Below, one piece after another: positions 1-64,000 of a DNA stretch of 64,000 nucleotides. Source of the DNA: Candidatus Omnitrophota bacterium. GTDB taxonomy: Bacteria > Omnitrophota > Gorgyraeia > Duberdicusellales > 4484-171. The notes under the pieces are model-generated. The model was not told the DNA's origin. It did not search any database and saw nothing but the letters and a program-made list of their open reading frames with translations. The stretch lies in assembly GCA_024231025.1 (NCBI GenBank), contig JAAEQW010000111.1, positions 11,055 to 75,054 on the forward strand, given 5' to 3'. Numbering within the stretch: the first letter of the stretch is position 1; the number at the start of each line of letters is the position of its first letter. A program made the translations under genes and the position numbers.

Positions 1-357
1 AGGTTCTTCCCCGTAGGAACAACCACACGACCAACAACGAATCGCCTCCCGCGCAAAACCCACTCTAGACTCTATTAGACTAGGTACACACACTTTCTCA
101 AAAACGCAAAAAACTTCAGGATCACGAAAAAACTCTGAAACGTTTATGCTGAGATTATCTAAGAACTTATCCCATTCACTGGGATCTTTTTTTAAAACTG
201 CTGTATATTCAGTTAGATCGCTTACCTTCGTTGCAAGAAACCTAGCTGCCAATCTTCGCGCAATAAAAGAACGCCGATAAAAACCAAGGGCAATGTCTCT
301 GCGCTTCTTCGCTAAAGAGATAAATAAGCTAATGTCATCCTGCGATATGGAACTCAT
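1..357 (-). CDS. cheR: Chemotaxis protein methyltransferase CheR, N-terminal part (C-terminus beyond window start)
   Basis: Hand translation of the minus strand from the ATG at 355-357 gives MSSISQDDISLF...SINVSEFFRDPEVF...IRCWSCGCSYGEEP. These are the CheR N-terminal helical domain and the start of the SAM-binding motif. No stop codon before the window edge. Confidence 0.7.
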   Translation of the reverse strand, partial: MSSISQDDISLFISLAKKRRDIALGFYRRSFIARRLAARFLATKVSDLTEYTAVLKKDPSEWDKFLDNLSINVSEFFRDPEVFCVFEKVCVPSLIESRVGFAREAIRCWSCGCSYGEEP

Positions 358-377
358 TTTTCAGCTTTATCACTTTT

Positions 378-644
378 CTAATGCTGTGGTCTGGCTTTAA
401 CCGCACCGAACGCTACAATAATTTCTTTTATAACATCCGCCTTGAATTGCACTTCCAATTCAGATAGCTTTGTATAAAGCCTTCCTTTTTCAGTTACAAC
501 ATACTTTGGAGGCAGCTTATTCAAAGCTAGCGCTAATACATCATGTTTGCACTTTTCGCATTTACATGAATCCTCCATATCTACAAGTACCTCGTCTAAA
601 ACGTCACTAACAATATCCTCCATATAATTATGCACTTCGGTCAT
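378..644 (-). CDS. ComFB-like small Cys-motif protein (88 aa)
   Basis: CKCEKCKHDVLALALNKLPPKYV motif as I recall for the late-competence ComFB family. It is homologous to the N-terminal domain of the CheR at 3279..4370 and sits between cheA and the partial cheR. Confidence 0.6.
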   Translation of the reverse strand: MTEVHNYMEDIVSDVLDEVLVDMEDSCKCEKCKHDVLALALNKLPPKYVVTEKGRLYTKLSELEVQFKADVIKEIIVAFGAVKARPQH

Positions 645-769
645 GTTCTTCTCCTGGTATAATCTTCAGGCACAACCTTGTTATGATTACACCTGATTCC
701 ATAGATTCAATATCGATTACAAAGATTAATTGCTCTATCGCTGTAATCTTACCCAAATAATACTATATA

Positions 770-2689
770 CTATTTTACATTAACTATGTCTAAAATCAAG
801 ACTACTCTTCCATCACCCAAAATAGTCGCACCAGCAACACCTTTTACCTTCTTAACAAATGACCCCAACGGCTTTACAACAACGTCTTGTTCTCCAATGA
901 CTTTATCGACTACTAGCCCCATATTCTTTACCCTTCCTTCAACTATAACAACTGATATTTGCCCATCTTCAGACGGAGTTGTTTCAATCTCCAGTTCCTT
1001 ACCCAAACGCACGATGGGTATAATCTCATCACGCAAACGAATAACTTCCGCGTCCTTAATCGGCTTAATCTCGTCTTCGCTTACTTTTACAGTCTCTCTA
1101 ATATTCATTAGAGGTATCGCATAAATATCTTTACCCATAACAACCATCATTGCCTTGATGATTGCTAAAGTCAGAGGTAAAGTTAGAATAAAGGTCGTTC
1201 CCTTACCTTTTTGGCTTTCAAGCTCTAGGCGACCGCCTATGACTTCTAGCTTGTTTCTGACGATATCTAGACCAACTCCACGACCCGATACATCAGTTAT
1301 TTCCTTAGCGGTTGAAAAACCCGGAGCAGTAAGAACATCTAGTACTTTGTCAGAATCAATTCCACTAGTTTCATCAATAGAAATTATTCCTCGTTCTTGG
1401 CCCTGGTGCAAAATTTTTTCAAAATCCATGCCTTTGCCATTATCCGAAACTTCTACAACGATGTGCCCCTTCTGCCTAGAAACATCTATCGCAATCTTAC
1501 CCTTAGGGTTTTTACCGGCCCTGGTTCTTTCTTGCGGCGACTCTATTCCATGATCAATCGCATTACGTATGAGATGAATCAACGGATCACCAACCTCATC
1601 TAAGATGATTCTATCCAGTTCAATTTCGCTACCCGATATTTCAAGATCAACACTCTTTCCTATCTTCTTTGATAGATCACGAATTAATCTAGGAAAATTA
1701 TCTAAAACAAATGATACCGGAAGTAATCTCAATTTTAAAGCTTCCTCCTGCAATGAAGCCACCAATCGTTCCAAGAAATGAGTGGTCTCCTCTAATCTAG
1801 CATGATCTTTAGTTTGAACAATTTGCACGAGTCGACTTTTTGCTATGGATAATTCTCCCATCAAGTTCATAATTTTATCCAAACGCTCAACAGGAATCCG
1901 CATGCTTTGAATCTTTTTAAGCATCGGATTAGCGCCTTTTTTGCCCTTGCTGGGTTCTGGATCATAAACAGAAACTTTAGCCTCATCTACTTCTAGTATT
2001 CTCGACAATTCTTCGGTTACAAATTTCTCATTTTTGTCGGTTAAAATAACAAATTTAAAATTTAACTCAAAATTCTCGTTCTTTAAATCATCCTCAGACG
2101 GAGTAACGCCGGCAATCTGACCAAAATCTTTTGCCCTATTTAAAACTAAAAAGGCGCGCACTCCTTTCATTGAGCAGGCTTCATTGAAAACCATTTCTAC
2201 AGAAAAAAGATTATTATTCTTATCGACCAGTTTTTTCAAACGGTCGACTTCATCACCAGTTTCCACTTTACCCTTGGATGTTTTTTTAAGCGACTGGTGA
2301 GATATGGTCTCCCCCGCAGGAAGAATGTTTTTGATTCGTTTTATATAATCAGTAACTTTTAGAGAAACTCCTTTGTCTTCTTTTATTTGTTCAGTTAAGG
2401 TAGCAAAGGCATCGGCACTCTCAAAAATTACATCCATAACCGCTGAAGTTAATTTCAATCTCTTCCTTCTGAATCCATCGAAAACATCTTCTAGAGCATG
2501 TGCGAGGTCGGCTAAATCATCATAGCGCATGGTAGCCGCCATACCTTTTAGGGTATGCATAAGGCGGAAAATGGTATTGATTGCTTCATCATCATTAGGA
2601 TTCTTCTCTAATTGAACCAAGGCCTTGTTGGTTTCTCTTAGATACTCTTGAGACTCCGCAAAAAATAAATCGCGATAACTTTTATCCAT
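770..2689 (-). CDS. cheA: Chemotaxis histidine kinase CheA
   Basis: N-terminal HPt (MHTLKGMAATM), HATPase_c G-boxes (DNGKGMD, GRGVGLDIV, GKGTTF) and a C-terminal CheW-like domain. Confidence 0.9.
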   Translation of the reverse strand: MDKSYRDLFFAESQEYLRETNKALVQLEKNPNDDEAINTIFRLMHTLKGMAATMRYDDLADLAHALEDVFDGFRRKRLKLTSAVMDVIFESADAFATLTEQIKEDKGVSLKVTDYIKRIKNILPAGETISHQSLKKTSKGKVETGDEVDRLKKLVDKNNNLFSVEMVFNEACSMKGVRAFLVLNRAKDFGQIAGVTPSEDDLKNENFELNFKFVILTDKNEKFVTEELSRILEVDEAKVSVYDPEPSKGKKGANPMLKKIQSMRIPVERLDKIMNLMGELSIAKSRLVQIVQTKDHARLEETTHFLERLVASLQEEALKLRLLPVSFVLDNFPRLIRDLSKKIGKSVDLEISGSEIELDRIILDEVGDPLIHLIRNAIDHGIESPQERTRAGKNPKGKIAIDVSRQKGHIVVEVSDNGKGMDFEKILHQGQERGIISIDETSGIDSDKVLDVLTAPGFSTAKEITDVSGRGVGLDIVRNKLEVIGGRLELESQKGKGTTFILTLPLTLAIIKAMMVVMGKDIYAIPLMNIRETVKVSEDEIKPIKDAEVIRLRDEIIPIVRLGKELEIETTPSEDGQISVVIVEGRVKNMGLVVDKVIGEQDVVVKPLGSFVKKVKGVAGATILGDGRVVLILDIVNVK

Positions 2690-2834
2690 GTTTAAAAGAT
2701 TCTACAGCTTTAAGAGGAATTTCCAAACCATTGGGGTTAGGAAGTAAGAAAAATTACCTATCAATAAGGAGCCCTCTCCAATTATTTTAGGGACATCTTC
2801 TACGGGAAGGAGCATCACCTCAAAAGCACAAACC

Positions 2835-3227
2835 TCAGCTCTCTTTGGTGCCTTCACCTAGGACTTTAGCAATAACTTCTAATAGTTTCTCGGCGGTAAA
2901 AGGTTTAACAACGAAGTCTTTGGCCCCACAGGTTAAAGATTCCTCCACCAACCTTCGTTCTGCCAGAGCAGAAACGATAATAATATTAGCCGCAGGGTCC
3001 TCGCCTGTTATTTGCTTAACTGCAGTTATGCCATCCATTTCTTCCATTTTTGGCATAACAATGTCCAACGTAACTAAATCAGGTTTTAGATCTCGATATT
3101 GCTCAACCCCTTCCAGGGCATTAGCCGCCTCTCCACAAACCTCAAAACCCGCTTTAATTACAATATCCTTTATTAAATTGCGCATAAACAGCGCGTCATC
3201 AATGATTAGAACACGTTTTCCTTCCAT
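2835..3227 (-). CDS. cheY: Chemotaxis response regulator CheY
   Basis: 130-aa single REC domain: VLIIDDALFMR...DLVTLDIVMPKMDG...VKPF. Confidence 0.85.
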   Translation of the reverse strand: MEGKRVLIIDDALFMRNLIKDIVIKAGFEVCGEAANALEGVEQYRDLKPDLVTLDIVMPKMEEMDGITAVKQITGEDPAANIIIVSALAERRLVEESLTCGAKDFVVKPFTAEKLLEVIAKVLGEGTKES

Positions 3228-3278
3228 AATTACTTATTATACCTCCCAAGATACCCTCTCACAAGCAAAAAATACCAA

Positions 3279-4370
3279 CTACACCGTGATTTTTTGATAA
3301 ATTCGGCTGTGATTTTGGGTCTCTTTAAATACTAGCCTTGCTTCAGGAACTAGATTCTCAGTTTCACCTATTATGAGATACCCTCCTTCACGCAAGGAAC
3401 GATAAAATCTATCCACAATCTGCTCTTGTAATGGCTTTGTGAAATATATGAATACGTTTCGACATAGAATTATATCTACGTCATTAATAAATTCCGATGA
3501 TGTAAGATCAAGGTACTTGAATTCTATTAATTCTTTAATTTCATCTTTTACATAATACTTGCCATTTTCAAAAGAAAAATAAGTATCAAAACTAAACGGA
3601 AAATACCCCTTCAAAACATTTCGCAATGCCGCCATCGAATCGTAAACACCTCCTCGAGCGCGCTTAAGGCTGTCCTTGTCGATATCTGTTCCGTATATTT
3701 CCAATGAGGTTTGTCTATTATTTACCTCTTGAGCAAGTATCGCTAAAGAATAAGGTTCTTCTCCTCTAGCGCACCCAGCACTCCAAAGCACAACGGGCTT
3801 TTTTCTTTCGTTATTCTCATCTACAATTTTCTCTAGCAAATCACCAACACTCTTCCATACATACGGATCACGAAAGAATTCAGAAACATTGATAGTTAAC
3901 GCTTCAAAAAGTTTTTCATATTCACCCGGGTTATCCGCTAAAACTGTCAAATACTGCGCATAAGACTTGGCATTATTAGCAACAAGACGCAATGCCAAGC
4001 GCCTTTTAAGAATACTTTTGCGGTATTGGCTGAAGTCCACTCCACGAATATCTCTAATTTTAACAATAAGATTTTCTAAGGCTTGTTCCTTGTCTTCTTC
4101 AACTGGATGAGGTAGGTTTGCATTAACGCTGTCTATCGCACCGCTAATCCTGCTGAACATATTCTGCAAGTACTTTTGGGTAACTTCTCTTTCTACTTTT
4201 CTATAGCTAGGGTCATCTTCATCGATGTAAATCGGATCAAAATCTGCGAGAAGGCACTGCAGCATTGCTGCTTTGCACTTCTCGCAGGTACAAATATCAA
4301 ATCGCAAAGCTAAACTTCTTTCTAGAAAGTATTTAAAAACTTCCTCTAAAACATTCTTAGGGTTTCCCAT
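3279..4370 (-). CDS. cheR: CheR methyltransferase with N-terminal ComFB-like domain (fusion)
   Basis: The N-terminal ~70 aa (DICTCEKCKAAMLQCLLADFDPIYI) parallel the stand-alone ORF at 378..644. These are followed by CheR motifs GVDFSQYRKSILKRRLALRL, SEFFRDP and LWSAGCARGEEPYSLAIL. Confidence 0.85.
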   Translation of the reverse strand: MGNPKNVLEEVFKYFLERSLALRFDICTCEKCKAAMLQCLLADFDPIYIDEDDPSYRKVEREVTQKYLQNMFSRISGAIDSVNANLPHPVEEDKEQALENLIVKIRDIRGVDFSQYRKSILKRRLALRLVANNAKSYAQYLTVLADNPGEYEKLFEALTINVSEFFRDPYVWKSVGDLLEKIVDENNERKKPVVLWSAGCARGEEPYSLAILAQEVNNRQTSLEIYGTDIDKDSLKRARGGVYDSMAALRNVLKGYFPFSFDTYFSFENGKYYVKDEIKELIEFKYLDLTSSEFINDVDIILCRNVFIYFTKPLQEQIVDRFYRSLREGGYLIIGETENLVPEARLVFKETQNHSRIYQKITV

Positions 4371-4388
4371 AGTTGTAAAATACTTCTT

Positions 4389-4622
4389 CTATCTTGCCTG
4401 ATTTAATTCATATAAGCTAAGAGCTATGCTAAAAAGTAAACACATTACAGAAAAAAATAGTACTTCTTTATAATTTATTCCAAAAGCAATCCGCGAAACA
4501 CTCAAAATCCTCAAGCCAATACCAACAACAAAACTTACAAAAGCCATCGCGATAAAAAAATCATCACCAACACTGTACACGCTTTTCATAATACCCCCCC
4601 CCTTTTTCTGGTTATTAAACAA
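4389..4622 (-). CDS. Small two-TM membrane protein (paralog of 36502..36732); probable true start at internal ATG 4587-4589 (MKSVYS...)
   Basis: Two predicted hydrophobic helices. About 85% identical to the ORF at 36502..36732. A G9 homopolymer lies immediately 5' of the internal ATG. Confidence 0.5.
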   Translation of the reverse strand: MFNNQKKGGGIMKSVYSVGDDFFIAMAFVSFVVGIGLRILSVSRIAFGINYKEVLFFSVMCLLFSIALSLYELNQAR

Positions 4623-4656
4623 CTTCTCGCCTAAACAAACTACACCTTAGCTTACC

Positions 4657-5193
4657 CTAATATAAATAAGTCGTCAATGTAATAGTTGCCTGCTGTCTTG
4701 GCAAAATGCTCTCACCGCGTTCAATCGCTACGCGATCAACAGAAATAACTGTTGTCAAATTCATTAGATCCCGCAAAAAAGAGACTATTTTAACAAACTC
4801 TCCTTCAAACTTCATTCTCACAGCAACCGCTCGAGCCTGTGATGACTCTTGCACAAAGCCTTGTACGGGCTGTTTATCAGCATAGTTGAATTCTATACCC
4901 TTAAATCTATTATTTGTGCCTAAAAGAGTTATCTTTTCCAACATGTTCAAAATTCCTTGCTCATCATGAGGAATCATTTCATCAACATAAGATGACGCCT
5001 CTTCTAATTCATCAATGTCTTTTTGAAGTTTCTCTATTCTTTTTTCTGCATGTCGCGCCTCTTCGATTCTATCTTTTTTTTGAGATATTTCATTCTTTAG
5101 GCGAGATATTTTTACGAATTCTAATACAAAAAAAAGAGCAAACAAAAAAATTGTTAAACCGATCGCTCCGACTATAAGCTTAAAACTTTTCAT
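4657..5193 (-). CDS. PilO-like type IV pilus assembly protein
   Basis: N-terminal TM anchor followed by a coiled-coil, with the size and position (downstream of pilM-pilN) typical of PilO. Confidence 0.5.
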   Translation of the reverse strand: MKSFKLIVGAIGLTIFLFALFFVLEFVKISRLKNEISQKKDRIEEARHAEKRIEKLQKDIDELEEASSYVDEMIPHDEQGILNMLEKITLLGTNNRFKGIEFNYADKQPVQGFVQESSQARAVAVRMKFEGEFVKIVSFLRDLMNLTTVISVDRVAIERGESILPRQQATITLTTYLY

Positions 5194-7013
5194 TCTTTAC
5201 CAACCTTAATCAATTCTGCATATATAGAAAAAAATCTTTCCCGCTGCTGCGTTAGCAAAACTCCTTGGTCTCCATCAACTGATGGTTGGATGCTCCCCAT
5301 TTCCGGCACATTTACACTCACAGCCTCAAACATATTACTTTTTTCCAATTTTTCTGTAAAACGTTCAGCCAACTCAACTGCCTTACCGTAGTCGGCAAAA
5401 CAAATCACATCCATATTCACAATGTAATTCTGGTCCAAAACCTCTGATGCTTTTTTCTTACTGGGAGGACGACGCCTACGCGATCTCGAAACAGGCGCAC
5501 TTACAACCTTAGGAGATAGAGTAAATTTTTTAAGTGTAGCATCTATCGGTGTAGCTTTTGCCACTTCCTCTAAGACAGACGCCATATCCAAACGTTTATC
5601 CAAAATATTACGCACTTCCTTTAGGCGATCATCAATATTACGTCGTTGCTGCTTTTTCTGGTCCAACATGGTGATTATCTTTTCAGATTTTTTTACCTCT
5701 AGATCCAAAGTGATTATCGTTCTAGAAAGCAATCGATTGTCTATATAGACCTTGAGCCATCCTAAAAAGGTGAAAGAAAGTATAATTATGCCAATAATTA
5801 TAAGCCCCAATTGTTTTTGTACGGCCCCTCTCTGCTTTTTCATATCCTCGGGCAAAAAGTCGATCGTCTCTTTCCTCTTCTTTACCAAAGGAATACTTAC
5901 GGCAAGCGATGTCGCAGCAGCAAACAGCGGTGTTTCTTCTTGTGAAAAACTGTCTTGAGCGCTCTGTGGCGCTTTCTCAATATTTTGAAAAGGAAAAAGA
6001 GGCTGACAGTCACCGCCGATATCCTTAACTAGAACTGGTGCCAGACCTTTAATTGTTGCAACACCACCAAGAAGAAAGACACTGTCAACACGCGAACCAT
6101 GGGTTTGATCACGATAATAAATTAATGTTCTACGAACCTCATTCGTTATTCTATCAATTTCTGTATTCCAAAGCATTCGAAGCTCTAACAAGTTTATTTG
6201 GCTATCACCGTCGGCGTTCACAGAAGCCTCATATTTCTGACGCATGATTTCTTCAGCCACTTTAACTTTGTCCTTAAGATTAATATCTACTTCTGGAACA
6301 CCTTTATCTTTTATTGTTTTTTCGACCACGCTGGCTTCGACCCCAAGAGCCCCAGCTATATGCGTGATAATATCTTTTAAACCAAATTTAATATTTCTAT
6401 AAAAATGTAATTTTCCCTTCTTAGCAATAGCAATATCTATAGACTCATGACCGATATCAACAAAAGCACTATCCTTATTTAAAAAATCAGATTCTTTATA
6501 AAATAAATTCGCCACGCTATAACAAGTAGGGCTAATTAGCGCTAACCTTACGCCTTCAAAACGATTAAAAATTTCAAAAATATTTTCGATACAGTCATTC
6601 TCGGTTTTAATTATTAAAACTTCATAACGAGCAATCTTACCCACCATAACTTCACCCAATAGCACATATTCAAAAATACTATCAGGCCCAGGCGTAGGAA
6701 CCATCTTCTTTCTTGCCTCTGTAATCGCCGCTATCTCCAACTCTTTCTTGCTCATCTTAGGCAAGTCTATAACTAGAACCGTAACTAACGCAGACGGTAT
6801 GCTTATTGCGATATCAGCATCTTTTAATCTTTTGATTGATATTTTAGAAGAAATTTGATTGAAAAAATCTTCAACATCAATTTTTTTGGATGACTCTTTA
6901 GCAAATGAAAGAGGAAACAAAAAGTTATCCAACAAAACAGTTTTTTGCTTCTGTTCCATTGAAACAACCTTAACTAAACGCGAACCAATATCAATACCTA
7001 TTAATTCTGCCAT
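5190..7013 (-). CDS. pilM: PilM-PilN fusion protein (actin-like ATPase fold + TM + PilN-like domain)
   Basis: N-terminal IGIDIGSRLVKVV (PilM/FtsA-like), an internal TM LGLIIIGIIILSFTFLGWL, then a PilN-like coiled-coil region. Confidence 0.75.
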   Translation of the reverse strand: MAELIGIDIGSRLVKVVSMEQKQKTVLLDNFLFPLSFAKESSKKIDVEDFFNQISSKISIKRLKDADIAISIPSALVTVLVIDLPKMSKKELEIAAITEARKKMVPTPGPDSIFEYVLLGEVMVGKIARYEVLIIKTENDCIENIFEIFNRFEGVRLALISPTCYSVANLFYKESDFLNKDSAFVDIGHESIDIAIAKKGKLHFYRNIKFGLKDIITHIAGALGVEASVVEKTIKDKGVPEVDINLKDKVKVAEEIMRQKYEASVNADGDSQINLLELRMLWNTEIDRITNEVRRTLIYYRDQTHGSRVDSVFLLGGVATIKGLAPVLVKDIGGDCQPLFPFQNIEKAPQSAQDSFSQEETPLFAAATSLAVSIPLVKKRKETIDFLPEDMKKQRGAVQKQLGLIIIGIIILSFTFLGWLKVYIDNRLLSRTIITLDLEVKKSEKIITMLDQKKQQRRNIDDRLKEVRNILDKRLDMASVLEEVAKATPIDATLKKFTLSPKVVSAPVSRSRRRRPPSKKKASEVLDQNYIVNMDVICFADYGKAVELAERFTEKLEKSNMFEAVSVNVPEMGSIQPSVDGDQGVLLTQQRERFFSIYAELIKVGKE

Positions 7014-7026
7014 AATTTTGTATTAA

Positions 7027-8274
7027 TTATCCAACCATCTCCACCATCTGAAACATTGGCATAAAAATTGCAAGCGCTATTCCTCCAACAACAACACCCA
7101 TCACAACAATCATTATCGGCTCAAAAGCAGTAAACAACTTCTTTATTGTAGAGGATACTTCTCGGTCATAATATTCCGCAACCTTAGATGACGTTTTAAC
7201 CAGACTTCCTGACTGCTCACCAATCGCAACCATTCTAGTTACCATTGCCGGAAATTCACCAGTCACCTTTAACGATACGGCAAGTTTTTCACCAACGTTA
7301 ACTGAGTCTCTTGCCTTTGCTATGGCGTTCTCTATTCTACTATTACCTGCCGTTTTTCTCGCTATGTCGAGACAAGTAAGAAGGTTTATCCCCGCCCTAA
7401 AAGACAAAGCGAATGTATGCGCAAATCGTGAAAGAGCCACCTTACGCAACAAATCACCAAACAAAGGTATCTTCAGCTTTACACCGTCTACATTATAGCG
7501 CCCTTTTTCAGTTGCGTTATATGTTTTATATGCAAAAAATAATGCACCGATAGCTCCCATTATAACATACCAATAGTGACGAATGGCATAGCTTACCCCT
7601 AAAACAATTCGTGTCGGCAGTGGCAAATCGCTTCCCAATTGTTCGAATATCGGAGTAAACATCGGAATAACTTTTACAACTAATAGCACCACAACACCAA
7701 CCATTACCACAAAAAGAATTAAAGGATATATCGCCGCTTCTTTCATTTTAGCCTGAAGTTCCATTTGCCATTCTAAAAGAGCAACCAAATCGTCTAGCAC
7801 TTGCGCCAACTTTCCTGTAGCTTCCCCAGCACCAATGATCGCTCTATACAATTGCGAAAAACTATCAGGATGAAACGATAACGCTCCCTCCAACGAATCA
7901 CCGCTTTCGACACGATAGCGTATATCATCCATAACTCTTTGGATTTTATCATCCCCGGCCTCTCGCGCTAAATCTTTCAGTCCTTCTAAAAGCGGAAGTC
8001 CAGCATCTATCAAAGTAGCAAGCTGAAAAGTAATCCGCAACACTTCTCGAGGATGCAAGTTTGACGCCTTTTCTGAGCGCTTAGCCGTCTTAACCCCTTT
8101 TGCAACTTTAAAACTCGTAAGATAATAGCCTAAATTAGATAACTTATCTCCCAACTCAATATCGCTTTCTGCTAGCATATTACCCTTAACCATTTTACCT
8201 TTTTCGTCTCTAACTGTATAAAAATATCTCTTCATGATTTTATAATTCGCGCCAACTATAGGAATCCTGGGCAC
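7027..8274 (-). CDS. pilC: Type IV pilus inner-membrane platform protein PilC (GspF family)
   Basis: Duplicated T2SS-F domains and three TM segments. Confidence 0.85.
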   Translation of the reverse strand: MPRIPIVGANYKIMKRYFYTVRDEKGKMVKGNMLAESDIELGDKLSNLGYYLTSFKVAKGVKTAKRSEKASNLHPREVLRITFQLATLIDAGLPLLEGLKDLAREAGDDKIQRVMDDIRYRVESGDSLEGALSFHPDSFSQLYRAIIGAGEATGKLAQVLDDLVALLEWQMELQAKMKEAAIYPLILFVVMVGVVVLLVVKVIPMFTPIFEQLGSDLPLPTRIVLGVSYAIRHYWYVIMGAIGALFFAYKTYNATEKGRYNVDGVKLKIPLFGDLLRKVALSRFAHTFALSFRAGINLLTCLDIARKTAGNSRIENAIAKARDSVNVGEKLAVSLKVTGEFPAMVTRMVAIGEQSGSLVKTSSKVAEYYDREVSSTIKKLFTAFEPIMIVVMGVVVGGIALAIFMPMFQMVEMVG

Positions 8275-8725
8275 CGCTGCTACTGTTTATGGTCACTTCT
8301 ATCCTGCGTTCAGCTAAAATATTACCACCAGAGTCTATGACTCTTCCTCTGCCTTCAATTATTCTATCATTTCCTGACTTTACAACTCTAAACCTATGCC
8401 ACCCTCGCGAAGAAAAATCACTGTGCCAGCATGGGCTGCGGCTATCTTCATCAACGCAAGGAGCAGAAAGATCATAAAGAGGGTCAAGCGGATCCGAGTA
8501 TGGATCGGGCCACCATTGGGAACCACCAAAATCAGAATTTTCCCTTACTTCATATTTCCCCTCTTCCAAGCCTGCCTGGGCCAAATAGAAAGCTTCCATT
8601 TTCTTTTCCTGCAAAGATCGCACGTCAACCATATCCTCCCACAGAACCATAAGGCTACTGCCTAAAATACCAACAATAATCAACAGAAGAAAAGTTAATA
8701 ATAAAAGTTGCGCCTTTTTAATCAT
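8240..8725 (-). CDS. PilX-like pilus assembly protein (PilX_N domain)
   Basis: Signal anchor MIKKAQLLLLTFLLLIIVG, then AFYLAQAGLEEG resembling the PilX_N motif A.qaAEaGl. Confidence 0.45.
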   Translation of the reverse strand: MIKKAQLLLLTFLLLIIVGILGSSLMVLWEDMVDVRSLQEKKMEAFYLAQAGLEEGKYEVRENSDFGGSQWWPDPYSDPLDPLYDLSAPCVDEDSRSPCWHSDFSSRGWHRFRVVKSGNDRIIEGRGRVIDSGGNILAERRIEVTINSSSGAQDSYSWREL

Positions 8726-8729
8726 CTTG

Positions 8730-9296
8730 TTAATTTCTTGCCCTCACCATTGTTCTAATTACTATGTTCTGGTTGCCATAATCAGCCGGTTTATCCGGTC
8801 GGGCTCTTAAAACTGCGTTAACTCCAATTAAACCATTACCGTAATTAGTAAACATCGCGGTACCATCAAGAAGGTTCGCCGCAAAAACTGCCATATCGGT
8901 ATCGTCGGTTGTGCCACTGCGATAAACTATTGGAGTTTTTTGCTCAGGCACCCACGTTCCACCATCAACATGCCCAGGAACACTGTATATTTCATAACGC
9001 ACATAGGTGTCTCCGCTATTATTATTGTTAGTATCAACACGCATGCGAATCCTTGTTCCATTATCATAAAGGCGTATCCTCCTAAACCCTCCGCCGGAAT
9101 AAGCAAAACGAAGATCGTTAGAAAAAAATTCAACCAACCAACGTCCATCATGCATCACCGCCTGAGTCATAAATTGATCGGCCCATGAGCGCTGAATATT
9201 TATCGCAATGCGCGTAACCGAAACCATCAATAAACCAAAAATCGCTACACCAACAATGGTCTCAATTAAAGTAAAATTCTTATGTAACTTCTTCAT
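8730..9296 (-). CDS. Prepilin-type minor pilin/pseudopilin
   Basis: N-terminus MKKLHKN/FTLIETIVGVAIFGLLMV: class III leader, F+1, E+5 and a hydrophobic helix. Confidence 0.6.
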   Translation of the reverse strand: MKKLHKNFTLIETIVGVAIFGLLMVSVTRIAINIQRSWADQFMTQAVMHDGRWLVEFFSNDLRFAYSGGGFRRIRLYDNGTRIRMRVDTNNNNSGDTYVRYEIYSVPGHVDGGTWVPEQKTPIVYRSGTTDDTDMAVFAANLLDGTAMFTNYGNGLIGVNAVLRARPDKPADYGNQNIVIRTMVRARN

Positions 9297-9322
9297 ATTA
9301 ACTCTTCAGCCGCCTCTATCAA

Positions 9323-9784
9323 TTAAAAATTAGTAATCAAGGTATTAAAAGTTACCGATTTTTCTTGCTTTTGCCCATCCCAATATACCACCACTTCAAT
9401 ATGCGCTACATCTGTAAACTCTACATCAAGAAAAGTCTCCCGATCAGCATAGAAAGGGCAAGTTACATCTACTGAACGCTGAAAATCAGCAAAACCAGCT
9501 ACCGGAGCTTTTAGTTCATCCGGAGGTATCACCAAAGAATAAGGCGGCCCACTCTCGGGAGGATTATTAGCTGTAAACAATGCCGCATAACTATCGGTTG
9601 ACAATTCTTCCATTTTTTCCTGAGCCAAAAAACAGGCAATTGTATACATCCTGTTGCTTCGATCGTAAAGCTGACCCTGATGAAATAAGCGCAACATAAA
9701 AACTGCGATCATCGAGATCAAAGCAATCGAGAGAGCCACCTCAATAAGTGAAATATTTTTTTTCTGCAATTGCATACTATTCAC
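9323..9784 (-). CDS. Prepilin-type minor pilin/pseudopilin
   Basis: N-terminus ...QKKN/ISLIEVALSIALISMIAVFML with E at +5. Confidence 0.5.
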   Translation of the reverse strand: MNSMQLQKKNISLIEVALSIALISMIAVFMLRLFHQGQLYDRSNRMYTIACFLAQEKMEELSTDSYAALFTANNPPESGPPYSLVIPPDELKAPVAGFADFQRSVDVTCPFYADRETFLDVEFTDVAHIEVVVYWDGQKQEKSVTFNTLITNF

Positions 9785-10511
9785 CGGTAATCTTTCTACA
9801 AAACCAAACCACAGGGTCCAAAATTGCCTTAGCAGTTTTTTTCGCCCATTCTTGGCGTCTTATATAATCAGCGATATCCGGACTAAATTCATAATACAAT
9901 TCAACAAAATCACGCCCGACCTTGTTAGTTAATAGGTAATCATCCCTAAACTTGCGTAATATCTGCAGCTGTCTGCAGTTGCAATTTTCTTCATAACAGT
10001 AAGTAGCGGTAGCAATAAAACACCACCCATAACTAGGGTGAAAGATTTTGCGTCGAGCATAACCGGCGCCCTCTCCGGTAGGACCACTCCCCCAACCTGT
10101 ACTATCAGAAGAGCCAAGCAATAAGCGCTCTTCTCTGCTTCCTTGAAGCAATATAACTTCACTGGCAGTTGCCGGATCTATTTCGCTAAATCCACGCGGA
10201 GCATAAAAAGTCATAGTGTCAGGAGCGGTATTAAGATCCACGCCAAGGTTACGAAAAGGCCGAACCATATTGCCTGTTCCATCGGTTATCGAATATCTAT
10301 TATTACTAGTATCGAAATTAACTATGTAATCCTTGCGCTTAGCTGTTGCCATCTCTCCCGCCCACCAAAGATCAGCTAAAAGCGTGTTGGTTTCAGCCTT
10401 AAGGCGTCTGCTATCAACCAAAGAAAAAGACACAACTGCCCCACCGCTGATTATAGCAACGATTGCCATAACAACGATTAATTCAATTAATGTAACCCCT
10501 TTTTTATTCAT
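9777..10511 (-). CDS. Prepilin-type minor pilin with C-terminal Cys-rich CFIATA..Y...LR.FRD.YLL domain
   Basis: N-terminus MNKKG/VTLIELIVVMAIVAI. The C-terminal ~80 aa read CFIATATYCYEENCNCRQLQILRKFRDDYLLTNKVGRDFVELYYEFSPDIADYI. Confidence 0.6.
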   Translation of the reverse strand: MNKKGVTLIELIVVMAIVAIISGGAVVSFSLVDSRRLKAETNTLLADLWWAGEMATAKRKDYIVNFDTSNNRYSITDGTGNMVRPFRNLGVDLNTAPDTMTFYAPRGFSEIDPATASEVILLQGSREERLLLGSSDSTGWGSGPTGEGAGYARRKIFHPSYGWCFIATATYCYEENCNCRQLQILRKFRDDYLLTNKVGRDFVELYYEFSPDIADYIRRQEWAKKTAKAILDPVVWFCRKITGE

Positions 10512-10596
10512 ACCCCCCTATTAAATAGTAACCTAAAAACAAGCAATTTGCAACCGATCAAAAGTTATAACCAACATAAATACAGTTAGTTGCGTA

Positions 10597-11370
10597 CTAT
10601 TTTGCTGTTTTGGTCTTCTTAAATCTTCGAGACAGCTCTTCTTTAATTAAGTCAAATCCAAAAATTCCTCCTAGCCCGCCCCAAAATAATGTAGTCAAAA
10701 CACGATCGCAAACCGCTACAGAAATAGCTACCCCCGAATCAATACCGGCACTTTTCAGCAACAACACCATGCCGGTCTCTTTAAACCCTAATCCGGCAGG
10801 AGCCGGAGAAAGATAACCAAGAGTAAAAGAAACTGCTATGATTTTGATTGTTTCCAAAAAACCCAAAGAAAAATCAAAAAAATTGAAAAGATGGTAATAA
10901 TAAAATACAAAAAACAATGCACTAAACGCAACTAATGGAACAACCAGCGCAACTTGGCTCCCAATGTTTTTAAAATAATTCAACACATTCTTAAAAGAGT
11001 TAATGGACTTCCTCTTAATCCATAGGGCAATAGCAACAAATAGCAAAGCCACAATCAAAACAAGCGGCACCTTTACAGCCAGTTTTGCGCCAAAATATAA
11101 TCCTAAAATTAACCAAAGTGAAGCCGAAAGAATTTCTAAAATAAAAAACGCCCCCAAAGCCTTAAATGAAGGTAGGTTTTTGTTCCTAGAAAAATAACTA
11201 CCTGCCAAAAAGCCTGACCCGGTAAAAAAAACTTTATTTAATGCAGTAGCCGTGCAAGTTAATCTATATGCTTCTTTCATTTTAATCTCTCTGCTCACCA
11301 AGAGATAAAAAATAAACGCGTTAATTAACGATATCAAGATAAGACTTTTTATCGCAAAAACTATTTCCAT
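10597..11370 (-). CDS. Polytopic membrane protein, flippase-like (UPF0104/LPG-synthase-TM-like?)
   Basis: About 8 hydrophobic helices. Assignment is by position at the head of the glycan cluster and weak resemblance to flippase-like domains. Confidence 0.3.
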   Translation of the reverse strand: MEIVFAIKSLILISLINAFIFYLLVSREIKMKEAYRLTCTATALNKVFFTGSGFLAGSYFSRNKNLPSFKALGAFFILEILSASLWLILGLYFGAKLAVKVPLVLIVALLFVAIALWIKRKSINSFKNVLNYFKNIGSQVALVVPLVAFSALFFVFYYYHLFNFFDFSLGFLETIKIIAVSFTLGYLSPAPAGLGFKETGMVLLLKSAGIDSGVAISVAVCDRVLTTLFWGGLGGIFGFDLIKEELSRRFKKTKTAK

Positions 11371-12455
11371 GATAAAGACTCCAAATAATCTGCTATTTCG
11401 CGTGATGGAGATACTGCTCCATCAAGATTTGTTTTTCTGTGCATTGTTTGGTAGTTTTGTAAAAAACTATCTATCGCTTTGTTAGAAATTTCAGAAAGCA
11501 TAACGTTTTCGCCTAAACCCTCAATCCGCTCGGTACATTTACGCAGCAATATGCAAGGTTTATCAAGATAATACGCTTCCTCTTGAATGCTGCCCCCATC
11601 AGTGATAATAAACTCAGATTTATTAAGCAAATTTACAAAATGAGCGTGCGAAACTATTTTAAAAAAATAAACATTTTCAATTTCGGCTAGTTGTTCATCC
11701 AGTTTAAACTTTTTTAAACGGTTTATTGTCGGAGGATGCCTAACAAACACAACCGCTCGCTTCGCTGCTATTCTTTTTACCAAATCAATTACAAATTGTA
11801 ATTTTCTCTTAGAAAAAATATTCTCCATTCTATGAACAGTAATCAAGGCAAACTTATCAACTTTAACTCCTAGATCCACTTGCTTTTTAAGACTGTACTG
11901 CAACGATTCATACGAAGTATTACCACCGGTCCTTACAACCTTTTTATCAAGTTTCATTTTTTCTAAATTTTTTGCTGCCCATTCGCAAGGGGCAAAAAGA
12001 ACATCGGAAAATTTCATAGCAATAATACGCGTTATCTCTTCAGGAAACGGTTCAAAGCAATTATAGGAACGAAGCCCCGCTTCCACATGGGCAACTTTTA
12101 TCCCGACACGTTTAGCAAGATACAAAGCAAGAAGGGTTGAAACCGTATCGCCATGGATAAGGCAAATTCCTTTTTGACTGCGAAATACTTTTTCCTTAAC
12201 CCAACGGGAATTTAATCCTTTTAAAAATATTTTAGCAATCCAAAATATTCCTTGAAACAATTTGGAAATGTTCACTCCATTCGAAAGACAAACATCAGGA
12301 TCTTTTAAATTAAATTCTTCCCGCAGATTAGAAGTAAGCAAGGCATGCTGGCCCAAATCAATTAAATTAAACTCCACCCCTCTGGATGTGAGCTCCTGCA
12401 TAATCGGTGCCATTTTAATAAATTGCGCTTTGGTTCCAATTGCAATATGAATCAT
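11361..12455 (-). CDS. UDP-N-acetylglucosamine 2-epimerase-like (WecB family)
   Basis: N-terminal IGTKAQFIKMAPI and the HVEAGLRS motif characteristic of non-hydrolysing UDP-GlcNAc 2-epimerases. Confidence 0.7.
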   Translation of the reverse strand: MIHIAIGTKAQFIKMAPIMQELTSRGVEFNLIDLGQHALLTSNLREEFNLKDPDVCLSNGVNISKLFQGIFWIAKIFLKGLNSRWVKEKVFRSQKGICLIHGDTVSTLLALYLAKRVGIKVAHVEAGLRSYNCFEPFPEEITRIIAMKFSDVLFAPCEWAAKNLEKMKLDKKVVRTGGNTSYESLQYSLKKQVDLGVKVDKFALITVHRMENIFSKRKLQFVIDLVKRIAAKRAVVFVRHPPTINRLKKFKLDEQLAEIENVYFFKIVSHAHFVNLLNKSEFIITDGGSIQEEAYYLDKPCILLRKCTERIEGLGENVMLSEISNKAIDSFLQNYQTMHRKTNLDGAVSPSREIADYLESLSWK

Positions 12456-12570
12456 AGTAAATCCGCCTTTAGATAACTCTCTTTTGATTTAAAAAAACCT
12501 AACTTTTTTTCTTAAAAAGAATAACACCGACATCCAACGAAGTAAACGGTGCCGGACCAAACTGTTTAAC

Positions 12571-12628
12571 CGTAATATCGGGGTCAGACCTTGAAATGAA
12601 CGGAATATCGGGGTCAGACCTTGAAATG
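12571..12628. repeat. Tandem direct repeat, 2 x ~30 bp (aatatcggggtcagaccttgaaatg); second copy is the left inverted repeat of the IS200-like element
   Basis: Read directly in the sequence: identical 25-mers at 12574-12598 and 12604-12628. Confidence 0.9.
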
Positions 12629-13558
12629 TGAAATGAGTTTATCAACATCTTTTTTTACCCGCTTTTCCTTCGCTATAATTATCTGCATGCTCTTGTCAAT
12701 CTTACTAACTGCAGAATAGCTTATGCCAAAAATATCACCAATGGCCTTATTGGTTAAACCACTGTGTCTTTTTAATAAGTATACTGCTACTTTTTTCGCC
12801 AACAACGGCTTTTTAACGGCTTTAAACAATTTGTCTGGTTCTGTTTTATAAACTTTTGCTATGGCTAAGATTATCTCACTAAAATCAACATAACAAAGTA
12901 TCTTTTTATGAGCAAAATCACCTGACTCTATCTCCGGTTTAAAATCCTTTAGTTTATCTAGAATAAACTTTTTACCTCCCAAGAATGATCCGGCATATAT
13001 ATTATCCATAAATGTATCTTTTTTGCCTATTGAACTTAGAATAAACTTTTTATAAGCAGCAGGTTTCATATTTAAATAGCGGTTCAATTCAGGATAATCA
13101 ATATATTTATCGTAACCAAGCTTTGTATAGCCTTTGAAGCTCGACCAGCGGTATTTTTCAGGGCTGTCTACCATTTTAGCCTTTACAGGGTTAAGATGAA
13201 TATAACGTGTGAGCTTTAAAAAATAGCTGTCTTCATCAACCAACAATGATTTAAATCTCCCTTGGAATAGATGACCCGTCTTATTACGTTTCTTATTGTA
13301 ATAAGTAGTATAGGATGTGTTAACATACTGCATTATTCTTGATAAATTAGGTTGCAGTATTTCAAGAAACAGATGATAGTGATTCGACATCAAACAATAT
13401 GCGTAAAGGTTGAATTGGTACTTATCCTTAGCAATAAGCAGATACTCTAAGAACTTTTCAAAGTCATACGTACTAATGAATATTTTCTTGCAGTTATCTC
13501 CCCGACTGGTTATATGGTAGAAACAATTTTCTGCTTGTAAGCGGTAAGGTCTGGCCAT
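12614..13558 (-). CDS. Y1 (HUH) tyrosine transposase-like protein, IS200/RAYT family, with C-terminal DnaA-C-like HTH domain
   Basis: FYHITSRGDNCKKIF (YHV.SRG motif), SNHYHLFLE (HuH) and LTRYIHLNPVKA (catalytic Tyr region). The C-terminus LTNKAIGDIFGISYSAVSK resembles the DnaA C-terminal HTH. The stop codon lies inside the inverted repeat. Confidence 0.75.
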   Translation of the reverse strand: MARPYRLQAENCFYHITSRGDNCKKIFISTYDFEKFLEYLLIAKDKYQFNLYAYCLMSNHYHLFLEILQPNLSRIMQYVNTSYTTYYNKKRNKTGHLFQGRFKSLLVDEDSYFLKLTRYIHLNPVKAKMVDSPEKYRWSSFKGYTKLGYDKYIDYPELNRYLNMKPAAYKKFILSSIGKKDTFMDNIYAGSFLGGKKFILDKLKDFKPEIESGDFAHKKILCYVDFSEIILAIAKVYKTEPDKLFKAVKKPLLAKKVAVYLLKRHSGLTNKAIGDIFGISYSAVSKIDKSMQIIIAKEKRVKKDVDKLISHFKV

Positions 13559-13567
13559 GAAACTATT

Positions 13568-13627
13568 TTAATATGGGTGAGGGGAAAGTCAAACCATTTC
13601 ACATTTCAAGGTCTGACCCTGTTATTG
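13568..13627. repeat. 60-bp direct repeat copy A (right end of IS; left boundary of acyltransferase cassette)
   Basis: About 57/60 identical to 16206-16265. Confidence 0.85.
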
Positions 13628-13701
13628 TTAAAAACTCATCATCTTTTTATGATATAATTAGTTTAAATTAATTTATTAACCGTTACTACTTCTTATTTAA
13701 T

Positions 13702-15177
13702 ATGCTATTTAACACTTTTCAATTTGCCCTATTTTTCATTATTGTTTATAGCCTCTACCTAAAATCGAATCATCGTTGGCAAAACGCAATCCTTCTTGTT
13801 GCCAGTTATATCTTCTACGGGTCCTGGGACTGGCGCTTTTTATCGTTAATTGTCTTATCAACTATTCTTGACTTTTATTGTGGAGCAAAAATATACAATT
13901 CCCCACAACAGTCAAAACGAAAAACGTTTTTAATCTTAAGTATTTTTGGTAATTTAACTATTCTTGGATTTTTTAAGTATTTCAACTTTTTTGCATCAAA
14001 TTTACAAACTCTACTCTATCATTTTAACGTTGCCATCCAACCACGGTTTTTAAATATACTTCTTCCTGTGGGAATATCGTTTTATACATTTCAAACAATG
14101 AGTTATACAATTGATATCTACCGCAAGAAGCTTGAGCCAACAACAAAGTTTTTTGATTTTGCTTTATTTGTTGCATTCTTCCCGCAACTTGTTGCTGGTC
14201 CTATTGAACGGGCTAAACATCTTCTGCCACAAATACTTTCACCGCGAAAAGTAACTTTAGATAAATTTTATCAAGGCCTTTACTTGATATTCTGGGGACT
14301 GTTTATGAAAACTTTTGTCGCTGATAACTTAGCTCAAATAGTTGACCCAGTTTTCACCTCATCCGTCCGTTTAACCGGAATAAGAGTTCTCTTTGCTTTA
14401 TACGCTTTTGCCTTTCAGATTTTCTGTGACTTTGCCGGATATTCAAATATTGCCCGCGGTTTAGGTAAAGTCATGGGCTTTGATATCATGGTTAACTTTA
14501 ATTTGCCTTACCTTGCAACTAACCCAAGGGAATTTTGGCAGCGTTGGCATATAAGTTTATCAACCTGGTTAAAAGATTATCTTTACATTCCTCTTGGCGG
14601 CAGTAAAGGTAGTAAATTAAAAACATATCGCAACTTAATAATTACTATGCTGCTCGGCGGCCTCTGGCACGGAGCAGCTTGGACATTTATTCTTTGGGGA
14701 GCTTACCAAGGAACAATTCTTATAATTCACCGGTTATTTAGCCCTTTACTAGCAAAAATACCACAACCAAAAAGTGCATTAGCACAAAAAGCCTGGTTTG
14801 CTTTACGCGTTGTCTTTTTCTTTCATGTAACATGTTTAGGCTGGTTAATTTTCCGTGCCGAATCATTAGCACAAATAGGACAAATGATTCATGCTTTAGT
14901 ATTTAGTTTTCAACTAATGCCACCAATAGCAGCACAATTGACCCCATCAGCATATCTTTTTGCTATTGTCTTCTGGCTAAAGATCCACATCAAAGATCTA
15001 CCTTTCCACACCGCTGTTCTCTTAATTATTCAGTGGTATCAATATAAGAAAAATGATTTACTAGCAGTATTTAACTCTAGTACTTTTATTAAAGTTATTT
15101 TTTACTACACATGTTTTCTATCGATATTCTTTTTTGGCGTAGCAAAAAAAATACAGTTTATTTATTTTCAATTTTAA
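13702..15177 (+). CDS. MBOAT-family membrane-bound O-acyltransferase (AlgI/DltB-like)
   Basis: Polytopic protein with FWQRWHISLSTWLKDYLYIPLGGS, the MBOAT signature with the catalytic His. Confidence 0.85.
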   Translation: MLFNTFQFALFFIIVYSLYLKSNHRWQNAILLVASYIFYGSWDWRFLSLIVLSTILDFYCGAKIYNSPQQSKRKTFLILSIFGNLTILGFFKYFNFFASNLQTLLYHFNVAIQPRFLNILLPVGISFYTFQTMSYTIDIYRKKLEPTTKFFDFALFVAFFPQLVAGPIERAKHLLPQILSPRKVTLDKFYQGLYLIFWGLFMKTFVADNLAQIVDPVFTSSVRLTGIRVLFALYAFAFQIFCDFAGYSNIARGLGKVMGFDIMVNFNLPYLATNPREFWQRWHISLSTWLKDYLYIPLGGSKGSKLKTYRNLIITMLLGGLWHGAAWTFILWGAYQGTILIIHRLFSPLLAKIPQPKSALAQKAWFALRVVFFFHVTCLGWLIFRAESLAQIGQMIHALVFSFQLMPPIAAQLTPSAYLFAIVFWLKIHIKDLPFHTAVLLIIQWYQYKKNDLLAVFNSSTFIKVIFYYTCFLSIFFFGVAKKIQFIYFQF

Positions 15178-15180
15178 GTT

Positions 15181-16137
15181 ATGAAATTATTCAGAAAACT
15201 CATTAAACCGATCGCCATTTACCTTCTACCAACGATTGCAATAATTACATTTTTTGAAGTCGGTTTAAGAAAAGTTTTAAACACATACAATAAACGAAAA
15301 ATCGTCTTTGAAAAAAATATCGCTGATTACCAAATTCTTGTTCTCGGCAGTTCCCACGCTTTCCGCGGCATTAACCCAGCGCTGTTTAGACATAAAGGAT
15401 TTAACCTTGCTAATGCCAGCCAAACTTTATACTACGACTTAGAAATAGTAAAAAAATATATTGATAGAATGCCTGCCCTAAAGATGGTTTTAATCAATGT
15501 TGACTTTCTTTCCTTTGAGTTTGATTTAGATAAATCACAAGAATACTGGCGCTGTTTTTTCTATGAAAAACATCTTAACATCCCTCTTGAAAGCAACAAC
15601 CATCGCTTTGATATTAAACGATTTAGCCTTGCTGATATGTACGGAAGGAAAAGAAGCTTGGGATTTTTCCTTAAGGGATTTAATGTTGATTTAGCCAAAT
15701 CTGTTGCTGATGACGGGTTTATGGCAAAAGACATCACGCATAATGACAGAAATTTAATTAGTACCTTTTCCGGCAAGAAACGTGCTGATTATCATCGTCA
15801 ATTTTGTCTCGGTATCACTGACCCTTCAGAAAACATCGCTTACTTAGAAGAGCTTATTAAATTACTAAAAGACCACGACGTCACCCCGGTAATAATGACA
15901 ATTCCAACCTTTATAACTTATTATCAAAATTTTAGCGAAGGAGAACGGGCATTTATCACAAATACCGCCAAGGCAATAGGAAAAAAATATTCAGTAAACT
16001 ACTTTGACTATTTAAAAGACCCTCGCTTTATTATTAGTGATTTTTATGATAATGATCACTTATGTCATCACGGTGCAAATAAATTCAGCAGAATTATCAA
16101 TCAAGAAATCCTAATCCCTCTTTTCAGGAAAGAATAA
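15181..16137 (+). CDS. DltD/AlgJ-like partner protein of the MBOAT (SGNH-like)
   Basis: Signal anchor, then VLGSSHAF. Start is translationally coupled to the MBOAT stop (4 nt apart). Confidence 0.4.
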   Translation: MKLFRKLIKPIAIYLLPTIAIITFFEVGLRKVLNTYNKRKIVFEKNIADYQILVLGSSHAFRGINPALFRHKGFNLANASQTLYYDLEIVKKYIDRMPALKMVLINVDFLSFEFDLDKSQEYWRCFFYEKHLNIPLESNNHRFDIKRFSLADMYGRKRSLGFFLKGFNVDLAKSVADDGFMAKDITHNDRNLISTFSGKKRADYHRQFCLGITDPSENIAYLEELIKLLKDHDVTPVIMTIPTFITYYQNFSEGERAFITNTAKAIGKKYSVNYFDYLKDPRFIISDFYDNDHLCHHGANKFSRIINQEILIPLFRKE

Positions 16138-16180
16138 AATCTATTTATAACTTCCTGAAACACTTTCCATGGCGGAGAAA

Positions 16181-16265
16181 TATCGAGGTCAGACCTCAGA
16201 AATACTCTAATATGGGTAAGGAGAAAGTCAAACCATTTCACATTTCAAGGTCTGACCCTGTTATT
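16181..16265. repeat. REP-like hairpin plus 60-bp direct repeat copy B
   Basis: ggtcagacctcagaaat (16186-16202) pairs with atttcaaggtctgacc (16240-16255). 16206-16265 repeats 13568-13627. Confidence 0.85.
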
Positions 16266-16984
16266 GGTTTTCTGGCCTCAATATATAGAGAACCGGATAT
16301 TTCGCGTATCAAAGGAATTGATTCCAAGCAATAACCGACTTTTTTCATAAATGGAACTAAAATTTTCGGGATACTGGGGTGTAAGAAATCAAAGTTCTTA
16401 ATCTTAATACTCTTAAAACCATGTTGCTTAAGTTTATCAAGCAACTTCCAGCGAATGAAAGCTGTTTCATCAGGGGAACTATGTGCCATTTTCTTAATAA
16501 ATGGAACATTTTTTTCTACCGCAATTTGAGGATTAAGCATATTTGGTTCAGCAAAAAAGATTGCCCCATCCGGTTTTAGTACCCGATAAAATTCCTCTAA
16601 TGCAGCATCGAGATTTAAATGATGCAATACTGAATTGCCGACAACCACATCAAAAGTAGCACTATTTAAGGCGCTTTTATAGGCATTGCTGCAAACAAAA
16701 TTAATATTATCACATGCATTATTTTCTTTAGCAATTTTAAGCAACTCTAAAGAAATATCTATCGCAATAATTTCTGCCTGTTTTTCTTTAAGCTCCGAAG
16801 CAAGCGAAGATTCTCCGCATCCAACCTCAAGAACCAACGCATTATTTCCTATTCCAAAGGCAAGCATAGACGCTCTTCTCCTCCAACGCTCCTTGCCGGC
16901 TGGCGTCTGCCAATACCAAATCCTATCGGCCGTAGCAGCTAACTTTTTGCCATGGACCATTTCATTGCGAATTCGTTGATCCAT
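16238..16984 (-). CDS. Class I SAM-dependent methyltransferase
   Basis: LEVGCGESSLASEL (motif I) and VVVGNSVLHHL. The last 8 codons and the stop come from the REP-like repeat. Confidence 0.75.
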   Translation of the reverse strand: MDQRIRNEMVHGKKLAATADRIWYWQTPAGKERWRRRASMLAFGIGNNALVLEVGCGESSLASELKEKQAEIIAIDISLELLKIAKENNACDNINFVCSNAYKSALNSATFDVVVGNSVLHHLNLDAALEEFYRVLKPDGAIFFAEPNMLNPQIAVEKNVPFIKKMAHSSPDETAFIRWKLLDKLKQHGFKSIKIKNFDFLHPSIPKILVPFMKKVGYCLESIPLIREISGSLYIEARKPITGSDLEM

Positions 16985-16992
16985 ACTTCTCC

Positions 16993-18081
16993 TTAGCCGT
17001 CAATATTAACCCTGGAAATTTCATCCATAATTTTAAAAATATCATAACTATAATCCCACTGCGGAAAATGCGCCTTAAACTTATCAACATTTGAGATATA
17101 CCAAATATGATCGCCCCTGCGAGCTTGGTTAGAATAGGTCACATTCGCTTTTTTATTAAATGCCTTTTCAAAATAAGCAATCGCCTCATTCATTGAAACA
17201 TTCGAATGCCGGCTTCCACCAATATTATAGACTTCACCACAACGCGGTTTATTGTAGAAATGCCAAAAAGCATTGACGCAATCAAAAGAATGAATGTTGT
17301 CTCTTACTTGCTTGGCTTTATAACCAAAGATGTTATATTTTTTAGAAGTAGCAATGCACTTAGCCAAATAAGCAAGAAAACCATGCAATTGCGCCCCTTG
17401 ATGGGTTGGACCAGTAAGACAACCCCCTCTAAAGGATGCTGTTTTAAGATTAAAATACTTACCGTATTCCTGAACTAAAATATCCGCCGCGAGTTTTGAC
17501 GCGCCAAATAAACTATGCAGACAATTGTCAACATCCATGCCCTCATCGACTCCGCAGTAAAAAGGATGCTCCTTACTTAGCTCCCAACGAGTCTCTAGTT
17601 CATCAAAGGCAAGCTGATTAGGTCGATCACCATAAACCTTATTAGTAGAAGTAAATATAAATACTGCCTGAGGGCAATAATTACGAAAGCTCTCTAGCAA
17701 ATTCAAAGTTCCATTAGCATTAATTTCAAAATCAGTAAACGGTTCACGCGCCGCCCAATCATGTGATGGTTGCGAGGCGGTATGAATTATAAGTTCAAAA
17801 TTGTTTTCTCTAAAAATCCGATCGATCGCCTCTTTGTTACGAATATCAATGTCTAAATGGTAGTATTTATCTTTATATTTTTTGCTTAAGTATTCCTGAT
17901 TCGGTCTTGTGCTAGCCTCAGAACCAAAAAAATATGCCCGCATATCATTATCAATACCAATTACTTTAAAATCCCTCTCGATGAAAAATTCTACAGCACT
18001 AGAACCAATAAGTCCTGCCGAGCCAGTAATTAACGCAACCTTCTTATTCATTAATGAATTTAATTTTCCACAGTGCCTCAC
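16993..18081 (-). CDS. NAD-dependent sugar epimerase/dehydratase (extended SDR); likely start at [10 protein letters not shown] (~18051)
   Basis: Rossmann motif [10 protein letters not shown] and an SDR-like body. Confidence 0.75.
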
Positions 18082-19399
18082 AGGCGACCCTAAACATTAC
18101 TAAACCATTTCTTATTCGCTTATTCATTTTGGTAACTCCTTGCAGTCGCTCAAAATACCTTACCGGTAATTGAGCAATTTTTAAACCATAGCGAGACGCA
18201 CCAAAAATTAAATTATAATCACCCCAAAGATCACGATCACCAAGAATAAGTCTAGTTTCTTCAAAAAGCGGCCAATCGCTTCGCCAAAAAGCCTTAGTTC
18301 CACATAGTGTATCAGTCATGCGTTGATCCACAATGTAAGAAAAAATAGCTGAAAAAAACATATTACCGATAATATTAGCAAACCTAAAAGCTCCCGACTC
18401 ATAACGATAAACAAATCGTGTCCCATGGACAAAATCGGCACGATGACTTTTTAAGGCTTCATAAAATTGCGGAAGGTCCTCAGGAATAACCGTTAAATCG
18501 GCATCCAAGATCATACAGATATCACCACAGGCATGCTTAACGCCTTCGGCAACCGCTGCTTTTTTGCCATTGCCCGCGCCATGGACTAAAGTGATACTCC
18601 TTTGCGACGTTGCCTGCACATCAATTATTTTCTTTTCAGTTCCATCACTGCTTTTATCATTAATAAATACTATCTCAAGATGCGACGAAAAATCTGGCAT
18701 CCGCTCAACTATCGCGGCAATATTGCCTTCTTCGTTCTTGCATGGCACTAAAACCGAAACGCTATGCTCTCTTGTTTCCTTAATATGGGATTTGCGAGCA
18801 ACAAAAAAAGTATTCAATGCTAATATATTTAATATCGGCAATCTAACCAACAAATTATCAAAAAAAATACTAAGGATCGGCACTCTAATTGGTAACATAT
18901 ACCGCCTAATCCTCTTAACATTTTCCCATCCAGCAATTTGAAAAAAATCATCTAAATCTTTATCGCGATAAAAATCACCGAATTTTCTGTTACGAGAAAA
19001 TCCCAGCAAACCTGATAAACGAAACAAAAAAGTCAACTTCCAATTATAATTTAAGTAAATGATTTTAGCCCGGTTAGGCAATTTGATATGCAGTTTATTA
19101 AGAAAATCAACTATGTCATAGATATCAGCGATAGTATCGCAGATACAAATATAATTTAACGAAGAAAGATCACAATCATCGCTATTAAGTTTTTCGCAAA
19201 AACCAGCAACGTCTTGTGGTGTTTTTAGCCATAATTGATTTTGCGGTTTTGAATGCGACGGAATAATCGATTTGTAAAAATCAACAACTCTACTGCGCCA
19301 ACCCTTACTCAGTAGTCCATCCTTTATGTCGGGATCCAACAAGACCCTCTGATCAGATTTAGGATTCTCTAAAATAGATCGTTTTTTTTCTTTAGTCAT
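18044..19399 (-). CDS. Family 2 glycosyltransferase with ~200-aa N-terminal extension
   Basis: [21 protein letters not shown]...LDADLT is a GT2 DxD-type core. Confidence 0.7.
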
Positions 19400-19414
19400 G
19401 CTCTTTTTCTAAAC

Positions 19415-20827
19415 CTACTGAATTTTGTAAACAACACCTAACCCATTTGAGCTCATATAGATAGATTGTTCAGTATACCCCGAACTTATCACTTCATCAA
19501 TGAAATTACGATACCGATTATTGCAATCAATAATAATTAGCGGAGTTTCTAAATTATCATTTAGATAATCAAAATTAACTTTGCCAATAGATTTAATTTT
19601 CTGAGATTTTTTTTCGCCCAAAAGATAAGAAAGATAATCATCCTTGCGAAAAGGGGCAGATATTGCCTTACAATTTTTTATATACTGCTGGTTTTTCAAC
19701 AAAAACTCTACTGCCTCTTCAATTGCACGACTCACATTTTCCTCATTGCGCACTTTTTCTTTGGCCCAATTAAAATGAGTAACGTTAAAGCTAAGCGCAA
19801 TTAACAAAACAAGATATGCAAAATTTAGGTATTTTCTATAAGGCAAATCTCCAAACGCAAACATCACGATCAAACTAGCATAAAAAACAATAATATTAAG
19901 CGGCAAGCAAAAATATCTGCTAACAACTACCAAATCTCCTTTTAACGCCAAACCCCAGTATAATAGAAGTGGAAACGAAACCATGATCACCGGAAGCAAT
20001 GTTTTTTGCTTAAAGTGCCCCCTCAATTTAGAAGTTACCAGCAATAATCCGCATCCAAGGAATATCATAACAAAATTATATCTGGAAAAAGTCTCTTGTG
20101 CCAATACCCTCCAATAAGCAGAAAAGGAAGTGAACTCTACCAAAAGCACGTTTATGTAGTATTTAAGAATATTGTAAGAATAAAGCGGATCACCAGAAAT
20201 TCTATAATCAAAAAAGGCCCAAACAACCGGTGCCAAAAATGGCAGAAAATAAATAAGTTTCATTTTCCCCTTATCGCGCCATATAAAAAAAATAAAAATT
20301 GGCGCATAAAACCAACTTTCCGGTCTAATTAAACAAGTAAGAAAATTAACGAAGAAACAAAGACTGTATCGTTTGGCTAAAAACAGTAAGATTTGTAAAA
20401 AAACAAGAGGAACGTAAACTATCGGCCACCGAACAAAAATAAAAAAACTCCAAATAATCTCTCGACTGGCAGTAAACATAAGAATCGCGGCAAAAAAACC
20501 ATTTAAATAGTTGCCGACGATCCTTTTAGATAGTTTCATCGACACCGCAACCCATAGCGCCGAAAAGAAAACCGAAATAAAATAGGCAAATTTTGGCGAA
20601 AGCAAACCGTGCAAAAGAACCATCAATGGTTTGGGAATTTCTATAGATAGTTTATAGTTGGCACCTAAGAAATTACGCCAAATTACATGGTAGGTTATAG
20701 CAAAATCATTTTGAAAATTTACTTTTAGAAATTCGGGCAGGAGCAAGAAAAAAATAACTAATCCAATAAAGAAACTACAAAAAACCCGCGGTGAATCAAG
20801 TGATAATTTAAATTTTTCCATAAACAC
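19415..20827 (-). CDS. Polytopic membrane protein (possible GT-C fold glycosyltransferase/polymerase)
   Basis: More than 10 hydrophobic helices and a soluble C-terminal domain. Context only. Confidence 0.3.
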   Translation of the reverse strand: MFMEKFKLSLDSPRVFCSFFIGLVIFFLLLPEFLKVNFQNDFAITYHVIWRNFLGANYKLSIEIPKPLMVLLHGLLSPKFAYFISVFFSALWVAVSMKLSKRIVGNYLNGFFAAILMFTASREIIWSFFIFVRWPIVYVPLVFLQILLFLAKRYSLCFFVNFLTCLIRPESWFYAPIFIFFIWRDKGKMKLIYFLPFLAPVVWAFFDYRISGDPLYSYNILKYYINVLLVEFTSFSAYWRVLAQETFSRYNFVMIFLGCGLLLVTSKLRGHFKQKTLLPVIMVSFPLLLYWGLALKGDLVVVSRYFCLPLNIIVFYASLIVMFAFGDLPYRKYLNFAYLVLLIALSFNVTHFNWAKEKVRNEENVSRAIEEAVEFLLKNQQYIKNCKAISAPFRKDDYLSYLLGEKKSQKIKSIGKVNFDYLNDNLETPLIIIDCNNRYRNFIDEVISSGYTEQSIYMSSNGLGVVYKIQ

Positions 20828-20850
20828 TTTAGCAAAAAATTATTAAAATG

Positions 20851-21576
20851 CTAGTCAACAAATCTGTATTTAAATAACGTAATGATTGCCTTCACTCCAT
20901 CAATCGGTTTAATTTTTTTACCCTCCTTATAACTTCTTCCATAATAAGTTATTGGAACCTCATATACTCGACACCCACGCTTAAATATTTTCGCAGTAAT
21001 CTCTGGTTCAAAACAAAATCCACTAGCATTAATGTTTATGCCGGAGAAAACATCTCTCCTGAAAGCTTTGACTCCGGTTTCCATATCCGAAAGCATGGTA
21101 TCATAAAGCACATTAGCAAGTGCCGTTAAAAACTTATTGGCCAAGTAGTGCCAGCAGAAAAACACTCTATGCACCCCTAAAAATCTTGATCCATAAACTA
21201 CATCGGCATGACCATCAAGAATCGGATCAATTAAAATCTTATAATTTTTTAAAGGAGGATATTCTAAATCAGCGTCCTGGATAATTACTATATCGCCGGT
21301 TACCAAAGGTTGAGCAACCTTTATAGCGTTGGCTTTTCCGCAGTTTTGATCACAAAACAACACTCTTATGCAGTCATTCTTTATTTCGGACAAAAATTCT
21401 TTAGTGCCGTCACTGGAGCAATCATCTACTACTATTATCTCTTTTTCAAACCCTAAATCTAATTTTATAAGATCATCCAGAACTTTTCCTATCGTATTGA
21501 TTTCATTATATACTGGGATAATTACTGATAATTTCATCTTCTTCTCACTCGTCACTTTCATGGTTTCTGCCATCAT
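20851..21576 (-). CDS. Polyprenyl-phosphate sugar synthase-type GT2 (DPM1/ArnC-like)
   Basis: LSVIIPVYNE...VVDDCSSDGT...IQDADLEYPP. Confidence 0.8.
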   Translation of the reverse strand: MMAETMKVTSEKKMKLSVIIPVYNEINTIGKVLDDLIKLDLGFEKEIIVVDDCSSDGTKEFLSEIKNDCIRVLFCDQNCGKANAIKVAQPLVTGDIVIIQDADLEYPPLKNYKILIDPILDGHADVVYGSRFLGVHRVFFCWHYLANKFLTALANVLYDTMLSDMETGVKAFRRDVFSGININASGFCFEPEITAKIFKRGCRVYEVPITYYGRSYKEGKKIKPIDGVKAIITLFKYRFVD

Positions 21577-23116
21577 TCAATTCCATTAAACTTGTATTGC
21601 CCACCCGCAACAAAAGCTTAAATTCATCGCTATATTTACGCATCATCGGCAAAAGATAACGAACTGTTTTTGTTGAAAATTCATCAAGCACCAAATATTT
21701 TATCTTGTTTTTTAAGAGCTCCTCATACACCTCATCCGGATCCAAAGAGAATTTATAACTCAAAGATTGATGCCCAGTATAAAGATAAGTGAGCCTTGGT
21801 TTGCGAGAACAAATCACTCCATCTTCTGGCAAATTTTCACTTATCCACCCATGCGCACGAACAAAATTGCCGAATCCCGGCGACAAACTTGGCGGAAAAT
21901 AGGTAGAAAAAGCTACCGTTGTCAAACAATTAACCGCAAAGATTGCAATTACCACTGATAAAAAAACTAATTGTTTCAACTTTTTAGGAAAAAGCCCCGC
22001 AACTGTTTTTGTTCCGATAAGGAAATAAAAAATCAAAAGCGGCATAAGCGGCACTAAAAAACGAATTCCCTCATGAAAGGGCCAAAAAATTACAAGAAAA
22101 AAATAAAACAAAAAATAGTAAGTCAGCACACATTTTCTATTTTCTATAAATTTACGCCACAATCCCAAAAAAATCAAGCCAGTAGTAACAAACGGTGCAA
22201 AACTCTGCCATAATTGCCATTTTGTCATAGGGTAAAGACAAATAATCTCAGCAATCCTCTTACTATAATAATCAATTCCACTTACGAAACGAGTAAAAAT
22301 ATACTCCGGATGCTGCAGGAATGTTCCTTTATCCAAAGCATAAGCGTCTACAGCAAACAACAACTTAAATTGAGACACCACATAACTGCGATATATGAAT
22401 TTAAAGACGTTCCATCCCAAAAAGACCACAAGAAAGCCACCTCCCACAAGCAAGATCTTTTTCATACCAACTTCTTTACGAGAAAACCACAGAGCAGTAA
22501 TCACGCTGAAAAATAAAATTACACCGATATGGCGAGTGAAGTAAGTTAAAGCTAACGTCAAAATAAGAAAAAGACCATCACGATTAAACCATTTCGGTTT
22601 ATCGATATATTTGCCAAGCATAAATAAGACACAAGCAGAAAAAAATAGATAGGGTATTTCCGAACGAATATATCTGGCGCAATAAATAATGTAATTCCAA
22701 TTCACCGCAAGAAAAAATATTGTAAAAAAAGCCATTTTGGAATCTGAGTATTTCTTAAAAATATGGTAAAACATGATCAAACTCAAAAATCCCAAAAAAG
22801 CTACCAGCAAATACATTAAATAAAAATTTCTCCCAAAAAAGAAAACAACAGAGGATAATAGTAGCGGGAAAACCGGCGGATACATAACGCAAATTGGCTC
22901 ACCTGGGTAATTTAACATCCGCAGGCCTTGACCACTTGCCACACTTTCAGCAACAGTAATGTATTGCGCGCTATCGCCGCCAGTATCAAAAAACTGGGGC
23001 ACAACGCTATTAAAAACAATGGCCCAAAAAAGTAAACCCAATACAATCCAGCACCAGTTAGTCTTGATAGCGCTTAGGACTTGTATTTTTGAAAATTTTA
23101 AATCATATTTTTTCAT
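21545..23116 (-). CDS. GT-C fold glycosyltransferase, ArnT/PMT-like (GT39/GT83-type)
   Basis: Polytopic. The first loop motif FFDTGGDSAQYITVAESVASGQG resembles the DE..Y.EIAREM loop of ArnT/PMT enzymes. Overlaps the upstream DPM1-like GT2 gene. Confidence 0.45.
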   Translation of the reverse strand: MKKYDLKFSKIQVLSAIKTNWCWIVLGLLFWAIVFNSVVPQFFDTGGDSAQYITVAESVASGQGLRMLNYPGEPICVMYPPVFPLLLSSVVFFFGRNFYLMYLLVAFLGFLSLIMFYHIFKKYSDSKMAFFTIFFLAVNWNYIIYCARYIRSEIPYLFFSACVLFMLGKYIDKPKWFNRDGLFLILTLALTYFTRHIGVILFFSVITALWFSRKEVGMKKILLVGGGFLVVFLGWNVFKFIYRSYVVSQFKLLFAVDAYALDKGTFLQHPEYIFTRFVSGIDYYSKRIAEIICLYPMTKWQLWQSFAPFVTTGLIFLGLWRKFIENRKCVLTYYFLFYFFLVIFWPFHEGIRFLVPLMPLLIFYFLIGTKTVAGLFPKKLKQLVFLSVVIAIFAVNCLTTVAFSTYFPPSLSPGFGNFVRAHGWISENLPEDGVICSRKPRLTYLYTGHQSLSYKFSLDPDEVYEELLKNKIKYLVLDEFSTKTVRYLLPMMRKYSDEFKLLLRVGNTSLMELNDGRNHESDE

Positions 23117-23170
23117 AAAGTGATTTTACTATTCGCAGGAAACGAATTGAAAAGAGTGTTTATTCTATTC

Positions 23171-23872
23171 TTATTTTTTTATTCCGAATTTAAGAAAAAT
23201 AATTGGCCTTAGAATCCGCCACCAATCTACCACCGGTATCATCTTTGTGTATCCTTTATCGATAAAATAACTTTTTGTTACACCAACTTCTTTTATTTTT
23301 AAACCTAATTTTACTGCCTTATACAAAATGTATGGTTCCAGTTCGTAGCGATTTAACCATTTGGCATCGAGTTTTATCACTTCCAAAGCAGAAACTTTAA
23401 AAGCCCTAAACCCATTGGTTCCATCAGTAAAAGAAAACCCAGTACAAAAACTTAAAATAGAAGCATATATTTTGGTAGTAACTCTTCTAAACAAAGGTAT
23501 GTCCTGAGTGCTACCCCCAGCAAGCCACCTTGACCCTTGCACAAGGTCGTAGCCCTCTTCACTAATCGGCTTTACGAGCCTGGATATCTGATTAGGATTA
23601 TCCTGATTATCACCGCCCATGACTACTATGATATCTGCGCCATCTCTTTGGGCGCGACTAAAACCGCTTCTTAAAGCTGCACCAACTCCCATATTAACTT
23701 CATGCTTTATCACAATCGCACCGGCTGCGGTAGCTAAATCTGCCGTTTTATCCACAGATCCATCATCAACAACATAGATTGCTTCTAGCCCCGAAACGGC
23801 CTTAACTTTAACGACTAGACTTTCTATATGTTGTTGTTCCTGATAAGCTGGAATAACCACTGCAACTCGCAT
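23171..23872 (-). CDS. Polyprenyl-phosphate sugar synthase-type GT2 (start at internal ATG 23870-23872; TAATG coupling with upstream gene)
   Basis: [12 protein letters not shown]...VVDDGSVDKT. The stop of the upstream gene and this start share one nucleotide. Confidence 0.75.
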   Translation of the reverse strand: MRVAVVIPAYQEQQHIESLVVKVKAVSGLEAIYVVDDGSVDKTADLATAAGAIVIKHEVNMGVGAALRSGFSRAQRDGADIIVVMGGDNQDNPNQISRLVKPISEEGYDLVQGSRWLAGGSTQDIPLFRRVTTKIYASILSFCTGFSFTDGTNGFRAFKVSALEVIKLDAKWLNRYELEPYILYKAVKLGLKIKEVGVTKSYFIDKGYTKMIPVVDWWRILRPIIFLKFGIKK

Positions 23873-24981
23873 TAAAAACTCCTTAGACAAGTACTTACAT
23901 ATTCCATTTCTTCTTTTTTTAAATAGGGAAACATCGGCAACGAAACAATCTCTTTGCAAATTTGTTCTGTAATCGGGAAACTACCTTTTTTATACCCTAA
24001 AGAGCTATACGCCTTGGTTAAATGTATCGGAATTGGATAATGAATCCCCGTAGAAATACCTTTCTGCGTTAAGTAATCTTGAAACTTCTTACGCTTGGTA
24101 GTGCGAATTACATAAAGATGATAAACGTGGTATGCCTCTTTTTGCTCGTTAGGTAAAATGTATCCAACACCTTGCAAAGTTTTATTGTAGAAATGAGCTA
24201 TTTGACGTCGCATTTTATTGTGTTGATCAAGATAATTCAATTTCACTTTTAGAACTGCAGCCTGAATGGTGTCTAGCCGGCTATTATATCCTTGCATTAG
24301 ATGATGATATTTTTGTTTCTGTCCGTAGTTGCGCAACATCTCTATTTTATGGGCAATATCTTTTCGCCCGGTCACCACCATCCCACCATCTCCCAGGGCT
24401 CCCAAATTCTTAGCCGGATAAAAACTAAAACAACCGGCATCACCGAAACTACCAACTCTCTTATTCTTATACAAAGCACCATGAGCCTGGCAAGCATCCT
24501 CGACAACAGACAAGCTATACTCTCTAGCAATTTTTATAATAGAATCCATTGCCGCCGGATGTCCATAAAGGTGCACCGGCAAAATCGCCTTAACTTTTTT
24601 CGCATGAAGAAGATATTTTCTTATTTTTTGCGGGTCTAAATTATAAGTAGTAGGATCAACATCGATAAGAACCGGTTTAGCCCCCAAAGACGTGATCGCT
24701 AAAACAGTAGCAATAAACGTATTCGCAGCAGTTATAACTTTATCGCCCTTTCCAATTCCAATGGCTCTCAATGAATATTGAAGGGCATCGGTGCCCGATG
24801 CTAAACCTAGGGCGAATTTTGTTTGACAGTATTGCGCAAAATCTTTTTCAAAAAGAGAAACTTCTTCTCCCAATATAAAATTTCCCTTTTGAAAAACATT
24901 GTTAATCGCTTTCTTGATCTCTTTTTCTCTTATTTTGTGCTCACGGTTTATATTCACAAAAGAGATCGTATCTTTACTCAT
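23872..24981 (-). CDS. DegT/DnrJ/EryC1-family PLP-dependent sugar aminotransferase (WbpE-like)
   Basis: N-terminal ...LGEEV..FE..FA.Y...[12 protein letters not shown] pattern and the [15 protein letters not shown] Lys motif. Confidence 0.85.
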
Positions 24982-26002
24982 ACGAGCTACCTTCTTCTAC
25001 TTTTACAGGCTCTCCATTTTTAGCCAACGACTCCTGAAAAGCTTCCAGTATTTTTACAATTTCGAAACCGTTTTTCCCATCTGTCAAAGGCATTTTTTTC
25101 TGTTCAACGCACTCAAGAAAGTGTTCACACTGTTTTTTTAATGGTTCGTAATCACTCACTTTAGGGCTGACGATATTACCATCCCTTAGAAGAAGTTGAA
25201 ATTCTCCAAAATTTGAAATTTCACGCTCAACCTCAATACCTTTTTCAAAAATTCTTATCTTTTCTAAATTATTTAAATCATCAAAAACAATTCTCTGTCT
25301 TGCGGCAACAATGCTTACTTCTCGCTCTTTATGTGAATCTATCCAACTTACATGAATATTGGCAATTACATTGTGTGGATAAAAAAGTGTTGCGAATCCT
25401 ACGTCTTCCCTTCCTTCTCTTATAACCTGGCTGCCAACAACACTAACTTTAATTGGCATTGCCCCCAAAAGATAATTGAAAATAGATATATCATGAGGAG
25501 CAAGATCCCAAAAGGCATTCACATCCTCTCTAATCAATCCCAAATGAGTGCGGGTTGCTTTTAGATAATAAATTTTGCCACATTCACCGTTGTCAATGTA
25601 GCGTTTGATTTGGCGGATTGCTGAATTATACAAAAAAGTATGACTAACCATTAAAGCCAGCTTCCTTTCCTCAGATAATTCTACCAGCTCCTTGGCCTGA
25701 TCACTTTTTAATGTAAATGGTTTTTCAACTAAAACATGCTTGTTGCTTAGGAGCGCTTTTTTGACTAATTCATAATGGGTAGTCGCCGGAGTAGAAATGG
25801 CTACCGCTTCAATAAGTTCATCTTTTAGAATATCCTCTATGTTGTGGGAAATTTTAACCCACGAATATCTACTGCTAACATTTTTCAATTTTTCCTGATC
25901 ACAATCGTACGCGCTAACTACAATATCTTCCCGACTCTCCTTAAAAACTCGCAAATAATTTTTACCCCAATGTCCACAGCCAATAATTCCTATTCCTTTC
26001 AT
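24974..26002 (-). CDS. Gfo/Idh/MocA-family NAD-dependent sugar oxidoreductase (WbpB-like)
   Basis: [16 protein letters not shown] is a Rossmann N-terminus typical of this family. Confidence 0.8.
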
Positions 26003-26634
26003 TATAGCCTCTCCCTGTTTTTATAAGGTTCATCGGTTATTCCGCTAATACACTTTAACTCATGGATAGATTTATGCACTTTGGCAGGATTACCGTAAAC
26101 TACTGAATTCGGCGCAACGTCTCTGGTAACTACGCTACCGGCACCGATTAGACTATTTTGGCCAATTATTACACCGGGCAAAATAGTTACGTTTACTCCG
26201 ATTTGCGTTCCTTTTTTAATTGTTGGTCCGCGCATACACTTCCTTGAATGTTCACAACCGGGGTGAAAGTCATTGGCAATCATTGCTCCAGGCGCTAAAA
26301 ACACATCATCTTCAATGGTGGTAAACTGAGCAATATAGCAATTACAATGGATTCTCACATTATTGGCAATTTTGCACCCATAATCGATAACCGAATTGTT
26401 CCAAATAGAAAAATGGTTTCCAATTTTATTTTCTTCACGAATAACTACATTGTGACCAGTCTCCAGAAAGCATCCAATTTGACTACCTCCGTAGATAACC
26501 GTTCCTGAGCGTATCCTTGCTTGATCACCAATCACAAGCAAAACTGAGGGCTTAACTCTATCAGAAGGATATCCGAGCCGAACCCCATCATCTACACGAG
26601 AATTAACCCCAATTTTAAATTTTTCATGCGTCAT
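26002..26634 (-). CDS. Hexapeptide-repeat (LbH) sugar N-acetyltransferase (WbpD-like)
   Basis: Repeated [LIV]-G-x-x-x-x hexapeptides (NVRIHCNCYI, IGVNVTILPGVIIGQNSLIGAGSVV). Confidence 0.8.
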   Translation of the reverse strand: MTHEKFKIGVNSRVDDGVRLGYPSDRVKPSVLLVIGDQARIRSGTVIYGGSQIGCFLETGHNVVIREENKIGNHFSIWNNSVIDYGCKIANNVRIHCNCYIAQFTTIEDDVFLAPGAMIANDFHPGCEHSRKCMRGPTIKKGTQIGVNVTILPGVIIGQNSLIGAGSVVTRDVAPNSVVYGNPAKVHKSIHELKCISGITDEPYKNRERL

Positions 26635-26677
26635 GATTTTTAATTTGTTTAAAATTACGAATTATTGCCGGCCGGTA

Positions 26678-27532
26678 TTAGTCTATTTTCTCCATCCTTA
26701 AACTGGCAATCTGCTCAGAAACCAAACCCAGCATAAGTATGATTACAGAACTACTGAGCAAAAGTGCGCTCATATTAGTAAAACGATGCGCGTTAAAAAA
26801 AGTATAGCCGTAATAGCCTAGGCCAAGACCGCCAAACAATAAAGAAATCGGCAAAAATACTTTCAATGGAGAGAAAAACACACAAATCTTCATTATGATA
26901 ACGAAAAATCTTGTTCCATCGCTCAAAAGATTTATTTTGCTTTTTCCTTTTTGCCTAGGCAAAACAGATGCCTCAATAAATTTGACTGAATATGCGGCTT
27001 TTATAAACGATAAGGTTAATGTTGAAGGGTAAGAAAAAGTATTCGGCAAAAGATACAAAAACTTCATGGCCTTATCTTTTTTGAAAGCCCTGAACCCGGA
27101 AGTTAAATCGTCTATCTTCATCCCACTAATGTAGGAAGCTAAGCAATTGTATATATTGTTTGCTATTTTTCTCCAAAAAACCTGAGCCGACTTCGTTCTC
27201 GCTCCAACAACCATGTCAAAATCGGACAATCCCTCCAGCAACTTCGGAATTTCTTCGGGATTGTGTTGGCCGTCAGCGTCCATCAACACTATTGCCTGCC
27301 CGCTAGCTTTTCTTATGCCTCTTTTCACTGCTGCTCCATTACCCATGTTATAAGGGTTGTGAATCACGCGAGCTCCACAATCAACAGCTACTGAGGCAGT
27401 ATTATCCGTTGAGGCATCATTGATTACGATCACCTCGCACTCTTGCCCTAAAACCTCATGGATTTTAGAAATAAGATCCTTAAGACTCTCTTCCTCATTA
27501 TAAGCCGGCAAAATAACTGTTACCTTCATCAA
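26678..27532 (-). CDS. Polyprenyl-phosphate glycosyltransferase (GtrB/ArnC-like GT2 with C-terminal TM pair)
   Basis: VTVILPAYNEE...VINDASTDNT...LMDADGQHNP, plus two C-terminal hydrophobic helices. Confidence 0.8.
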   Translation of the reverse strand: MMKVTVILPAYNEEESLKDLISKIHEVLGQECEVIVINDASTDNTASVAVDCGARVIHNPYNMGNGAAVKRGIRKASGQAIVLMDADGQHNPEEIPKLLEGLSDFDMVVGARTKSAQVFWRKIANNIYNCLASYISGMKIDDLTSGFRAFKKDKAMKFLYLLPNTFSYPSTLTLSFIKAAYSVKFIEASVLPRQKGKSKINLLSDGTRFFVIIMKICVFFSPLKVFLPISLLFGGLGLGYYGYTFFNAHRFTNMSALLLSSSVIILMLGLVSEQIASLRMEKID

Positions 27533-27610
27533 TCTTTATAATAAAGCAAATCTAACATTTATCAAGAGTTTTTAATCAGGAGCAAGAAGAGGTGATCGCC
27601 GTTAATCCTA

Positions 27611-29122
27611 TTATCTGGGGAAAAAACGCGCAATGATGAACTTCCAAAAGCGCCATTCCCAGGCAAAATCAAAAAATCTGTGTTTCCATCTAAAATTTGC
27701 CGATAAATTCATTACCGGTATTACTAAACCATATAAGAAACAACCTAATTTACCTAATTTTTTCCTGCGAAACTCCTTAGAGTAAAAGTTCATACGATGT
27801 ATATAAAATTTATAAGTACTTAATGTCTCTATCGCTTGAAGGCTGGCCCTTAGCTTACGATTCAACCACGGTATAACCTTGGCGTCAGAAAAGCTCCAGT
27901 TTATCCAATCCTGAAATGTCTTATTTTGCTGGTACCCCAAAGCAAGCGCTTCCGCATAAAGAGATGTACCAGGGTAAGGGGTATATACAAAAATGCCGTT
28001 TATCTCTATTTTACTGCTCACCTTCATTATCTGGTCATAAATATCTAGAGTAGCTAAGCGGTCTTGCTCTGTCTCATTAGGCATTCCGATCATAAAACTA
28101 AAAACCGGCATTATCCCCCCGTCAATACAGTTCTTGGCAGTATCTATGATTTCTCTAGGAGTAATATCTTTATGGATATGCTCAAGCTCGGTAACTGATC
28201 CGGACTCAGCACCACACTGTAAATAGAGACACCCACTTTCTTTGAGCACAGCGAAATCGCTTCGATCATACTTTGCTAAATAGTTTGCCCTAGCTGCTGC
28301 TGCCCAATTGATACCTTCATTTTTTATCCCTGCGCAAATTTCCTTTACCCGCGGCAAAGAAACCATAAAATTATCATCTATAAAATATAATTTTCTTGCA
28401 CCAAGATCATTTTTTATACGCTTTAACTCTGTAATAACTTTTTCTGATGATTTCTTGCGCCACTTGCGATCATGGAAAAGCAAATTGTAACAAAACCGAC
28501 AACGATAAGGACACCCCCGACTTGTTTCATAGCTAAAACCCTCTATATAATCGGCATATTTTGCCAAATCTACTAAATCATAAGCTGGGAAGGCAAGCGT
28601 ATCGGGATCTATAAACTCTCTATTTCCTCCTGAGTAACACTTACCTTCACGATAAAAGATAGCGCCATCGATGGCTTGAAACTCTTTATTAATAATTACC
28701 CTCTCAATTACCTCAATAAAAGATTCTTCTCCTTCACCCCGAACAACATAATCAACCAAATCATCAGCGGCAGAAATTTCTGGATAAAAACTGACATGAG
28801 CACCACCCCACACCAAGGGAAGATTAGGGTAATTAGCCTTAATTGAAGTTGCTGCATTAACAGCATGCTTTAGTTGCACCCCAGACATAGAGCTTATCCC
28901 TACGCAAAGATAATCACTAAAATCTTGATTATCAAGACTATCTAGTCGAGTATCTAAAATATCAACCTGGAAGTTTTTCTGACGCAAATGCGCAGCCAAT
29001 ACAATACAAGACATTGGCAACCTAGGAAGTTTCGTTTTAGGACCGGGATATATCAGCAGTACTTTTCCTTTTGAATCCATAATCTTCATTGTTTTTGCTT
29101 TTTGCCTATTTGCATTTACCAT
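27611..29122 (-). CDS. B12-binding domain radical SAM enzyme (class B)
   Basis: N-terminal cobalamin-binding-like domain and CPYRCRFCYN (CxxxCxxC). Confidence 0.8.
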   Translation of the reverse strand: MVNANRQKAKTMKIMDSKGKVLLIYPGPKTKLPRLPMSCIVLAAHLRQKNFQVDILDTRLDSLDNQDFSDYLCVGISSMSGVQLKHAVNAATSIKANYPNLPLVWGGAHVSFYPEISAADDLVDYVVRGEGEESFIEVIERVIINKEFQAIDGAIFYREGKCYSGGNREFIDPDTLAFPAYDLVDLAKYADYIEGFSYETSRGCPYRCRFCYNLLFHDRKWRKKSSEKVITELKRIKNDLGARKLYFIDDNFMVSLPRVKEICAGIKNEGINWAAAARANYLAKYDRSDFAVLKESGCLYLQCGAESGSVTELEHIHKDITPREIIDTAKNCIDGGIMPVFSFMIGMPNETEQDRLATLDIYDQIMKVSSKIEINGIFVYTPYPGTSLYAEALALGYQQNKTFQDWINWSFSDAKVIPWLNRKLRASLQAIETLSTYKFYIHRMNFYSKEFRRKKLGKLGCFLYGLVIPVMNLSANFRWKHRFFDFAWEWRFWKFIIARFFPR

Positions 29123-29343
29123 ACATAACTAAAAACTACCCTGCTAAGGGCATAAGCGTTCAATCTTCGATAGAGATAGATACTTGCGTCAAATAATGAT
29201 AATGACATAAGCAAATTAATATTCATTTTAACTAATCTTTATAGTAAACTAATTTTCCGCTTTTATCAAGAGATAATGAAACTCTTGCAATTGCCCAAAA
29301 AAATATAGTAAAATACCTAAAAATAGTTTATAATTGAATCATT

Positions 29344-30303
29344 ATGAATGATTTTGACCCCACTCAAAGTAAAATTCTTTTAGCAACCGAAGACCTAAAA
29401 TTACAAGATTTTATCACGCTAATCCTTATGGGAGAAGGGTACAATATAAAAGCCTTCTTCAACCAAGACGACCTATCGCAAGAGCTTAAAAAAGAGCCCG
29501 TAGACTTGATAATCATAGATTTTTTGTCGCCAAAGATAAATGGTCTGGAGTTTTGTAAAACCATCAGAGAAAACTTTACATCAAAATACACTCCTGTCTT
29601 ATTAATTGTACCCGAAGAAACCCCCTTATTAAAAACAAAAGCTATTTTTACCGGTGCGAACGATTTTATTGAAAAACCGTTCTCATCCGAAGAACTTTTA
29701 GCCAGAACCAAAGCTTCTCTGCTTCGCGCTCAAAGATATCAAGACACTAACCCATTAACTAAGCTCCCTGGCATGTCTACTACAGTAAAAGAATTGAATA
29801 TCCGTATAGAGTCGAAAGAGCAATTTGGCGCGGCTTATTGCGATCTTGGCAGTCTAAGGCGATACAACGAACGCTATGGCTTTAAACAAGGCGACCAGCT
29901 CCTTAAATATATTGCAAAACTTCTCACGCATTCTCTTAAAAGCTTAGGTAATCCATCAGATTTCCTTGCTCACATTGGTAGCGATGACTTCTTCTTTATC
30001 ACTTGTGCCGACGGAATTGAGCCAATATGTAAAAAAATTATCAATGACTTCGAGCAGACAATTACCGATTTTTATAACGACGAAGACAAAAAACAAGGTT
30101 ATGCCATCATAAAAAACAGAAAAGGAGAGGTTTCTAAAATACCCCTTCTTCGCATGCATATCGGTGCAGTCACCAATGAGTTCTTTCCATTTGTTTCTGC
30201 CGCGATGGTGCTTCAGATTACCACTGAGCTCAAAAATCACGCTAAGAAATTTCAGAAAAGTACCTATATAAAAGAGCGAAGAAAATCTTACCCATTTTGT
30301 TAA
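29344..30303 (+). CDS. Response regulator: REC + degenerate GGDEF (GSDDF) domain
   Basis: REC with DLIIIDF...EKPF. A GGDEF-like fold (CDLGSLRRYNERYGFKQGDQLL) in which the GG[DE]EF motif reads HIGSDDFFF and no RxxD I-site is present. Confidence 0.7.
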   Translation: MNDFDPTQSKILLATEDLKLQDFITLILMGEGYNIKAFFNQDDLSQELKKEPVDLIIIDFLSPKINGLEFCKTIRENFTSKYTPVLLIVPEETPLLKTKAIFTGANDFIEKPFSSEELLARTKASLLRAQRYQDTNPLTKLPGMSTTVKELNIRIESKEQFGAAYCDLGSLRRYNERYGFKQGDQLLKYIAKLLTHSLKSLGNPSDFLAHIGSDDFFFITCADGIEPICKKIINDFEQTITDFYNDEDKKQGYAIIKNRKGEVSKIPLLRMHIGAVTNEFFPFVSAAMVLQITTELKNHAKKFQKSTYIKERRKSYPFC

Positions 30304-30306
30304 TCT

Positions 30307-32241
30307 ATGCAATCTAAACAAAAAGAAAATATATTTTTCATCGTTTTAACCGCGGTTTGCTTTATTCTGTACCTTAAAAGCTTACACGGACCCTTTATCC
30401 TTGACGATAACCACATGATCGTAGAAAACTCTCTAATAAAAAATCACGCTTTTTTCCCGATGTTTTTTAAAGGGCTAGTAACAAGCTTTCCAATTGCTAA
30501 GGGAATGTGTCGGCCGCTTTTAATGCTTACTTTTGCTTTTAACTACTTAACTTGCGGTCTTAATCCAATTGGATATCGTATAATAAATATTCTTTTTCAC
30601 ATCCTAAACGTGACTCTGCTTTATGCTATCTTAAAATCGTTTAAGAAAGACTCACCGCAAGGATTGCTTTTTCTGATTAGCGCACTATTTGCTGTTCACC
30701 CCATAAATAGTGAAGCAATCATCTATATCTCTAGTCGTTCTGATTTAATGGTCACTTTTTTCATTCTAGCGGGATTTATCCTTCACGCCAAAGGCAAAAC
30801 CGTTTATTGCCTACTCCTTTACGCGGGAGCCCTACTAACAAAAGAAACCGGATTATGCTTTGGGCTCTTGATTTTTGCTTACGATTTTATAAACAAACGC
30901 TTCAGTAAAGAAAGACTTCCTTTTTATACCGGTTTGATACTGGTAACATTTTCGTATTTTTTGTACAAGATGGCATTTTTCGCCTCCCCGGGCAGTGCGC
31001 CTCTTCGATCTTACCTCTCTAATAGCGTCATTCAATCAGTAGTGACTTCTTTATACCTTAAATTATTTTTACTGCCAAACCCACTAAATTTAACTCATCC
31101 AGTTTCACTATCAATACCATCGGTTGCTTGGGCCATTTTCGTAATGATTGGATTAATTACTCTTCTGTTTGCCAGCAAAAAAAAATACCCCTTAGCAGCA
31201 TTCGCTATCGCCTGGCTATTAATTGGCTTGTTACCAAAATTTTACGCCCGCCTTGATGCGGTTAGCATGGAGCATCACTTCTATATGTCTAGCATTGGTT
31301 TATATATACTGCTGCTGGTTGTTCTAGGCGCTGTTTACTCGAACTATAAAAAATACACTCTTTATGTGGGATACGCTATCGCTCTTTGCTTTTCAATATT
31401 AATTATATTTCGTAATTTTGAATACAGCGATCCTTTGCTTTTTTGGAAATTATCTGCCAAGCGTAACCAACAATCAGGAACAATTAATAATAATCTAGGT
31501 CTAGAATATTTAAAACGAAATTTTAATAAAAAAGCAAAAGAAAGTTTTGAAAAAGCAATACTTACATCAACTCACAAAAGAACTACCGTTCATGCCATGA
31601 TTAACTTATCAAATATTTACCGAATGGAAAAAAATTATCCTAAAGCCTTAAGCCTTTTAAAAGAAACTTTAAAATTAACCACCTTCGCGGCTAATGGCGT
31701 CTATCAAGGTATCGGCATAATCTATATGAACATGGGAAAAGAAAAAGAAGCTATCGCAGCCTGGAACGAAGAACTAAAAAATTATCCCGGATCAAGCGAA
31801 ACCTTCCTAAATCTAGGCATATTTTATCTTCGCAAAAATAACACCGATCAAGCTAAAGAAGCATTTAAAAGAGCAGTCTTTACTAATTCCAGCCATTATG
31901 CCGGTTATTACGGGCTGGCTCAAACTTATGAAAAGGAGAATCAATTAGCTCAAGCGATAAGCATGTATGAGAAGGCAGCCGCACTTCAGCCTAATGATGC
32001 TGCTACCCATTACTTTTTAGGTGCTGCTTATGCTAAAATGGGAGATAGCCGGGCAATAAACGAACTAAAAAAAGCTATTTATTTTAATCCAAGATTTCAC
32101 AAGGCCCACAATGATTTAGCCATCGCTTACGCTTCATTAGTTAACCCTAAATGGAAATTGGCAAAAAAACACGCCAAAATTGCCAAAGAGTTGGGTTACA
32201 AGGTAAAGAGAGAATTTTTAGAGTTACTCAATAAAAATTAA
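30307..32241 (+). CDS. TMTC-like GT-C glycosyltransferase with C-terminal TPR repeats (paralog 1)
   Basis: The N-terminal polytopic domain has an FILDDNHM loop and CRPLLMLTFAFNYL, cf. TMTC/DUF1736 SYRPL..LTF..NY. Multiple TPRs in the C-terminal half. Confidence 0.65.
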   Translation: MQSKQKENIFFIVLTAVCFILYLKSLHGPFILDDNHMIVENSLIKNHAFFPMFFKGLVTSFPIAKGMCRPLLMLTFAFNYLTCGLNPIGYRIINILFHILNVTLLYAILKSFKKDSPQGLLFLISALFAVHPINSEAIIYISSRSDLMVTFFILAGFILHAKGKTVYCLLLYAGALLTKETGLCFGLLIFAYDFINKRFSKERLPFYTGLILVTFSYFLYKMAFFASPGSAPLRSYLSNSVIQSVVTSLYLKLFLLPNPLNLTHPVSLSIPSVAWAIFVMIGLITLLFASKKKYPLAAFAIAWLLIGLLPKFYARLDAVSMEHHFYMSSIGLYILLLVVLGAVYSNYKKYTLYVGYAIALCFSILIIFRNFEYSDPLLFWKLSAKRNQQSGTINNNLGLEYLKRNFNKKAKESFEKAILTSTHKRTTVHAMINLSNIYRMEKNYPKALSLLKETLKLTTFAANGVYQGIGIIYMNMGKEKEAIAAWNEELKNYPGSSETFLNLGIFYLRKNNTDQAKEAFKRAVFTNSSHYAGYYGLAQTYEKENQLAQAISMYEKAAALQPNDAATHYFLGAAYAKMGDSRAINELKKAIYFNPRFHKAHNDLAIAYASLVNPKWKLAKKHAKIAKELGYKVKREFLELLNKN

Positions 32242-32243
32242 AA

Positions 32244-34235
32244 ATGCTTAGTCGTCAAAAATTTATATTAGTTATCACTTGTGCTGTTTTTGTTTTTCTG
32301 CTTTACCTTTCTTCGCTGCAAACTCCTTTTATTTTCGACGATAACCATATGGTAGTACGAAATTCCTTAATTAAACATATAAAACACCTACCAGCATTTT
32401 TTAAGGGCTTTGCAACTAGCGCTCCTGTTCCCAAAGGAATGTGTCGGCCGCTTTTAATGCTTACTTTTGCCTTTAACTACTTAACTTGTGGCCTTAATCC
32501 AATTGGGTACCGCATAATAAATATTCTTTTTCATTTTCTAAACGTAGCGGTTCTATTTCTTTTGCTAAAAGAATTACTCACTAAAGTTCACGTTAAACCG
32601 CCGAATTCGATCTTTGCTTTTATTCCCACTTTAATATTTTTGGTTCATCCAATTAATATTGAAAGCATAACCTACATTTCTAGTCGTTCTGATTTAATGG
32701 TTACCTTATTCTTATTGCTGGGCATCACCTGCCACATTAAAAACAAATACTCTTTGAGCCTGCTATGTTACGCAGCAGCTCTACTGACTAAAGAAACTGC
32801 CCTTAGCTTTATTTTCTTTATCACAACTTATGACTTTATATTTCGAAAAACATCAATAAAGCAATGGTTAAAAAATAGGTTTTCCCTTTACGCCGCAATC
32901 GCTTCGGTAAGCGCACTCTATTTGATTTATAAAAATACTACATTTCGGGCTGACTATGTTGCACCACTACGGTCGTATTATTCTAATTTTCTTATTCAAG
33001 CTAGAGTTACTTTTCTTTATCTTAAGTTATTCATTTGGCCGAAAGGATTAACCTTGTTTCATTATATCCCCGACTATAAAACCATTTTTAACCTGGGAGC
33101 ATTTTTATCAGTTTCGGGATTGCTGGGAATCGTTTTTATCGGATTTAAAACAGTTAAAAAACAACCGCTTTTTTCTTTGGGGATATTTTGGTTTCTTGTA
33201 GGGTTAGCACCTAAGTTTTACGCACGGCTTAGAATCGTCGCAATGGAACATCATTTTTACCTTGCTGGTATCGGCATTTATCTAATTATTGCGTTTGGAT
33301 TAAGCAAATTTTATCCAAAACTTAAATATAAAACATATTTTACAATATGTGTAATCTCTATCCTCTCTTTGCTTACCTTTATACGAAATCTTGAATATCG
33401 AGACGATCTTATCTTTTGGAAAATAACTGCTCAACGAAATCCTCACTCGGCTAATGCCCGCATGGGCCTAGGGGTGAGATATATGAATCTTGAAATATGG
33501 TCAAAAGCAAAAGAAGAAATCGAAAAAGCTATTCCTTTAATCAAAGATGAAGAAAATGCACAAAAAGCCAAAATAAACCTCATCCGTGTTTACAAAGAAG
33601 CTGGAGAAAATGAAATGGCAGAAAAATTATTAGAAGAAACCACCCGACAAGTCGCTAAAACCGAAAGGCCACCAGCAGGAGTTCTCCAAAACTTAGGAGT
33701 TATCTACTTTTTAGCCGCCGAAGATGAAAAAGCCCTCACTATCTGGAGGAGAGCATTAAAGCTTTACCCCCAAAGTGCAGGAATTCATACTAATCTCGGC
33801 AATTATTATTTAAAAAAGAGTGCCCTGGCCAAGGCAGAAAAGTTACTTGATAAAGCTATCGAATTGGACCCCGACTCTTTAGAGGCAGTTTTTGCTTTGG
33901 GAAACTTATATCAAGTAAGTAATCGCTCTAATAAAGCTATCGCTCTCTATAAAAAGGCTCTCGCAACCGGCCACGGTAAAAAAAACCACTTATTGTACTA
34001 TAATATAGGAGCACTTTATTTAAAACAGGATGGCCACAAAGGGGTAGAGTATTTAGCTAAGGCAATTGATCTAAAACCAGATTTTGCCATGGCTTACAAC
34101 GATTTATCAGTTTTCTTTGCCTCTGTGAATCCTCCGGACTGGAAACTAGCTAAAGAATTTGCCGAAAAAGCCGCTAATTTTGGATTTAAGCCAAATGAAG
34201 AATTCTTAAAGTTCTTGGAAAATGTTGATAATTAA
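32244..34235 (+). CDS. TMTC-like GT-C glycosyltransferase with C-terminal TPR repeats (paralog 2)
   Basis: Same architecture. A 34-aa block is identical to paralog 1, with ~100 bp of near-identical DNA. Confidence 0.65.
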   Translation: MLSRQKFILVITCAVFVFLLYLSSLQTPFIFDDNHMVVRNSLIKHIKHLPAFFKGFATSAPVPKGMCRPLLMLTFAFNYLTCGLNPIGYRIINILFHFLNVAVLFLLLKELLTKVHVKPPNSIFAFIPTLIFLVHPINIESITYISSRSDLMVTLFLLLGITCHIKNKYSLSLLCYAAALLTKETALSFIFFITTYDFIFRKTSIKQWLKNRFSLYAAIASVSALYLIYKNTTFRADYVAPLRSYYSNFLIQARVTFLYLKLFIWPKGLTLFHYIPDYKTIFNLGAFLSVSGLLGIVFIGFKTVKKQPLFSLGIFWFLVGLAPKFYARLRIVAMEHHFYLAGIGIYLIIAFGLSKFYPKLKYKTYFTICVISILSLLTFIRNLEYRDDLIFWKITAQRNPHSANARMGLGVRYMNLEIWSKAKEEIEKAIPLIKDEENAQKAKINLIRVYKEAGENEMAEKLLEETTRQVAKTERPPAGVLQNLGVIYFLAAEDEKALTIWRRALKLYPQSAGIHTNLGNYYLKKSALAKAEKLLDKAIELDPDSLEAVFALGNLYQVSNRSNKAIALYKKALATGHGKKNHLLYYNIGALYLKQDGHKGVEYLAKAIDLKPDFAMAYNDLSVFFASVNPPDWKLAKEFAEKAANFGFKPNEEFLKFLENVDN

Positions 34236-34606
34236 ATACTACTGGTACAAACAGGATCGCTAGTCATAGTATAAGCAGTTACAACGCCTCTAAAAATACT
34301 AGTAGTGTAGTAATCGTTCCAGTCCACACTTGGATTAGGATGAGTAGGTAATATTCTTTCACTAAAATAGTCCGCCGCAAACGTAGCATCTAATGAGGCT
34401 GGAAATTGTGCCGTTTGATCAATCGCATAACGAGCATAGTAATTACCTAAAGCTGTTCTTATTGCCCCTAAAGATTGCGAACAAGCCGCTATTTGAGCAT
34501 CTCGCCTTAAATTTATAAACTTTGGTATCGCCATTGAAGCCAGAATTCCAATAATAACGATAACCATAATTAATTCAATAAGGGTAAACGATTTATTTTT
34601 AATCAC
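34232..34606 (-). CDS. pilA: Type IVa pilin (PilA-like), paralog B
   Basis: MIKNKS/FTLIELIMVIVIIGILA with E+5 and a C-terminal Cys pair. The stop codon overlaps the stop of the convergent TMTC-like gene (TTAA). Confidence 0.8.
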   Translation of the reverse strand: MIKNKSFTLIELIMVIVIIGILASMAIPKFINLRRDAQIAACSQSLGAIRTALGNYYARYAIDQTAQFPASLDATFAADYFSERILPTHPNPSVDWNDYYTTSIFRGVVTAYTMTSDPVCTSSI

Positions 34607-34690
34607 TGTAATCTCCTGGCATACTTCAAATATACCTTTTAAATAACAGCTATAGAGCTGTGGTTATTCCGCAACAGCATCAAGTTGTCT

Positions 34691-34720
34691 AAAAAAAAGG
34701 CCCCACAAAACTGTGGGGCC
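34691..34720 (-). terminator. Rho-independent terminator downstream of pilin paralog A
   Basis: GGCCCCACA-GTTTT-GTGGGGCC hairpin followed by T8 on the minus strand. Confidence 0.75.
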
Positions 34721-34745
34721 TTTATTGTGCTAACTAAAAAGCAAC

Positions 34746-35117
34746 TTAGATACTGTCGGTACAAATAGGAGCATTGCTTAAAGTATACGCAGTTGCGACA
34801 GAACCAACAAGGCTAGGGACGTAATAACTATCCCAAAGAGCACCTTGAGGATGGCCTGGTAGTGTTCTTTCAGCAAGATAATCTACCGCAAAAGTTCCAG
34901 CCAATTTGGTTGGAAATTGTGCTGTCTGGTCAATCGCAAAACGAGCGTAATAATTAGAAAGCGCAGTCCTAATAGCTGATAAGCTTCCTTCGCAAGCTGC
35001 CATTTGAGCATCTCTTCTCAAATTAACAAACTTAGGCACAGCAATAGCAGCTAAAATACCAATGATAACAATAACCATGATCAACTCGATAAGAGTAAAA
35101 CCTTTTCTCATAAACAT
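34746..35117 (-). CDS. pilA: Type IVa major pilin (PilA-like), paralog A
   Basis: MFMRKG/FTLIELIMVIVIIGILA with a canonical G-1/F+1/E+5. Strong SD (AGGAGGTGA) and its own terminator. Confidence 0.85.
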   Translation of the reverse strand: MFMRKGFTLIELIMVIVIIGILAAIAVPKFVNLRRDAQMAACEGSLSAIRTALSNYYARFAIDQTAQFPTKLAGTFAVDYLAERTLPGHPQGALWDSYYVPSLVGSVATAYTLSNAPICTDSI

Positions 35118-35191
35118 CCTGAATCACCTCCTTTCTTTCGTCCCTTTTTTTCGGGACAGATTTAAGAATTAAAATAACTTCTTATAAGCTC

Positions 35192-35219
35192 AGAGTATCA
35201 CTCCCCGCTTAAAAGTCAA
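35192..35219 (-). promoter_or_regulatory. Possible sigma70-like promoter for pilin A (TTGACT-N16-TACTCT)
   Basis: Read from the minus strand upstream of 35117. Weak -10 element. Confidence 0.2.
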
Positions 35220-35534
35220 GTTAAAATGAAAAAGAACAATAAAAAAACCGAACTATTTCTCGATAAGTCGCCTCATAGTTCGGTTATCCCGTTTACCTTC
35301 GGCAGCCTGGCGACCCTTTCAGGGCCCATAGCTTTGCTCAGCCATCGCTATCATAAGCGTTGGCTAACCCGCTCTTGGCGGGGCCCCCCGATCACTCGGG
35401 GTTTGCTCTTATCGAGTATCCAATTTGTCTTACAACCCATGTATAACACACCATGGCATAGATGTCAAGGAAATCGACAATCTTTTATGTAAATGACTGG
35501 CACAAAAGGAGTTATGAGCGAATTCTACAGACAC

Positions 35535-36488
35535 CTACCCCCCAATGGGGCCATCCGAAGGGGGATCAATTTCGGCTTTCCAATCGGGAACTTGTTTTAC
35601 TTCAGCTAAAATACTTTTTATGATATCCTCTCTTATTTCCAGAAATTTGACCCCAAGAAAATACCGCCCGCCACGCTCGAGGTTGCAACGCACAACCTCT
35701 GCACTGGCCTCATACGAAGAGTCTTTTGATGGAAATTTAATCATTACTTTCGAATATGGAGGCAAAAATATAAAAGTTCTTATCCCCAGAGCATTACCGC
35801 TGGCAGAAATATCCAAAACCGTAGCCGAAACATACGATGATGACACAAGCTTTACGCGCTCATCCACAGGTTTAAAATCAACCGGAAGTTTTATTGACAA
35901 TCTTTCCGATTCTCGCCAAAAAGGCATCAAGCCAAGCCCCTGTGGAGACACAATTAAATCTTCTAAGTCAAAATACTTGTCATCTGGTCCAAAAAATGCG
36001 TTTACTGCTCCTTGAATAGCGCTTGGGGTGCCAAACACCGGATAAATCTCTAAATCAGTAGCCTGCATTGTGAGAGTGCTCACTAAACCAGCATCCAAGG
36101 GATTGGCCATGCAAACATACATGATATTTTCCACTTTAAAAATCGGCAAGAAATAATTTTCCCGATAGAGAGCTTCGGGAAAAAAGCTTAAAAGTTCTGG
36201 ATCCAATTCGTAATCACTGATTCTTAAAAAGGGGATCAAGGCATGTTGAGCAAAGAACATGTAAACATCCTCTTCGGTCATAAAATTCATTCGTATCAAT
36301 GTAGAATACAAAGACTTACCGCTCTTCTGTTGCTCCTCTTTAGCCTTTATAAACTCATTAGGCTTAACCCAGGACTCTTTAATTAGTTTTGTTTCTAATC
36401 TTTCTGTCATTATTTTGATTATGGGATCTTTCTGCCGGTAACACGCGAAACCGCGGCCGCTTCGGGATGCGCCATTGCGCACCCCCAT
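35535..36488 (-). CDS. T2SSE_N (GspE/MshE N-terminal)-PilZ domain protein; start uncertain (alternative ATG at 36408-36410)
   Basis: N-terminal region matches the T2SSE_N pattern (...LDPELLSFFPEALYRENYFLPI...MANPLD...). C-terminal PilZ motifs are WRESER and DISASGNALG. Confidence 0.6.
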   Translation of the reverse strand: MGVRNGASRSGRGFACYRQKDPIIKIMTERLETKLIKESWVKPNEFIKAKEEQQKSGKSLYSTLIRMNFMTEEDVYMFFAQHALIPFLRISDYELDPELLSFFPEALYRENYFLPIFKVENIMYVCMANPLDAGLVSTLTMQATDLEIYPVFGTPSAIQGAVNAFFGPDDKYFDLEDLIVSPQGLGLMPFWRESERLSIKLPVDFKPVDERVKLVSSSYVSATVLDISASGNALGIRTFIFLPPYSKVMIKFPSKDSSYEASAEVVRCNLERGGRYFLGVKFLEIREDIIKSILAEVKQVPDWKAEIDPPSDGPIGG

Positions 36489-36501
36489 ACGATTAATTCA
36501 A

Positions 36502-36732
36502 CTATCTGCTCTGATTTAACTCATATAAACTTAGCGAAATGCTAAAAAGCAAACACATCATAGCAAAAAACAAAACTTCTTTGTAATTAATACCGAAAAC
36601 TATTTGGGAAATACTTAATATTCTCAAGCCGATCCCAACAACAAAGCTCATAAAAGCCATTGCAATAAAAAAATCATCACCAACACTATATACACTTTTC
36701 ATAACACACCTCCCCTTTTTTACCTTCACCAA
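36502..36732 (-). CDS. Small two-TM membrane protein (paralog of 4389..4622); likely start MKSVYS at 36700-36702 preceded by GGGGAGGTG
   Basis: About 85% aa identity to the other copy. Confidence 0.55.
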   Translation of the reverse strand: MVKVKKGRCVMKSVYSVGDDFFIAMAFMSFVVGIGLRILSISQIVFGINYKEVLFFAMMCLLFSISLSLYELNQSR

Positions 36733-36776
36733 AAATTATTTAGCCCGAAAGGATGCCGTATATAAACCAACCAAAT

Positions 36777-37346
36777 TTACTTCTTTTGATTAGGATAATA
36801 TTTTTTCATGAAATCTTCGATAATCTCTGAAACATGCTTCTCGCCGGTAGCATAAGCAGCACTTTCTTTAATATCTTCGGGTACGATTTTTGGGTGTTTT
36901 TCCTCCAAAGCCTTAAACCACTCCGCCTGTTGACGTACTATTCTTAAAAGCGCACGATTTTCCTTTAGTATGGAGTGATAATCAAACGCTTGTCTAACTA
37001 ATATTCTTAACTCTTCTACTTCAACCGGTTTCAAAATATAACGCCATATGTGCACCCTATTTATAGCGTCCATAGCACTTCCTAAATCGGGATAACCAGT
37101 AATCAAAATCCTTATGGTGTCAGGATAAAGACGTTTCACTTTAATAAGAAAATCAACCCCCATCATACCAGGAAGTTTATTGTCACAAATAATTAGCTCT
37201 ACTTCACCATAATCCTGTAAAATTTTCCATCCCTCTTCGGCATCTTTTGCGGTTAATATTTCCCTGCTATCATCTTCCAGAATCCTTTTCAAAGAAGAAA
37301 GAATATGCGGTTCATCGTCAACAATAAGAATTGTACTTTTCGACAT
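36777..37346 (-). CDS. Response regulator receiver protein with ~70-aa C-terminal extension
   Basis: ILIVDDEPHILSSL...ELIICDNKLPGMMGVDFL...ILITGY. Confidence 0.8.
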   Translation of the reverse strand: MSKSTILIVDDEPHILSSLKRILEDDSREILTAKDAEEGWKILQDYGEVELIICDNKLPGMMGVDFLIKVKRLYPDTIRILITGYPDLGSAMDAINRVHIWRYILKPVEVEELRILVRQAFDYHSILKENRALLRIVRQQAEWFKALEEKHPKIVPEDIKESAAYATGEKHVSEIIEDFMKKYYPNQKK

Positions 37347-37685
37347 TTAATCCTCCCAATGGTCAATTAATTCTTTTAGAAACTTTACTCCATCTACAGG
37401 AAAAACCTTGGTAAACATAACTCCCATTCCAGAAGGCAATCCGGCCGCTGGGGTTTTTCTAACCCAGGCAACCACTGCACTCGCCTGAATTCTTCGCACT
37501 TCTTCTCGGCCTACCTCAAAAATAACTTCCAAGGGAGCACCGATTTCCTCGATTTTGTCGGTAATAATGAACATCCCGCCTTGAGAAAGGTTTGAGATCT
37601 CAACACTTTGCAGGATCTTCTCCCCCGTGCAATCAACCGCCAATTTTATTTTAATGCGCCGATAACGTCGTCTTTCTTCACTCAT
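37347..37685 (-). CDS. Stand-alone PilZ domain protein
   Basis: RRYRRIKIKL...ISNLSQGGMF (RxxxR and D/NxSxxG). Translationally coupled between the histidine kinase and the receiver. Confidence 0.65.
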   Translation of the reverse strand: MSEERRRYRRIKIKLAVDCTGEKILQSVEISNLSQGGMFIITDKIEEIGAPLEVIFEVGREEVRRIQASAVVAWVRKTPAAGLPSGMGVMFTKVFPVDGVKFLKELIDHWED

Positions 37686-38538
37686 CTTGCTTCAAACTCT
37701 TCCCCTTTGGTAATGATACCACAAAGGTAGTACCTTTTCCAGATGTAGCTTCAACCTCAAGCGCTCCACCATGGTTCATTATGATTTTCCTGCTAACATG
37801 TAGCCCTAACCCAGTTCCACCTTTAGTTGTAAAAAATGGATCAAAAATTCTGGAATAAACCTTTTTCGGTATTCCAGGTCCGGTATCAATCACTTTTACG
37901 ATTACGTTTTTATCATCTTCGGTGGTACTAACCGATATAGTGCCTTTTTCCTGAGAGGTAACTTGTTTTATCGCAGCAGCAGCATTAAGTATTAAATTCA
38001 AGAAAACCTGACTAACTTTATTGGCATCCACCCAAACATGCGTCGTTGCTTTATAATCTTTTACAACATCAGCCTTATACTTTATTTCATTCCACAAAAT
38101 CCTAATTGTCGCATCCAGCAATTTATTAATATCATCACAAGAGCGCCGCCCTTTCGAAGCATGAGAAAAAGTAAGTAGATCCTGCACAATTCTTTTTATC
38201 CGATTAGCACCATCACAACATTCCTGAACACTTTCCTCAATGTTGGCAATTGTTTTATTACGATCATCAATGTCTTTTACATCGGTAATCTCCTTAGCGT
38301 AGGAAGAAATTAAGCTTAGATTCGTAATAAGAAAAGTTAACGGATTATTGATCTCATGGGCGACTCCTGCCGATAAGGTACCTAGAGATGCCATCTTCTC
38401 CAACTGTATAATTTGACTTTTATCTTCCTCTATTTTTTTCACGTAGAATCGCAGCTTCTTTTCCCAACGAAAATGCAAAAAAACCAAGTAGACAAACAAA
38501 ACAAAGAGTAGCGAAAAAAATACAATTGTGTCAAACAT
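37678..38538 (-). CDS. Membrane-anchored sensor histidine kinase
   Basis: N-terminal TM, H-box LSAGVAHEINNPL, G-boxes DTGPGIP and GGTGLGL. Confidence 0.85.
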   Translation of the reverse strand: MFDTIVFFSLLFVLFVYLVFLHFRWEKKLRFYVKKIEEDKSQIIQLEKMASLGTLSAGVAHEINNPLTFLITNLSLISSYAKEITDVKDIDDRNKTIANIEESVQECCDGANRIKRIVQDLLTFSHASKGRRSCDDINKLLDATIRILWNEIKYKADVVKDYKATTHVWVDANKVSQVFLNLILNAAAAIKQVTSQEKGTISVSTTEDDKNVIVKVIDTGPGIPKKVYSRIFDPFFTTKGGTGLGLHVSRKIIMNHGGALEVEATSGKGTTFVVSLPKGKSLKQDE

Positions 38539-38539
38539 A

Positions 38540-39760
38540 TTACTTCATTGCTCCAATTAAACTCCACATTGGTAAAAATATCGCCAGCGCCATGCCCATA
38601 ACAACCGAACCTAAAACAGCAGTCATTATCGGTTCAATCAATGCTGTTAGCCCTCCCATAGCATTTCTTACTTCCATTGTGTAATAGTCGCATAAAGAAT
38701 CAAGCATTGCTGATAGGGCTCCTGCCTTTTCGCCAATCGCAATCATATATCCAACAAGTCGTGGAAATAGCTTGCTAGCTAAAATCCCACCTGATACGCC
38801 CTTTCCGTCAGCAACATCTATCTTGATTCTGTCAATATCCTTTGCTAAAACAACATTACCAATAGTAACTTTAACAATATCAAGGATTTTTAGTATCGGC
38901 AAACCCGCCTGATATAAAACATTAAGCATCGACGCAAATCTAAGCATAACTATTTTATTGTAGACTTTACCAAACACGGGCATATTAAACTTGAAATTAT
39001 CCCATATTTTTCTTCCACCGGGAGTATTGATAAAGAATTTAAGACTAAAAATTATACCGACAAATGACGGAAAAGTAATGAACCAGTAATTTTTAAAACC
39101 TTTACTAACTAAGATCATAACTCTGGTAGGAAGCGGAAGCTCCATTTTCATTCCAATATATATTTTGGTAAACTGAGGCACAACAAATACCGATAAAACA
39201 AAAACAGCTATGAACAAAGCTACAACAACCATAACCGGATATTGTAAAGCCGCCTTGATGCTAGATCTAGTTTCTCGTTCTTCTTCTAGCACTTCAGAGA
39301 GACGCAATAGAATTTTATCTAAAACACCGCCAGCCTCACCAGCGATTACCGTGCTAACATACAAATCACTAAAGACTCCCGGATGTTTTGCCATAGATTC
39401 GGAAAGTTTTGAACCTTCTTCAATGTCATGGATAATTTGATGAAGCGCGCCTTTCAATGCTGCATCTTCGGCCTGCTCGGCTAAAACGCCCAAGCCTTCA
39501 ACAATCGGAACGGCCGCTTTAATAACCGTGGCAAACTGCCGGGTAAACACGATAACTGCCTTCATTGAGGCTTTTTTTACTCTTCCCTTAGTAAACTTAT
39601 CCAGAATTGAAACACCTTTCTCGCCCTTATAGCTTATGCTTACCGGCAAATAACCGAGCTTGGCAATTTGGGTAGAAACATCTGTTTCGTTTGCGGCATC
39701 AAGCGTACCCTTAACCGACTTGCCGCGAGAATCAACTGCTTTGTATGAATATACACCCAT
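38540..39760 (-). CDS. pilC: PilC/GspF-family platform protein (second copy)
   Basis: Duplicated T2SS-F domains. Confidence 0.85.
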   Translation of the reverse strand: MGVYSYKAVDSRGKSVKGTLDAANETDVSTQIAKLGYLPVSISYKGEKGVSILDKFTKGRVKKASMKAVIVFTRQFATVIKAAVPIVEGLGVLAEQAEDAALKGALHQIIHDIEEGSKLSESMAKHPGVFSDLYVSTVIAGEAGGVLDKILLRLSEVLEEERETRSSIKAALQYPVMVVVALFIAVFVLSVFVVPQFTKIYIGMKMELPLPTRVMILVSKGFKNYWFITFPSFVGIIFSLKFFINTPGGRKIWDNFKFNMPVFGKVYNKIVMLRFASMLNVLYQAGLPILKILDIVKVTIGNVVLAKDIDRIKIDVADGKGVSGGILASKLFPRLVGYMIAIGEKAGALSAMLDSLCDYYTMEVRNAMGGLTALIEPIMTAVLGSVVMGMALAIFLPMWSLIGAMK

Positions 39761-39764
39761 AAGT

Positions 39765-40601
39765 TTAAGTTAAGCTGAATTCTTTTATTACCGAATCAAC
39801 AAAGTTATTATCTATCTTTTTTGTTTTTTTGGCAAACCCTGAAAGTAAAATCAAATCGCACAAAGTATTAATTCTGCGAGGAATGCCTCCACTATACTTT
39901 GCAATAGATGCTACTACGTCATCGGCTAAGATAGCTACAACATCACTTTCACCATCTCCAACCGCTACCTTTATTCTATGAGCCATATAGGCGCCTACGC
40001 CTTTACCACTTAGAGGATCCAATTGACAACGAATTGGCACGCGTTGTGCCAAAGGTTTTAGCGCATCTACTTTGGCTTTTATTTCGGGTTGACCCAAAAG
40101 AATTAATGTGAGTAAAAACTTGTTTTCTGTTTGAAAATTCAATATTAACCTTAATTGTTCAAAAATTCTGGGATCTTCTATAGTATGCGCTTCATCAATT
40201 ATTACTATATTTTGCCTACCCTCTCGAGCATTATCTAAAAGTATATTATGCATTTTCTCAAGCAAAGGATCAACAAGAATCTCTGATTTTCTATCCGGTA
40301 AATCTTGCGGGCTCAGCGATCGGACTATCGCTCGTATAATCTCTGACGGTTCAGATACAAGAGGATTACTTATGTACGCTGTGCAAAATTTTTGAATCCC
40401 CAAATCTTTTAAAATAACTCTGGCAAGCAATGTCTTGCCGCAACCAAACACACCCGATAAAAGACCAGCACCAAGATTCTGAGCAACCACATAGGTAAGT
40501 TTCATCAGAGCATCCTCGTGTTGCGAAGAGAGATAAAGATACTTTGGATCCGGCGTATTTTGAAAAGGTTTCTCTTTTAAGCTCCAATATTGTTCATACA
40601 T
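39765..40601 (-). CDS. ExeA/GspA/MshM-like AAA ATPase
   Basis: N-terminal MYEQYWSLKEKPF, Walker A GVFGCGKTLL and Walker B IVIIDEAH. Confidence 0.6.
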   Translation of the reverse strand: MYEQYWSLKEKPFQNTPDPKYLYLSSQHEDALMKLTYVVAQNLGAGLLSGVFGCGKTLLARVILKDLGIQKFCTAYISNPLVSEPSEIIRAIVRSLSPQDLPDRKSEILVDPLLEKMHNILLDNAREGRQNIVIIDEAHTIEDPRIFEQLRLILNFQTENKFLLTLILLGQPEIKAKVDALKPLAQRVPIRCQLDPLSGKGVGAYMAHRIKVAVGDGESDVVAILADDVVASIAKYSGGIPRRINTLCDLILLSGFAKKTKKIDNNFVDSVIKEFSLT

Positions 40602-40762
40602 AGATTTCTCTCATACTTAGATTAACCAAAAAACGAAAAACCATAATTCAAAATTCAAAATTTCTTTCCGGAATAAAGAATTCATTTACTTTTAAATTTT
40701 ACGCTATGGTTTTACGCTTTGCGCTTTTAGTTTTTCATTAGGCTGCCACTTATCACTTGTTT

Positions 40763-42574
40763 CTATTTATTACTTAACCACCGCGTAATGCGAGACTGAT
40801 ATTCACCAAGCGACTCCTTATCAACCTTAACTTCTTTGGGCGTACTCAAACCATCCAACACCGGACCTTTTATGCTAACATAAGGCTGAACTTCCTCAAC
40901 CTTTGCTTGTTCTGGTTTCAATTCAACCTGCTCCTCGCAAACTCTAGCGACTTCTTCAAAGGTGGTAATTCCTTTCAAAATCTTTGCTCGCCCATCTTCA
41001 AATAAAAGCGTCATCCCCATCTCTTGCGCTTTTTTGCGAAGAGCAACCGGAGATGTTCCAGAATTTATCATTTCTTTCATTTCGTCATTAAGCACCATTA
41101 ATTCATACAAACCACTTCGCCCCTTGTAGCCGGTTCCTTTACAATCTGGGCACCCTTTCCCCCTATATGCAACCAAACCTTCTTTTTCCTCTATTCCCCA
41201 CTTCTTCAAAGTAGCCTTTGAAGGTTCATATTCTTCCTTACATTTAGAACAAATAACTCTTATAAGACGTTGAGCCATTATCCCAATTATTGATGCCGCA
41301 ACCAAAAAATTTTCTACGCCCATGTCTACAAGACGAGCTACTGATCCAGCTGAATCATTAGTGTGTAAGGTAGAGAACACCAAGTGCCCAGTAAGCGCAG
41401 CCTGTACTGCCATGCGAGCAGTTTCCAAGTCACGAATTTCACCGACCATGATTACATCAGGATCCTGTCGCAGAATAGCACGCAAGCCATTGGCAAAAGT
41501 AATTCCTGCTTTGGGATTAACTTGGACTTGCCTAATCAAACCTAATCTATATTCAACGGGATCTTCTAGGGTAATGATATTTCTGTCAAGTGTGTTAATC
41601 CTTGTTAAAGCCGAATAAAGCGTTGTTGTTTTCCCTGATCCAGTCGGACCAGTTGAAAGAATAATCCCGTGAGGCTTTGATATCAATTCTTCATATCTTT
41701 GCAAATCTTCATAAGTTGTAAAACCTAAGCGCTCAAGACCAATACTAACTGATGCAGTGTCAAGCAAACGCATAACAACGTTTTCTCCATGTATAGTAGG
41801 TAAGGTTGAGACACGAAAATCAATAACCTTATCCCCGATCTTCGATTGAAAATGCCCATCCTGGGGAGAACGAGACTCCGCGATATCCATTCCGCATAAA
41901 ACCTTAACCCTTGATATTATAGCTGATTCCCAATCTTTAGGTGGAGAGGGAATTTCATGCAAAACGCCATCAATACGAAATCTTATTCTGGTCATGTCTT
42001 CCTCTGGCTCGATATGAATATCTGATGCCCGATCGTGCGCCGCTTGAGCAATTACTAAATCAACTATTTTTACAATTGATGTAGTTTCACTCAAAGACTT
42101 ACCCTCTTCGGCAGCTTCTTTCAATTCACTAAATATGTCTCCGCCCTCTTTTTTATAAACCCTGTCAAGAGCCGCTTCAATATCAGTCGGGGCAGCCAAA
42201 TAAACTTCTATTGGGTAATTCGTAAATAGTTGTACTTGGTCAATTAATGAGACGTCGGCCGGATCTTGCATCGCAATGTGCAAAACTTCATCCTTAATAA
42301 AAATAGGCATTGATTGCGTGGAACGAGCCAGATCTTCCGGATAAATTTTTAGCAAATCTTCGGCAATTTCCAACTCCTCCAAATCCTTATATTTTACATT
42401 AAGTTTTTCAGATATAAGTTGGTAAAAAGCACTTTTGTCTAAAATATGCATGTCTAGAATCACAGCGTCAAGTGGACGATTCAACTTTTGCTGCTCTTCT
42501 AATGCCTTATCAAGCTCATCGGAAGTAACCAAATTTGAATTCAAAAGTAATTCTTTTAATTCTTCTTCTTGCAT
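40763..42574 (-). CDS. pilB: Type IV pilus assembly ATPase PilB (GspE family)
   Basis: N-terminal T2SSE_N domains, Walker A GPTGSGKTTT and a tetracysteine motif CSKC...CPDC. Confidence 0.9.
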   Translation of the reverse strand: MQEEELKELLLNSNLVTSDELDKALEEQQKLNRPLDAVILDMHILDKSAFYQLISEKLNVKYKDLEELEIAEDLLKIYPEDLARSTQSMPIFIKDEVLHIAMQDPADVSLIDQVQLFTNYPIEVYLAAPTDIEAALDRVYKKEGGDIFSELKEAAEEGKSLSETTSIVKIVDLVIAQAAHDRASDIHIEPEEDMTRIRFRIDGVLHEIPSPPKDWESAIISRVKVLCGMDIAESRSPQDGHFQSKIGDKVIDFRVSTLPTIHGENVVMRLLDTASVSIGLERLGFTTYEDLQRYEELISKPHGIILSTGPTGSGKTTTLYSALTRINTLDRNIITLEDPVEYRLGLIRQVQVNPKAGITFANGLRAILRQDPDVIMVGEIRDLETARMAVQAALTGHLVFSTLHTNDSAGSVARLVDMGVENFLVAASIIGIMAQRLIRVICSKCKEEYEPSKATLKKWGIEEKEGLVAYRGKGCPDCKGTGYKGRSGLYELMVLNDEMKEMINSGTSPVALRKKAQEMGMTLLFEDGRAKILKGITTFEEVARVCEEQVELKPEQAKVEEVQPYVSIKGPVLDGLSTPKEVKVDKESLGEYQSRITRWLSNK

Positions 42575-42664
42575 ATGCTTAATAAATTAAAATACTAATT
42601 CACCCCGTCAGGTACACAGCCTATATAATAGTGTATCTAGCGGGGTGAATCAATACTCTTTAAT

Positions 42665-43315
42665 CTAGTCAATGTGTTGGTTTTCGATGCCGTCAATCCA
42701 ACTCTGTACAACTTTTCTTTGCCTTTTAGCTGAACTATACTTTACGTATTTCTTATAGCACTTTACGGCATTTCTGCGGTCATTAATATAATTCTCATAA
42801 ATAACCCCTAGGTTGTAGTAACTATCGGCATCCTTTTTTCTATGTAAAACAACTTTTTTAAACTCTTCTGCTGCTTGATTATATTCTTTTAGACGCAAGT
42901 GAAGCACCCCTAGATTGTAATGTATGAAGTGATTTTTTGGGTATTTTTCCAAAGCTTGTTCATAAAATCTTTTAGCATTTTTAAAATCTTCATTATAATA
43001 GGCTTCCTTAGCCCTCTCTAAAGGATTATCCACAACGCTAGTTACTGCAGGGATAATCACCCCTTCCGAAGGGACATCGACTCTAGACACTTGCGTATGT
43101 GGTTTGACATCTACATCTTTAAGTATTTTTTGCGCCTGCATAAAAGCCTTATTAGCCTCTTCGTATTCATCATTACGTAAAAATTCTTTTCCCTTCAAAT
43201 AATAATCTTCCGCGGTATTTATACTAACGCCATAGTCGGAGGTTTGAGCAAGCGCGACAAAACAAATCGCGCTACACACAAAACTAAGGAGATATTTCTT
43301 TAGTTTATTCTTCAT
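42665..43315 (-). CDS. TPR-repeat protein with signal peptide (PilF/PilW-like?)
   Basis: Signal peptide plus 3-4 TPR-like helical pairs. Confidence 0.45.
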   Translation of the reverse strand: MKNKLKKYLLSFVCSAICFVALAQTSDYGVSINTAEDYYLKGKEFLRNDEYEEANKAFMQAQKILKDVDVKPHTQVSRVDVPSEGVIIPAVTSVVDNPLERAKEAYYNEDFKNAKRFYEQALEKYPKNHFIHYNLGVLHLRLKEYNQAAEEFKKVVLHRKKDADSYYNLGVIYENYINDRRNAVKCYKKYVKYSSAKRQRKVVQSWIDGIENQHID

Positions 43316-44672
43316 TTTCTATCTCTACAGAATCAATGTTCACCTTAACAGCTTTTTCTGTCGGAACTACAGTGCTGGGGGTTGCGTTTTCATTAAAAAC
43401 ACGCGATGCATTTATCATAGATTCACGAAACTGCGAATTAGCTTCATTTATCCTTATAATCTCACGCCTAAGAGAGTCGAATGCAGCTTCTTTACTGATT
43501 AGATCTTCCTTAAACCTAGCATTTTCTAATCTTATTTGAACCATATCGTTACGCAAAACCGCCAATTCTCTTAATTGATCCTTTAATTTAACAGTTAACG
43601 CAATAGTTGATTGCTCTTTTTCCTCTAAAACATCTTGTAAGGTTATTATCGTATTGGCTCTTTTAGATAACTTTTTTTCGTAATCGACGATTATCTCTCT
43701 TGTTTCTAAATATTTGGTGTTTGCTTCTTGATAATCTCTACTCAAAGCAGCAATTTGCTTTTCTGTTGAGGCAATTTTTGCATCTTTACTTTTTACGTTT
43801 TGCAAAACTTGCGCTAACTGCTCACCGAGACTCTTTTTATTTTCGAAAAGTTCCTTTTCTTGCTCCACCAAAGAACCAAGCTTTTCTTGTAATTGAGCTG
43901 TTTCTTTCTCATAAGAAGCAAGCTGTAAACTCACGTCATCTCTTTGAGCCTGCAAAGCTGAGATCTGCTCTTTAGAAGCAGCAGCCTCTTTCCCTGCTGC
44001 CTGCTGAACAGAAGACAACGTCTGTTTCTCTCCCTCAAGAGAAACCACCTTTTCTTGCAATGCCGTGATACTTTCTTGAACCTGGCTCAAACGTGCAGTT
44101 AATGTTTCATTTTGACGAAGTGCAGCGTCAAGTTGGCGGCTTTTCTCTTGCAATCGTTTTTCACTCTGTTTTATTCTTTCACGGTATAAAGGCTCATTCT
44201 TAACTAATTTTGTTACGCTGAAATCTAAAGAATTCACTTCTTCATATATCGAACGCAAAAGCGCATCAAGCTCTTCTCTACGCATCGAATCAATGTCCAC
44301 CTTATCTAAGGCAATTACAATGCTTTTGATTTTATTCTTTATAGGAAGCATCGTATCAGAATTAATTTTTAAATCGGATATCTCTTGGCTTAACACAATT
44401 ATTTGCTCTTTCGCTTTTAAGCTCTCGCTTTTTAAAGACTCGTTTTCAACTTCCATTCCTTTAACGATTTTTACCAAATTGGCGCTGCTTTTACGCGAAT
44501 CTTTAGCCACACCTATCGACTTAGACACAAGTTTGCCCATTTTTTCTAACTGGAACTTATAGTCCTGCACCGCCAAATTAGCTGTTTTAGAACTATGGAA
44601 AAAATTAACCGCTACAAGAAATAAAAACACAATTATTACTTCAACAAAAATGATAACTATTTTTTTACTCAT
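43305..44672 (-). CDS. Membrane-anchored long coiled-coil protein
   Basis: N-terminal TM, then heptad-rich sequence with periodic Q/E/K/L content. Confidence 0.4.
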   Translation of the reverse strand: MSKKIVIIFVEVIIVFLFLVAVNFFHSSKTANLAVQDYKFQLEKMGKLVSKSIGVAKDSRKSSANLVKIVKGMEVENESLKSESLKAKEQIIVLSQEISDLKINSDTMLPIKNKIKSIVIALDKVDIDSMRREELDALLRSIYEEVNSLDFSVTKLVKNEPLYRERIKQSEKRLQEKSRQLDAALRQNETLTARLSQVQESITALQEKVVSLEGEKQTLSSVQQAAGKEAAASKEQISALQAQRDDVSLQLASYEKETAQLQEKLGSLVEQEKELFENKKSLGEQLAQVLQNVKSKDAKIASTEKQIAALSRDYQEANTKYLETREIIVDYEKKLSKRANTIITLQDVLEEKEQSTIALTVKLKDQLRELAVLRNDMVQIRLENARFKEDLISKEAAFDSLRREIIRINEANSQFRESMINASRVFNENATPSTVVPTEKAVKVNIDSVEIENEE

Positions 44673-46108
44673 TTCTTTTTCCTTGTTTTGATTGCTTTCA
44701 AATCCAACTTAAACGGTCTACTCGGTGAAAGTTTTATGCCGGTTGTGTGGCCAATTAGCCCTTCGTCGGTATCTTCTAAAATTTTGGCTGTTACAAAAAT
44801 AAGTAATTCTTTTTGTTCATTTGGATTGGTATTTCTATGAGAAAACATCTTCCCAACAAAAGGTATACTGCCTAAAAAAGGTACCTTCTTGATAAGCTCT
44901 GTTTTTTTGGCTTCTATCAACCCACCAATAACAATCGTCTGACCGTCCTTTATAATAACCTCTGTTTGAGCAATGCGTTTGCTAACAATATGAATATTTG
45001 TTGCTGCATCGACTTCATCAGCAGACGAGACTTCAGGTTGTAACTTTAATTTTATGTGTCGATCAGGCGTAACGTGAGGCGTTACGGTTAAAATTATACC
45101 TACGTCTTCGGCCGCATAAGAGTAATTCGTGATGCCGGTATCTGAGTCGGTCTCTTCTTCAGTGCGCACACGACGCGTTTCGCCAATCTGAATTCTTGCT
45201 TCTTTATTGTCTACGGTAACTATTCGTGGCGAGGAGATAACTTTGGCATCTTCTTCTGTTCTCAAAAAATCTAATGCCATCTGAAGCTGAGTAAAATCCA
45301 ACGTGCCAAACCCAAAATCATCGGACTCCGCATACGGAAAACCATAAGCATTAGGAAAACTGCCAGGTACATCGGAAGATACAACCCCAGGAAATATGCT
45401 TTTATAAGTTTCGTCACTGCCATCCGCTCGAAACGGCACAGTAGTTTTTCTTGACGCGCCGTTCATCGTAATATTGGGCTGGCTTGATGTTTTAGGGCTC
45501 CAATCGACACCTAGCTTCTCGGTAACGCCGGCGGTTGCCTCAATAAACCTGGCTTCAATTAAAACCTGAGGGGTTCTTCGATCTAAATCGCGTTTCAACA
45601 TGCCATCGATCTCATTGATCACGCGCGGAATATCAGTAACAATTAAAGAATTTGAACGCGCGTCAACCTCAATCGATCCATCACTAGACAAAACCCTCTG
45701 CAGGCTATCTTTCAACGATGCCGCATCAGCATTATTAAGTCGAAACACTTGAGTTTGCTTGCCTTCTTGCTCGGCCTCTTCAGCGGTAGTGACTTTAATT
45801 ACGTTCTCTTTTTTTGTATAAACAAATCCATTTATGGAAATAATTGCGTCTAACGCCTCATCAACTGTCACATCGTGCAATTGAACCGTAACCATGCCCC
45901 CAACCGATTCAGAAAACACAATGTTCAAATTATACTGCTTAGTCAGCTGACGCAACACGTCTTTTATGTCAACTTCACGAAATTCAAGATACTCTATGCG
46001 GTTAGTCTCTTCATTAAGCTCACCAACAGTATCCGCACAAAGCCCAATAGGCAAAACTCGCGTTGTTAAAAGTATAAAAATGATGATAAATTTTTTCATC
46101 TGATACAT
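44669..46108 (-). CDS. pilQ: Type IV pilus secretin PilQ
   Basis: Signal peptide, secretin N domains and a C-terminal secretin domain (VIGGLIEAKKTELIKKVPFLGSIPFVGKMF). Confidence 0.85.
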   Translation of the reverse strand: MYQMKKFIIIFILLTTRVLPIGLCADTVGELNEETNRIEYLEFREVDIKDVLRQLTKQYNLNIVFSESVGGMVTVQLHDVTVDEALDAIISINGFVYTKKENVIKVTTAEEAEQEGKQTQVFRLNNADAASLKDSLQRVLSSDGSIEVDARSNSLIVTDIPRVINEIDGMLKRDLDRRTPQVLIEARFIEATAGVTEKLGVDWSPKTSSQPNITMNGASRKTTVPFRADGSDETYKSIFPGVVSSDVPGSFPNAYGFPYAESDDFGFGTLDFTQLQMALDFLRTEEDAKVISSPRIVTVDNKEARIQIGETRRVRTEEETDSDTGITNYSYAAEDVGIILTVTPHVTPDRHIKLKLQPEVSSADEVDAATNIHIVSKRIAQTEVIIKDGQTIVIGGLIEAKKTELIKKVPFLGSIPFVGKMFSHRNTNPNEQKELLIFVTAKILEDTDEGLIGHTTGIKLSPSRPFKLDLKAIKTRKKK

Positions 46109-46147
46109 TATAACCCAAAAAAACTGTTAGTAAAACATCTTTTGCTG

Positions 46148-46630
46148 TTACTCATCCTGCGGCAAAACCAAATAAAAACTCTCCGCCCCCCTCTTGAGGA
46201 GTACCTTATTTTTTTCTACTTCATCTACTTTATAACCGAAAACAAAGTTACCGACTGTAACTATTTCATTATTTATTATAGCATACCCTCTTCCCTTTTG
46301 GTCAATTGACACGCCTTTGAGGGTTAGGCTTGAGCCATGATAAACATCTTTATTGATTTTGTGATAGAACGGATCCATACCCCACTCGAGCCCCGCTCGT
46401 TCATGCTGTTTTCTAATCTCATCAGGGCTGGCCCTAACAAAAGTTGATTGGCTAGATGTTGCTGTTTTAGATTTAACAGCTGGAGGAAGATTTATTCCGC
46501 CAGTCGAAGTAGCCACCGCAGAGCGTGATTTTTTTTTCTTTTTCTTAGGTGCAAGATTATTAATCACGACTACAATCAACACCAACACCAAGGCACCCAC
46601 TATAATCATTTGTTTTTTTTGTTTGTCCAT
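46148..46630 (-). CDS. PilP-like protein
   Basis: Single N-terminal TM and a small beta-rich C-terminus. Positioned between pilO-like and pilQ. Confidence 0.35.
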   Translation of the reverse strand: MDKQKKQMIIVGALVLVLIVVVINNLAPKKKKKKSRSAVATSTGGINLPPAVKSKTATSSQSTFVRASPDEIRKQHERAGLEWGMDPFYHKINKDVYHGSSLTLKGVSIDQKGRGYAIINNEIVTVGNFVFGYKVDEVEKNKVLLKRGAESFYLVLPQDE

Positions 46631-46631
46631 A

Positions 46632-47228
46632 TCAATGCCAAACTGTGTAACTGCTTATGAGCAAAGTAGCAACTAATTTGCCCGCTAGCTCATCACCATC
46701 TTTTACCAAATCTCTATTACTCATCTGTTCAAATTTATGAATAGTTATGCCCTCTATAGTAAAAACAATCGGCAGCTCTTTTAGTGCTTTTAAAAAATCA
46801 CCTAAAGTTTTATACGGCGCCTTAAGAACCACCTCGATATATGCCTTGCTAACACCTTGAGGTAGCTTGCGTTCATCAAAGCTGGCTTCCTCCAACGGTC
46901 TTATCGAAATTATTTCCATGCTTAATTCACTACTTTTTTTCGTTAATTGCTGAATAATACGCGGGAGCTCTTTGCCCGAAACCGACTTTTTCTTAAGTTC
47001 CTCCATCTTATCAATCATTTCTTTTGACTTTTTTTTCGGATTTGGATATTCTCTTATTAGTTTTTCCGATACGTCCAATTTATCTTGGGCATCTTCCATT
47101 CTTTTTCTTGCCTGATCAAGGGGTTTAAAAACTATCTGACGAGCAACAATGTGCAAAACAATAAAGATTAAGATGCCTATCGCTATTTTTATGCCGACTT
47201 TAACCGTTTTGTCTCTTGTTGAAATCAC
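46632..47228 (-). CDS. PilO-like protein
   Basis: N-terminal TM and coiled-coil, immediately downstream of pilM-pilN. Confidence 0.5.
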   Translation of the reverse strand: MISTRDKTVKVGIKIAIGILIFIVLHIVARQIVFKPLDQARKRMEDAQDKLDVSEKLIREYPNPKKKSKEMIDKMEELKKKSVSGKELPRIIQQLTKKSSELSMEIISIRPLEEASFDERKLPQGVSKAYIEVVLKAPYKTLGDFLKALKELPIVFTIEGITIHKFEQMSNRDLVKDGDELAGKLVATLLISSYTVWH

Positions 47229-47297
47229 AAAGCTCCTTAAATTACTATCAAAATTTTATCAAGCGAAGTCCACCATAGCCTTGGCGAAGGCGGATAA

Positions 47298-49049
47298 TCA
47301 TATTTTTAAGTCACACATTATCTCAAAAAGTGCTTTCGGCACCGGTGAATAAATATCTCTTTCACTAGAAACAAGTTTAACATCAGAAAAATATGGCGAC
47401 TCACTCATGTTTAACGTATACTGCGATATTGCCAAATCAAGATTGGTGTACTCACTAACAACTTCTCCAATTATTGTTAGTTGCCGAGGTAATTTGCCGG
47501 CTACAACTTCAAATCGATGCAAAACAACTTCTTGAGGTGTGATATTGCTTAATTCTTTTAAAACTCCTCCCCATAACGGCTGCTTTCCAATAGCTTTCGC
47601 AAGCAACGCTTCTCTCTCTTCAAGTTTCCTTTTGATTTCCAAATAATCGTTTACATCTTTTACTATCGGCGAATATTGCCCAATTTGTGACTGGGCACGA
47701 GTTTCTATTGTTTTGTATATGAGTCCTCGAGCGTAAGAAAAACTGTAAAAACCTAAGGCGCTAATCAGTACTATCGGAAAAGTAAGACGCACCAGAAACA
47801 TTACAAACAATGCTTTCTGCTCTATTTTCTCTCGAGGAGGAACAAGATTAATCGCGCCACCGTTATCAATACAAAGGCCAAAAGCAACGGCTAAATGCGG
47901 TGCCGCCTCTTCCATTACTAACTCTTGGCGAAATACCCCAACATCGCGCCATCCTCTAATTGCCTTTAAAGAATCTAGCCTTTCCACAGTTTTTATAGAC
48001 AAATTACCCAGATTAGCCAACAAAAACTTATCGATATTTTTGATTCGCGAAGCACCGCCAGTCAAATAAAGCGCATCTAGTGAGTCTATTTTGTAAGTTC
48101 GAAAATAGAAAGTAGTTGTCCGTGAAATTTCGGTTACCAATCTTTCAAGAACCGGACGCAAGGCTGTTGTTATCTGGTTGCCCTTAATCGCTCCGTAATC
48201 AGTGTAGAATTCAGCATCTGCCTCCTCTTGCATGGGAACACCACATTGTCGCTTAAAAGCTTCTGCGTCTTCAAAGGCAACGTCCGCACCCAATGGCGTT
48301 AAAGCTTTTAGTATTCCTTGGGTAAGATGCTCACCGCCTACAGGAATATCGCGGGCAAATTGCAAAGCAGCTGTTTTATAAAAATGCAAATAGCTCTGCT
48401 TGGATCCCATGTCTAAAACAGCCACGCGCTCAAGGCCCTCGGCAGAGTGCATTAAATTGCCTAAAGCATCTGCGCCAGTGTTTATAACAACCGGACGAAG
48501 ATTAAAACTTTTTAAAAAATCTAGATACTTATCTAAAGCGCTGTTATCCACTGCAATGCAAGTAACCATAATCGAAGGCGGTTCATCGTCAAAACGATCG
48601 GTAACAAAATAATTGAAAGACATGTTCTTGAAGTCTAATTGAAACGGAAGGCGCTTCTTTAACTCTATACCAACAGTGCCTCTTAAATCTTTTTCGGAAA
48701 GTGGTGGAAGACTAAAAGAAAAAGTAAATATTCCGCTTCCTTTTATAGCTAGCCTTCCCAAAGAAGTTTTAATCTTTGACTGAGCGATAAATTCATTTAT
48801 AAACTCTTTGATGAATCGATTCTTTTCCTTGGGATTATTTTTCAGCTTAAACGGTATGGCCCGAACGCGATAGTCAGTAAGAAGATACCCCCCGCGCGAT
48901 CTTTGAAGCTGAACGATTTTTATATAGCCTTCACCAGCATCAATACCAATCGTGTTCTGTGTGGCAAGAACAGAATTTTTGATCGCAGAGAAAAATTCTC
49001 TAATGTCGAATTTGTTTTTTTGAGTTGTTAAATCTACACCCATAATCAA
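47298..49049 (-). CDS. pilM: PilM-PilN fusion protein (second copy)
   Basis: IGIDAGEGYIKIVQL (PilM N-terminus), internal TM ALFVMFLVRLTFPIVLISALGFY, then a PilN-like region. Confidence 0.75.
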   Translation of the reverse strand: MIMGVDLTTQKNKFDIREFFSAIKNSVLATQNTIGIDAGEGYIKIVQLQRSRGGYLLTDYRVRAIPFKLKNNPKEKNRFIKEFINEFIAQSKIKTSLGRLAIKGSGIFTFSFSLPPLSEKDLRGTVGIELKKRLPFQLDFKNMSFNYFVTDRFDDEPPSIMVTCIAVDNSALDKYLDFLKSFNLRPVVINTGADALGNLMHSAEGLERVAVLDMGSKQSYLHFYKTAALQFARDIPVGGEHLTQGILKALTPLGADVAFEDAEAFKRQCGVPMQEEADAEFYTDYGAIKGNQITTALRPVLERLVTEISRTTTFYFRTYKIDSLDALYLTGGASRIKNIDKFLLANLGNLSIKTVERLDSLKAIRGWRDVGVFRQELVMEEAAPHLAVAFGLCIDNGGAINLVPPREKIEQKALFVMFLVRLTFPIVLISALGFYSFSYARGLIYKTIETRAQSQIGQYSPIVKDVNDYLEIKRKLEEREALLAKAIGKQPLWGGVLKELSNITPQEVVLHRFEVVAGKLPRQLTIIGEVVSEYTNLDLAISQYTLNMSESPYFSDVKLVSSERDIYSPVPKALFEIMCDLKI

Positions 49050-49463
49050 TTAGTCATAAGTCGTAAGTCATAAGCCTGCCCGTCCGACAGATATTAAGTC
49101 ACAGAAATCGAAAAAACTTATAGCCTACAACTAGCTTCGCTTTGCGTTTTTAGTTTTAGGCTTAACGCCAAAATGTTTTGTTAACGCGCGCGCAAATTAC
49201 AGACCTATCCCATTCATATATTGCCGAAGAATAACAAGAAAACGCAATATATGGCACCAAAATTATCGCCATACCCAAAATATTGTGTCTCCTTAAATTT
49301 TACCTACTAGAGACTACAATGTCAAGAGAATTAGTGAGTTATGAAAAATTTTTAGTTGGCAGGACAAAAAATAAGGATTAAGGATTTCCGGACTTAATAC
49401 CTGCCTGCCGGCAGGCAGGCTTATAACTTAAAACTTAAAACTAAACCAACAACCCATGGTTCT

Positions 49464-51299
49464 CTATTTCTCTTTCCATGATAGGCCGGTTGCACCCAAA
49501 ACAAATCCATCGGACGACACGTATGGATCCGTATATGTAGCAAATATTCCATTTTGTAAATACACATTATGACCGGCAATTGCTACTCCTCGTTGGCCGG
49601 CGCCAAAATTTTCACCAAAAAGATAATCAAAAGTTACATCACCATTTTCGGAATAAACGACTCCGGCAAATATTCTTTTCTGCGCGGTAAGTAATGGAAA
49701 AAATGATGTTGACGGCGGCCCAGAAAAAATATTACCGCCCTTAGTAGCCAATAGAGCTCTCGGACTGGCGGAACTCGCGGTTAAAGTTAGGCTGTCGTCG
49801 CCGATGATCGCAATATCTTTTTCGGCACAAATGCTTTTATTGGTTAAGCTTAAACTTCCTCCGCTGACATCAATTAAAACACCTCCCCCAACATACCAAT
49901 TTTGATTAGCGCTATTATTGGCACTGACTCGCATTGCGATGCCCACATCATGGTTGGAATGCCAAAGGTCAGCTTCATTATTATTTATCCTGGCACGTCT
50001 ACCACCAAAACCAACTCCGGTTATCCGCGCCCATTCATCATCACTCCAATCATCATTTAAGCTATAGTCTTTTATAACCATACCATTCATTCCAGTAAAA
50101 AATCCGCCATCACTAACGTATACCCGATTTCTAGCGGCACCACGTGGATTCCCCTGGGCTCTGGTCACTTCAAAAAATATGTCAGGTTGGGCAACTGGCG
50201 CTTGCCATCCTCCGCCGTCAAGTCTGGCACGACGATTCTGATTATTATAAAAACCAGTGCGTACTCTGCAGTAGGTGTCGTTATCCTGATCGGGCAAATC
50301 CCAAACTGCCCAATAAGTTCCGGCGGTAACTGCAGTATCAGCAACATCAATTTCGTTCCAGCTATTTGCAACCGGAGTGTAGGTCCCTGTAAGATTTGAA
50401 TCAGCCAGAATTCCTGATGGAGCTCCACCGGCATTAGTTTCGATTCGAACGGTTATATCATCGCCTGGAGCCGGGTCACTGCTATTGCCGTGTAAAGTTC
50501 TAATCGTGGTAATTGTTCTTCTGTTGGCATTACCATTCATTCGAAATGATTGAGCGTAATCATATTCAACACCAGCTACATCGCCTAACTGTACAGTATC
50601 TAAGTTAAGGGTTACGCTGCGCGTCAAAGGCGTCGGCCAAGTATTAGTTGCATTATTCTTAAACCAATCCATATCAATCGTTGGGTACGCTTCAGCCCCC
50701 ATAAAGCCTCGACTTCCACTACCCGTAGGAATTGACGCACTTTGCCAATCAACTCCGTTTTCATTGTGAGTAGCATCGCCATCACCCTCATAGCCATCAT
50801 CGGTACGGCCTAAGTCCTCATTAATTACAGTAATATCACCATCAAGATGACTTAATAAACCTGTAATTTGTGACCAATCAAAATAGTTTTTCGCCTGAAG
50901 CACTTTACCGATGGTTGCTGAAGTTAAAGTGAGTTCGATTGTCCTCTTTGCTCGACAACCGTTGATCCCCGCAACACAAACCGACTGCGAAGGAATATAC
51001 CCAACAACCGAGACCTCCACCAGTCCACCACCAGGACGAACAACTGTTATATCGTATTCACCTTTACCAATCTGATGCGGTAAATTGTCAGACACATCAG
51101 GCGCCCAGTCGCCATCGAGGTCAATTTGTTTTGCGGCCCAATTAACGCCGACTTCAGCAATCGAAAGTGCCCTCTCTGAATCAAGCGTACGAGTGCTTAC
51201 CTCTAAATCGACTGCGGTAAAATTAACTATCGTCCAGCCAATAACCGCCAGAATAAGCATCACAAAAACCGCAATAATTAAAGCTTGTGCTTTTTTCAT
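49464..51299 (-). CDS. Large PilX_N-domain protein (putative pilus tip/adhesin-associated)
   Basis: Signal anchor MKKAQALIIAVFVMLILAV, then ALSIAEVGVNWAAKQ (PilX_N-like). About 550 aa of Gly/Asn/Asp/Thr-rich extracellular-type sequence. Confidence 0.45.
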   Translation of the reverse strand: MKKAQALIIAVFVMLILAVIGWTIVNFTAVDLEVSTRTLDSERALSIAEVGVNWAAKQIDLDGDWAPDVSDNLPHQIGKGEYDITVVRPGGGLVEVSVVGYIPSQSVCVAGINGCRAKRTIELTLTSATIGKVLQAKNYFDWSQITGLLSHLDGDITVINEDLGRTDDGYEGDGDATHNENGVDWQSASIPTGSGSRGFMGAEAYPTIDMDWFKNNATNTWPTPLTRSVTLNLDTVQLGDVAGVEYDYAQSFRMNGNANRRTITTIRTLHGNSSDPAPGDDITVRIETNAGGAPSGILADSNLTGTYTPVANSWNEIDVADTAVTAGTYWAVWDLPDQDNDTYCRVRTGFYNNQNRRARLDGGGWQAPVAQPDIFFEVTRAQGNPRGAARNRVYVSDGGFFTGMNGMVIKDYSLNDDWSDDEWARITGVGFGGRRARINNNEADLWHSNHDVGIAMRVSANNSANQNWYVGGGVLIDVSGGSLSLTNKSICAEKDIAIIGDDSLTLTASSASPRALLATKGGNIFSGPPSTSFFPLLTAQKRIFAGVVYSENGDVTFDYLFGENFGAGQRGVAIAGHNVYLQNGIFATYTDPYVSSDGFVLGATGLSWKEK

Positions 51300-51300
51300 A

Positions 51301-51828
51301 TTAGTATTTAAAACTTCTCGGAAAAACTTGATAACTTAGCTGCATCGTTTCATTCATATTTTGTAAAGTTACCGCAATTACAATAAGGTATGCATCCGCC
51401 GGAGTTGAAGTTGAAACATTATTTCTATCAATGTAGTCAAAATCAAAAGCGCTAACTCCATCTAGCAAAACATATGACGGCTCTGGCGCAGAAAATGTAC
51501 CGTCGTCGTCTGCATCTACCTCATATAATACTTCACTATTTCCAGCGTCATACCTATAACGCACTCTGGTTTCAGTGCCGCCAATATCTATTAAAAAAGT
51601 ACAGTCATCATCGTTAGAAATCTCAATTACGCTGAGCTTGCGCATATCACGGCCCATACGCATCAGTCCACGGCGCGCTTCATTAACAACATCACTGCGA
51701 AAAGACAAGAAATTCCATACATCCATAGCTTGAATCAAATAAGCCGAAACCCCCAGCGTCAAAAAACCAATAGTCGTTATAACCACGACCAACTCAATTA
51801 AAGTAACTGCTTTTCGTTTCATTTTCAA
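51301..51828 (-). CDS. Prepilin-type minor pilin
   Basis: MKMKRKA/VTLIELVVVITTIGFLTLG. Confidence 0.6.
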   Translation of the reverse strand: MKMKRKAVTLIELVVVITTIGFLTLGVSAYLIQAMDVWNFLSFRSDVVNEARRGLMRMGRDMRKLSVIEISNDDDCTFLIDIGGTETRVRYRYDAGNSEVLYEVDADDDGTFSAPEPSYVLLDGVSAFDFDYIDRNNVSTSTPADAYLIVIAVTLQNMNETMQLSYQVFPRSFKY

Positions 51829-52316
51829 TAACCGCTGACTAGCGACTCCATCTCAACTGTTCCCGCTTCACCGTTAGCTTTAGTGACTGATACCGTAATC
51901 TTTTTAAAATCTGTCGGTGGGCTACTTGCTGCTTGCCAAGTGCTAGTACTTAATTCTTGATATTCTACCACGACCGAGCGCGCATAGCTTGACTGTGGTA
52001 TGTCGCTAAATCCGTGAAAATCATCGACATCATCAAAAGTAGTTTTATCGGCTGGATCTTCGCCATCAGCGCTAGCACCAAGATCGGCAACGGCGGTCCA
52101 ACTGCAACAGGCATTTTCATCAAATCGTTTCGAAACAATTTCTTCCATTAATCCCTGCGTATAAAAATTTGCCAATGCTACTTCTTCCGAAAAATTAGCC
52201 CGCCTCGTAACTTCAAAAAGCAGATTAATGAGTGTGGTAACCGCAACACCCAAAACAATAATAACCGCAACGATTTCTATTAACGTTATTGCTTTTTTAG
52301 TTGATTTTAAAAACAT
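51825..52316 (-). CDS. Prepilin-type minor pilin
   Basis: MFLKSTKKA/ITLIEIVAVIIVLGVAV. Confidence 0.6.
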   Translation of the reverse strand: MFLKSTKKAITLIEIVAVIIVLGVAVTTLINLLFEVTRRANFSEEVALANFYTQGLMEEIVSKRFDENACCSWTAVADLGASADGEDPADKTTFDDVDDFHGFSDIPQSSYARSVVVEYQELSTSTWQAASSPPTDFKKITVSVTKANGEAGTVEMESLVSGY

Positions 52317-52317
52317 A

Positions 52318-53001
52318 TTAATAAGTCGTTACAGTGTTAACCTTACCAGTCTGAGGAATAATAGTAATCGTTATACTCTCGCCAACATAGTCTAGCACAA
52401 CTGTTCCGTTTGCTGTTAAATTATTGCCATCTCTATCCTGGGGAATACCTTCCCAATCAAAACGCAAATAATCAGTAGCATTAAAATTAGCACTAGCAAT
52501 CGCCGGCCCTCGATACTGAGGGTCGGTTGTATAGTCGACTTCTAGATCTTGCCGAGTAAAAGGATCCATCAACGCTGTCCATTGACCAGAATCGGTGCAA
52601 TCCGATAAACCCGGATCGCACTGAAAAGCCAAGTATCTCTCCTGGTCAGTTCTAAAGTAAATTGCGGTGTTTATATGTGCGGAAACAGCCTTATTCTGAG
52701 CGTAGCGGATGTCTGATATCAATTTTCTGCCCGCTCCTTGAAATTTTATCAACTGAAACACCTCAAAGCGAGGGGTAGCTATAACCACCAATATGCCGAT
52801 AATAACAATCACGGCAATTGATTCTAAAATCGTGAAGCTCTGCCGCCTCACAGTGGTGGATTCTGATCTTTCAGTGTCCCGCTTTGGTGAAGCGAAACCC
52901 TGAGCAGAAAACCATCCATCCACGTCCTTACAGACGCGGTTTTCTGTCGAATGGGTGAACCCCGCCGAACACTTTTTTAATTTTTTAATTTGGAAATGCA
53001 T
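52318..53001 (-). CDS. Prepilin-type minor pilin (GspH/FimT-like?); probable real start at GTG 52848-52850
   Basis: ...RRQS/FTILESIAVIVIIGILVV. The ATG-defined ORF would give a 55-aa leader. An in-frame GTG lies 5 codons before the F+1. Confidence 0.5.
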   Translation of the reverse strand: MHFQIKKLKKCSAGFTHSTENRVCKDVDGWFSAQGFASPKRDTERSESTTVRRQSFTILESIAVIVIIGILVVIATPRFEVFQLIKFQGAGRKLISDIRYAQNKAVSAHINTAIYFRTDQERYLAFQCDPGLSDCTDSGQWTALMDPFTRQDLEVDYTTDPQYRGPAIASANFNATDYLRFDWEGIPQDRDGNNLTANGTVVLDYVGESITITIIPQTGKVNTVTTY

Positions 53002-53017
53002 CGCTTAATGGCGAAGA

Positions 53018-55126
53018 TTATTTAGCCGAAGATAACAGCTCTATCCGCGCGATAGCGCTCTTGATGATGGCTTTTAATTTCTCTATTTCTTTTGTTTTGT
53101 ATTCTACTTCTTCAATCAATTCTTTTTTACTTCTTACGCGCGTATCCAATTTTTCTGTTTGCTTATCCATCTTTTTTTGAAGACTAGTGTTTTCGGCGTC
53201 CTTAAGCATTGCTTCCTTAACCATCGCGACTATCTTCGCCTTATGAATAGCAACTATTTGCTTTGGGTCCCCTATCTTTGAATCACTACCGGTTGGAAAT
53301 GATTTTTCAATATACTCAACCGCATATTCAATTGAAATCATCAAACGTTCAATCTCTTTATTTTTTAATTTTATCTCCTTAAGAAGACGTTTAATTTCTC
53401 TGGCTTCTTTGGTGTCGCCTTTTTTCTCGATAGCTAAATCACTTTTTACTTGCTTTAGCTCATCATTCTTTTTATCTAATTGGTCACCGAGTTTTTTTAT
53501 CCTTTCTTCATGAACCGATATGATTTGAGAAATTTTCTTTTCTTCAAATTGCCGCGAAGCTGCTTTTTTGTCGAATTCAGCTTTTTTTAATTGTTTTTTC
53601 AAATCAGCTTCACTGCCAGATGAGGCAGCCAGTTTACCCTCAATCCTTTGAACAACATTATCTTTTTCAGCAAGTTTAGTGTGCAACTTTTCTATTTCCT
53701 TTTCTTTATTGTCAAGATTATCAGATATCCGGCGTTTTTGACGCACGAGAGTATTTATTTCTTTATTCGCGGCAGCCAATTTCTCCTTAAAGCCATTTTC
53801 CTGGCCGGAAAAATCATTTAATTTATTCTCGACTCTTTTGGCAGCCTCTTTTTCTTTTTTTGCAATTGCTATTAAATCAGTTACTTCATCATTTCGGCTC
53901 TCAAGCTCAGTTGTTAACCTTGCTTTCTCTTTTACAAGATCGTTTATTTTTTCTTCAGCCTTTTTTAGTTCTTTTTTAAAATTAGCTCCCTGCTGTTGCA
54001 ATTGAAGTTCTTTTGCCTCGCCTTCTTTTTCAGATAATTTAGCAACTAACTCTTCTTTTTCCTGAAGTAACTTTTGCGTGTATTCGCGGCTTTCTTTTAG
54101 CTCGCCCTCGATGCTGCCTGTTTGTTCAGAGGCAATGCGCGCACCCTCTAGAGCTTCTGATTTTACTCTTAGTTGAGCACGTAAGCTGCTTATCTCACTA
54201 TCTTTGTCTTGCAACTGCGCTGAAAGTTTTACTCTTTGCGCGGACACTTCTTTTAATTCGTTGTCTAATTTTTTTAAGCTTTCTGCTAAACTGGATTCAT
54301 CGCCCGTTGCTTGCTTGAGTCGCTCATGAGCATCTTTGGCAGACTTCTCTTTTTCGGCCAATTGAGACTTTAGTTTTTGTACTTGGTTTTGCAAACTATC
54401 AGCCTTAATTGCAATCTCTTCTTTTTCTTTCAACGCAATTTTTAAATTGCTATTTACCTCGTCTAAATTGTTTTCTATTTCGGACTTGCTCCCGGAATAC
54501 TTAGCAATCTTATCGCGAGAACTTTCAGTTTGACGCACTTGGCTGGCTAAATCTTTTTTTAAATTACCTATCTCTTTGCTTTTGCTTTGGAGCTCTACCA
54601 ATAAGTCTCTTTTTTCATTTAAGGCAAATTCCAAATTATCACCCAGTCGTTCCAATTTATTTTCAGTAGCTATTTTATCGCTTGATAATTTGTCCAATTG
54701 GGTTTTGGCTTCTTTTGCGATTTTTTTCTGCTCGGCTAGCTCAACCTTTAAACTTTTTACTTGCTGATCTCTGTCGTTAAGTTGAGTATTAAGCTTTTCT
54801 ATCTCTTTATCTTGCTGCGGTGAAGATTTATAGACTATCTCTTTTTTAGGAGCTTTCTTTAGGTCGGCTTTTAATTCTTTAATGGTGTATTTGTTTTCGT
54901 TGAGCTTATCTTTTAGAGTGTCAACTTGATTGGTGAGGTTCTTTTTTTCTTTCAGAAGAGAAAAATATCTCTTCTGCAGGCTATCGATATTGGCAGTTTC
55001 TGCTTCGATAACTTCTTCAAGAAGCTGTATTTTAGAAGTAAGTTCGGCTTCCAAATCCTCCGCGAATAATGGATGCGCAAAAACTAACAACAGGGAAGTT
55101 ATTTTTAAAACATTCTTAATTTTCAT
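53018..55126 (-). CDS. Secreted long coiled-coil protein (K/E/L-rich)
   Basis: Signal peptide MKIKNVLKITSLLLVFAHPLFA, then ~650 aa of heptad-rich low-complexity sequence. Confidence 0.4.
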   Translation of the reverse strand: MKIKNVLKITSLLLVFAHPLFAEDLEAELTSKIQLLEEVIEAETANIDSLQKRYFSLLKEKKNLTNQVDTLKDKLNENKYTIKELKADLKKAPKKEIVYKSSPQQDKEIEKLNTQLNDRDQQVKSLKVELAEQKKIAKEAKTQLDKLSSDKIATENKLERLGDNLEFALNEKRDLLVELQSKSKEIGNLKKDLASQVRQTESSRDKIAKYSGSKSEIENNLDEVNSNLKIALKEKEEIAIKADSLQNQVQKLKSQLAEKEKSAKDAHERLKQATGDESSLAESLKKLDNELKEVSAQRVKLSAQLQDKDSEISSLRAQLRVKSEALEGARIASEQTGSIEGELKESREYTQKLLQEKEELVAKLSEKEGEAKELQLQQQGANFKKELKKAEEKINDLVKEKARLTTELESRNDEVTDLIAIAKKEKEAAKRVENKLNDFSGQENGFKEKLAAANKEINTLVRQKRRISDNLDNKEKEIEKLHTKLAEKDNVVQRIEGKLAASSGSEADLKKQLKKAEFDKKAASRQFEEKKISQIISVHEERIKKLGDQLDKKNDELKQVKSDLAIEKKGDTKEAREIKRLLKEIKLKNKEIERLMISIEYAVEYIEKSFPTGSDSKIGDPKQIVAIHKAKIVAMVKEAMLKDAENTSLQKKMDKQTEKLDTRVRSKKELIEEVEYKTKEIEKLKAIIKSAIARIELLSSAK

Positions 55127-55139
55127 ACTCTTATAGAAA

Positions 55140-55787
55140 TTATATCTGTCGCTTATGTATTGTCAATGGTTTTGTTGAAGGATGCCATCTTCTTGTAGGG
55201 ACGCGATTTATCGCGTCCTTTACGTTATCATTCATATTGTACATTATTTCGTTTTTATTTTCCGTATCCAATTGCCAATTTTTTGGATTATTACGAATAT
55301 ATTTTCGAACCGCATATAATGACTGGTCATTTCGAACAATTTGGTCATAGAACCGTCCTTGCCATAAAAAAATATTCCCTGACTTGCGGATTTCGTATGT
55401 TACCCGCCCTTTATACCAACGTATTATTTTTGATAATGAAACGCCGCATGAATCGCGTATTGCAATAATACCATGCACATGATTGGGCATTATAACATAT
55501 TCATCTAATTCAACGAATGGAAATTGGACCACAATATTATCCCAATATTTATTGACAATTTTACCGTTATCATTTAAAAGGACGCGATAAATCGCGTCCC
55601 TACAAATAATTTTGCCGAAATAATTTTCTTTGTTTTTTACACATATGGTAACACCATATATACCATTTCGTGAATAATCATGATTTCTTAACCGAATTAA
55701 TTTACGATTTCCTGACATAGCGACATTATAACAAGAAGGCCCTGCCTTGAACATTATTTTCCATCCATTTTTGTTTTTGGTTCTCAA
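55140..55787 (-). CDS. REP-associated tyrosine transposase (RAYT)/IS200-like Y1 HUH protein
   Basis: HDYSRNGIYGVTICVKNKENYFG, FPFVELDEYVIMPNHVHGII (HuH) and WQGRFYDQIVRNDQSLYAVRKYIRNNP. Confidence 0.75.
   Translation of the reverse strand: MRTKNKNGWKIMFKAGPSCYNVAMSGNRKLIRLRNHDYSRNGIYGVTICVKNKENYFGKIICRDAIYRVLLNDNGKIVNKYWDNIVVQFPFVELDEYVIMPNHVHGIIAIRDSCGVSLSKIIRWYKGRVTYEIRKSGNIFLWQGRFYDQIVRNDQSLYAVRKYIRNNPKNWQLDTENKNEIMYNMNDNVKDAINRVPTRRWHPSTKPLTIHKRQI
55197..55219. repeat. REP-like imperfect palindrome agggacgcgatttatcgcgtcct (copy 1, 3' tail of RAYT ORF)
   Basis: Read directly. It is the reverse complement of the copy at 55579-55601. Confidence 0.85.
55579..55601. repeat. REP-like palindrome copy 2 (inside RAYT ORF, inverted orientation)
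   Basis: aggacgcgataaatcgcgtccct. Confidence 0.85.
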
Positions 55788-55950
55788 AAGGAAGCGCCTC
55801 GGTTTAGGCGAATTGATGCAAAAATATTTTAAAAAAAATGAAATATTGCCTCCAAGAGCTTACCGCTAAATCGTCGATTGTTTGATAGGGCGAAATATTA
55901 TTCATAAAAGTAATTGTGAATATGGGCGTATCAAAATTATCATCGTGGGG

Positions 55951-56022
55951 GGGCACATTGCATGTGCCCTGTTATTTTGTTGTCAAGTAACCCGCCTACA
56001 CCTACGCGGTGTAGGCGGGTTT
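55951..56022. repeat. Two GC-rich hairpins (gggcacatTGCatgtgccc; aacccgcctacaccTACGCggtgtaggcgggtt) between the RAYT and giant gene; terminator/REP-like
   Basis: Perfect inverted repeats. The first is followed by a T-rich run on the plus strand. The second begins 2 nt beyond the giant gene's stop. Confidence 0.5.
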
Positions 56023-56023
56023 A

Positions 56024-59000
56024 TTAAGAGATGTTTAAGATTTCGTCTAGATTTCTTATTACCTTAATACTAATGATCTGGAAAGTGAATCCTTTAAAAT
56101 CATCAAGATCAATAGTAACTCCCTGAGAAGGAATGTTGATTTTGCCATCAATAATTTGCATACCCGCACCGCTTAAATCCAAGTCGATTCCGCCGGGTCC
56201 TGAGGCGCCTGATTCACCCGAACCGCCTGAATCCGCACCCACTGCGCGAGTGTAAGGAGGCTTTCCTTGTGCTTTCCTAATGTCTCTTATTAATTGTTCG
56301 TCTAGATCAACGCCCTTTGTCTCTTTTAGAAGTTGTGCAATCTGATAAAAGAGAGCACGGATCATGTAGTGATCAATGTTGGCTTCAAAATAACTCCTTC
56401 GGCCGGAATCAATATACTCGCGCTCCTTATCCGCAAGCCACTGTGCACCGATCATGTCTCCCGAATGAATTATATTATCAATATGATCCATAATATACTT
56501 GCCCTTAGTTGTCTTTTTATATCGCTCAGTCAATTCATGCCCAAGCGAAAATGGATTATCAAAGACACTTTCATCAATTGCAATGAAATCATCCCCGGCT
56601 ACGCCGAAAAACCCCTTACCCCCTACATCTGTTATAATGATGTGTTTTGGATCGTCGACAGGACGATGGCTCGGTGTCGCATGTAAGGCTCCTATTAATT
56701 CATTACGTTTTTGAACAAGGTCGTTATCTAATTTATTTAATTCATCCCTATCGCTGTCGGAAAATGTGCCATCTGTTTTTTTCGCTTGCAAAGTTTTTAT
56801 CCTCTCGTTAATCACCGCTATATCGGATGATATTTCACCTCGAGATCGATGTTTTACCTCGTCAGGACGAGGAAGATTAAGATAAGCGCTTTCCGCAAAC
56901 TCTGCGGTTCTTTGGTCTTTTGCTGGATCATTACTATTCGTACCATAAATTTGGGTTAACCAATTAGCCAATTCAACATGAAAGTGATTTAGCATTTGGT
57001 CCATGAAAGCCTTCTCCTCACCATCCGGAAGAAGCTTAGCTAAATCCTTTAATTCTTGATATTTCGCAATTATTTCCTCTGGCACCGCGCGATAAGAATT
57101 ACTTTCATCAAAGGTGATTTTCTCACCAGTCTCAAGGTGAGTGATCGTCCCAATTAGTCGACCGTTGACTACTTTAAGATTCTCAATACCACTGAACTTG
57201 CCCATGAAATCTATGACTCCTGCCTTTGGACTCAATTCTATTTTTTGTTTTTCTTGACGGTTAGTGACTGCATCGTTGTCGTCACCGCTAAGAGATATAT
57301 AGTCAGTCGGGAAGGGGCTCTCCCCCATATTATCTTCGGCAGATGTTTTACGGAATCCACCGTCAGTAATCCCTAAGGCGTCTCGAATTTTTTTAATTAT
57401 TTCGACATCGGGCCAAAAAATTGTTAAATCTTGATATTTTATCATCTTTATCTCGGCCTCATGCAGCACACCAATAGTAACCGGACCCAAAGGTTTCCAC
57501 TTTTTTACATTGCCTTGATCGTCAAGCTCTTCAATGGAAAAAGGTCCCTTATTTCCAGACACTTCTCTTATAAGATCAACCATCACTGACCCCACATTGC
57601 CCAAATCATCTGGCATCGGAATAGAATAACCAAAAGAGAAAGTTCCTCTATTGGCAGAAGCGATAATTATTGGTAAATCTTTGATTTCGCCGTTTAATAA
57701 ACTTAAGAGAAGGTGGTTATAAAACTTTATTGCTGAATCAGTAGAAAAGCATTTATCCAAAACAGCCACGGTATCGGAAAGCATTCCTTTATGTTTGCCC
57801 TTTAGCTTTTGAGCACGAGCGATAAAAGCATCGGCTAGCTTTTCTGCGCTAATCGTATTTCTAAAACCACCACCAAATACCAGCTCCCCCTTCAGACCGT
57901 GTCCGTTAAACCAAACAATATTATTGTTGGGATTAAATGATAATCGTTTAATTTTTTTAAGAAAACCTTTTCTCTCCTTTTTTCCCTTAAAAGTCGCGAT
58001 AAGATTACCCCCATGTTCTGCTACTAAATTAACAATCTCATCAACTTCAAAACCATCTTCACTGTTAGAGCCAGTGATTAGAGAAGATCCTTTTTTTATG
58101 ATTTCCTTATTAAGATATTTCTCACTCGTCCGCAACTGAACAATAATCGGCACTATCTTTTCAATGTATTCCTCTTTTACATCAAGATTGAAACGTTCTA
58201 GAATATTATAAATTGCTCGGGCAAGAAAAACTTTATGAACCTGATCAAGACCTCTCTCGCTCATTGCCTGATTGAGCGCCCAACTATTATAGGCAGTTCG
58301 AAAATCATTAGGCACCAAGGCCTTATTAAAGATAGCCTGAGCTTGGCTAGCAAGATACAGAATGAGCGGATCCATCTGCTCTGCCTCTTCATCTTCTAAT
58401 TCATTGGTGATCCCGGTAAGAATAATGGCAAGCTCTTCTCGATTGTCATTTTTATTCTGCTCTAAAGCTCTAAGCAAACCAGGCACGACGCTACCGCCCT
58501 TAGCAACCAATGCTTGACCAATTTTAAGAGATACATCTGGTCTCTTCACATCTAAAAAACTAAGCATAAGCGGCAAAGCGTCATCTCCAATCTCAACTAA
58601 TGTTTCTATGATGTCGGTTCCAATGACCACAGGGCTTTCCTTATATCTGATAAAATCTGCAACAAAATTTAGTATAGTCTTCTTTTCATGCTGACTAAGC
58701 CAGGAACCCGCTTTAGAATATATTCGACTCAAAGCAATAATTCCACCATAAGAATCTTTTTCTGAACTTTGCAAAAATGTCGGCAATAAATGTTTTTTTG
58801 CCACAGCATTAAAATCTCCTCTATCAAGCTTCATCGAAAGATTGGCCAAGGCAATTGCCGCTTCCTTGCGTAATATTCCATAATTAGCTTCATTTTGATA
58901 AAGGTCAAAGAGTAAGGCAATCACCTCGTCCGTAGCAATATCCATTTGCCCCAAAGCCTTAACCGCACTACGGCGTACATATAGCTTCACACTACCTGCG

Positions 59001-62000
59001 ACTTCTTTGTGTTTTTCTAGAAAATTGCATAAAGCACCACGAGCGGCTTGGACATATGTAAACGCACCTAAGGCATCGACTGCTGCGGCAACAATACGAT
59101 CATCATTGTCATCAAGCAACCTGACTAAAGCCTCTATTGCCCGATCAAGAGGCGGACCAAAACGCCTGTTATACTCCTCTCCTCGTTCCATAAAAGCATA
59201 ACGGAGACCAATTCTGCCCAAAAAATTAGCGGCTTCCTTACACACAAAATCATCTTGGTGCTTAAGCAGTCCAATAAGCACATCAACATGTTCTATTTTG
59301 CTTACGGCTAAAGCGCCCATTGCCCGCCGCCGAACCAGAGGCGGTTTACTATCATCACCAATAATTTCAATTATTTTGGCAGTTATATCTTTAGAACTTA
59401 ACAGCCTTAAATCGTAGGCGGCGATCTCACTCACCCTATCATTGCCATTAATTAGTAGGTCAGTCAGAACGCTCACTTTCTCATCAACGTTCTCCATCTG
59501 TGTAGCTTGGCTAACAAACGCACGCGGATCTTGCGCAGGCTTTTGAGCCTGAAATGCTGACATACACGCACCGAGAAACAAGGGCACTGCTAAAGTTGCA
59601 GCAATAAAAAATCTCCTCAAACGACTAGTGGATTTTGGTTTTGCCTGCCGTGCTCGAATATCCTGAGAAAGAAGCACGTCACCTTCGGGGTCAAGCTGAT
59701 AGGTAAAGGCACGAATTACATAGTGTTTACGGTTTGCGATAAAGTAATCTAAATCGCCTAACCGCTTATATTTCTCAATGCGATCGGCGAGCCATTTTTT
59801 GCCAGTCGCATCAAGTAAGCCTTCAAGCTCGGCAATAAGATCAGAGTCATTGTGTTTCTGGTGTTCGATAATTTCGTGTAAGAAAGAAATTGGATTGCTA
59901 ATTACATCCTGATCAATTACTGCAAAGGTTTTTTTACCAGCACCAAAAAACCCTTTGGCTCCTTCGTTGGTTATAAAGACATCTTCGAGGTTAAATTTCT
60001 TAACAAGTTCTTTTGCTTTTTGGCGAGCTTGACTTGGCGGCAAGCTATCGAGATAATCATTTACTGCCTTAGTATAGCCAGCTACCTCACTTGGCGGCGC
60101 CCGAGAAGAATTGTCTTTATCAAAAGTAATTGTGATATCTGGATCTTCAGTGTGGGTGATTGTTCCGGTTAATTGGCCGTCAACTACCTTAAGAGTTTCA
60201 ATACCGCTGAATTTGCCGATCTGATCGCGGGTATCAGAAAGCGAAACTCCGGTTCTTTTTTTAATTTCATCTTTTGCGCCTTTTTTTATTCTTTGGTTAA
60301 CCCTGTCCCGGAATGCATCTCGGTCTACTGTTTCGGTAGTTTGTAACACTCGGTCAATTAATTCTTTTGAAGTTTTTTCAATTAGAATTCTCTCAATCAC
60401 ATACTGCAAAGTCTCCTCGCTTAGACTGCCGGCTTCGCGGATAACTTCATAAAGAATGCGCATCGCACTTATATCTGCGCTGAGATTTTTGTCGTGGTGG
60501 CTCCTTGCCAAACCTTCCAACTCTTGATGATCTTCAATCGCTTCGTCAATACCAAGCCCTTCGGTGCCATTAAGCATAAATTGAATGCTTCTTACAATGA
60601 CTTCTCCTTCTTGAATGAGCTTTTCCACAACTGCATCTTCTAATTCATTTTCAAAAAGGCCTCCCTTTTTGGTAATCTCTTTTTTGATGTGGCGCATAAA
60701 CGCTTCCCCAACCATCAAGTGATAAAACTCATGCTGAATTTCCCAAAAAAGTTTTCTTACCGAGTTTTTTCGCGTAACAAGAAGCATCCAGTTGACATAA
60801 ACAATCGTTTCTTCACTTTCATCGATATAGGCTTCTGCCAACGGCCCCTCATCGGAAACGATTATTCTGTTTATCGAATAAGAAGCGCCGCTGCTCTCTA
60901 ATTCTTTTAGCGCTCCATTAACTATCCTTAATGCCCTATCTCTTCCAACCGATCTTGCTCCGCCATCATAATCTATAACCTGAGCGCCCCTGATATTAAA
61001 AGTTAAAGGATTCTCGCCAACCTTACTGCTTGCCGGAAAAGCCACAGCAGATAAGTCGTCTTTGGCTAGTGATATAACTTCTTTACTGCGAATTTTGGTT
61101 ACACCTTTTGGCGAAGGTTGAACTTTTACTACTCCTCGGCGGCGCCCAAACATGCTTGCTGCGTTAATAACTTCTGCACCATCACCTTGCGTTTTCGCTT
61201 GATCAGCGATTGCCGCAAATGTGTTATAAAATTCTTCATCCTTTTCTAAATTTTTGTATTCATAAGCTAAATCAACCAATTCCTGCCATTGGTTTCCCAA
61301 CGCATCTTTTAAAGCGTTCTTTTTTCCCGTGAAATATGCCTCTAAAACTGGCGCCTCACCAATAACGTCGATTAAGCGCTTCATTGCTAAAACTTCCCAA
61401 TAGTAAGCCGACGCACCAATACCCTTTTCTATATCTCTAGCGGCACGCCTATCCATGAATTCTTTTAACTCATCAAAAGTGAAAACGTCCTTGCCTTGCT
61501 GGCGCATTAAAAACTTAAGAGTTACATATTCGGTAGCGGCTTCATTTAAAACATGGGGAGCAAAACCATAACACTGGCTATGGAAAAACTCATGAATAAA
61601 AATTTCATAAAAAATTTGAAGATCAGCAATACTGCCCTCTGCAATACCAACAATATCGTAAAGATTAAAATAAAATGCTTGCGCCCCCGGCAAAGATTCA
61701 GGAATATTTTCCTGGGGAACGCTTGCTCTTCTTATGGCTTGATAGCTAAATCCTAATTTTCTAATAAAGCCTTTTACTTTATCTTCTAGGGCTATGAGAC
61801 CATCATCTCTTGCGGTCTCGGCCTCGCTACCTTTAAGCATTCTACTTTGCACACCAGCATAGCCTAAAAACATCTCATCAACATCTTCAACTGTTTCGCC
61901 TCGCTTGAGACCATCCAAAGCTCTTTCATAAATACGGCCCGGTAACTTTGCTTTTAATGATTCTCCCAAAAACACTATTTCTGGAGACTCCTTCTTCACT

Positions 62001-64000
62001 CGATTGAATATAGTACGCACTGCTATTTCTCGCTCACGAATCGGTCGGCTATTGAAAGTCTGCCCTAGGCTATACCCACGCTCGGCATAGTAAATATCTC
62101 TTTGCGCATCAGCTAAAACATCTTCATTTAACTCAAACTCAAAATCAAAGCCAACAATCGCCCAGACAGCATTCGCCTTAAAAACGATCGCACCTTCATC
62201 TCCTTCATCAACGTTAAAAAGACGCCTTTGCATTGAAACGGCCACTGGATCAGATCTTGCCGCGTCAGTGTCGGTTTTTATTTTGATTATTGTATTGCCG
62301 GCGCTATCTTCTGTTTCATCAAGAAAGCCTCTTTTTCTTAAATGGCTAATACAAAAATCAAATATTTCTCTAGAGCCTTTTGCGTTTCTCACTTCTGCAA
62401 TATCTTGCTTAATACTCATAATGCTAGAGACTTTTTCTGCCGCTTCATGGAACTGTTCATCTAATATTTCGGCTTCCTGGAGATTATCTTGTATCCACCC
62501 GCGCATCCTGTCATAAGCAATGCCTCTTCTGTCTGCTTCTTGGCGCCACCTTCTTAACACAACTGATTCACGAGTAATTAACCCTTCGAGGCTTCCCTCT
62601 TTTTCACACTTATCGTACGCACCAGAAGCGATGTAAATAACCCCTCTGCCTATTCCAATATGCGCAGTTTGCCCTGTATCCTCATCCAAATACATGTCGG
62701 AACCACTGCCGATAAGACAAATCTTATTTCCTTTTAAATCAGTAATAAATTCAACTTCATCGTGAATAAAAGCCTCCCTGATCATTTGGTTAACTCTGCT
62801 ATGCGGACCTGCTCGAACACCGATATCGGCAACATTTACATCTAAGCGGTCCTTTTTAGGAGATGGTTCAATGTCAACCGCATCATCTTCTTCGCTGGCC
62901 AAAACTCCTTCTTCGGGTTGCCTAAAATAAAGACTAAAAACTGTGCCAACGCCAACTTGGCTTTCTACTTTAACTACCCCGCCAAAAGATTCCAAACTTT
63001 TCTTAACAAAGTCAAGACCAACACCGGTTCCGCCCTCTTTACCAGAGGTAACGCCATCAGCAAAGATGCTATTCAGTCTCCCATCCGGTAAATTTTTCGC
63101 ATCAATGCCCTTGCCATTATCGCGCACACGCAAAACGGTGTAAATTTGGCCATCTTCTTCAACGAGTTCGGTTGTAAACCATATCGCTGGAGGTTCATTT
63201 CTTCCCTTGTCTCTTGCCTGATAAGCATTAGTAATCATGCATTTAATTAGCATTTCAAGTTTGTCAGGGTTGGCATATATCTCGGTATCTTCTTTTATTT
63301 TAGAAATATGAATATCAAACATTTTATTCTTAAGTAATTGCTTTGCGTTATTTATCGCAGAAAGAACACTAACTGCGCCAGTGGGCCGTTTACCTAATTT
63401 GTCTATAAACTTTTTAAGCCGCATTGGGTATCGCTTTACGTCTTCCATATCTTTTCTAAACTCTGCTACATCTTTATAACCAACTTCAGTAAAATAAATA
63501 TTAGCTGTTTCGACAAGGTCAACAAAATCATCGAGATATATTTTAAGCTCAGAAAAAAGCTCAACCGCTATTACATCTGCATTAACACCTTCTAAGTTAT
63601 AGCAAATATATAAAAGCATTTTCCAGCGTTCACTTAATTCTTCATTACGAGCAATTAAATTTCTTTTTTTCTCGCTTGTGCCGTTAATTTCACTAAGATG
63701 CCACTCTAAAGTCATCACTAAACCTGCCGTAGAGTTGGCGATATCATGGGCAATGTCTCTGGCTCCAACAAGCTTTGCTACCACCAGATCGATACCTTTA
63801 CTCTTGTCAAAATTTCTTTCCAAAACAATAAGGTAATTAAGATAGCTCCTAAGCTTGTCTGCTTCTTCCTCAACGCTCTCAGCTACCCCTTTATTAATTG
63901 TTTCGTTAAGAATAATTAGCTGTCCTTCCAAGATCTTGTAGTAGTGCGGCTGACCAACAAAATCAATTACCTGCTTTATCTGCGAAACCGTCTCATCAAT
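56024..64000 (-). CDS. Giant modular protein (>2,650 aa; N-terminus beyond window): histidine-kinase-like HisKA/HATPase_c module, five HExxH zincin-like modules, internal hydrophobic lipobox-like segment, HEAT repeats, Gly/Ser-rich tail
   Basis: The frame stays open from 56024 to the window edge. The listed start is a TTG, and in-frame sense codons continue to 64000. Motifs: H-box ARDIAHDIANS, N-box ITNAYQA, G-boxes VRDNGKGI/GGTGVGLDF; FIHEFFH, QHEFYH, LHEIIEH, GHELTE; LAVPLFLGAC; repeated D..VR..A..ALG HEAT units. Confidence 0.8.
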   Translation of the reverse strand: MDETVSQIKQVIDFVGQPHYYKILEGQLIILNETINKGVAESVEEEADKLRSYLNYLIVLERNFDKSKGIDLVVAKLVGARDIAHDIANSTAGLVMTLEWHLSEINGTSEKKRNLIARNEELSERWKMLLYICYNLEGVNADVIAVELFSELKIYLDDFVDLVETANIYFTEVGYKDVAEFRKDMEDVKRYPMRLKKFIDKLGKRPTGAVSVLSAINNAKQLLKNKMFDIHISKIKEDTEIYANPDKLEMLIKCMITNAYQARDKGRNEPPAIWFTTELVEEDGQIYTVLRVRDNGKGIDAKNLPDGRLNSIFADGVTSGKEGGTGVGLDFVKKSLESFGGVVKVESQVGVGTVFSLYFRQPEEGVLASEEDDAVDIEPSPKKDRLDVNVADIGVRAGPHSRVNQMIREAFIHDEVEFITDLKGNKICLIGSGSDMYLDEDTGQTAHIGIGRGVIYIASGAYDKCEKEGSLEGLITRESVVLRRWRQEADRRGIAYDRMRGWIQDNLQEAEILDEQFHEAAEKVSSIMSIKQDIAEVRNAKGSREIFDFCISHLRKRGFLDETEDSAGNTIIKIKTDTDAARSDPVAVSMQRRLFNVDEGDEGAIVFKANAVWAIVGFDFEFELNEDVLADAQRDIYYAERGYSLGQTFNSRPIREREIAVRTIFNRVKKESPEIVFLGESLKAKLPGRIYERALDGLKRGETVEDVDEMFLGYAGVQSRMLKGSEAETARDDGLIALEDKVKGFIRKLGFSYQAIRRASVPQENIPESLPGAQAFYFNLYDIVGIAEGSIADLQIFYEIFIHEFFHSQCYGFAPHVLNEAATEYVTLKFLMRQQGKDVFTFDELKEFMDRRAARDIEKGIGASAYYWEVLAMKRLIDVIGEAPVLEAYFTGKKNALKDALGNQWQELVDLAYEYKNLEKDEEFYNTFAAIADQAKTQGDGAEVINAASMFGRRRGVVKVQPSPKGVTKIRSKEVISLAKDDLSAVAFPASSKVGENPLTFNIRGAQVIDYDGGARSVGRDRALRIVNGALKELESSGASYSINRIIVSDEGPLAEAYIDESEETIVYVNWMLLVTRKNSVRKLFWEIQHEFYHLMVGEAFMRHIKKEITKKGGLFENELEDAVVEKLIQEGEVIVRSIQFMLNGTEGLGIDEAIEDHQELEGLARSHHDKNLSADISAMRILYEVIREAGSLSEETLQYVIERILIEKTSKELIDRVLQTTETVDRDAFRDRVNQRIKKGAKDEIKKRTGVSLSDTRDQIGKFSGIETLKVVDGQLTGTITHTEDPDITITFDKDNSSRAPPSEVAGYTKAVNDYLDSLPPSQARQKAKELVKKFNLEDVFITNEGAKGFFGAGKKTFAVIDQDVISNPISFLHEIIEHQKHNDSDLIAELEGLLDATGKKWLADRIEKYKRLGDLDYFIANRKHYVIRAFTYQLDPEGDVLLSQDIRARQAKPKSTSRLRRFFIAATLAVPLFLGACMSAFQAQKPAQDPRAFVSQATQMENVDEKVSVLTDLLINGNDRVSEIAAYDLRLLSSKDITAKIIEIIGDDSKPPLVRRRAMGALAVSKIEHVDVLIGLLKHQDDFVCKEAANFLGRIGLRYAFMERGEEYNRRFGPPLDRAIEALVRLLDDNDDRIVAAAVDALGAFTYVQAARGALCNFLEKHKEVAGSVKLYVRRSAVKALGQMDIATDEVIALLFDLYQNEANYGILRKEAAIALANLSMKLDRGDFNAVAKKHLLPTFLQSSEKDSYGGIIALSRIYSKAGSWLSQHEKKTILNFVADFIRYKESPVVIGTDIIETLVEIGDDALPLMLSFLDVKRPDVSLKIGQALVAKGGSVVPGLLRALEQNKNDNREELAIILTGITNELEDEEAEQMDPLILYLASQAQAIFNKALVPNDFRTAYNSWALNQAMSERGLDQVHKVFLARAIYNILERFNLDVKEEYIEKIVPIIVQLRTSEKYLNKEIIKKGSSLITGSNSEDGFEVDEIVNLVAEHGGNLIATFKGKKERKGFLKKIKRLSFNPNNNIVWFNGHGLKGELVFGGGFRNTISAEKLADAFIARAQKLKGKHKGMLSDTVAVLDKCFSTDSAIKFYNHLLLSLLNGEIKDLPIIIASANRGTFSFGYSIPMPDDLGNVGSVMVDLIREVSGNKGPFSIEELDDQGNVKKWKPLGPVTIGVLHEAEIKMIKYQDLTIFWPDVEIIKKIRDALGITDGGFRKTSAEDNMGESPFPTDYISLSGDDNDAVTNRQEKQKIELSPKAGVIDFMGKFSGIENLKVVNGRLIGTITHLETGEKITFDESNSYRAVPEEIIAKYQELKDLAKLLPDGEEKAFMDQMLNHFHVELANWLTQIYGTNSNDPAKDQRTAEFAESAYLNLPRPDEVKHRSRGEISSDIAVINERIKTLQAKKTDGTFSDSDRDELNKLDNDLVQKRNELIGALHATPSHRPVDDPKHIIITDVGGKGFFGVAGDDFIAIDESVFDNPFSLGHELTERYKKTTKGKYIMDHIDNIIHSGDMIGAQWLADKEREYIDSGRRSYFEANIDHYMIRALFYQIAQLLKETKGVDLDEQLIRDIRKAQGKPPYTRAVGADSGGSGESGASGPGGIDLDLSGAGMQIIDGKINIPSQGVTIDLDDFKGFTFQIISIKVIRNLDEILNIS

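Follow-up and report, generated by a model that had tools for sequence, protein, structure and literature searches.

ComFB linked to the methyltransferase CheR by gene fusion and by gene adjacency in a chemosensory operon of Candidatus Omnitrophota

An extra module controls where or when receptors get methylated in the CheR-TPR proteins FrzF and WspC and in pentapeptide-tethered CheR. Receptor methylation is also reached by c-di-GMP in Pseudomonas aeruginosa, where MapZ with this ligand inhibits CheR1 (PMC6370697). ComFB was established as a widespread family of c-di-NMP receptors only in 2023-2025. ComFB proteins, which an earlier note on the DNA studied here had described as cyclic (di)nucleotide receptors, are receptors for c-di-GMP or c-di-AMP; they are dimers, and all four non-cyanobacterial members assayed bind c-di-GMP (Samir et al., PNAS 2025, PMC12448109). 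The family shows flexibility in its ligand contacts, and in the Bacillus subtilis protein (BsComFB) the substitutions D33A and N40A reduce the affinity for c-di-GMP about 74-fold and 30-fold respectively (PMC12448109, Table 1). The Treponema homolog from T. denticola binds c-di-GMP weakly (284 uM; PMC12448109), so ComFB membership is no guarantee of useful affinity; for cAMP, no report of binding exists in the ComFB family. BsComFB coordinates zinc by Cys25, Cys27, Cys30 and Cys88, the last of which is not conserved even in Bacillota, and in other phyla ComFB genes are located in pilus operons (PMC12448109). A study of B. subtilis ComFB concludes that the protein affects flagellar function rather than chemotaxis, with no direct target identified (PMC12265714). 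A ComFB-CheR fusion in Candidatus Omnitrophota is described in one sentence of Samir et al. (PMC12448109), which also appeared as a 2024 bioRxiv preprint.

We studied a 64-kb stretch of a Candidatus Omnitrophota bacterium (JAAEQW010000111.1), hereafter the window, in which a type IV pilus assembly block is joined to a chemosensory operon. The genes run on the minus strand in the order pilC-pilMN-pilO, ComFB-CheR fusion, cheY, cheA, stand-alone comFB and cheR2, and all ORF positions given in the earlier note were confirmed. The pilus block (4657..8274; pilC, a pilM/N fusion and pilO, matching Pfam T2SSF, PilM_2 and PilO) sits directly upstream of the fusion gene (3279..4370, 363 aa). Then come cheY (2835..3227; 130 aa, a single REC domain, Pfam Response_reg 91 bits), cheA (770..2689; 639 aa, Hpt-P2-dimerisation-HATPase-CheW by Pfam, with syntenic orthologs in the relatives L002, L033 and L035) and the gene for an 88-aa ComFB (378..644), separated by gaps of 51 nt (fusion to cheY), 145 nt (cheY to cheA) and 125 nt (cheA to comFB). 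The stop of comFB lies 20 nt from the start of cheR2 (1..357), which is cut by the window edge after its N-terminal 119 aa (Pfam CheR_N 36.9 bits, CheR 29 bits); its full-length ortholog in L002 has 278 aa. By Pfam, CheR_N begins at residue 7 of this partial protein, which leaves no space for a ComFB domain. Translation and Pfam agree with the earlier description of a small ComFB gene between cheA and cheR and of a second CheR devoid of ComFB. Operon content past the left edge of the window was deduced from syntenic relatives (L002, L038, L039, L048, L050 and L066). A promoter and terminator scan of positions 1..5300 gave counts equal to the shuffled expectation; a promoter-like site at 3264..3236 (10/12) in the interval between fusion and cheY is no evidence of a separate transcript.

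The 88-aa protein is an unambiguous member of the ComFB family. It matches Pfam ComFB (PF10719) over the whole profile (1-83 of 83) with E=2.9e-26 and 91.8 bits, far above the cut-off of 25, and in the PDB it matches 4WAI (E=3.2e-9) and 8HJA (E=5.7e-3); the same sequence at NCBI bears the name ComFB family protein. Using the BsComFB numbering and mutant affinities of PMC12448109, mapped through alignments with 4WAI, we found that the protein holds the full canonical c-di-GMP-contact set: D35, A38, L39, N42, K43, Y48, V49 and Y57, in which D35, A38, L39, N42, K43, V49 and Y57 are the equivalents of BsComFB D33, A36, L37, N40, K/R41, V47 and Y55. Candidate zinc ligands are the triad C27/C29/C32 and the C-terminal H88, a putative metal site read from sequence. 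The protein belongs to a conserved group of che-operon orthologs, and in the alignment of 38 of these N6, E9, C27, C29, C32, D35, N42, Y48 and H88 are invariant, with K/R43 and Y57 nearly so. The invariance of His88 suggests that it may replace Cys88 as the fourth zinc ligand. With its contacts complete, the second-messenger input proposed in the earlier note is plausible for this protein.

The N-terminal domain of the fusion comprises residues 1-90 (4101..4370). Its Pfam ComFB score of 22 bits (E=1.7e-4) is under the cut-off of 25 bits, with profile positions 1-82 of 83 covered. A profile of the fusion-family N-domains aligns with the 88-aa protein over 88 columns by hhalign (99.2 % probability, E=9.6e-20), and the two small domains share 28 % identity by BLASTP (E=3e-7); at the sequence level they are homologous beyond chance. 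An AF2 model of the isolated domain reached a pLDDT of 86.4, and the top five Foldseek matches of this model were 4WAI and 8HJA only, with TM 0.54-0.78 over these five; by entry, TM was 0.72-0.78 for 4WAI and 0.41-0.67 for 8HJA, subsequent matches having a probability below 0.1. The same search with the full-length fusion model returned CheR and other methyltransferases only, with no ComFB match. As modelled, and also by profile comparison, the fused domain has a true ComFB fold. The earlier assignment of both small domains to ComFB therefore stands by Pfam, hhalign and Foldseek, and the profile and fold evidence rules out a generic zinc ribbon. The Cys motifs quoted earlier were found at residues 25-49 of each protein. 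The domain, put at about 70 aa in the earlier note, spans about 90 aa and ends at the invariant His88.

The fused domain keeps the C27/C29/C32 triad together with H88, and in the lineage of the window it also preserves the dimer-interface residues N4, E7 and Y46 (BsComFB numbering). Its ligand-contact positions are degenerate (A35, Q38, C39, A42 and D43): A35, A42 and D43 occupy the positions of BsComFB D33, N40 and K41 (D33A, N40A and K41D), and Q38/C39 replace A36/L37. Judging by these substitutions, the domain has probably lost canonical ligand binding. Since three polar ligand contacts are gone, second-messenger gating, which the earlier note had extended to the fused paralog, is doubtful for this copy.

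The methyltransferase module of the fusion (3279..4100) has CheR_N at residues 97-148 and, at 161-352, the SAM-dependent methyltransferase domain, after which comes the stop codon. Both Pfam scores exceed gathering thresholds (CheR 167.7 bits, CheR_N 45.9 bits), and PDB matches include 5FTW (E=4e-37), 1AF7/1BC5 and 5XLY. Foldseek aligns the fusion model with 5FTW at TMt 0.88, and 5XLY and 5Y4R are among the structural matches. R167 (FFRD) and Y309 (NVFIYF), counterparts of the catalytic residues Arg98 and Tyr235 in Salmonella CheR, line up with FFRE and IYF in 1BC5. The basic receptor-binding helix of the fusion contains K122/R123/R124/R128; R167, Y309, R123 and R128 are invariant in 70 homologs, in which conservation of K122 and R124 reaches at least 90 %. 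From sequence and model, the CheR module looks competent.

More than 100 homologs share the arrangement of ComFB at the N terminus and CheR at the C terminus, and 57 of 70 match Pfam ComFB at E<=1e-3 (best 9.5e-20). They form a single-origin Omnitrophota family whose domains stand in the same order as the two genes of the comFB-cheR pair. The CheR domains of the fusions are monophyletic (NJ bootstrap 98/100), and in the ComFB tree the fused domains nest beside the che-operon stand-alone ComFBs, that of the window occupying a long branch. Fusions are found singly, in tandem (8 genome loci) or behind an extra upstream ComFB (6 loci). About half of the family ('type A') keeps D33, A36, R/K41, Y46 and V47 with S at N40. 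Across 120 fusion homologs, the D33 position is D in just 52 and the N40 position is never N. Inside the subclade of the window, positions D33, N40 and K41 vary freely, which looks like relaxed constraint. In all classes, degenerate ones included, conservation is highest at the zinc ligands and at the dimer residues N4, E7 and Y46. The idea that comFB and cheR2 arose by recent splitting of a 'type A' fusion was rejected because CheR2-type enzymes fall outside the monophyletic fusion clade. The reverse, in which two adjacent genes fused once long ago, agrees better with the tree, the backbone of which has poor resolution: the CheR of B. subtilis is placed among the adjacent CheRs, a group supported by just 30/100.

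The adjacency of the two genes extends well beyond the window. In 35 of 80 metagenomic ComFB loci cheR comes directly after comFB, at a distance of -26 to +37 nt and often with a 1- to 4-nt overlap; among loci with a che context the fraction is 35 of 43. More than 100 fusions and 35 adjacent pairs, together with the presence of both states in L002 as well as in the window, make ComFB and CheR a Rosetta-stone pair, and the argument from fusion plus adjacency made in the earlier note holds on a far wider sample. The gene order in L002 is pilC-pilMN-pilO-comFB~cheR-cheY-cheC-cheA-comFB-cheR2-cheY-cheD-cheB-cheC. L001, L002 and L003 share the synteny of pil block and fusion, and in L001 and L003 unrelated housekeeping genes follow the fusion. 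In seven che operons cheY follows comFB and no cheR lies alongside, so CheR need not be the sole partner of ComFB, and these together with 37 of 80 ComFB loci without any che genes imply that the partner may be another che component or vary by lineage.

Genes related to c-di-GMP are found nearby. The window also encodes PilZ, MshEN-PilZ, MshEN-PilB and a GGDEF-like response regulator, and the che operons of the closest relatives contain PilZ and REC-GGDDF genes. The GGDEF-like proteins carry GGDDF (operon-linked) or GSDDF (window) in place of GG[DE]EF, and a local source of c-di-GMP is thus only putative.

We propose that ComFB is tied to CheR in two ways, by a ligand-competent stand-alone protein acting on CheR2 and by a ligand-blind fused domain, a reading to which we give about an even chance. 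The 88-aa ComFB would most likely be a dimeric receptor for c-di-GMP, possibly for c-di-AMP, and in most relatives its gene is translationally coupled to the downstream cheR. Once bound to ligand it would bind CheR2, and chemoreceptor methylation would be changed, most likely inhibited, a role functionally analogous to that of the PilZ adaptor MapZ towards CheR1. The fused domain of the window probably no longer senses a nucleotide canonically and more likely provides dimerisation or docking for a CheR that is otherwise intact. It is conceivable, if quite improbable in our judgement, that these parts form a closed feedback loop found solely in the chemosensory systems of Omnitrophota. CheA would phosphorylate the operon-linked REC-GG(D/S)DF protein, which would make a cyclic dinucleotide sensed by the stand-alone ComFB; the latter would act on CheR2 and would also reach the fused CheR by heterodimerising with its ligand-blind ComFB domain, the degenerate domain being the docking half of a split sensor. 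In such a loop the output of the pathway would rewrite adaptation, and the behaviour served may depend on pili rather than flagella.

In one alternative, which applies the model of the earlier note to the fused paralog, the ComFB domain would still bind a cyclic (di)nucleotide, by way of a non-canonical pocket, and gate the methyltransferase in cis. The copy of the window has an intact ComFB fold and zinc site and preserves Y48, I49 and an aromatic residue near Y55, and ligand contacts are flexible in the family at large (PMC12448109); for 'type A' fusions, given the residues that they keep, cis gating is plausible. We nevertheless consider it unlikely for the fused paralog: in the window copy D33, N40 and K41 are replaced by A, A and D, the substitutions D33A and N40A are each costly in BsComFB, these positions vary freely in the subclade of the window, the Pfam score is under the cut-off and the domain occupies a long branch in the ComFB tree. 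Alternatively, the ComFB of che operons may be a nucleotide receptor with a target other than CheR, such as CheA, CheY, CheD, an actin-like ATPase or the pilus or flagellar motor, and adjacency to cheR would then reflect shared operon membership only. The comFB-cheY operons devoid of cheR agree with this, as do the gene of about 700 aa (MreB/FtsA-like, an actin-like ATPase) lying directly upstream of comFB in most relatives, the reported inhibition by BsComFB of flagellar function rather than chemotaxis (PMC12265714) and the ComFB genes in pilus operons of other phyla (PMC12448109). Against it, CheR is the only che protein to which ComFB is fused in the more than 100 homologs, the comFB-cheR spacing is tight with frequent overlaps, and a ComFB-CheR fusion adjoins the cheR-less operon in L020 and L072. 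We rate this alternative, too, as having a rather small chance.

A third possibility is that neither ComFB copy signals and that the fold is a zinc-stabilised dimerisation or tethering module bringing CheR to receptor arrays, in the manner of the pentapeptide tether or TPR extensions of other CheRs. The dimeric state of ComFB proteins (PMC12448109) and the conservation of N4, E7, Y46 and the zinc ligands even in degenerate classes would suit such a role. A pure scaffold would have no reason to conserve D35, N42, Y48, K/R43 and Y57 as the 38 stand-alone orthologs do, which counts against this explanation, as does c-di-GMP binding by every non-cyanobacterial ComFB assayed (PMC12448109); we regard it as very improbable. 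Returning to the reading with a competent stand-alone ComFB and a ligand-blind fused domain, the conserved comFB-cheR pair and the single-origin fusion family provide a concrete candidate target of ComFB, namely CheR. If correct, c-di-GMP would have a second route to chemoreceptor methylation, after PilZ/MapZ and structurally unrelated to it. The three kinds of domain, namely ligand-competent stand-alone, near-canonical fused and degenerate fused, also constitute a natural series for dissecting ComFB function. The value of these results is limited by the fact that the fusion is published, the organisms are uncultured and all beyond sequence is inference.

The fusion itself cannot be claimed as new. 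Published Omnitrophota fusions (e.g. UniProt A0A1G1PT98) come from the same phylum with the same N-ComFB / C-CheR architecture, the protein of the window is a member of that family (Samir et al., PMC12448109), and at NCBI the fusion and stand-alone proteins of the window already bear ComFB-CheR and ComFB names. The text of that paper gives the architecture with no operon analysis, and the preprint text does not contain the word 'CheA'; the stand-alone comFB-cheR pair, the tandem fusions and the degenerate ligand site of the subclade do not feature in the main text. Compared to BsComFB (4WAI) and cyanobacterial CdgR/SyComFB (8HJA), the 88-aa protein has the same fold, the same zinc Cys triad and identical c-di-GMP-contact and dimer residues, but its context is a che operon whereas theirs is comF or hfq, and their downstream targets differ from the CheR proposed here or are not identified. 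MapZ with CheR1 of Pseudomonas aeruginosa is a small stand-alone c-di-GMP receptor that binds CheR and inhibits MCP methylation, by which adaptation is coupled to the second messenger (PMC6370697). This is the mechanism that we propose for the 88-aa ComFB and CheR2, here known from genomic linkage with the interaction inferred; MapZ is a PilZ beta-barrel while ComFB is helical and zinc-bound, hence an analogue and not a member. We know of no reported MapZ-CheR fusion. In contrast to CheR-TPR and pentapeptide-tethered CheR, the Omnitrophota module is N-terminal, has the fold of a nucleotide receptor and is in addition encoded by a separate neighbouring gene.

We found that the minus strand of the window carries every gene of the pilus-ComFB-CheR-che locus. 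From 5' to 3' the Pfam assignments begin with pilC (7027..8274), a pilM/N fusion (5190..7013) and pilO (4657..5193), followed by an unconserved, hydrophobic 77-aa membrane ORF (4389..4622) and the 363-aa ComFB~CheR fusion (3279..4370), in which CheR_N and CheR match strongly. Then come cheY (2835..3227), cheA (770..2689), an 88-aa stand-alone ComFB (378..644) and a second cheR, cheR2 (1..357), of which the window edge leaves the first 119 codons. The 77-aa ORF has no phmmer homolog in 32 related genome loci and could be a spurious call. Between cheY and cheA the window has only a 145-nt gap (2690..2834), the position at which related loci L002 (11961..12572), L033, L035 and most relatives have cheC. 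Both ComFB proteins are at NCBI with 100 % identity, where a Candidatus Omnitrophica MAG carries them on a contig of 105,586 bp; they are named there protein-glutamate O-methyltransferase CheR and late competence development ComFB family protein.

The earlier note reported a ComFB-like domain fused to one CheR and encoded beside another that lacks it. This observation is confirmed because both small domains match Pfam ComFB and each other. The 88-aa protein covers the whole profile at 91.8 bits, while the fusion N-domain aligns end to end but scores 22 bits, just under the 25-bit cut-off. The two domains are 28 % identical (E = 3e-7), and a profile of fusion-family N-domains (n = 25) aligns with the 88-aa protein at 99.2 % probability (E = 9.6e-20). 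CheR2 indeed begins directly with CheR_N; the ComFB domain, described as ~70 aa, is actually ~90 aa. The AF2 model of fusion residues 1–95 (pLDDT 86.4) has confident PDB matches only to B. subtilis ComFB (BsComFB, 4WAI, TM 0.72–0.78) and the cyanobacterial ComFB CdgR (8HJA), all other PDB matches having a probability <0.1. Fold and profile evidence thus point to ComFB, and the generic zinc ribbon raised as an alternative is rejected. The full-length fusion model is also confident (pLDDT 89.3, pTM 0.79), with a C-terminal part that superposes on the CheR structures of B. subtilis (5FTW) and Salmonella and on the CheR1 of P. aeruginosa MapZ complexes.

BsComFB binds zinc through C25, C27, C30 and C88, contacts c-di-GMP through D33, N40, K/R41, A36, L37, V47 and Y55 and dimerises through N4, E7, D33, N40 and Y46 (Samir et al., PMC12448109). 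D33A and N40A raise its Kd from 0.17 to 12.6 and 5 uM respectively (PMC12448109). Invariant residues are N6, D25, C27, C29, C32 and H88 in the fusion family and N6, E9, C27, C29, C32, D35, N42, Y48 and the C-terminal H88 in stand-alone orthologs, from which we infer a Cys3-His zinc site with His88 in place of Cys88 of BsComFB. Transferring the BsComFB positions through 4WAI alignments, we found all mapped key positions in the 88-aa protein (N6, E9, D35, A38, L39, N42, K43, Y48, V49, Y57). The fused domain retains N6, E9, the Cys triad, Y48 and I49, but its contact positions read A35, Q38, C39, A42 and D43. The second-messenger input proposed in the earlier note is therefore plausible and well grounded in sequence for the 88-aa protein, whose key residues are complete, and doubtful for the fused domain of the window, where they are degenerate (A35, A42, D43).

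Among 120 fusion homologs, the D33 position is Asp in 52, the N40 position is Ser in 66 and never Asn, and position 41 is Arg/Lys in 89. Sorted by locus, the ligand site takes three states: fully canonical in che-operon stand-alone ComFBs, near-canonical in 'type A' fused domains (D, A, aromatic, S/T, R/K, Y, V) and variable in 'type B' fused domains, which include the clade of the window and, in tandem pairs, the downstream copy.

To map neighbourhoods, we scanned GTDB species genomes for the LxLRFDICTC motif and annotated the resulting 32 loci, nearly all labelled Omnitrophota or unresolved 'Planctomycetia', by our own ORF calling and phmmer searches. L002 shows exact synteny with the window, its Pfam-annotated order being pilC-pilMN-pilO-comFB~cheR-cheY-cheC-cheA-comFB-cheR2-cheY-cheD-cheB-cheC with a 278-aa CheR2. 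Within the clade of the window only these two have the che operon beside the fusion; in L001 and L003 it closes the pilC-pilMN-pilO block, with housekeeping genes next, and it is therefore the pilus genes that the fusion accompanies in this clade. Tandem comFB~cheR pairs occur at 8 of the 32 loci, and an additional stand-alone ComFB directly 5' of a fusion at 6. Scanning metagenomes with the stand-alone family gave 80 loci. At 35, cheR comes directly after comFB, at a spacing of −26 to +37 nt and in many cases with an overlap of 1 to 4 nt; at 7, comFB is followed by cheY within a che operon, and at one the context is cut by the contig end; the other 37 have no che neighbours and fall mostly outside the che-operon cluster of the tree. 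The typical operon reads cheY-cheC-cheA-(cheC-actin-like ATPase)-comFB-cheR-cheY-cheD-cheB-cheC-(cheW or PilZ), and Pfam annotation of the contigs agrees with the che assignments. The ~700-aa actin-like ATPase (MreB/FtsA/PilM-like Pfam matches) lies directly 5' of comFB in most related che operons (L035 4891..6984; L020 4492..6660; most of L040–L117); the window and its closest relatives lack it. For a conserved member of che operons, an actin-fold protein is unusual.

In NJ trees all fusion CheR domains form a single clade (98/100 bootstrap) apart from the ComFB-adjacent CheRs, among which falls the CheR2 of L002, representing the orthologous CheR2 of the window, too short for inclusion. In the ComFB tree a single cluster unites the fused domains with the extra ComFBs that precede fusions; its neighbours are the stand-alone ComFBs of che operons, and the type B domains have long branches. 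These patterns fit one ancient event that fused a collinear comFB-cheR pair, followed by duplication and ligand-site decay in some copies. A recent fission giving comFB and cheR2 does not fit the trees. The extra ComFBs (L017, L025, L027–L030), ~40 nt upstream of type A fusions, group next to the fused domains of their neighbours, carry K, E or A instead of D33 and keep Y55, which looks like local domain duplication and then divergence.

The window also encodes a REC-GGDEF-like response regulator with GSDDF in place of GGDEF (29344..30303, +), an MshEN-PilZ protein (35535..36488, −), a stand-alone PilZ protein (37347..37685, −) and a PilB/MshE ATPase with an MshEN domain (40763..42574, −). The closest relatives have a PilZ gene inside the che operon itself, and thus c-di-GMP receptors are abundant around these che/pilus systems. 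They also have, inside or beside the che-comFB operon, a REC-GGDEF-like gene whose product is 38–44 % identical to that of the window. The relatives' proteins all carry GGDDF, not GG[DE]EF (L033 10800..11732, L039, L063, L066, L075). GGDDF recalls the GGDD of the Cas10 palm, and one relative has a faint precomputed Cas10-Cmr2_palm2 match.

Elsewhere in the window, a second type IV pilus cluster (38540..49049; pilC, AAA ATPase, MshEN-PilB, TPR, secretin, pilO, pilMN) is flanked by c-di-GMP receptor domains (MshEN-PilZ, PilZ and the MshEN of the PilB-like ATPase), with a histidine kinase and response regulator alongside (36777..38538). Between it and an IS200-like Y1 transposase-domain ORF (55140..55787, −) lie five consecutive ORFs (611, 175, 163, 227 and 702 aa; 49464..55126, −) with no Pfam match. 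In another such ORF (12614..13558, −) the Y1 domain is joined to a DnaA C-terminal-like helix-turn-helix domain. A giant 2635-aa ORF (56024..63931, −) has an N-terminal HATPase_c and HEAT repeats around residues 1527–1623, and no Pfam match outside these regions.

The ComFB-CheR architecture in Candidatus Omnitrophota was already stated by Samir et al. 2025 (PMC12448109) and in their 2024 preprint. Neither main text describes the pairing of stand-alone comFB with cheR that che operons conserve, the fusions in tandem or preceded by a ComFB, a single origin for the fusion or the degenerate ligand site of the window's subclade. The link gives a useful, testable hypothesis. In the best-supported reading, the stand-alone ComFB would be a dimeric c-di-NMP receptor acting on CheR2, whose gene lies just downstream, in parallel to MapZ of P. 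aeruginosa, which with bound c-di-GMP inhibits CheR1-dependent MCP methylation (PMC6370697). The fused domain of the window would be blind to ligand and serve for dimerisation or docking on a CheR that is itself intact, with conserved catalytic residues R167 and Y309 and a conserved basic helix K122–R128. Judged from sequence, we give this reading about an even chance.

It is conceivable, if improbable, that the fused domain binds nucleotide in a non-canonical manner and gates CheR in cis. We likewise consider it unlikely that the stand-alone ComFB has a non-CheR target; B. subtilis data argue that ComFB acts there on flagellar function (PMC12265714), and therefore the target may differ between lineages. 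A purely structural role of both copies seems more improbable still.

Follow-up and report, generated by a model that had tools for sequence, protein, structure and literature searches.

The described elements closest to the locus studied here are the TIRtrons with their TIRYT transposases (Di Nocera, De Gregorio & Rocco 2013, PMC3733652), whose inverted-repeat ends (TIRs) carry the motif GGGGWSAS. In later classifications, Group 1 RAYTs are the equivalent of TIRYTs (Bertels et al. 2017, PMC5581495), and TnpA_REP subclass 2.1, of which subclass 2.1.2 is a subgroup of Bac_DnaA_C-bearing proteins, probably corresponds to them (Quentin et al. 2018, PMC6006769). We analyzed a stretch of 64,000 nucleotides from a Candidatus Omnitrophota bacterium (the window) and compared one locus in it with these systems. 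The locus agrees with a TIRtron in having a RAYT-like Y1 HUH protein (about 315 aa) that ends in a Bac_DnaA_C/HTH domain, long flanking TIRs with GGGGWSAS, of which one overlaps the 3' end of the gene, and one or two divergent paralogs per genome (here P0010 as the second). TIRs of its family, as seen in other genomes, are likewise moderate in number and also stand singly, as dimers or in clusters. No essential difference was seen. The letter-perfect TIR of about 24 nt across phyla, the bipartite TIR, the precise gene-deleted mini-elements and the Omnitrophota host described below were not found in the accounts of TIRtrons and TIRYTs consulted. Taken as a whole, the locus is likely a canonical TIRtron and a gene-less derivative of it, standing on either side of a resident pair of acyltransferase genes.

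Transposase of the locus

The transposase gene (12614..13558, minus strand) encodes 314 aa and is assigned by Pfam, NCBIfam, motifs and fold to the TIRYTs (Group 1 RAYT, TnpA_REP subclass 2.1.2). The protein consists of an N-terminal Y1 HUH nuclease and a C-terminal helix-turn-helix (HTH) domain resembling domain IV of DnaA. Pfam Y1_Tnp matches with E = 2.8e-12, NCBIfam REP_Tyr_transpos with E = 1.4e-20 (73.6 bits, just below the cutoff of 80), and Pfam Bac_DnaA_C with 23.4 bits, which is below the threshold of 31.5; most of the 120 closest homologs are annotated with PF08299. H60-Y61-H62 and the catalytic Y119 (RYIHLNP) are invariant in 53 homologs. We compared an AlphaFold2 model (pLDDT 80.6) with known structures by Foldseek, using target-normalised TM-scores. 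Among PDB entries, the E. coli RAYT-REP complex 4ER8 ranks first (TM-score 0.72), and the C-terminal domain of the model superposes on DnaA domain IV (3PVP, 1J1V) with a TM-score of 0.85 and an rmsd of 1.8. A second TIRYT paralog in the same MAG, P0010, is 63% identical. The first-pass annotation had proposed an IS200-like Y1 transposase with a DnaA_C-like tail. The Y1 HUH domain was confirmed by HMM, and the tail falls below the Pfam threshold but is recovered at the level of the fold; the label IS200 needs correcting, the protein being nearer to RAYT/TnpA_REP.

Repeats and ends of the TIRtron unit

The core GGGTCAGACCTTGAAATG occurs in four exact copies in the window (12581+, 12611+, 13602- and 16241-) against 0.03 expected (0/100 shuffles), so that the repeats noticed at first reading are real. 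A degenerate fifth copy, GAGGTCAGACC, lies at 16185 on the plus strand, and no further copies were found in the 64 kb. Dispersal of the repeat in the same genome is reported for some TIRtrons only; here, all five copies are confined to 3.7 kb, between 12.57 and 16.27 kb.

The TIRs have a common layout, with an outer core GGGGTCAGACC and two inner TGAAATG heptamers. In the right-end TIR (12601..12635, plus strand), these occupy 12610-12620 and 12622-12635, respectively. An extra outer tandem copy with the core GGGGTCAGACC and a single TGAAATG heptamer lies beside it (12571..12598, plus strand); 27 of 30 positions are identical between 12571-12600 and 12601-12630, in agreement with the 30-bp tandem unit noted earlier, and tandem right-end copies likewise occur in L022, L028, L030 and L058. 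The left-end, upstream TIR (13595..13627, minus strand) is the matching inverted arm: 12604-12635 and 13595-13626 are 94% complementary over 32 nt, and the outer boundary is sharp at 13627. The right-end TIR contains the stop codon TGA of the transposase gene (12614-12616, in the repeat core) and encodes its C-terminal ..SHFKV, with ISHFKV being the commonest C-terminal end among the homologs. Just inside the left TIR is the best promoter-like site of the region (13565..13592, minus strand; TTGACT-16-TAAAAT, 10/12 matches), with 6 nt between its -10 hexamer and the ATG, which would leave the transposase mRNA nearly leaderless. In homologous elements a TTGACA box also follows the upstream TIR. 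The cores are 991 bp apart here and 989-996 bp apart in all complete units elsewhere. The segment 12571-13627 is a canonical TIRtron, with one gene between TIRs of about 32 nt, and the element is an ordinary member of a known tyrosine-transposase family with inverted-repeat ends.

The TIR core GGGGTCAG fits the motif GGGGWSAS of the TIRtrons in PMC3733652. By inspection of the sequence, the repeats and their immediate surroundings contain no GTAG tag. The folding of single TIRs does not exceed that of shuffled sequence (z from -1.0 to +0.95), and the palindrome GGTCAGACC has a 1-nt centre, so no hairpin is possible. Because single TIRs do not fold alone, the repeats are TIRs and not REP hairpins; with this correction, the first proposal of a transposase between "REP-like" inverted repeats is in essence right. 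REPtrons with REP/BIME or REPIN (E. coli RAYT/TnpA_REP; Nunvar 2010, Ton-Hoang 2012, Messing 2012, PDB 4ER8) share with the locus the catalytic fold and motifs, a single- or low-copy gene, and flanking inverted copies of a short repeat that is dispersed, for the present family as seen in other genomes, and often forms inverted dimers. They differ in that the locus has no GTAG-tagged hairpin, an unfolded single repeat, an extra DnaA-IV domain and repeat numbers that appear lower, tens versus hundreds. A classical REPtron is ruled out by the missing GTAG and the lack of a self-folding palindrome.

The locus could also be read as two copies, of which one has decayed, of an ordinary insertion sequence of the IS200/IS605 family with its subterminal hairpins. 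The Y1 HUH single-strand transposase fold is common to both, the Pfam domain is named "Transposase IS200 like", and the TnpA structures of IS608, ISDra2 and IS200 are significant fold matches to the model; nevertheless, we consider this very improbable, as the best fold and HMM matches are RAYT/TnpA_REP and not IS200 TnpA, and the DnaA-IV domain together with dispersed solo and dimer repeats are reported features of RAYTs and TIRYTs. Moreover, IS200/IS605 elements such as IS608 and ISDra2 lack TIRs, bear different subterminal hairpins at the left and at the right end, often include tnpB, and move as whole units in multiple identical copies, whereas tnpB is absent here. Such an insertion sequence was rejected on its ends, which are mutually inverted repeats with no significant hairpins of their own.

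Distribution of the repeats in other genomes

The exact 18-mer of the repeat was found in MAGs of many phyla, in 110 stretches altogether, so the repeat is a multi-copy family, as had been suspected. About 85% of the copies continue with TGAA past the selected word, which indicates homology and not chance. The copies take the form of gene-bearing units of about 1.03 kb, solo copies, tandems and inverted dimers. A TIRYT gene is nearby in only 20 of the 110 stretches, and several MAGs have 4-9 stretches with the 18-mer each, most of them without a TIRYT gene close by. Loci picked via the protein have these TIRs too, or variants of them. The TIR of about 24 nt (G-GGGTCAGACC-T-TGAAATG-TGAA) is letter-perfect across phyla, and the proteins diverge to 35-65% identity. 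Long ORFs are ended by TIRs about 10 times more often than by random windows.

Alignment columns that separate the proteins of TGAAATG-type from those of CGGAAAA-type elements make up 3 of 140 in the HUH domain and 17 of 75 in the HTH domain, including the recognition-helix residues 281 and 285, a comparison that is confounded by phylogeny and in which the CGGAAAA type is represented by one DNA example (L119). A bipartite TIR, whose invariant core would serve the HUH domain and whose heptamers, specific to the paralog, would be read by the DnaA-IV domain, is suggested by these sequences and is more likely than the reading, taken up below, in which the element carries cargo. By analogy with TnpA_REP on REPs, the protein would bind its own TIRs and nick and rejoin DNA there, with the HTH domain reading the heptamers and the HUH domain working on or close to the invariant core. 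In this way, intergenic DNA and gene ends may have received TIR monomers, dimers and mini-elements.

Miniature element at the methyltransferase gene

The right-hand repeat belongs to an 88-bp MITE-like derivative (16179..16266, minus strand), which joins a degenerate arm of the right end (16179-16196) to 60 nt copied from the left end (16207-16266). It keeps both termini and the promoter region of the left end, and the whole ORF is deleted. The direct repeat, 13568-13627 versus 16207-16266, is identical at 57 of 60 positions; the identity had been recognized before with its second copy placed one position off, at 16206-16265, where only 22 of 60 positions agree. A weaker likeness (86%) extends to 81 nt (13547-13627 versus 16186-16266), and the match to the left end breaks off abruptly at the edge of the element, at ...GTTATTG in both copies. 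The inverted partial copy does form a hairpin as described, its arm 16179-16196 pairing with 16248-16265 (18 nt, 83%), with a folding energy of -12 kcal/mol and z = -1.7 to -2.3. The right-hand repeat does bracket the gene pair, but it is more than a bracket, being a full miniature element that has both termini. Equivalent mini-elements of a left end plus a right end are found in L001, L092 and L109.

A class I SAM methyltransferase gene (16238..16984, minus strand; Methyltransf_11, 2e-22) runs into this element. Its last 8 codons and stop (16238-16264, ITGSDLEM*) are repeat sequence, and nine homologs all end at ...YIEARK(R), 9 residues earlier. Judging from these homologs, the native end of the methyltransferase is replaced, and the protein has gained 9 extra residues, PITGSDLEM, after the mini-element landed on its stop codon. 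That the repeats donate the stop codons of both the transposase and the methyltransferase genes, as first annotated, is evident in the sequence. In the proposed history, one unit would have inserted ahead of the MBOAT gene, between divergent genes, and the other between convergent genes, where it hit the stop codon of the methyltransferase gene.

Origin of the gene pair between the elements

The two genes between the elements encode an MBOAT-family membrane O-acyltransferase of AlgI/DltB type (13702..15177, plus strand, 491 aa; Pfam MBOAT, 4.9e-31) and a DltD/DUF1574/SGNH-like partner (15181..16137, plus strand, 318 aa). Matches to Pfam MBOAT and to the DltD/SGNH family bear out the original description of the pair. 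From 770 to 29122, in about 28 kb of minus-strand genes, no other gene on the plus strand is plausible, just as was claimed, and both copies of the element lie exactly on the two flanks of this sole strand-inverted pair. Independent insertion would account for this placement only through the larger intergenic gaps at strand switches.

Alternatively, the block 12571-16266 might form a single unit with TIRs as its bounds, and the Group 1 RAYT/TIRYT in it might carry the surface-glycan O-acyltransferase module as cargo, or invert or delete it via the repeats. If so, a transposase class regarded as domesticated would for the first time be seen to move or switch a cassette of adaptive genes. The TIRs at 12604-12635 and 16234-16265 would then bound a single 3.7-kb unit, with the transposase and the acyltransferase pair as passengers, inserted within the glycan operon at the end of the methyltransferase gene. 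These outer TIRs are indeed a proper, inward-facing inverted pair (32 nt, 94%) enclosing 12604-16265, the sole plus-strand pair lies between them, the right boundary disrupts the methyltransferase stop, and a preprint links subclass 2.1 TnpA_REP genes physically to diversifying procA genes in picocyanobacteria. We nevertheless think it improbable, in either its composite or its switching form. Every complete element elsewhere is about 1.03 kb long, with cores 989-996 bp apart and no passenger, and what stands at the right end is a whole mini-element that has a second terminus of its own. No second instance of the composite unit and no MBOAT gene was found at any of the 110 TIR-bearing stretches. 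Where close homologs of the MBOAT do occur, with an ALGX or GDSL-type partner behind each of them, the glycan clusters around them are free of the TIR. The G+C content of the cassette equals that of its flanks, and the plus-strand GC skews of its genes at third codon positions (GC3 skews, -0.27 and -0.54) are like that of every neighbouring gene, a match also compatible with an old insertion or with a donor of the same strand bias. The earlier proposal that the element mobilised an O-acylation cassette is therefore not supported; the canonical units elsewhere, with their fixed core spacing of about 991 bp, have no cargo, and the TIRs adjoining the cassette face away from it.

Independently inserted copies might instead serve now as a recombination substrate, in which case RecA-dependent or slippage deletion of 13628-16266 between the 60-81-nt direct repeats would make O-acylation present or absent within the population. 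The likeness of the repeats (57/60, and 86% over 81 nt) and their position around exactly two genes and the mini-element would fit, yet 60 nt with three mismatches is a poor RecA substrate, and the pair is no different from any other dispersed repeat pair. We found no empty-site or deletion allele among the available relatives, which are too distant for this purpose, the closest being only 55-59% identical in the methyltransferase and different in gene order. Such deletion is doubtful in our view.

In the preferred reading of a TIRtron and its gene-less derivative, the MBOAT and DltD-like genes form a common, resident two-component module for glycan O-acylation that was probably not brought in by the elements. 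Homologs of the MBOAT protein number in the thousands at 60-68% identity. It scores 173.8 bits against NCBIfam LTA_dltB, below the cutoff of 375, and its translation contains the conserved His-containing motif RWHISLSTWLKDYLYIPLGG. The order of an MBOAT gene and, immediately after it, a gene for a membrane-anchored SGNH/DltD-like protein, in a glycan biosynthesis cluster, is that of AlgI-AlgJ/AlgX, DltB-DltD, PatA-PatB and WssH-WssI; the locus differs from these in having no DltA/DltC or alginate genes and a partner from the large, uncharacterised DUF1574/DltD-like family. The partner of the window alone has no Pfam match, and a profile comparison gives a weak match (E = 0.2) to the DltD structure 6O93, so it is assigned only at the level of the family, whose members match DUF1574 (22 of 34), DltD (17 of 34), Lipase_GDSL_2 (14 of 34) and ALGX (2 of 34). 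The partner is anchored in the membrane at its N terminus and shows the motifs GSSH and DxxH; G56, S58 and H293 are invariant in the family, and D290 is kept in at least 90% of the sequences.

The element is a TIRtron

The repeats claimed by the first-pass annotation are all present in the window. The core of the terminal inverted repeat (TIR), GGGTCAGACCTTGAAATG, occurs at 12581+, 12611+, 13602- and 16241-, compared with an expectation of 0.03 for the 64-kb window. The fifth copy, at 16185+, is degenerate (GAGGTCAGACC), and no further core copies were found in the 64-kb window. Positions 12571-12600 and 12601-12630 form a tandem pair with 27/30 matches, and the transposase gene is enclosed by inverted arms of 32 nt (12604-12635 and 13595-13626) that are 94% complementary. 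The 60-nt direct repeat was also recovered, with 57/60 identical nucleotides between 13568-13627 and 16207-16266, but the coordinates first proposed for its second copy were one base too far left. Weaker similarity lengthens it to 81 nt. Its identity stops sharply at ...GTTATTG in both copies, which indicates a discrete element boundary. The repeats also supply the ends of genes: the transposase stop codon (12614-12616) is inside the repeat core, repeat sequence makes up the final eight codons of the methyltransferase and its stop (16238-16264), and TGA can be read in several frames on both strands of the TIR.

No RNA family was matched when 12000-17000 was scanned with Rfam, and a single TIR folded no better than shuffled sequence (z -1.0 to +0.95). 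The window repeat starts with GGGGTCAG, which fits GGGGWSAS, a sequence common to the TIRs of many TIRtrons (Di Nocera et al., PMC3733652). Based on this fit and on the failure of the single repeat to fold above shuffled sequence, the element at 12571-13627 is a TIRtron, that is, a TIRYT gene with flanking TIRs, and neither an IS200 element nor a classical REPtron. The earlier reading, an IS200-like transposase with REP-like repeats, was therefore correct about the transposase and the repeats and imprecise about the family; the 'transposase' should be annotated as a TIRYT/Group 1 RAYT. Y1 proteins with a Bac_DnaA_C/HTH tail were placed in TnpA_REP subgroup 2.1.2, and the TIRYTs are probably equivalent to subclass 2.1 (Quentin et al. 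2018, PMC6006769), and a picocyanobacterial preprint equates subclass 2.1 with the Group 1 RAYTs of Bertels et al. 2017. These are the largest and most widespread RAYT group, and their flanking 16-mers reach about 12 copies per replicon (PMC5581495). According to Di Nocera et al. (PMC3733652), some TIRs overlap the 5' or 3' end of the gene, and some belong to families of moderate abundance that comprise monomers, dimers and clusters. The window element is like these TIRtrons in carrying GGGGWSAS in its TIRs and in the overlap of a TIR with the transposase 3' end.

The transposase protein

The ORF at 12614-13558(-) encodes 314 aa. Of the two domains proposed for it, Y1_Tnp was detected by Pfam (E = 2.8e-12) and Bac_DnaA_C stayed below threshold. 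The NCBIfam 'REP-associated tyrosine transposase' model matched with E = 1.4e-20 at 73.6 bits, against a cutoff of 80. Alignment of 53 homologs showed no variation in the HUH motif (H60-Y61-H62) or at the catalytic Tyr119 of RYIHLNP. A PDB sequence search with the transposase gave no match, and fold and profile methods were required. The AlphaFold2 model built from the 53-homolog alignment (mean pLDDT 80.6) best matches 4ER8, the E. coli REP-associated tyrosine transposase with its REP hairpin, followed by the TnpA proteins of IS608, ISDra2 and IS200. The C-terminal ~90 residues of the model fit the DnaA DNA-binding domain on a DnaA box (3PVP, 1J1V), with a target-normalised TM-score of 0.85 and an rmsd of 1.8 Å. 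The family is very large (7,047/8,000 scored candidates at E ≤ 0.001) and strikingly uniform in length, 313-316 aa, and the MAG of the window holds a second paralog (P0010) with 63% identity to the window transposase.

The best promoter-like site of the region by consensus match, TTGACT-16-TAAAAT (13592-13565), adjoins the upstream TIR on its inner side and ends 6 nt ahead of the transposase ATG; homologous elements also have a TTGACA box after the upstream TIR. At the start of the gene (13547-13558, minus strand, ATGGCCAGACCT), the family-conserved codons M-A-R-P read GGCCAGACCT, which is 9/10 identical to the TIR core GGTCAGACCT, and similar sequences are seen in two loci from other genomes (L119, L121). 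This core-like start may be a chance product of the conserved MARP, an autoregulatory site, or a microhomology for the ORF deletion that gives mini-elements.

The TIR family in other genomes

We scanned 185,579 species-representative genomes, a set that excludes the genome of the window itself, and found an exact 18-mer of the TIR in 110 stretches; by our own estimate, about 17 are expected by chance in 596 Gb. The host MAGs are labelled Omnitrophota, Elusimicrobia, Desulfovibrio, Spirochaetes, Vicinamibacterales, Clostridia, WOR-3, Peregrinibacteria, Planctomycetales, Aerophobetes and others, and several MAGs have 4-9 separate stretches each. About 85% of the copies have G before and TGAA(A/T) after the selected word, and the TIR consensus is G-GGGTCAGACC-T-TGAAATG-TGAAAT. 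Only 20/110 stretches contain a TIRYT gene; the remaining ones carry solo or tandem copies, or dimers that face inward at a distance of 41-150 nt. The core-to-core spacing is 991 bp in the window and 989-996 bp in nine other complete elements.

The TIRYT proteins of these loci are only 35-63% identical to that of the window, and the best DNA match of the transposase gene among the species-representative genomes is about 68% identical, whereas the TIR core is identical. Beside this divergence the core is unchanged, so the DNA site is constrained far more strongly than the TIRYT gene. The letter-perfect, phylum-spanning conservation of a ~24-nt bipartite TIR appears to be a modestly new point.

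Outside the right-end TIR, several MAGs have short tandem repeats with a unit of 8-9 nt (L014 ~6465-6488, L086 ~2016-2040, L052 ~276-300 and L070 ~213-237), the units seen being gtattaac x3, gtgttatc x3, ggatatagc x2-3 and (a)ttaatagc x2. The window counterpart at the right end is the 30-nt tandem duplication of the TIR (12571-12630). Such right-end repeats could be traces of recurrent cycles of nicking and rejoining, or of slippage. Dense TIR clusters were also noted: L001 (1600-5560) has at least nine copies in 4 kb, with 89-nt mini-elements spaced by segments of 1.1-1.6 kb and no intact TIRYT gene detected, and L039, L092 and L101 are clustered as well; the four loci are from two Omnitrophota-type MAGs.

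A bipartite TIR and two protein domains

As an independent check, we examined three loci picked via the protein and not via the motif. Both TIRs are exact in a WOR-3 element; one from Thermodesulfobacteriota carries an identical A-to-C change in each arm; and the element of the homolog P0005 keeps GGGTCAGACC, with two CGGAAAA heptamers replacing the two TGAAATG. The TIR is therefore bipartite, with an invariant outer core and two inner heptamers that vary by type. The TIR dictates the last codons of the protein, most commonly ISHFKV-stop. The ending FSVFRV-stop goes with the CGGAAAA type and is also that of the second paralog in the MAG of the window. Each RAYT has its own repeat, and two paralogs with two TIR types fit this rule.

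The columns that cleanly separate the two protein types number 3/140 in the HUH domain and 17/75 in the HTH domain, the latter including positions 250, 252, 281 and 285 around the recognition helix. This correlation, which is confounded with phylogeny, points to a division of labour in which the heptamers would be the target of the DnaA-IV domain and the invariant core that of the conserved HUH domain. The TIR architecture would then map naturally onto the two protein domains, and the indication that the DnaA-IV domain reads the heptamers is again modestly new. With a ~24-nt TIR invariant across phyla, this locus and related ones are a clean substrate for testing.

The inner part of the TIR has the consensus TGTGAAAT (12622-12635 and 13595-13608), with the reverse complement ATTTCACA. 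The latter agrees with the DnaA-box consensus TTWTNCACA over its TNCACA part, and a DnaA domain-IV fold is present in the protein. We keep this resemblance as a lead only, because the match is post hoc and absent from the CGGAAAA-type TIR (L119). In the comparison by Quentin et al. (PMC6006769), which covered the GGGGWSAS part only, no similarity to DnaA boxes was seen.

Mini-elements and the methyltransferase tail

In minus-strand order, 16266-16179 contains a perfect left TIR and then the promoter region with the -10 mutated to TAGAGT. At the position of the ATG it joins directly to AGGTCTGACCTCGATATT, which is the right-end core plus outer flank (the real right end has ..AGGTCTGACCCCGATATT), so that the entire ORF is precisely absent. 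The 88-bp block 16179-16266 is therefore a non-autonomous derivative of the TIRYT element. Its arms can pair in a predicted fold (10 + 5 bp, -12 kcal/mol, z = -1.7 to -2.3). Derivatives of 89 nt joining left and right ends occur in L001 and L092 and retain TTGACA, ATGGCT and the codons ..IISHFKV-stop, and L109 has such copies of ~150 nt. These gene-deleted derivatives are the MITE/REPIN-like behaviour expected of the family; their precise form is modestly new, and such natural mini-elements define the minimal ends.

Nine homologs of the methyltransferase (16238-16984(-); 49-59% identity, 239-242 aa) all end in ...YIEARK(R), and the window protein runs on past that end with PITGSDLEM. Judging from these homologs, the mini-element probably inserted at the native stop codon and replaced it with one of its own, and the methyltransferase should be annotated as carrying a repeat-derived 9-residue tail. 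Among the fetched loci, 18-20% of TIR copies end an ORF of at least 150 codons, compared with 2% of random windows; about half of these ORFs are TIRYT genes and the rest host genes. A metagenome scan with the methyltransferase for an empty site returned just two distant loci (49% and 30% identity). The closest homologs (55-59%) keep the order GT2 - NAD-epimerase - methyltransferase, followed by a PMT_2 gene, and are too divergent to serve as empty sites.

The O-acyltransferase pair and its flanking elements

The gene at 13702-15177 encodes an MBOAT protein (Pfam E = 4.9e-31). The partner ORF after it (15181-16137(+)) has no Pfam match of its own, and a PDB sequence search with the partner protein alone gave none either; fold and profile methods were required. 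Members of its family (~3,400 cluster representatives) match DUF1574 (22/34), DltD (17/34), Lipase_GDSL_2 (14/34) and ALGX (2/34) and conserve Gly-x-Ser and Asp-x-x-His, so the initial description as a DltD/AlgJ-like partner holds at family level. Genes for glycan synthesis surround the pair (UDP-GlcNAc 2-epimerase, LPG_synthase_TM-like, NAD-epimerase and GT2). Close homologs of the MBOAT protein (65-68% identity) are likewise in glycan clusters, immediately followed by an ALGX or GDSL-type protein, and no TIR was found near them.

The G+C of the cassette (0.32-0.39) equals that of its flanks. Its codon-usage distance is raised, but to the same degree as in the other plus-strand genes (29-34 kb); the rise is an effect of the strand, and foreign origin on this ground was rejected. 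The plus-strand third-position GC skew is negative for every gene of the window in either orientation, including the two cassette genes (-0.27, -0.54). From this shared sign, the pair seems to have resided on its present strand for long enough that it has taken on the local mutational skew. There is no sign of recent import, and a recent inversion between inverted TIR copies was rejected as the cause of the orientation.

The first-pass annotation regarded the pair as a mobilised cassette, which our results do not support. Canonical units have no passenger gene, neither MBOAT nor partner occurs in the 110 TIR stretches, and the TIRs adjoining the cassette (13602- and 16185+) point away from it, which places the cassette between two elements and not inside one. 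Two less likely readings are a 3.7-kb composite with the outer TIRs, which face inward (12604-12635 and 16234-16265), as its ends, and deletion of the cassette through the 60-81-nt direct repeats. A cargo role would link RAYT-type enzymes to surface-glycan variation; current evidence is not in its favour. Two separate insertions flanking a resident pair are the most economical explanation: a canonical TIRtron would have inserted into the divergent gap upstream of the MBOAT gene, and the mini-element into the convergent gap, onto the methyltransferase stop, with the O-acyltransferase pair in between already resident.

The element may also contribute to cassette expression, as the -35 hexamer of a promoter-like site starts inside the outer end of the left TIR. 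This site, TTGTTA-17-TATGAT (13625-13653 (+)), precedes the MBOAT start by 49 nt. It was recognised by consensus alone, and the region shows no excess of such sites over shuffled sequence (19 versus 15.3). Between the cassette and the mini-element, a 17-nt inverted repeat (16122-16160; TTTCAGGAAAGAATAAA / TTTATAACTTCCTGAAA, 82% complementary) spans the partner stop codon and may be a terminator-like hairpin.

Other observations

In L115, the locus of the closest MBOAT homolog (P0122), an MBOAT + GDSL pair (8864-10045 (+)) opposes its left-hand neighbours, with an unrelated transposase-like gene (HTH_23, faint rve_3) after it. Mobile-element genes beside strand-switched MBOAT pairs may be a recurring pattern. 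Synteny with this locus, where the divergent pair is near an LPG_synthase_TM gene and a methyltransferase, was rejected because its flanking proteins are not orthologs of those in the window. A series of small proteins with N-terminal methylation motifs like those of type IV pilins (for instance N_methyl, E = 1.2e-07, in 9777-10511 (-)) is encoded at 8240-10511 (-), immediately downstream of the window's glycan genes, and the 244-aa protein there ends in the Cys-rich tail GWCFIATATYCYEENCNCRQLQILRKFRDDYL. The right end of the window is occupied by a giant ORF of 2,635 aa (56024-63931 (-)).

Follow-up and report, generated by a model that had tools for sequence, protein, structure and literature searches.

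Gene content of the locus

The window, i.e., the whole stretch of 64,000 nucleotides from a Candidatus Omnitrophota bacterium that was analyzed, holds two tandem genes, gtA and gtB. They point toward a pair of convergent type IV pilin genes, with which a complete MSHA-like pilus cluster ends (Table 1). Gaps of 3 nt ahead of gtA and 2 nt ahead of gtB suggest that both belong to one operon with the preceding REC-GGDEF gene. In the public annotation, gtB (P0027) apparently begins at Met36, which corresponds to a protein of 628 aa; with this start, the conserved DD motif discussed below would be lost.

Table 1. Features of the window relevant to gtA and gtB (positions counted from the first nucleotide of the window).
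Feature	Position	Strand	Description
Further GT2	18044-19399		ArnC/GtrB/DPM1 type
Further GT2	20851-21576		ArnC/GtrB/DPM1 type
Second GT-C	21545-23116		PMT_2, TPR-less
Further GT2	23171-23959		ArnC/GtrB/DPM1 type
Sugar-modifying genes	23872-26634	-	DegT/PseC-type aminotransferase, UDP-GlcNAc 3-dehydrogenase-like oxidoreductase, hexapeptide acetyltransferase
GT2, 284 aa	26678-27532	-	AglJ/ArnC/GtrB/DPM1 type, two C-terminal TM helices; candidate polyprenyl-P-sugar synthase
REC-GGDEF response regulator	29344-30303	+	GGDEF motif reads GSDDF; orthologue is a conserved GT-gene neighbor
gtA	30307-32241	+	644 aa ORF; GT-C (TMTC/ArnT-like) membrane domain (residues 1-375), TPR array (376-643)
Tract, gtA copy	30502-30601	+	codons ~61-99: RP motif, EL1 helix, TM2
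gtB	32244-34235	+	663 aa ORF; gtA paralogue, same architecture
Tract, gtB copy	32436-32535	+	near-identical to gtA copy
Pilin B	34232-34606	-	124 aa, GTG start, type IV pilin, MIKNKS/FTLIEL
Intrinsic terminator hairpin	34696-34723	-	12-bp stem, just 3' of pilin A
Pilin A	34746-35117	-	123 aa, type IV pilin, MFMRKG/FTLIEL, strong SD
MshEN + PilZ protein	35535-36488	-	c-di-GMP-binding domains; conserved pilin neighbor
MSHA-like machinery	38540-49049	-	T2SSF platform, AAA_22, MshEN-T2SSE ATPase, TPR protein, secretin, PilO, PilM-PilN
Small TPR protein	42665-43315		in the pilus operon
Three pilin-like ORFs	51301-53001	-	candidate minor pilins

Both pilins matched N_methyl (PF07963; E = 1e-7 and 1e-6) and scored above the TIGR02532 cut-off, and both carry a class III signal peptide with a short leader, G/S at -1, F at +1, E at +5, and a hydrophobic alpha1-N segment. 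AGGAG-type SD sites precede both genes. An earlier note on this DNA had described a TTAA common to the stops of gtB and pilin B as well as an SD and a terminator of pilin A's own, and all of these were found again, the TTAA at 34232-34235 and the terminator as the hairpin listed in Table 1. The Ser-rich pilin tails from the same note did not hold up: they contain only two and one Ser (CTSSI and CTDSI, respectively) and are not conserved in orthologues. A comparison of the orthologous pilins revealed no conserved Ser/Thr sequon either. Pilin A is probably the major pilin.

Upstream of gtA, where three DPM1-like synthases had been counted before, there are in fact four GT2 genes that resemble the ArnC/GtrB/DPM1 type, plus a PMT_2 GT-C gene. 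The best NCBIfam matches of the four GT2s were AglJ, Dol-P-hexose transferase, PpgS, ArnC, or PgfS, all below the curated cut-offs. The neighboring aminotransferase, oxidoreductase, and acetyltransferase genes may constitute a route to an acetamido-sugar donor. No flippase for the lipid-linked sugar was identified.

Architecture, motifs, and kinship of gtA and gtB

Aligned end to end, the two proteins are 43% identical (BLASTP, E = 5e-163). Their previously proposed combination of a polytopic N-domain and a C-terminal TPR array was borne out by the ORFs, by Pfam matches (TPR_1/2 among others, lowest E 4e-23; residues ~390-640), and by the AlphaFold model of gtA (pLDDT 94.4), in which residues 376-643 form helical repeats. 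Comparison of structure models assigned a GT-C fold to the multi-helix membrane domain, with ArnT as the top Foldseek match. Searches against solved structures, profile search included, gave no sequence-level match. The sequences FILDDNHM/FIFDDNHM and GMCRPLLMLTFAFNYL were recovered in both.

Membership in the TMTC/DUF1736 family, as claimed in the earlier note, stood with regard to homology and not with regard to the Pfam model. Neither DUF1736 (the EL4 segment) nor PMT or PMT_2 matched gtA or gtB in Pfam, even when the N-domain alone was searched at E<=10; among more distant family members, PMT_2 was matched by 5/17, TMTC_DUF1736 by 3/17 (best 3e-6), and PMT by 2/17. However, the N-domain profile of the family aligned with TMTC1-4 across the membrane domain over 380 collinear columns (hhalign, probability 100, E = 1.4e-49), and BLASTP against hTMTC3 returned E = 5e-19 with 28% identity over 192 aa. 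Judged by these alignments, gtA and gtB are genuinely related to the TMTC sugar-transferases of animals, within a family that comprises 53,681 representatives at E<=1e-3.

Eleven TM helices were found. The loops that carry the motifs take turns with short K/R-rich ones (113-117, 162-164, 196-203, 290-294, and 345-350). On the basis of homology and the positive-inside rule, gtA and gtB are predicted to be inner-membrane GT-C enzymes of the TMTC/ArnT lineage, with the N-terminus in the cytoplasm and with the conserved motifs and the TPR array in the periplasm. The first extracytoplasmic loop carries the acidic motif (D33-D34 in gtA, FIFDD in gtB), of which D34 is invariant and D33 is conserved in at least 90% of 64 homologues. 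Also invariant or near-invariant in this set are R69, P70, H131, P132, E136, K179, E322, Y326, and R369. Measured against the published TMTC motif set (M1 DD, M2 SHKSYRP, M3 RxD, M4 KE(T/Q)xxT, M5 DW, M6 PxxP, M7 ERxxY; PMC7801869), M1 and M3 (R144-S-D146) are retained, as are K179-E180-T181 of M4, whose last T gives way to C in gtA and to S in gtB, and E322 and Y326 of M7, with H in place of R. Of M2, just C-R-P with R69-P70 remains, and of M6 only a single P310 is left. M5 is not conserved, with T263-H264 in gtA and F-H in gtB in place of the metal-ligand Asp and the Trp.

The missing M5 Asp, together with a weak resemblance between the TPR part and PilW/Tgl in NCBIfam, could indicate that both proteins work chiefly as TPR-based scaffolds or chaperones in pilus assembly (PilF/PilW/Tgl- or TfpY-like) with a catalytically irrelevant GT-C domain. 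This appears highly improbable, as the PilW/Tgl matches are generic TPR matches far under the cut-off (64-67 bits vs 154) and the pilus operon already contains a separate small TPR protein. Furthermore, the (near-)invariance of DD, RP, HP..E, K179, E322, and Y326 in the 64 homologues argues for a working active site.

Gene conversion between the paralogues

A gene conversion of ~100 bp across the catalytic loop had been suggested before. The tract itself was confirmed, with a match of about 94/100 nt between gtA and gtB, yet what lies within it is the RP motif and TM2, whereas the DD dipeptide falls outside. Where both proteins have the same amino acid, they share the codon in 24/31 cases inside the tract vs 108/245 outside (Fisher p=5e-4), and by this measure the conversion tract of roughly 100 nt is real. 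In relatives, homogenized tracts are much longer (up to ~450 nt at 97-100% identity). The catalytic half is homogenized between paralogues, while the TPR and EL4 regions stay diverged.

Linkage with pilin genes across relatives

The co-localization with pilin genes suggested in the earlier note was surveyed in 27 unique close-clade loci of Omnitrophota relatives, and in 19 of them the GT gene(s) and an orthologous pilin are at most 1 kb apart. Within 300 bp of a GT, 18 pilins were observed vs 1.4 expected (P~1e-14). The adjacency persists through rearrangement in three orientations, namely co-directional pilin->GT, convergent as in the window, and divergent. The same-strand pilin->GT order, as in pilA-tfpW, was found in 11/19 loci with gaps of mostly ~26-73 nt, apart from 163 nt in L021 and 760 nt in L038. 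Orthologues of the 284-aa GT2 flank the GT-C gene in 13/27 loci. This pilin linkage, with a GtrB/ArnC-type GT2 usually alongside, supports a periplasmic glycosylation of pilin from a polyprenyl-phosphate sugar. A large part of what is seen in the close clade may, however, be synteny inherited inside a single phylum, and in the window the GTs are convergent with the pilins and apparently co-transcribed with the REC-GGDEF gene rather than with a pilin gene, which is a counterpoint to the pilin reading. Among distant relatives, the enrichment was modest (4 observed vs 0.75 expected, P=0.007). Distant examples linked to a pilus were seen in Paceibacterota (L075) and Elusimicrobiota (L060) as well as for the Omnitrophota paralogues L055 and L037.

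A further counterpoint is that the majority of this huge family has no pilin neighbor, including close-clade loci (L007/L017, L023, L030) and tandem arrays of 5-9 paralogues in other phyla. Copies of the close clade also occur outside pilus loci. Such copies would fit broad-specificity periplasmic protein O-glycosyltransferases (PMT/TMTC-like), for which the major pilin is at most one substrate among many. Clients would be a number of proteins of the envelope or surface (minor pilins, the secretin, or adhesins are possible), with the TPR array specifying the clients of each paralogue. The related TMTC and PMT enzymes indeed modify sets of proteins (PMC7801869), and the divergence of TPR and EL4 beside a homogenized catalytic half points in the same direction. 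Nevertheless, we regard broad specificity as rather unlikely here, as the rearrangement-resistant adjacency to one orthologous pilin family indicates a dedicated relationship in this sub-clade.

A second alternative arises from the large glycan operon that lies divergently adjacent (four GT2, PMT_2 GT-C, sugar-modifying enzymes, and MBOAT). In this case, the acceptor would be lipid A, LPS core, or a surface polysaccharide, modified by a GtrB/flippase/GT-C three-component system like ArnC/ArnT, and the pilins would be close for no other reason than that the pilus cluster borders on a surface-glycan island. GT-C systems with three components that act on glycans are common (PMC11127046), and the Foldseek match to ArnT agrees with this option. 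We nevertheless consider a non-protein acceptor unlikely: the upstream glycan genes differ by locus (ROK/TAL/LptD in L001 and L004; GT9/PMT_2 in L002) while the pilin-GT junction stays, TPR arrays in GT-C enzymes go with protein acceptors (TMTC, TfpW), and a TPR-less GT-C is already available for glycan modification.

Comparison with known systems

The closest counterpart is TfpW, the D-arabinofuranosyltransferase that pilin glycosylation requires in Pseudomonas aeruginosa group IV strains (Pa5196/PA7) and that acts on pilin. Taking TfpW (AAM52060.1) from its published description, the likeness rests on architecture and context: 646 aa vs 644/663, a cytoplasmic N-terminus, 11 predicted TM helices, a DDx motif in periplasmic loop 1, Y-x6-P in periplasmic loop 4 (matched here by Y250-x6-P257), a large TPR domain at the C-terminus on the periplasmic side with OGT-type TPR as the best match, ArnT as the best structural template, a gene beside the major pilin gene, and a polyprenyl-phosphate monosaccharide donor, which is proposed here. 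In contrast, TfpW relies on the DprE1/E2 decaprenyl-P-Araf pathway and is encoded downstream of the pilin gene, whereas the window combines a GtrB/ArnC-type GT2, two tandem paralogues convergent with two pilins, and an MSHA-type cluster in the phylum Omnitrophota. The novelty that the earlier note attributed to a TMTC-type enzyme in this role was consequently overstated: TfpW already has the same design, beside pilA, and gtA/gtB represent a variation on this design, not a new kind of system. The proposed pilin O-glycosylation by a TMTC-like pair was thus supported in part.

The eukaryotic TMTC1-4, ER protein O-mannosyltransferases for cadherins, are homologous throughout the membrane domain, likewise combine 11 TM helices with a C-terminal TPR array on the non-cytoplasmic side, and share M1 (DD), M3 (RxD), M4 K-E-T, and E and Y of M7. 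They differ in donor (Dol-P-Man vs a proposed undecaprenyl-P-sugar) and acceptor (cadherin vs proposed pilin). The functions of prokaryotic TMTC homologues are uncharacterized so far; their existence, and nothing more, is noted in PMC7801869. ArnT (GT83) and PMT/Pmt (GT39), unlike gtA/gtB, are without TPR; a MIR domain is present in PMTs, and the acceptor of ArnT is lipid A. The cyanobacterial Ogt/OgtA (TPR + GT41) is also a TPR glycosyltransferase encoded beside pilin genes, an adjacency present in 38% of cyanobacterial genomes, and is required for PilA glycosylation (PMC9306852). With its GT-B fold, cytoplasmic location, UDP-GlcNAc donor, and N-terminal TPR, it is an analogue, not a homologue. 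PglL and TfpO(PilO) resemble the present pair as pilin-adjacent accessory genes for periplasmic pilin glycosylation from a lipid-linked donor. Yet, they belong to the Wzy_C/O-antigen-ligase family, a domain absent here in Pfam and NCBIfam searches, and transfer preassembled Und-PP-oligosaccharides, in the case of TfpO to a C-terminal Ser.

Proposed mechanism and implications

With moderate confidence, we favor gtA and gtB as periplasmic pilin glycosyltransferases that use a polyprenyl-P sugar and mirror P. aeruginosa TfpW. The loss of M5 and the negative outcome for a conserved Ser/Thr sequon in the pilins and for a flippase speak against this reading. The analysis established the fold, homology, motif conservation, and conserved gene linkage, and the topology by homology and the positive-inside rule; pilin as the acceptor, the nature of the donor, the modified site, and a possible split of tasks between the paralogues are inferred. 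At the cytoplasmic face, the 284-aa GtrB/ArnC-type GT2 would put a monosaccharide, possibly the acetamido-sugar from the adjacent dehydrogenase, aminotransferase, and acetyltransferase genes, on undecaprenyl phosphate, and the lipid-linked sugar would be flipped to the periplasmic face. There, gtA/gtB would move it onto Ser/Thr of the globular domain that membrane-anchored pilin A/B exposes to the periplasm, with the DD of loop 1 in catalysis, K179/E180 and E322/Y326 holding the phosphate, and the TPR array docking the pilin. The glycosylated pilin would finally be polymerized by the c-di-GMP-controlled MSHA-like machine.

As a tentative extension, prokaryotic TMTC homologues could include a dedicated clade of pilin O-glycosyltransferases, with TfpW-type pilin modification and animal cadherin O-mannosylation as two branches of a single ancient 'GT-C + TPR' family whose targets are adhesive proteins of the surface, and with tandem paralogues that repeatedly convert the donor-binding catalytic half while the acceptor-recognition half (EL4 + TPR) has diverged. 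Such recurrent partial gene conversion represents a clean natural case of modular concerted evolution inside one enzyme.

Omnitrophota are ultra-small, possibly host-dependent bacteria, and pili are likely central to their attachment. Pilus-specific phages of Pseudomonas are blocked when TfpO and TfpW glycosylate the pilin (PMC11841053), and the gtA/gtB system may therefore serve phage evasion or adhesion tuning. If confirmed, the proposed function would extend TfpW-style pilin glycosylation to this uncultivated phylum and provide the first functional context for a very large, unstudied bacterial TMTC-like family. The human TMTCs are disease genes, and the choice of acceptors by their TPR arrays would become tractable in a bacterial homologue whose substrate is small and defined.

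Genomic context of the pilin junction

The four open reading frames of the earlier note were recovered as it gave them: the tandem genes gtA and gtB, each encoding a GT-C membrane domain with C-terminal TPRs, and the type IV pilin genes B and A, which converge on gtB. The two GT products are paralogous over their whole length (43% identity, E=5e-163), and the gaps of only 3 nt between the REC-GGDEF gene and gtA and of 2 nt between gtA and gtB make these three genes look like a single operon. gtB and pilin B indeed overlap in their stop codons through a common TTAA at 34232-34235, and pilin A has its own strong SD and then a terminator with a 12-bp stem. The REC-GGDEF protein may be catalytically degenerate, judging by GSDDF in place of GGDEF; its orthologue lies on the opposite strand in many relatives, flanked by the GT-C and GT2 genes. 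In the public annotation, gtB (628 aa) seemingly begins at Met36, by which TM1 and the conserved FIFDD motif (32244-32348) are lost; the true start is probably the ATG at 32244, 2 nt past the gtA stop, which restores both. Pilin B, with a GTG start, has Ser instead of Gly immediately before the prepilin cleavage site (position -1; MIKNKS↓FTLIEL, 34589-34606), as do the pilin orthologues of two related loci (L005 and L038).

Features of the window around the pilin-GT junction
Feature	Position	Strand	Description
Y1 transposase	12614-13558		IS200-type; fused to or followed by DnaA_C-like HTH
Sugar gene set	23872-27532		UDP-GlcNAc 3-dehydrogenase-like oxidoreductase, DegT/PseC aminotransferase and hexapeptide acetyltransferase directly before conserved GtrB-like GT2
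REC-GGDEF gene	29344-30303	+	3 nt before gtA; motif GSDDF
gtA	30307-32241	+	644 aa
gtB	32244-34235	+	663 aa
Pilin B	34232-34606	-	Class-III signal peptide; PF07963, TIGR02532 matches
Pilin A	34746-35117	-	Class-III signal peptide; PF07963, TIGR02532 matches; strong SD
MSHA-like system		-	MshEN-PilZ; REC/PilZ/histidine-kinase trio; T2SSF platform; AAA_22; MshEN-T2SSE ATPase; small TPR protein; secretin; PilO; PilM-PilN; three minor-pilin-like ORFs
Giant ORF	56024-63931	-	2635 aa

The minus strand downstream encodes a complete MSHA-like type IV pilus system; this pilus may be under c-di-GMP control, to judge by the neighbouring MshEN and PilZ domains. The giant ORF follows this cluster; very long proteins are reported as an Omnitrophota trait (bioRxiv 10.64898/2026.06.07.730766). 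Upstream, a large glycan operon is transcribed divergently from gtA/gtB. Three DPM1-like synthases had previously been placed there; four GT2s, predicted to be of the AglJ/ArnC/GtrB/DPM1 type, were found. Also part of the operon are another GT-C, which lacks TPRs (PMT_2), and a trio of 3-dehydrogenase, aminotransferase and acetyltransferase, and the transposase lies inside the cluster. The arrangement of the sugar gene set resembles the WbpB/E/D logic for a 3-acetamido sugar, which by analogy hints at such a sugar as the donor.

Relationship of gtA and gtB to the TMTC family

Searches of Pfam and NCBIfam with the full proteins and with the N-terminal membrane domains (N-domains) alone returned just TPR matches and a weak AZOBR_p60025 match. 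DUF1736, PMT and PMT_2 of Pfam gave no match for gtA/gtB, also when the N-domain was searched by itself at E<=10, and neither phmmer nor an N-domain profile HMM found a match among PDB sequences. As full-length profile and full-length Foldseek searches were swamped by TPR proteins, the N-domain was modelled separately; AlphaFold pLDDT values were 94.4 for the full length and 90.7 for the N-domain. A lack of DUF1736/TMTC HMM matches had been named in advance as counting against a TMTC-type enzyme. Formally, this is what was observed for gtA/gtB, yet it is misleading, because more distant family members do match Pfam (PMT_2 5/17, TMTC_DUF1736 3/17, PMT 2/17), the models are confident, and profile-profile comparison links the family to TMTC. 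For the latter, the N-domains of human TMTC1-4 and fly TMTC1 were rebuilt from the alignment supplied with PMC7801869, and the family N-domain aligned to them with a probability of 100 (E=1.4e-49) over 380 collinear columns. Since BLASTP of gtA against human TMTC3 also gave 5e-19, gtA and gtB are, as judged from sequence, true TMTC homologues, as initially proposed.

Among the seven published TMTC motifs, M1 (DD) and M3 (R-x-D) are kept, as are K-E-T in M4 and E and Y in M7, and M2 is reduced to C-R-P. M5 (DW, in the DUF1736 loop) is lost, with T-H or F-H instead, and M6 is not kept; the Pfam model fails on gtA/gtB because loop 4 (EL4) is divergent. A non-catalytic scaffold role appears highly improbable. 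Short K/R-rich loops alternate with motif-bearing loops, which gives an N-in, 11-TM topology that puts the TPR array and all conserved motifs into the periplasm, where the globular domain of a membrane-anchored prepilin is also exposed. A PilW/Tgl pilotin identity for the TPR part was rejected, with scores far below the cut-offs.

Linkage to pilins in relatives

In total, 82 related loci were gathered and scored for pilin-like ORFs and homologues of the window genes. The close clade (at least 35% identity; 27 unique loci) comprised only Omnitrophota-type MAGs. The survey bore out pilin neighbours here: in 19 loci the GT gene(s) and a pilin lie no more than 1 kb apart. In 53 distant loci the enrichment was modest, at 4 pilins against 0.75 expected (P=0.007). 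Within 300 bp, the close clade held 18 pilins compared with 1.4 expected under uniform placement, although the corresponding P~1e-14 overstates independence because the loci are phylogenetically related. Elsewhere in these loci, just one pilin-like ORF was found in 362 kb, and the GT-adjoining pilins (110-133 aa) belong to a single orthologous family.

Gene order was nearly constant: secretin ... T2SSE - AAA_22 - T2SSF - (HK/PilZ/REC) - MshEN-PilZ - pilin - GT-C/TPR - (REC-GGDEF) - GT2_284, the last being a GtrB-like GT2 located beside the GT-C gene in 13 loci. The GT gene was co-directional and directly 3' of the pilin in 11 loci (most gaps ~26-73 nt), convergent as in the window in seven, usually with 2-3 tandem copies, and divergent in one. 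Assignment of gtA and gtB as position-1 and position-2 orthologues was rejected, as gtB joins the L002 copies and not the L001/L004/L006 position-2 clade in a rough NJ tree. Far upstream, the context differs by locus (ROK/TAL/LptD, GT9/PMT_2 or the window's glycan operon), and the pilin-GT junction is kept. Four close-clade loci (L007/L017, L023, L030) lie in unrelated contexts. Glycan or lipid A modification with coincidental synteny is improbable.

Distant members beside pilins include pilus-operon cases (25-27% identity) in Paceibacterota (L075:9923-14000; GT2 - GT-C - GT2 - pilin, then T2SSF and T2SSE genes) and Elusimicrobiota (L060:9446-11659). The superfamily is enormous, with 53,681 50%-cluster representatives at E<=1e-3 and only 104 at <=1e-30, so pilin linkage is a property of one small branch. 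Four loci from Gemmatimonadota / Latescibacterota (L034, L040, L046, L054) have head-to-tail arrays of 5-9 GT-C/TPR paralogues and no pilin nearby, which suggests that other phyla hold large client-specific enzyme families. A broader protein O-glycosylation by gtA/gtB is rather unlikely.

Gene conversion between the tandem paralogues

The conversion tract proposed for gtA and gtB proved real: nucleotide identity was 89-90% over codons 61-99 (30487-30603 vs 32421-32537) compared with ~50% elsewhere, and synonymous codon identity was 24/31 inside and 108/245 outside (p=5e-4). It is shorter and decayed compared with relatives, where tandem pairs showed 97-100% nucleotide identity over codons ~24-173 (L001, 9050-12953) and ~34-190 (L006, 9956-13823) and 91-95% over codons 1-141 (L008, 1-3914), dropping to 40-55% past the tract. 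Each pair has genome-specific residues in common (LTCG...GYR in the window, ATSK in L001, WGGG...GYR in L006). The converted block runs from loop 1 to TM5 and includes the DD, RP, HP..E and RSD motifs; divergence persists in loop 4 and in the TPR array. These patterns indicate partial gene conversion of the putative catalytic half only, recurring in several independent genomes. The process appears to be recurrent, modular concerted evolution, in which a presumed donor/catalysis half is homogenised and a presumed acceptor-recognition half is not.

Comparison with TfpW and proposed function

The earlier note had set TfpW against a TMTC-type enzyme; the published features of TfpW instead show a common design. 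TfpW carries DDx in periplasmic loop 1, in loop 4 a proline motif of the Y-x6-P type, and at its C-terminus a large TPR domain on the periplasmic side; its best template is ArnT, and its C-terminus best matches the OGT TPR (bioRxiv 10.1101/2020.04.19.049825). It is encoded directly downstream of pilA and is needed for pilin glycosylation with polyprenyl-P-arabinofuranose as donor (same source). Compared by published description, gtA/gtB share every feature that could be checked, and the co-directional pilin-GT loci of the close clade match the pilA-tfpW order exactly. Full-length prokaryotic TMTC homologues are known to exist and are described as uncharacterised (PMC7801869); our literature search found no paper tying them to pili, and TfpW is not discussed in PMC11127046. 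A further analogue is the cyanobacterial TPR+GT41 enzyme, which is cytoplasmic and adjoins pilin genes (PMC9306852).

With regards to function, TfpW-like pilin glycosylation is the most likely reading, held with moderate confidence and carried by fold, homology, motifs, topology and linkage. Here, the GtrB/ArnC-type GT2 would make an undecaprenyl-P-sugar, and ahead of assembly gtA/gtB would pass the sugar on to Ser/Thr of pilin A/B in the periplasm; we infer the acceptor, the donor and the site. The C-terminal Ser site suggested before did not hold, as orthologous pilins carry CT[GNAK]F, CTW, HTH or CP[KR]x at the C-terminus. The functional prediction for gtA/gtB is well supported, and the predicted system would belong to the TfpW type and be no new category.

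Follow-up and report, generated by a model that had tools for sequence, protein, structure and literature searches.

Introduction

To our knowledge, the PilZ adaptors that tie c-di-GMP to phosphorelays amount to essentially one studied case, HapZ-SagS, whose partners are large and apparently not encoded together, and we know of no report of hapZ lying inside a kinase-regulator operon. In this system, when c-di-GMP is high, HapZ attaches to the SagS receiver domain and governs phosphotransfer (10.1101/2020.02.11.943704; PMC12564702). HapZ (PA2799), from Pseudomonas aeruginosa, is a single-domain PilZ protein that bears the binding motifs, and its partner SagS, a large hybrid kinase, combines sensory domains with an Hpt relay (through HptB). 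[quoted passage not shown] The PilZ protein of Xanthomonas citri attaches to the N-terminal, MshEN-like domain of PilB and connects this domain with FimX, a c-di-GMP sensor containing a REC domain (PMC8389850). Pilus loci may also encode a two-component system, PilS-PilR (Myxococcus, Geobacter, Pseudomonas). In Myxococcus and Geobacter the gene order is pilB-pilT-pilC-pilS-pilR-pilA. Finally, there are kinases that are directly regulated by c-di-GMP, such as CckA, ShkA and RavS.

Bacteria of the phylum Omnitrophota have not been cultured, are often ultra-small and may depend on a host. The stretch of DNA analysed here as a whole (the window) comprises 64,000 nt of Candidatus Omnitrophota bacterium (assembly GCA_024231025.1, contig JAAEQW010000111.1, forward-strand positions 11,055-75,054) and contains, within a pilus locus, a cassette of kinase, PilZ and receiver genes, of which our literature search returned no description. 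The reading that we prefer, with a probability of about 0.4, is that the PilZ protein gates phosphotransfer between the histidine kinase and the response regulator and that the phosphorylated regulator acts on the pilus motor, as synteny, translational coupling and the HapZ-SagS precedent would suggest.

Organization of the locus

On the minus strand, pilC is followed by the genes of a histidine kinase, a PilZ protein and a response regulator, in this order (Table 1). A previous sequence-only reading had described the last three as coupled open reading frames adjoining pilC, and the junctions, as read from the sequence, bear this out, with distances of 1 nt, -8 nt and 0 nt. The pilC stop codon (TAA, 38542-38540) is separated by one base from the kinase ATG at 38538; the kinase stop (TGA, 37680-37678) and the PilZ ATG (37685-37683) form an 8-nt overlap, ATGAGTGA; and the PilZ stop (TAA, 37349-37347) abuts the ATG of the response regulator at 37346, with both genes in the same frame. 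Shine-Dalgarno-like motifs are present 5' of the cassette gene starts, and the PilZ gene is translationally coupled to that of the response regulator and, in the window, also to that of the kinase.

Table 1. Positions of the pilus-locus features in the window.
Feature	Position	Strand	Basis
PilB/GspE-type assembly ATPase with N-terminal MshEN	40763..42574	-	Pfam T2SSE 457.6 bits, MshEN 68.8 bits
AAA_22 ATPase (ExeA/MshM-like), between pilB and pilC	39765..40601	-	Pfam AAA_22 64 bits
PilC/GspF platform protein	38540..39760	-	Pfam T2SSF 182.5 bits
Sensor-less histidine kinase, 286 aa	37678..38538	-	Pfam HisKA 40.7 bits (residues 52-127), HATPase_c 90.1 bits (171-278)
Stand-alone canonical PilZ, 112 aa, predicted c-di-GMP receptor	37347..37685	-	PF07238 39.9 bits (gathering score 22.5), residues 4-94
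Response regulator, 189 aa, REC and helical tail of about 70 aa	36777..37346	-	Pfam Response_reg (REC) 73.1 bits
Conserved 66-aa mini-protein, two hydrophobic segments (probable two-TM hairpin)	36502..36702	-	ORF 36502-36732; orthologues
MshEN-PilZ fusion protein	35535..36488	-	Pfam MshEN 50 bits, PilZ 35.2 bits
c-di-GMP-I (GEMM-I clan) riboswitch-like aptamer, pilin leader	35297..35416	-	RF03167 30.5 bits
Terminator-like hairpin and U7 tract, probable riboswitch expression platform	35241..35283	-	MFE and centroid folds
Major pilin/pseudopilin gene	34746..35117	-	N_methyl 31.2 bits; GspG-like 48.4 bits, below cut-off
Strong terminator after major pilin gene	34696-34723	-	12-bp stem
Second pilin paralogue	34232..34606	-	N_methyl 28.4 bits
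REC and degenerate GGDEF protein (GSDDF)	29344..30303	+	Pfam REC 63.1 bits, GGDEF 43.2 bits

The cassette is best explained as the regulatory unit of an Omnitrophota type IV filament machine (pilus or type II secretion-like), co-transcribed with pilB and pilC and located upstream of the pilin gene. In the NCBIfam comparison, the PilB-type ATPase scores 583.6 bits with PilB and 577 bits with GspE, both under the equivalog cut-offs, and the AAA_22 ATPase scores 196.9 bits with TIGR03015 (cut-off 324.5); the gene of the latter is present in most relatives and missing from L022, L023 and L109, and PilC is 57-77% identical across the related loci. With a TPR protein, a PilB-like ATPase carrying MshEN, an AAA_22 ATPase and a PilC-like platform, and with c-di-GMP as the apparent master signal, the locus resembles that of the MshE/MSHA pilus of Vibrio cholerae. 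The two-TM mini-protein, whose ATG at 36702 is preceded by a GGGGAGG motif, also belongs to the kinase-PilZ-receiver cassette: its orthologues (65-69 aa) are found in nearly all related loci, at a position inside the cassette that varies, and it has no match in Pfam or NCBIfam.

The histidine kinase and the response regulator

The kinase is built of a single N-terminal hydrophobic helix (about residues 5-23), a DHp domain with the H-box AHEINNPL and a catalytic domain that is complete, given that the HATPase_c match spans profile positions 2-109 of 111. H-box histidine and catalytic domain together are those of a classical two-component kinase. Residues 1-50 hold the hydrophobic helix and a linker alone, a pattern kept in the orthologues, 14 of which conserve the hydrophobic N-terminus and the H-box, and the family (265-296 aa) is abundant in Omnitrophota. 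Its best NCBIfam match, T2SS_HK (217.5 bits for a cut-off of 450), is confined to the catalytic core and was therefore not taken as membership. That the protein is a membrane kinase, as had been proposed, holds with the start at ATG 38538 and fails with the start used in the GenBank record of the same MAG, where the kinase is called as a 254-aa form (P0002) without the hydrophobic N-terminus; the long form is favoured because the orthologues of 265-296 aa retain the hydrophobic segment. Lacking a sensory domain, the kinase must receive its input either from a second protein or from inside the membrane.

This raises the question of whether PilZ itself could be that missing sensor, acting in trans. 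In such a split-sensor c-di-GMP two-component system, a sharper form of the reading that we prefer, PilZ would bind the DHp/CA core and toggle the autophosphorylation or the phosphatase activity. It would suit a kinase made of a membrane anchor, DHp and CA only, as well as the 8-nt overlap of both genes in the window and the existence of kinases under direct c-di-GMP control. The input could nonetheless be given by the membrane helix or by the two-TM mini-protein instead, and the related loci, described below, make this option distinctly unlikely.

Regarding the response regulator, residues D10, D11, D55, T83 and K106 (the acidic pocket, the phospho-acceptor Asp, the switch Thr and the Lys) are invariant in 64 homologues, in keeping with the receiver of a classical two-component system. 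The protein had been regarded as receiver-only and CheY-like, a description that has to be abandoned: it is not a bare receiver, since a C-terminal extension of about 70 aa is conserved in all members of its family (185-206 aa). In the AF2 model (pLDDT 82.8), a helix at 110-150 is followed by two low-confidence helices. The structures closest to the protein are the HupR, RpfG-type and NtrC1 receivers, and for its tail neither sequence nor fold comparison with the PDB gave a match that extends past the receiver and its helix. In NCBIfam, the protein matches best a REC-HD-GYP family, over positions 1-144 of the model, with the HD-GYP domain absent, and NtrC-family models match the receiver part only; in Pfam, REC is alone, with no DNA-binding or enzymatic output domain.

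The domain content of both proteins bears on the analogy with PilS-PilR, according to which the kinase would sense the membrane pilin pool and the regulator would activate pilin transcription. The position of the pair between pilC and the pilin matches that of pilS-pilR in Myxococcus and Geobacter, the kinase carries a membrane helix, so that an intramembrane input is conceivable, and the pilin gene lies downstream, beyond a leader of 417 nt (35118-35534). However, the regulator, with REC and its tail of about 70 aa only, lacks the NtrC-type sigma-54 AAA+ and DNA-binding (HTH) domains, the kinase has one hydrophobic segment and no PAS domain, and a PilZ gene is interposed in the cassette. Furthermore, no sigma-54-type promoter (TGGCAC-N5-TTGC-like, with <=2 mismatches) was found in the leader upstream of the pilin gene, which is taken up by a riboswitch and a terminator. 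On the grounds of the domain content of the regulator and the missing promoter, the analogy was rejected as scarcely credible.

The PilZ protein

The PilZ protein, 112 aa long, consists of one canonical PilZ domain and is, as far as sequence and fold predict, a c-di-GMP receptor. It carries the RxxxR motif as R6-R-Y-R-R10 and the [D/N]xSxxG motif as N32-L-S-Q-G-G37, and both are kept in all 15 aligned orthologues from the locus, at identities of 28-56%; in one PilZ representative, P0126, C replaces S in the second motif. Both motifs persist although PilZ evolves faster than any other protein of the cassette. Its AlphaFold (AF2) model (pLDDT 91) is a canonical barrel of six strands with a C-terminal helix (99-109), whose top Foldseek matches are c-di-GMP-bound PilZ domains: MotI (TM 0.82), Alg44 (0.75) and MapZ (0.71). 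The sequence-only reading would have had to be withdrawn for a PilZ protein incapable of binding c-di-GMP, and the motifs and the canonical fold predict the contrary.

A PDB profile search with the PilZ family matched solely XC1028/XAC1133 (3DSG, 4F48), at a marginal E of about 3e-3, and in the Foldseek comparison these structures reach TM 0.43-0.47, at ranks 35-43. Membership of the PilB-binding PA2960/XAC1133 family was rejected because both motifs are intact and conserved and the structural similarity is low. As for close relatives, the exhaustive search of representatives gave 17 of them at E<=1e-10, none outside Omnitrophota-type loci, a word-indexed homology search with the window PilZ had no match besides itself, and the assembly index had no exact entry for it. 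Among the nearest multi-domain relatives (PilZ repeats, PilZ-Hsp70 and PilZ-Cds6_C), no fusions with REC or kinase domains were found and, therefore, domain-fusion support for a partnership is absent.

Conservation and evolution of the triad

The kinase-PilZ-receiver arrangement is conserved: 12 distinct Omnitrophota loci present the order pilC-kinase-(small two-TM gene)-PilZ-response regulator-MshEN-PilZ-pilin, with which four incomplete contigs agree, and the non-conservation in relatives that would have spoken against the sequence-only reading was not seen. When close PilZ relatives were searched in metagenomes with a six-sequence PilZ alignment as query, all of them (8/8) were in the same pilus locus, and loci picked through the response regulator alone had kinase and PilZ in 8/9 cases. 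Conversely, kinase or response regulator neighbours (within about 6 kb) were absent from 33/33 loci of distant PilZ proteins. The recurrence of the same gene order in many divergent relatives, shared by 0/33 of those distant loci, makes the arrangement more than chance. In the tree, loci with kinase and PilZ appear in all the deep branches, with two secondary losses, which indicates that the triad is probably the ancestral state of the pilus locus across the sampled Omnitrophota. The three closest genome loci (L001-L003), without both genes, and the kinase-regulator loci without PilZ had suggested that PilZ, or kinase and PilZ, could be a lineage-specific insertion; wider sampling and the tree led to the rejection of this idea.

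The conserved junction is that between PilZ and the response regulator. PilZ is directly 5' of the regulator in 11/13 loci that have both, nine of these with an overlap of 4-16 nt, and in L103/L104 the small TM gene sits between them. In most relatives, by contrast, the small TM gene and 20-200 nt part the kinase from PilZ, which weighs against PilZ as the trans sensor of the kinase. In favour of that role, and of a tie to the two-component pair rather than to PilB, none of the complete loci has PilZ without the kinase, compared with 12 that have both, although this pattern is statistically weak, because the tree counts no more than two losses. In one of them, the L016/L019 clade, kinase and regulator are kept and PilZ is lost, so PilZ is dispensable for the pair, and the kinases of this clade work without it with no obvious change in architecture. 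In the other, the L001/L108 clade, both kinase and PilZ are lost and the regulator is kept, so that it is evidently usable by another kinase.

Could the three genes then be merely co-transcribed, PilZ being an additional c-di-GMP effector that serves the pilus, or another process, and has no physical tie to the kinase or the regulator? The locus does hold several independent c-di-GMP elements (the riboswitch, the MshEN-PilZ protein and the protein with REC and degenerate GGDEF), PilZ is dispensable in two clades, and no domain fusion comes to the aid of an interaction. Nevertheless, PilZ stays directly 5' of the regulator, with start/stop overlaps, across deep divergence, while the small gene moves, and none of the 33 unrelated PilZ loci has such neighbours. 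Mere co-transcription is, in our opinion, quite improbable.

The MshEN-PilZ protein and other second-messenger elements

The response regulator and the MshEN-PilZ protein make up the part of the cassette that never varies: every complete locus pairs them, and their genes often overlap. The orthologue alignment suggests that the true start of the window MshEN-PilZ protein would be Met27, at about 36410. In its PilZ domain, every orthologue has RxxxR, and [D/N]xSxxG is altered solely in L002/L003, where A takes the place of G. With the model of the 24-residue c-di-GMP motif of MshE type (NF053729, cut-off 38 bits), PilB and the MshEN-PilZ protein of the window stay below the cut-off (32.5 and 25.1 bits), and both reach the threshold of the Pfam MshEN model itself. 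These scores set the locus apart from that of the MSHA pilus, as does c-di-GMP sensing, which at this locus appears to be delegated to the PilZ domains and the riboswitch. Orthologues of the protein with REC and degenerate GGDEF adjoin L026, L101, L106 and L107, with the motif QDDDF/QDDDY in L106/L107. The description of the locus as dense in second-messenger effectors was well founded, considering the canonical PilZ motifs of the MshEN-PilZ protein, the GSDDF protein and the c-di-GMP-I-type riboswitch in the pilin leader.

These proteins give weight to a serious rival, namely a motor-level complex like PilB-PilZ-FimX, in which PilZ would leave phosphotransfer untouched, and c-di-GMP-loaded PilZ and the phosphorylated regulator would be parallel inputs on an MshEN domain (ND0/ND1-like) of PilB or of the MshEN-PilZ protein, switching the assembly ATPase. 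The likeness lies in a small PilZ protein at a type IV pilus, with an MshEN-like PilB domain and a REC-containing c-di-GMP protein as its partners in X. citri, where PilZ links the former to FimX (PMC8389850). The MshEN-PilZ fusion hints that both types of domain cooperate, the invariant and frequently overlapping pair that it forms with the regulator points in the same direction, and 3DSG and 4F48 are the only PDB profile matches of the PilZ family. Moreover, given that its MshE-type motif scores below the threshold, PilB may depend on a receptor acting in trans, as it does in Xanthomonas. On the other hand, the Omnitrophota PilZ is closer in fold to canonical c-di-GMP-binding PilZ proteins (TM 0.71-0.82) than to XAC1133/XC1028 and retains in all members the binding motifs that are missing from the PilB-binding family (XAC1133, PA2960); its gene tracks that of the kinase and sits at that of the regulator, and not at pilB or at the MshEN-PilZ gene; PilB and the MshEN-PilZ protein are unchanged in the clades without PilZ; and the cassette has a kinase and a plain receiver in the place of a FimX-like GGDEF-EAL protein. 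On balance, this complex seems somewhat unlikely, and it is the closest competitor of phosphotransfer gating by PilZ.

A possible PilZ adaptor between kinase and receiver

Phosphotransfer gating by PilZ, as in HapZ-SagS, is plausible, the analogy being that of a canonical PilZ protein encoded, in the window, between a kinase and a receiver. PilZ loaded with c-di-GMP would be a trans-acting adaptor on the kinase-regulator pair, binding either the receiver domain, as HapZ does with that of SagS, or the kinase core, and this binding would set the amount of phosphorylated regulator that is produced. The latter would probably dimerise via its helical tail and act post-translationally on the pilus motor, its most likely target being either the MshEN-PilZ protein, which always accompanies it, or PilB through its MshEN domain. 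The c-di-GMP-I-type riboswitch in the leader would place the pilin supply under the same messenger. Compared with HapZ-SagS, the cassette has a minimal sensor-less kinase, a separate receiver and the setting of a pilus operon.

A more specific version, in which a trans-sensor PilZ switches the minimal membrane kinase or its receiver, and the receiver acts post-translationally on the pilus ATPase through its MshEN-PilZ partner, is unlikely to be right in all its parts. If it were, this circuit and the pilin-leader riboswitch would form an ancestral, phylum-wide, multi-layer c-di-GMP control of the Omnitrophota surface filament.

The cassette would be a minimal, naturally co-encoded PilZ-adaptor unit, comprising a sensor-less kinase of 286 aa, a PilZ protein of 112 aa and a receiver of 189 aa, that couples phosphorylation signalling to a second messenger at the pilus through interactions that we infer. 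Nature also offers knock-out clades, one without PilZ and another without both kinase and PilZ. The small size and co-encoding of the proteins, together with these clades, make it possible to test, with three proteins that are small and soluble or truncated, how a PilZ adaptor communicates with a two-component system. More generally, the riboswitch, PilZ and the MshEN-PilZ protein indicate a conserved Omnitrophota surface filament under tight, multi-layer c-di-GMP control, which suggests that regulated attachment is central to the way in which Omnitrophota behave.

The pilin leader

The leader of the major pilin gene resembles c-di-GMP-I (GEMM-I) riboswitches, some of which lie upstream of pilin genes, in that it contains a riboswitch-like aptamer (clan CL00126) with a terminator-like hairpin after it. 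The window copy differs from them in an insertion of about 45 nt and in its score, which in a search of 2.4 kb (E=1.3e-4) remained below the RF03167 gathering score of 59; no match in the whole window reaches the Rfam gathering threshold. Nonetheless, it aligns with those of the relatives, with conserved strands flanking the insertion, and has a fold z-score of -4.86. The orthologous leaders of L101, L019, L023, L016, L026 and L022 do pass the gathering scores (from 73.7 down to 37.1 bits), matching the GGC and UAU variant models of the clan, with c-di-GMP as their putative ligand. The stem of the hairpin, CCGAACUAU...AUAGUUCGG, followed by UUUUUUU, is predicted in both the MFE and the centroid folds, and the leaders of L101 and L026 have a U-tract comparable to that of the window.

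Organization of the cassette

The window comes from a metagenome-assembled genome of Candidatus Omnitrophica/Omnitrophota, to whose GenBank proteins its PilZ, kinase and regulator are identical. On the minus strand lies a gene cluster for a type IV filament, in which a cassette encoding a histidine kinase, a stand-alone PilZ protein and a response regulator, followed by a 66-aa mini-protein and an MshEN-PilZ fusion protein, is embedded between pilC and the pilin gene (see the table). The kinase ATG follows the pilC stop codon after a single base, 8 nt (ATGAGTGA) are shared by the kinase and PilZ genes, and the regulator ATG abuts the PilZ stop codon, exactly as the sequence-only reading had described the junctions within this triad. 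The tight coupling of the PilZ gene to the regulator gene is conserved in relatives; in the window, PilZ is coupled to the kinase gene as well. The mechanically called MshEN-PilZ frame is probably over-extended by 26 codons, since the orthologues begin at the equivalent of Met27. Among the other members of the cluster, the 455-aa protein has no Pfam match, and the best model for the AAA_22 ATPase is the XrtA/PEP-CTERM-associated ATPase (196.9 bits; cut-off 324.5); this ATPase is absent from the related loci L022, L023 and L109, and is thus an optional component of the machine.

Features of the pilus locus in the window and of counterparts in related pilus loci (L numbers)
Feature	Coordinates	Strand	Remark
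PilM-PilN fusion, PilO, secretin, 455-aa protein, TPR protein		-	members of the filament cluster
PilB/GspE ATPase with MshEN domain	40763-42574	-	
AAA_22 ATPase	39765-40601	-	between pilB and pilC
PilC/GspF	38540-39760	-	
Histidine kinase, 286 aa	37678-38538	-	directly after pilC
PilZ protein, 112 aa	37347-37685	-	
Response regulator, 189 aa	36777-37346	-	
Mini-protein, 66 aa, two hydrophobic segments	36502-36702	-	3' of the regulator gene
MshEN-PilZ fusion protein	35535-36488	-	probable true start near 36410
Leader, 417 nt			between MshEN-PilZ and pilin genes
Putative c-di-GMP-I-clan riboswitch aptamer	35297-35416	-	in the leader
Probable expression platform of the putative riboswitch	to ~35241	-	terminator-like hairpin and U7 tract
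Two pilin genes			3' of the leader; strong terminator behind the first
REC + degenerate GGDEF protein	29344-30303	+	GSDDF signature
IS200-like Y1 transposase	55140-55787	-	near the pilus cluster
Very long ORF, 2635 aa	56024-63931	-	upstream of the pilus cluster
Aptamer, L101	7449-7533		
Aptamer, L019	6927-7006		
Aptamer, L023	7843-7925		
Aptamer, L016	8708-8786		
Aptamer, L026	6972-7072		
Aptamer, L022	7846-7924		
REC-GGDEF orthologue, L026	10178-11134	-	
REC-GGDEF orthologue, L106	7426-8364	-	
REC-GGDEF orthologue, L107	7440-8378	-	
REC-GGDEF orthologue, L101	10262-10597	-	
CheY-CheC-CheA cluster, L106	8499-10582		adjoins the pilus/REC-GGDEF locus
CheY-CheC-CheA cluster, L107	8798-10582		adjoins the pilus/REC-GGDEF locus
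IS200-like Y1 transposase, L108	7127-7969	+	just behind the pilin gene

Components of the cassette

The kinase consists of a hydrophobic N-terminus (residues ~5-23), a linker, a HisKA domain (52-127) and an HATPase_c domain (171-278), a layout that contains no sensory domain and leaves no space for one. Its GenBank record (P0002) describes a protein of 254 aa, starting 32 codons downstream and lacking the membrane helix. The 286-aa form is nonetheless favoured, because the orthologues keep the hydrophobic N-terminus (14 of them, together with the H-box AHEINNPL) and because of the 1-nt spacing behind pilC, which supports the earlier description of a membrane kinase.

The regulator has an intact receiver of the HupR/RpfG-type/NtrC1 kind, whose residues D10, D11, D55, T83 and K106 are invariant in 64 homologues. 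Behind it follows a tail, predicted as a 41-residue extension of helix 5 and two short low-confidence helices, which matches nothing known; neither a DNA-binding nor an enzymatic output could be recognised in the regulator. Since this tail is conserved across the whole family, the protein is not the receiver-only regulator that had been proposed. A transcriptional role in the manner of PilS-PilR is contradicted by the domain content and by the absence of a sigma-54 promoter.

The 112-aa PilZ protein scores above the Pfam threshold, carries both c-di-GMP motifs (R6xxxR10 and N32xSxxG37) and is predicted to adopt the canonical PilZ fold (pLDDT 91), the closest solved structures being c-di-GMP-bound PilZ domains (MotI, TM 0.82; Alg44, 0.75; MapZ, 0.71). 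It is the fastest-evolving member of the cassette (28-56% identity, versus 48-77% for the regulator and 57-77% for PilC); despite this divergence, both motifs are retained in every orthologue. Motifs and predicted fold thus suggest that the capacity to bind c-di-GMP, on which the sequence-only reading depended, has not been lost. An exhaustive profile search delimited a small stand-alone PilZ family (17 representatives at E<=1e-10), and no REC-PilZ or kinase-PilZ fusions were found among its nearest multi-domain relatives.

The mini-protein has no family assignment. Across the loci that carry it, its identity to the window copy ranges from 36 to 92%, it is sometimes duplicated, and its gene lies before the regulator gene, after it, or between the kinase and PilZ genes; it is present in kinase-less clades too and absent from L022, L023 and L105.

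Conservation and ancestry

Judged from its closest counterparts, the triad did not appear to be conserved: the three closest genomic loci by PilC (71-75% identity) read pilC-small-RR-MshEN-PilZ-pilin ("small" being the mini-protein gene and RR the regulator gene), with neither kinase nor stand-alone PilZ, and the nearest homologues of the kinase (60-62%) come from loci with the order pilC-HK-RR-small-MshEN-PilZ (HK, kinase gene), again without it. Wider sampling overturned this first impression. All eight close PilZ relatives from metagenomes (46-53% identity) are encoded in the same pilus locus, beside kinase and/or regulator orthologues. Nine loci on long contigs were picked through regulator homologues alone (48-71% identity for those aligned); eight show the order pilC-HK-(small)-PilZ-(small)-RR-MshEN-PilZ, and the ninth lacks both kinase and PilZ. 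As a background control, a kinase or regulator match occurred near more distant PilZ proteins in none of 33 loci of 6 kb or longer.

After removal of duplicates, the sample comprised about 22 distinct loci: kinase, PilZ and regulator are complete in 12, four lie on truncated contigs consistent with the triad, two have kinase and regulator without PilZ, four have the regulator only, and none has PilZ without the kinase. In a neighbour-joining tree (a quick distance tree) from concatenated PilC, regulator and MshEN-PilZ sequences, the full cassette occurs in every deep branch, and each of the two reduced states forms a single nested clade, the PilZ-less one (L016/L019) being sister to the window. 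The full cassette is therefore ancestral among the sampled Omnitrophota loci and was reduced twice; the triad from which the earlier reading started is shared by relatives. Of the 13 loci with both genes, 11 place PilZ immediately before the regulator gene, nine of these with an overlap of 4-16 nt; the kinase-PilZ junction is variable, the mini-protein gene often being inserted there.

A possible role for PilZ in the phosphorelay

How might PilZ be connected to its neighbours? In the reading that we favour, to which we give a probability of about 0.4, c-di-GMP-PilZ would work in trans on kinase and regulator, as an adaptor that controls how much of the regulator is phosphorylated. The phosphorylated regulator would in turn affect the motor post-translationally; its most plausible route is its constant neighbour MshEN-PilZ or else the PilB MshEN domain. 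In favour of this model, PilZ sits at the regulator and is absent wherever the kinase is absent, the second of these patterns amounting to only two loss events. A precedent for a PilZ adaptor on a phosphorelay is HapZ, which acts on the SagS receiver domain in a c-di-GMP-dependent manner (10.1101/2020.02.11.943704; PMC12564702). In the PilB-PilZ-FimX system, on the other hand, PilZ has the MshEN-like domain of PilB as its binding partner (PMC8389850), a precedent for PilZ-type regulation of PilB, and a comparable motor-level complex here, with PilZ and regulator as parallel inputs, would agree with the presence of an MshEN-PilZ fusion in the locus and with the sequence-profile search against the PDB, whose only matches were the pilus proteins XC1028/XAC1133 (marginal, E ~3e-3; structurally far from the PilZ model, TM 0.43-0.47). 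We consider this alternative, the main rival, only somewhat less likely than the adaptor model.

Whichever MshEN domain were the target, its own c-di-GMP binding is uncertain, because neither PilB nor MshEN-PilZ reaches the cut-off of the MshE-type motif model. The PilZ domain of MshEN-PilZ conserves RxxxR, as well as [D/N]xSxxG, with A for G in two relatives.

All parts belong to well-known families (HisKA kinase, REC, canonical PilZ, MshEN, GEMM-I clan). What our literature search did not find is a pilus operon with a conserved cassette in which translationally coupled genes encode a minimal kinase devoid of a sensor, a stand-alone PilZ protein and a receiver with a tail. This apparently new arrangement, which also includes the MshEN-PilZ partner and a putatively riboswitch-controlled pilin gene and is ancestral across the phylum as sampled (~22 loci), offers a compact, experimentally tractable system for the interface between PilZ adaptors and two-component signalling.

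The pilin leader and other neighbours

The candidate aptamer of the c-di-GMP-I clan in the pilin leader came as a surprise. In the window it reaches 30.5 bits against a threshold of 59 (E=1.3e-4 in a local search), a low score owing to an insertion of ~45 nt with two extra hairpins in a bulge; the aligned leaders share the conserved aptamer strands on both flanks of this insertion. Homologous leaders of six relatives pass the Rfam thresholds, with 73.7 to 37.1 bits and mostly on the GGC/UAU variant models, and the fold predicted for the window leader is much more stable than those of shuffled controls (z = -4.86).

The degenerate GGDEF regulator pointed out earlier is indeed a REC-GGDEF protein, and its gene recurs beside the pilus locus in several relatives; in L106 and L107 the signature reads QDDDF/QDDDY and the receiver Asp is replaced by Glu. 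No RxxD I-site was seen at the expected position. The protein probably lacks cyclase activity and might be a second kinase target. The chemosensory cluster that adjoins the locus in these two distant relatives hints that the filament may receive yet another signal. Genes for IS200-like Y1 transposases are found close to the pilus cluster of the window and, behind the pilin gene, in L108.
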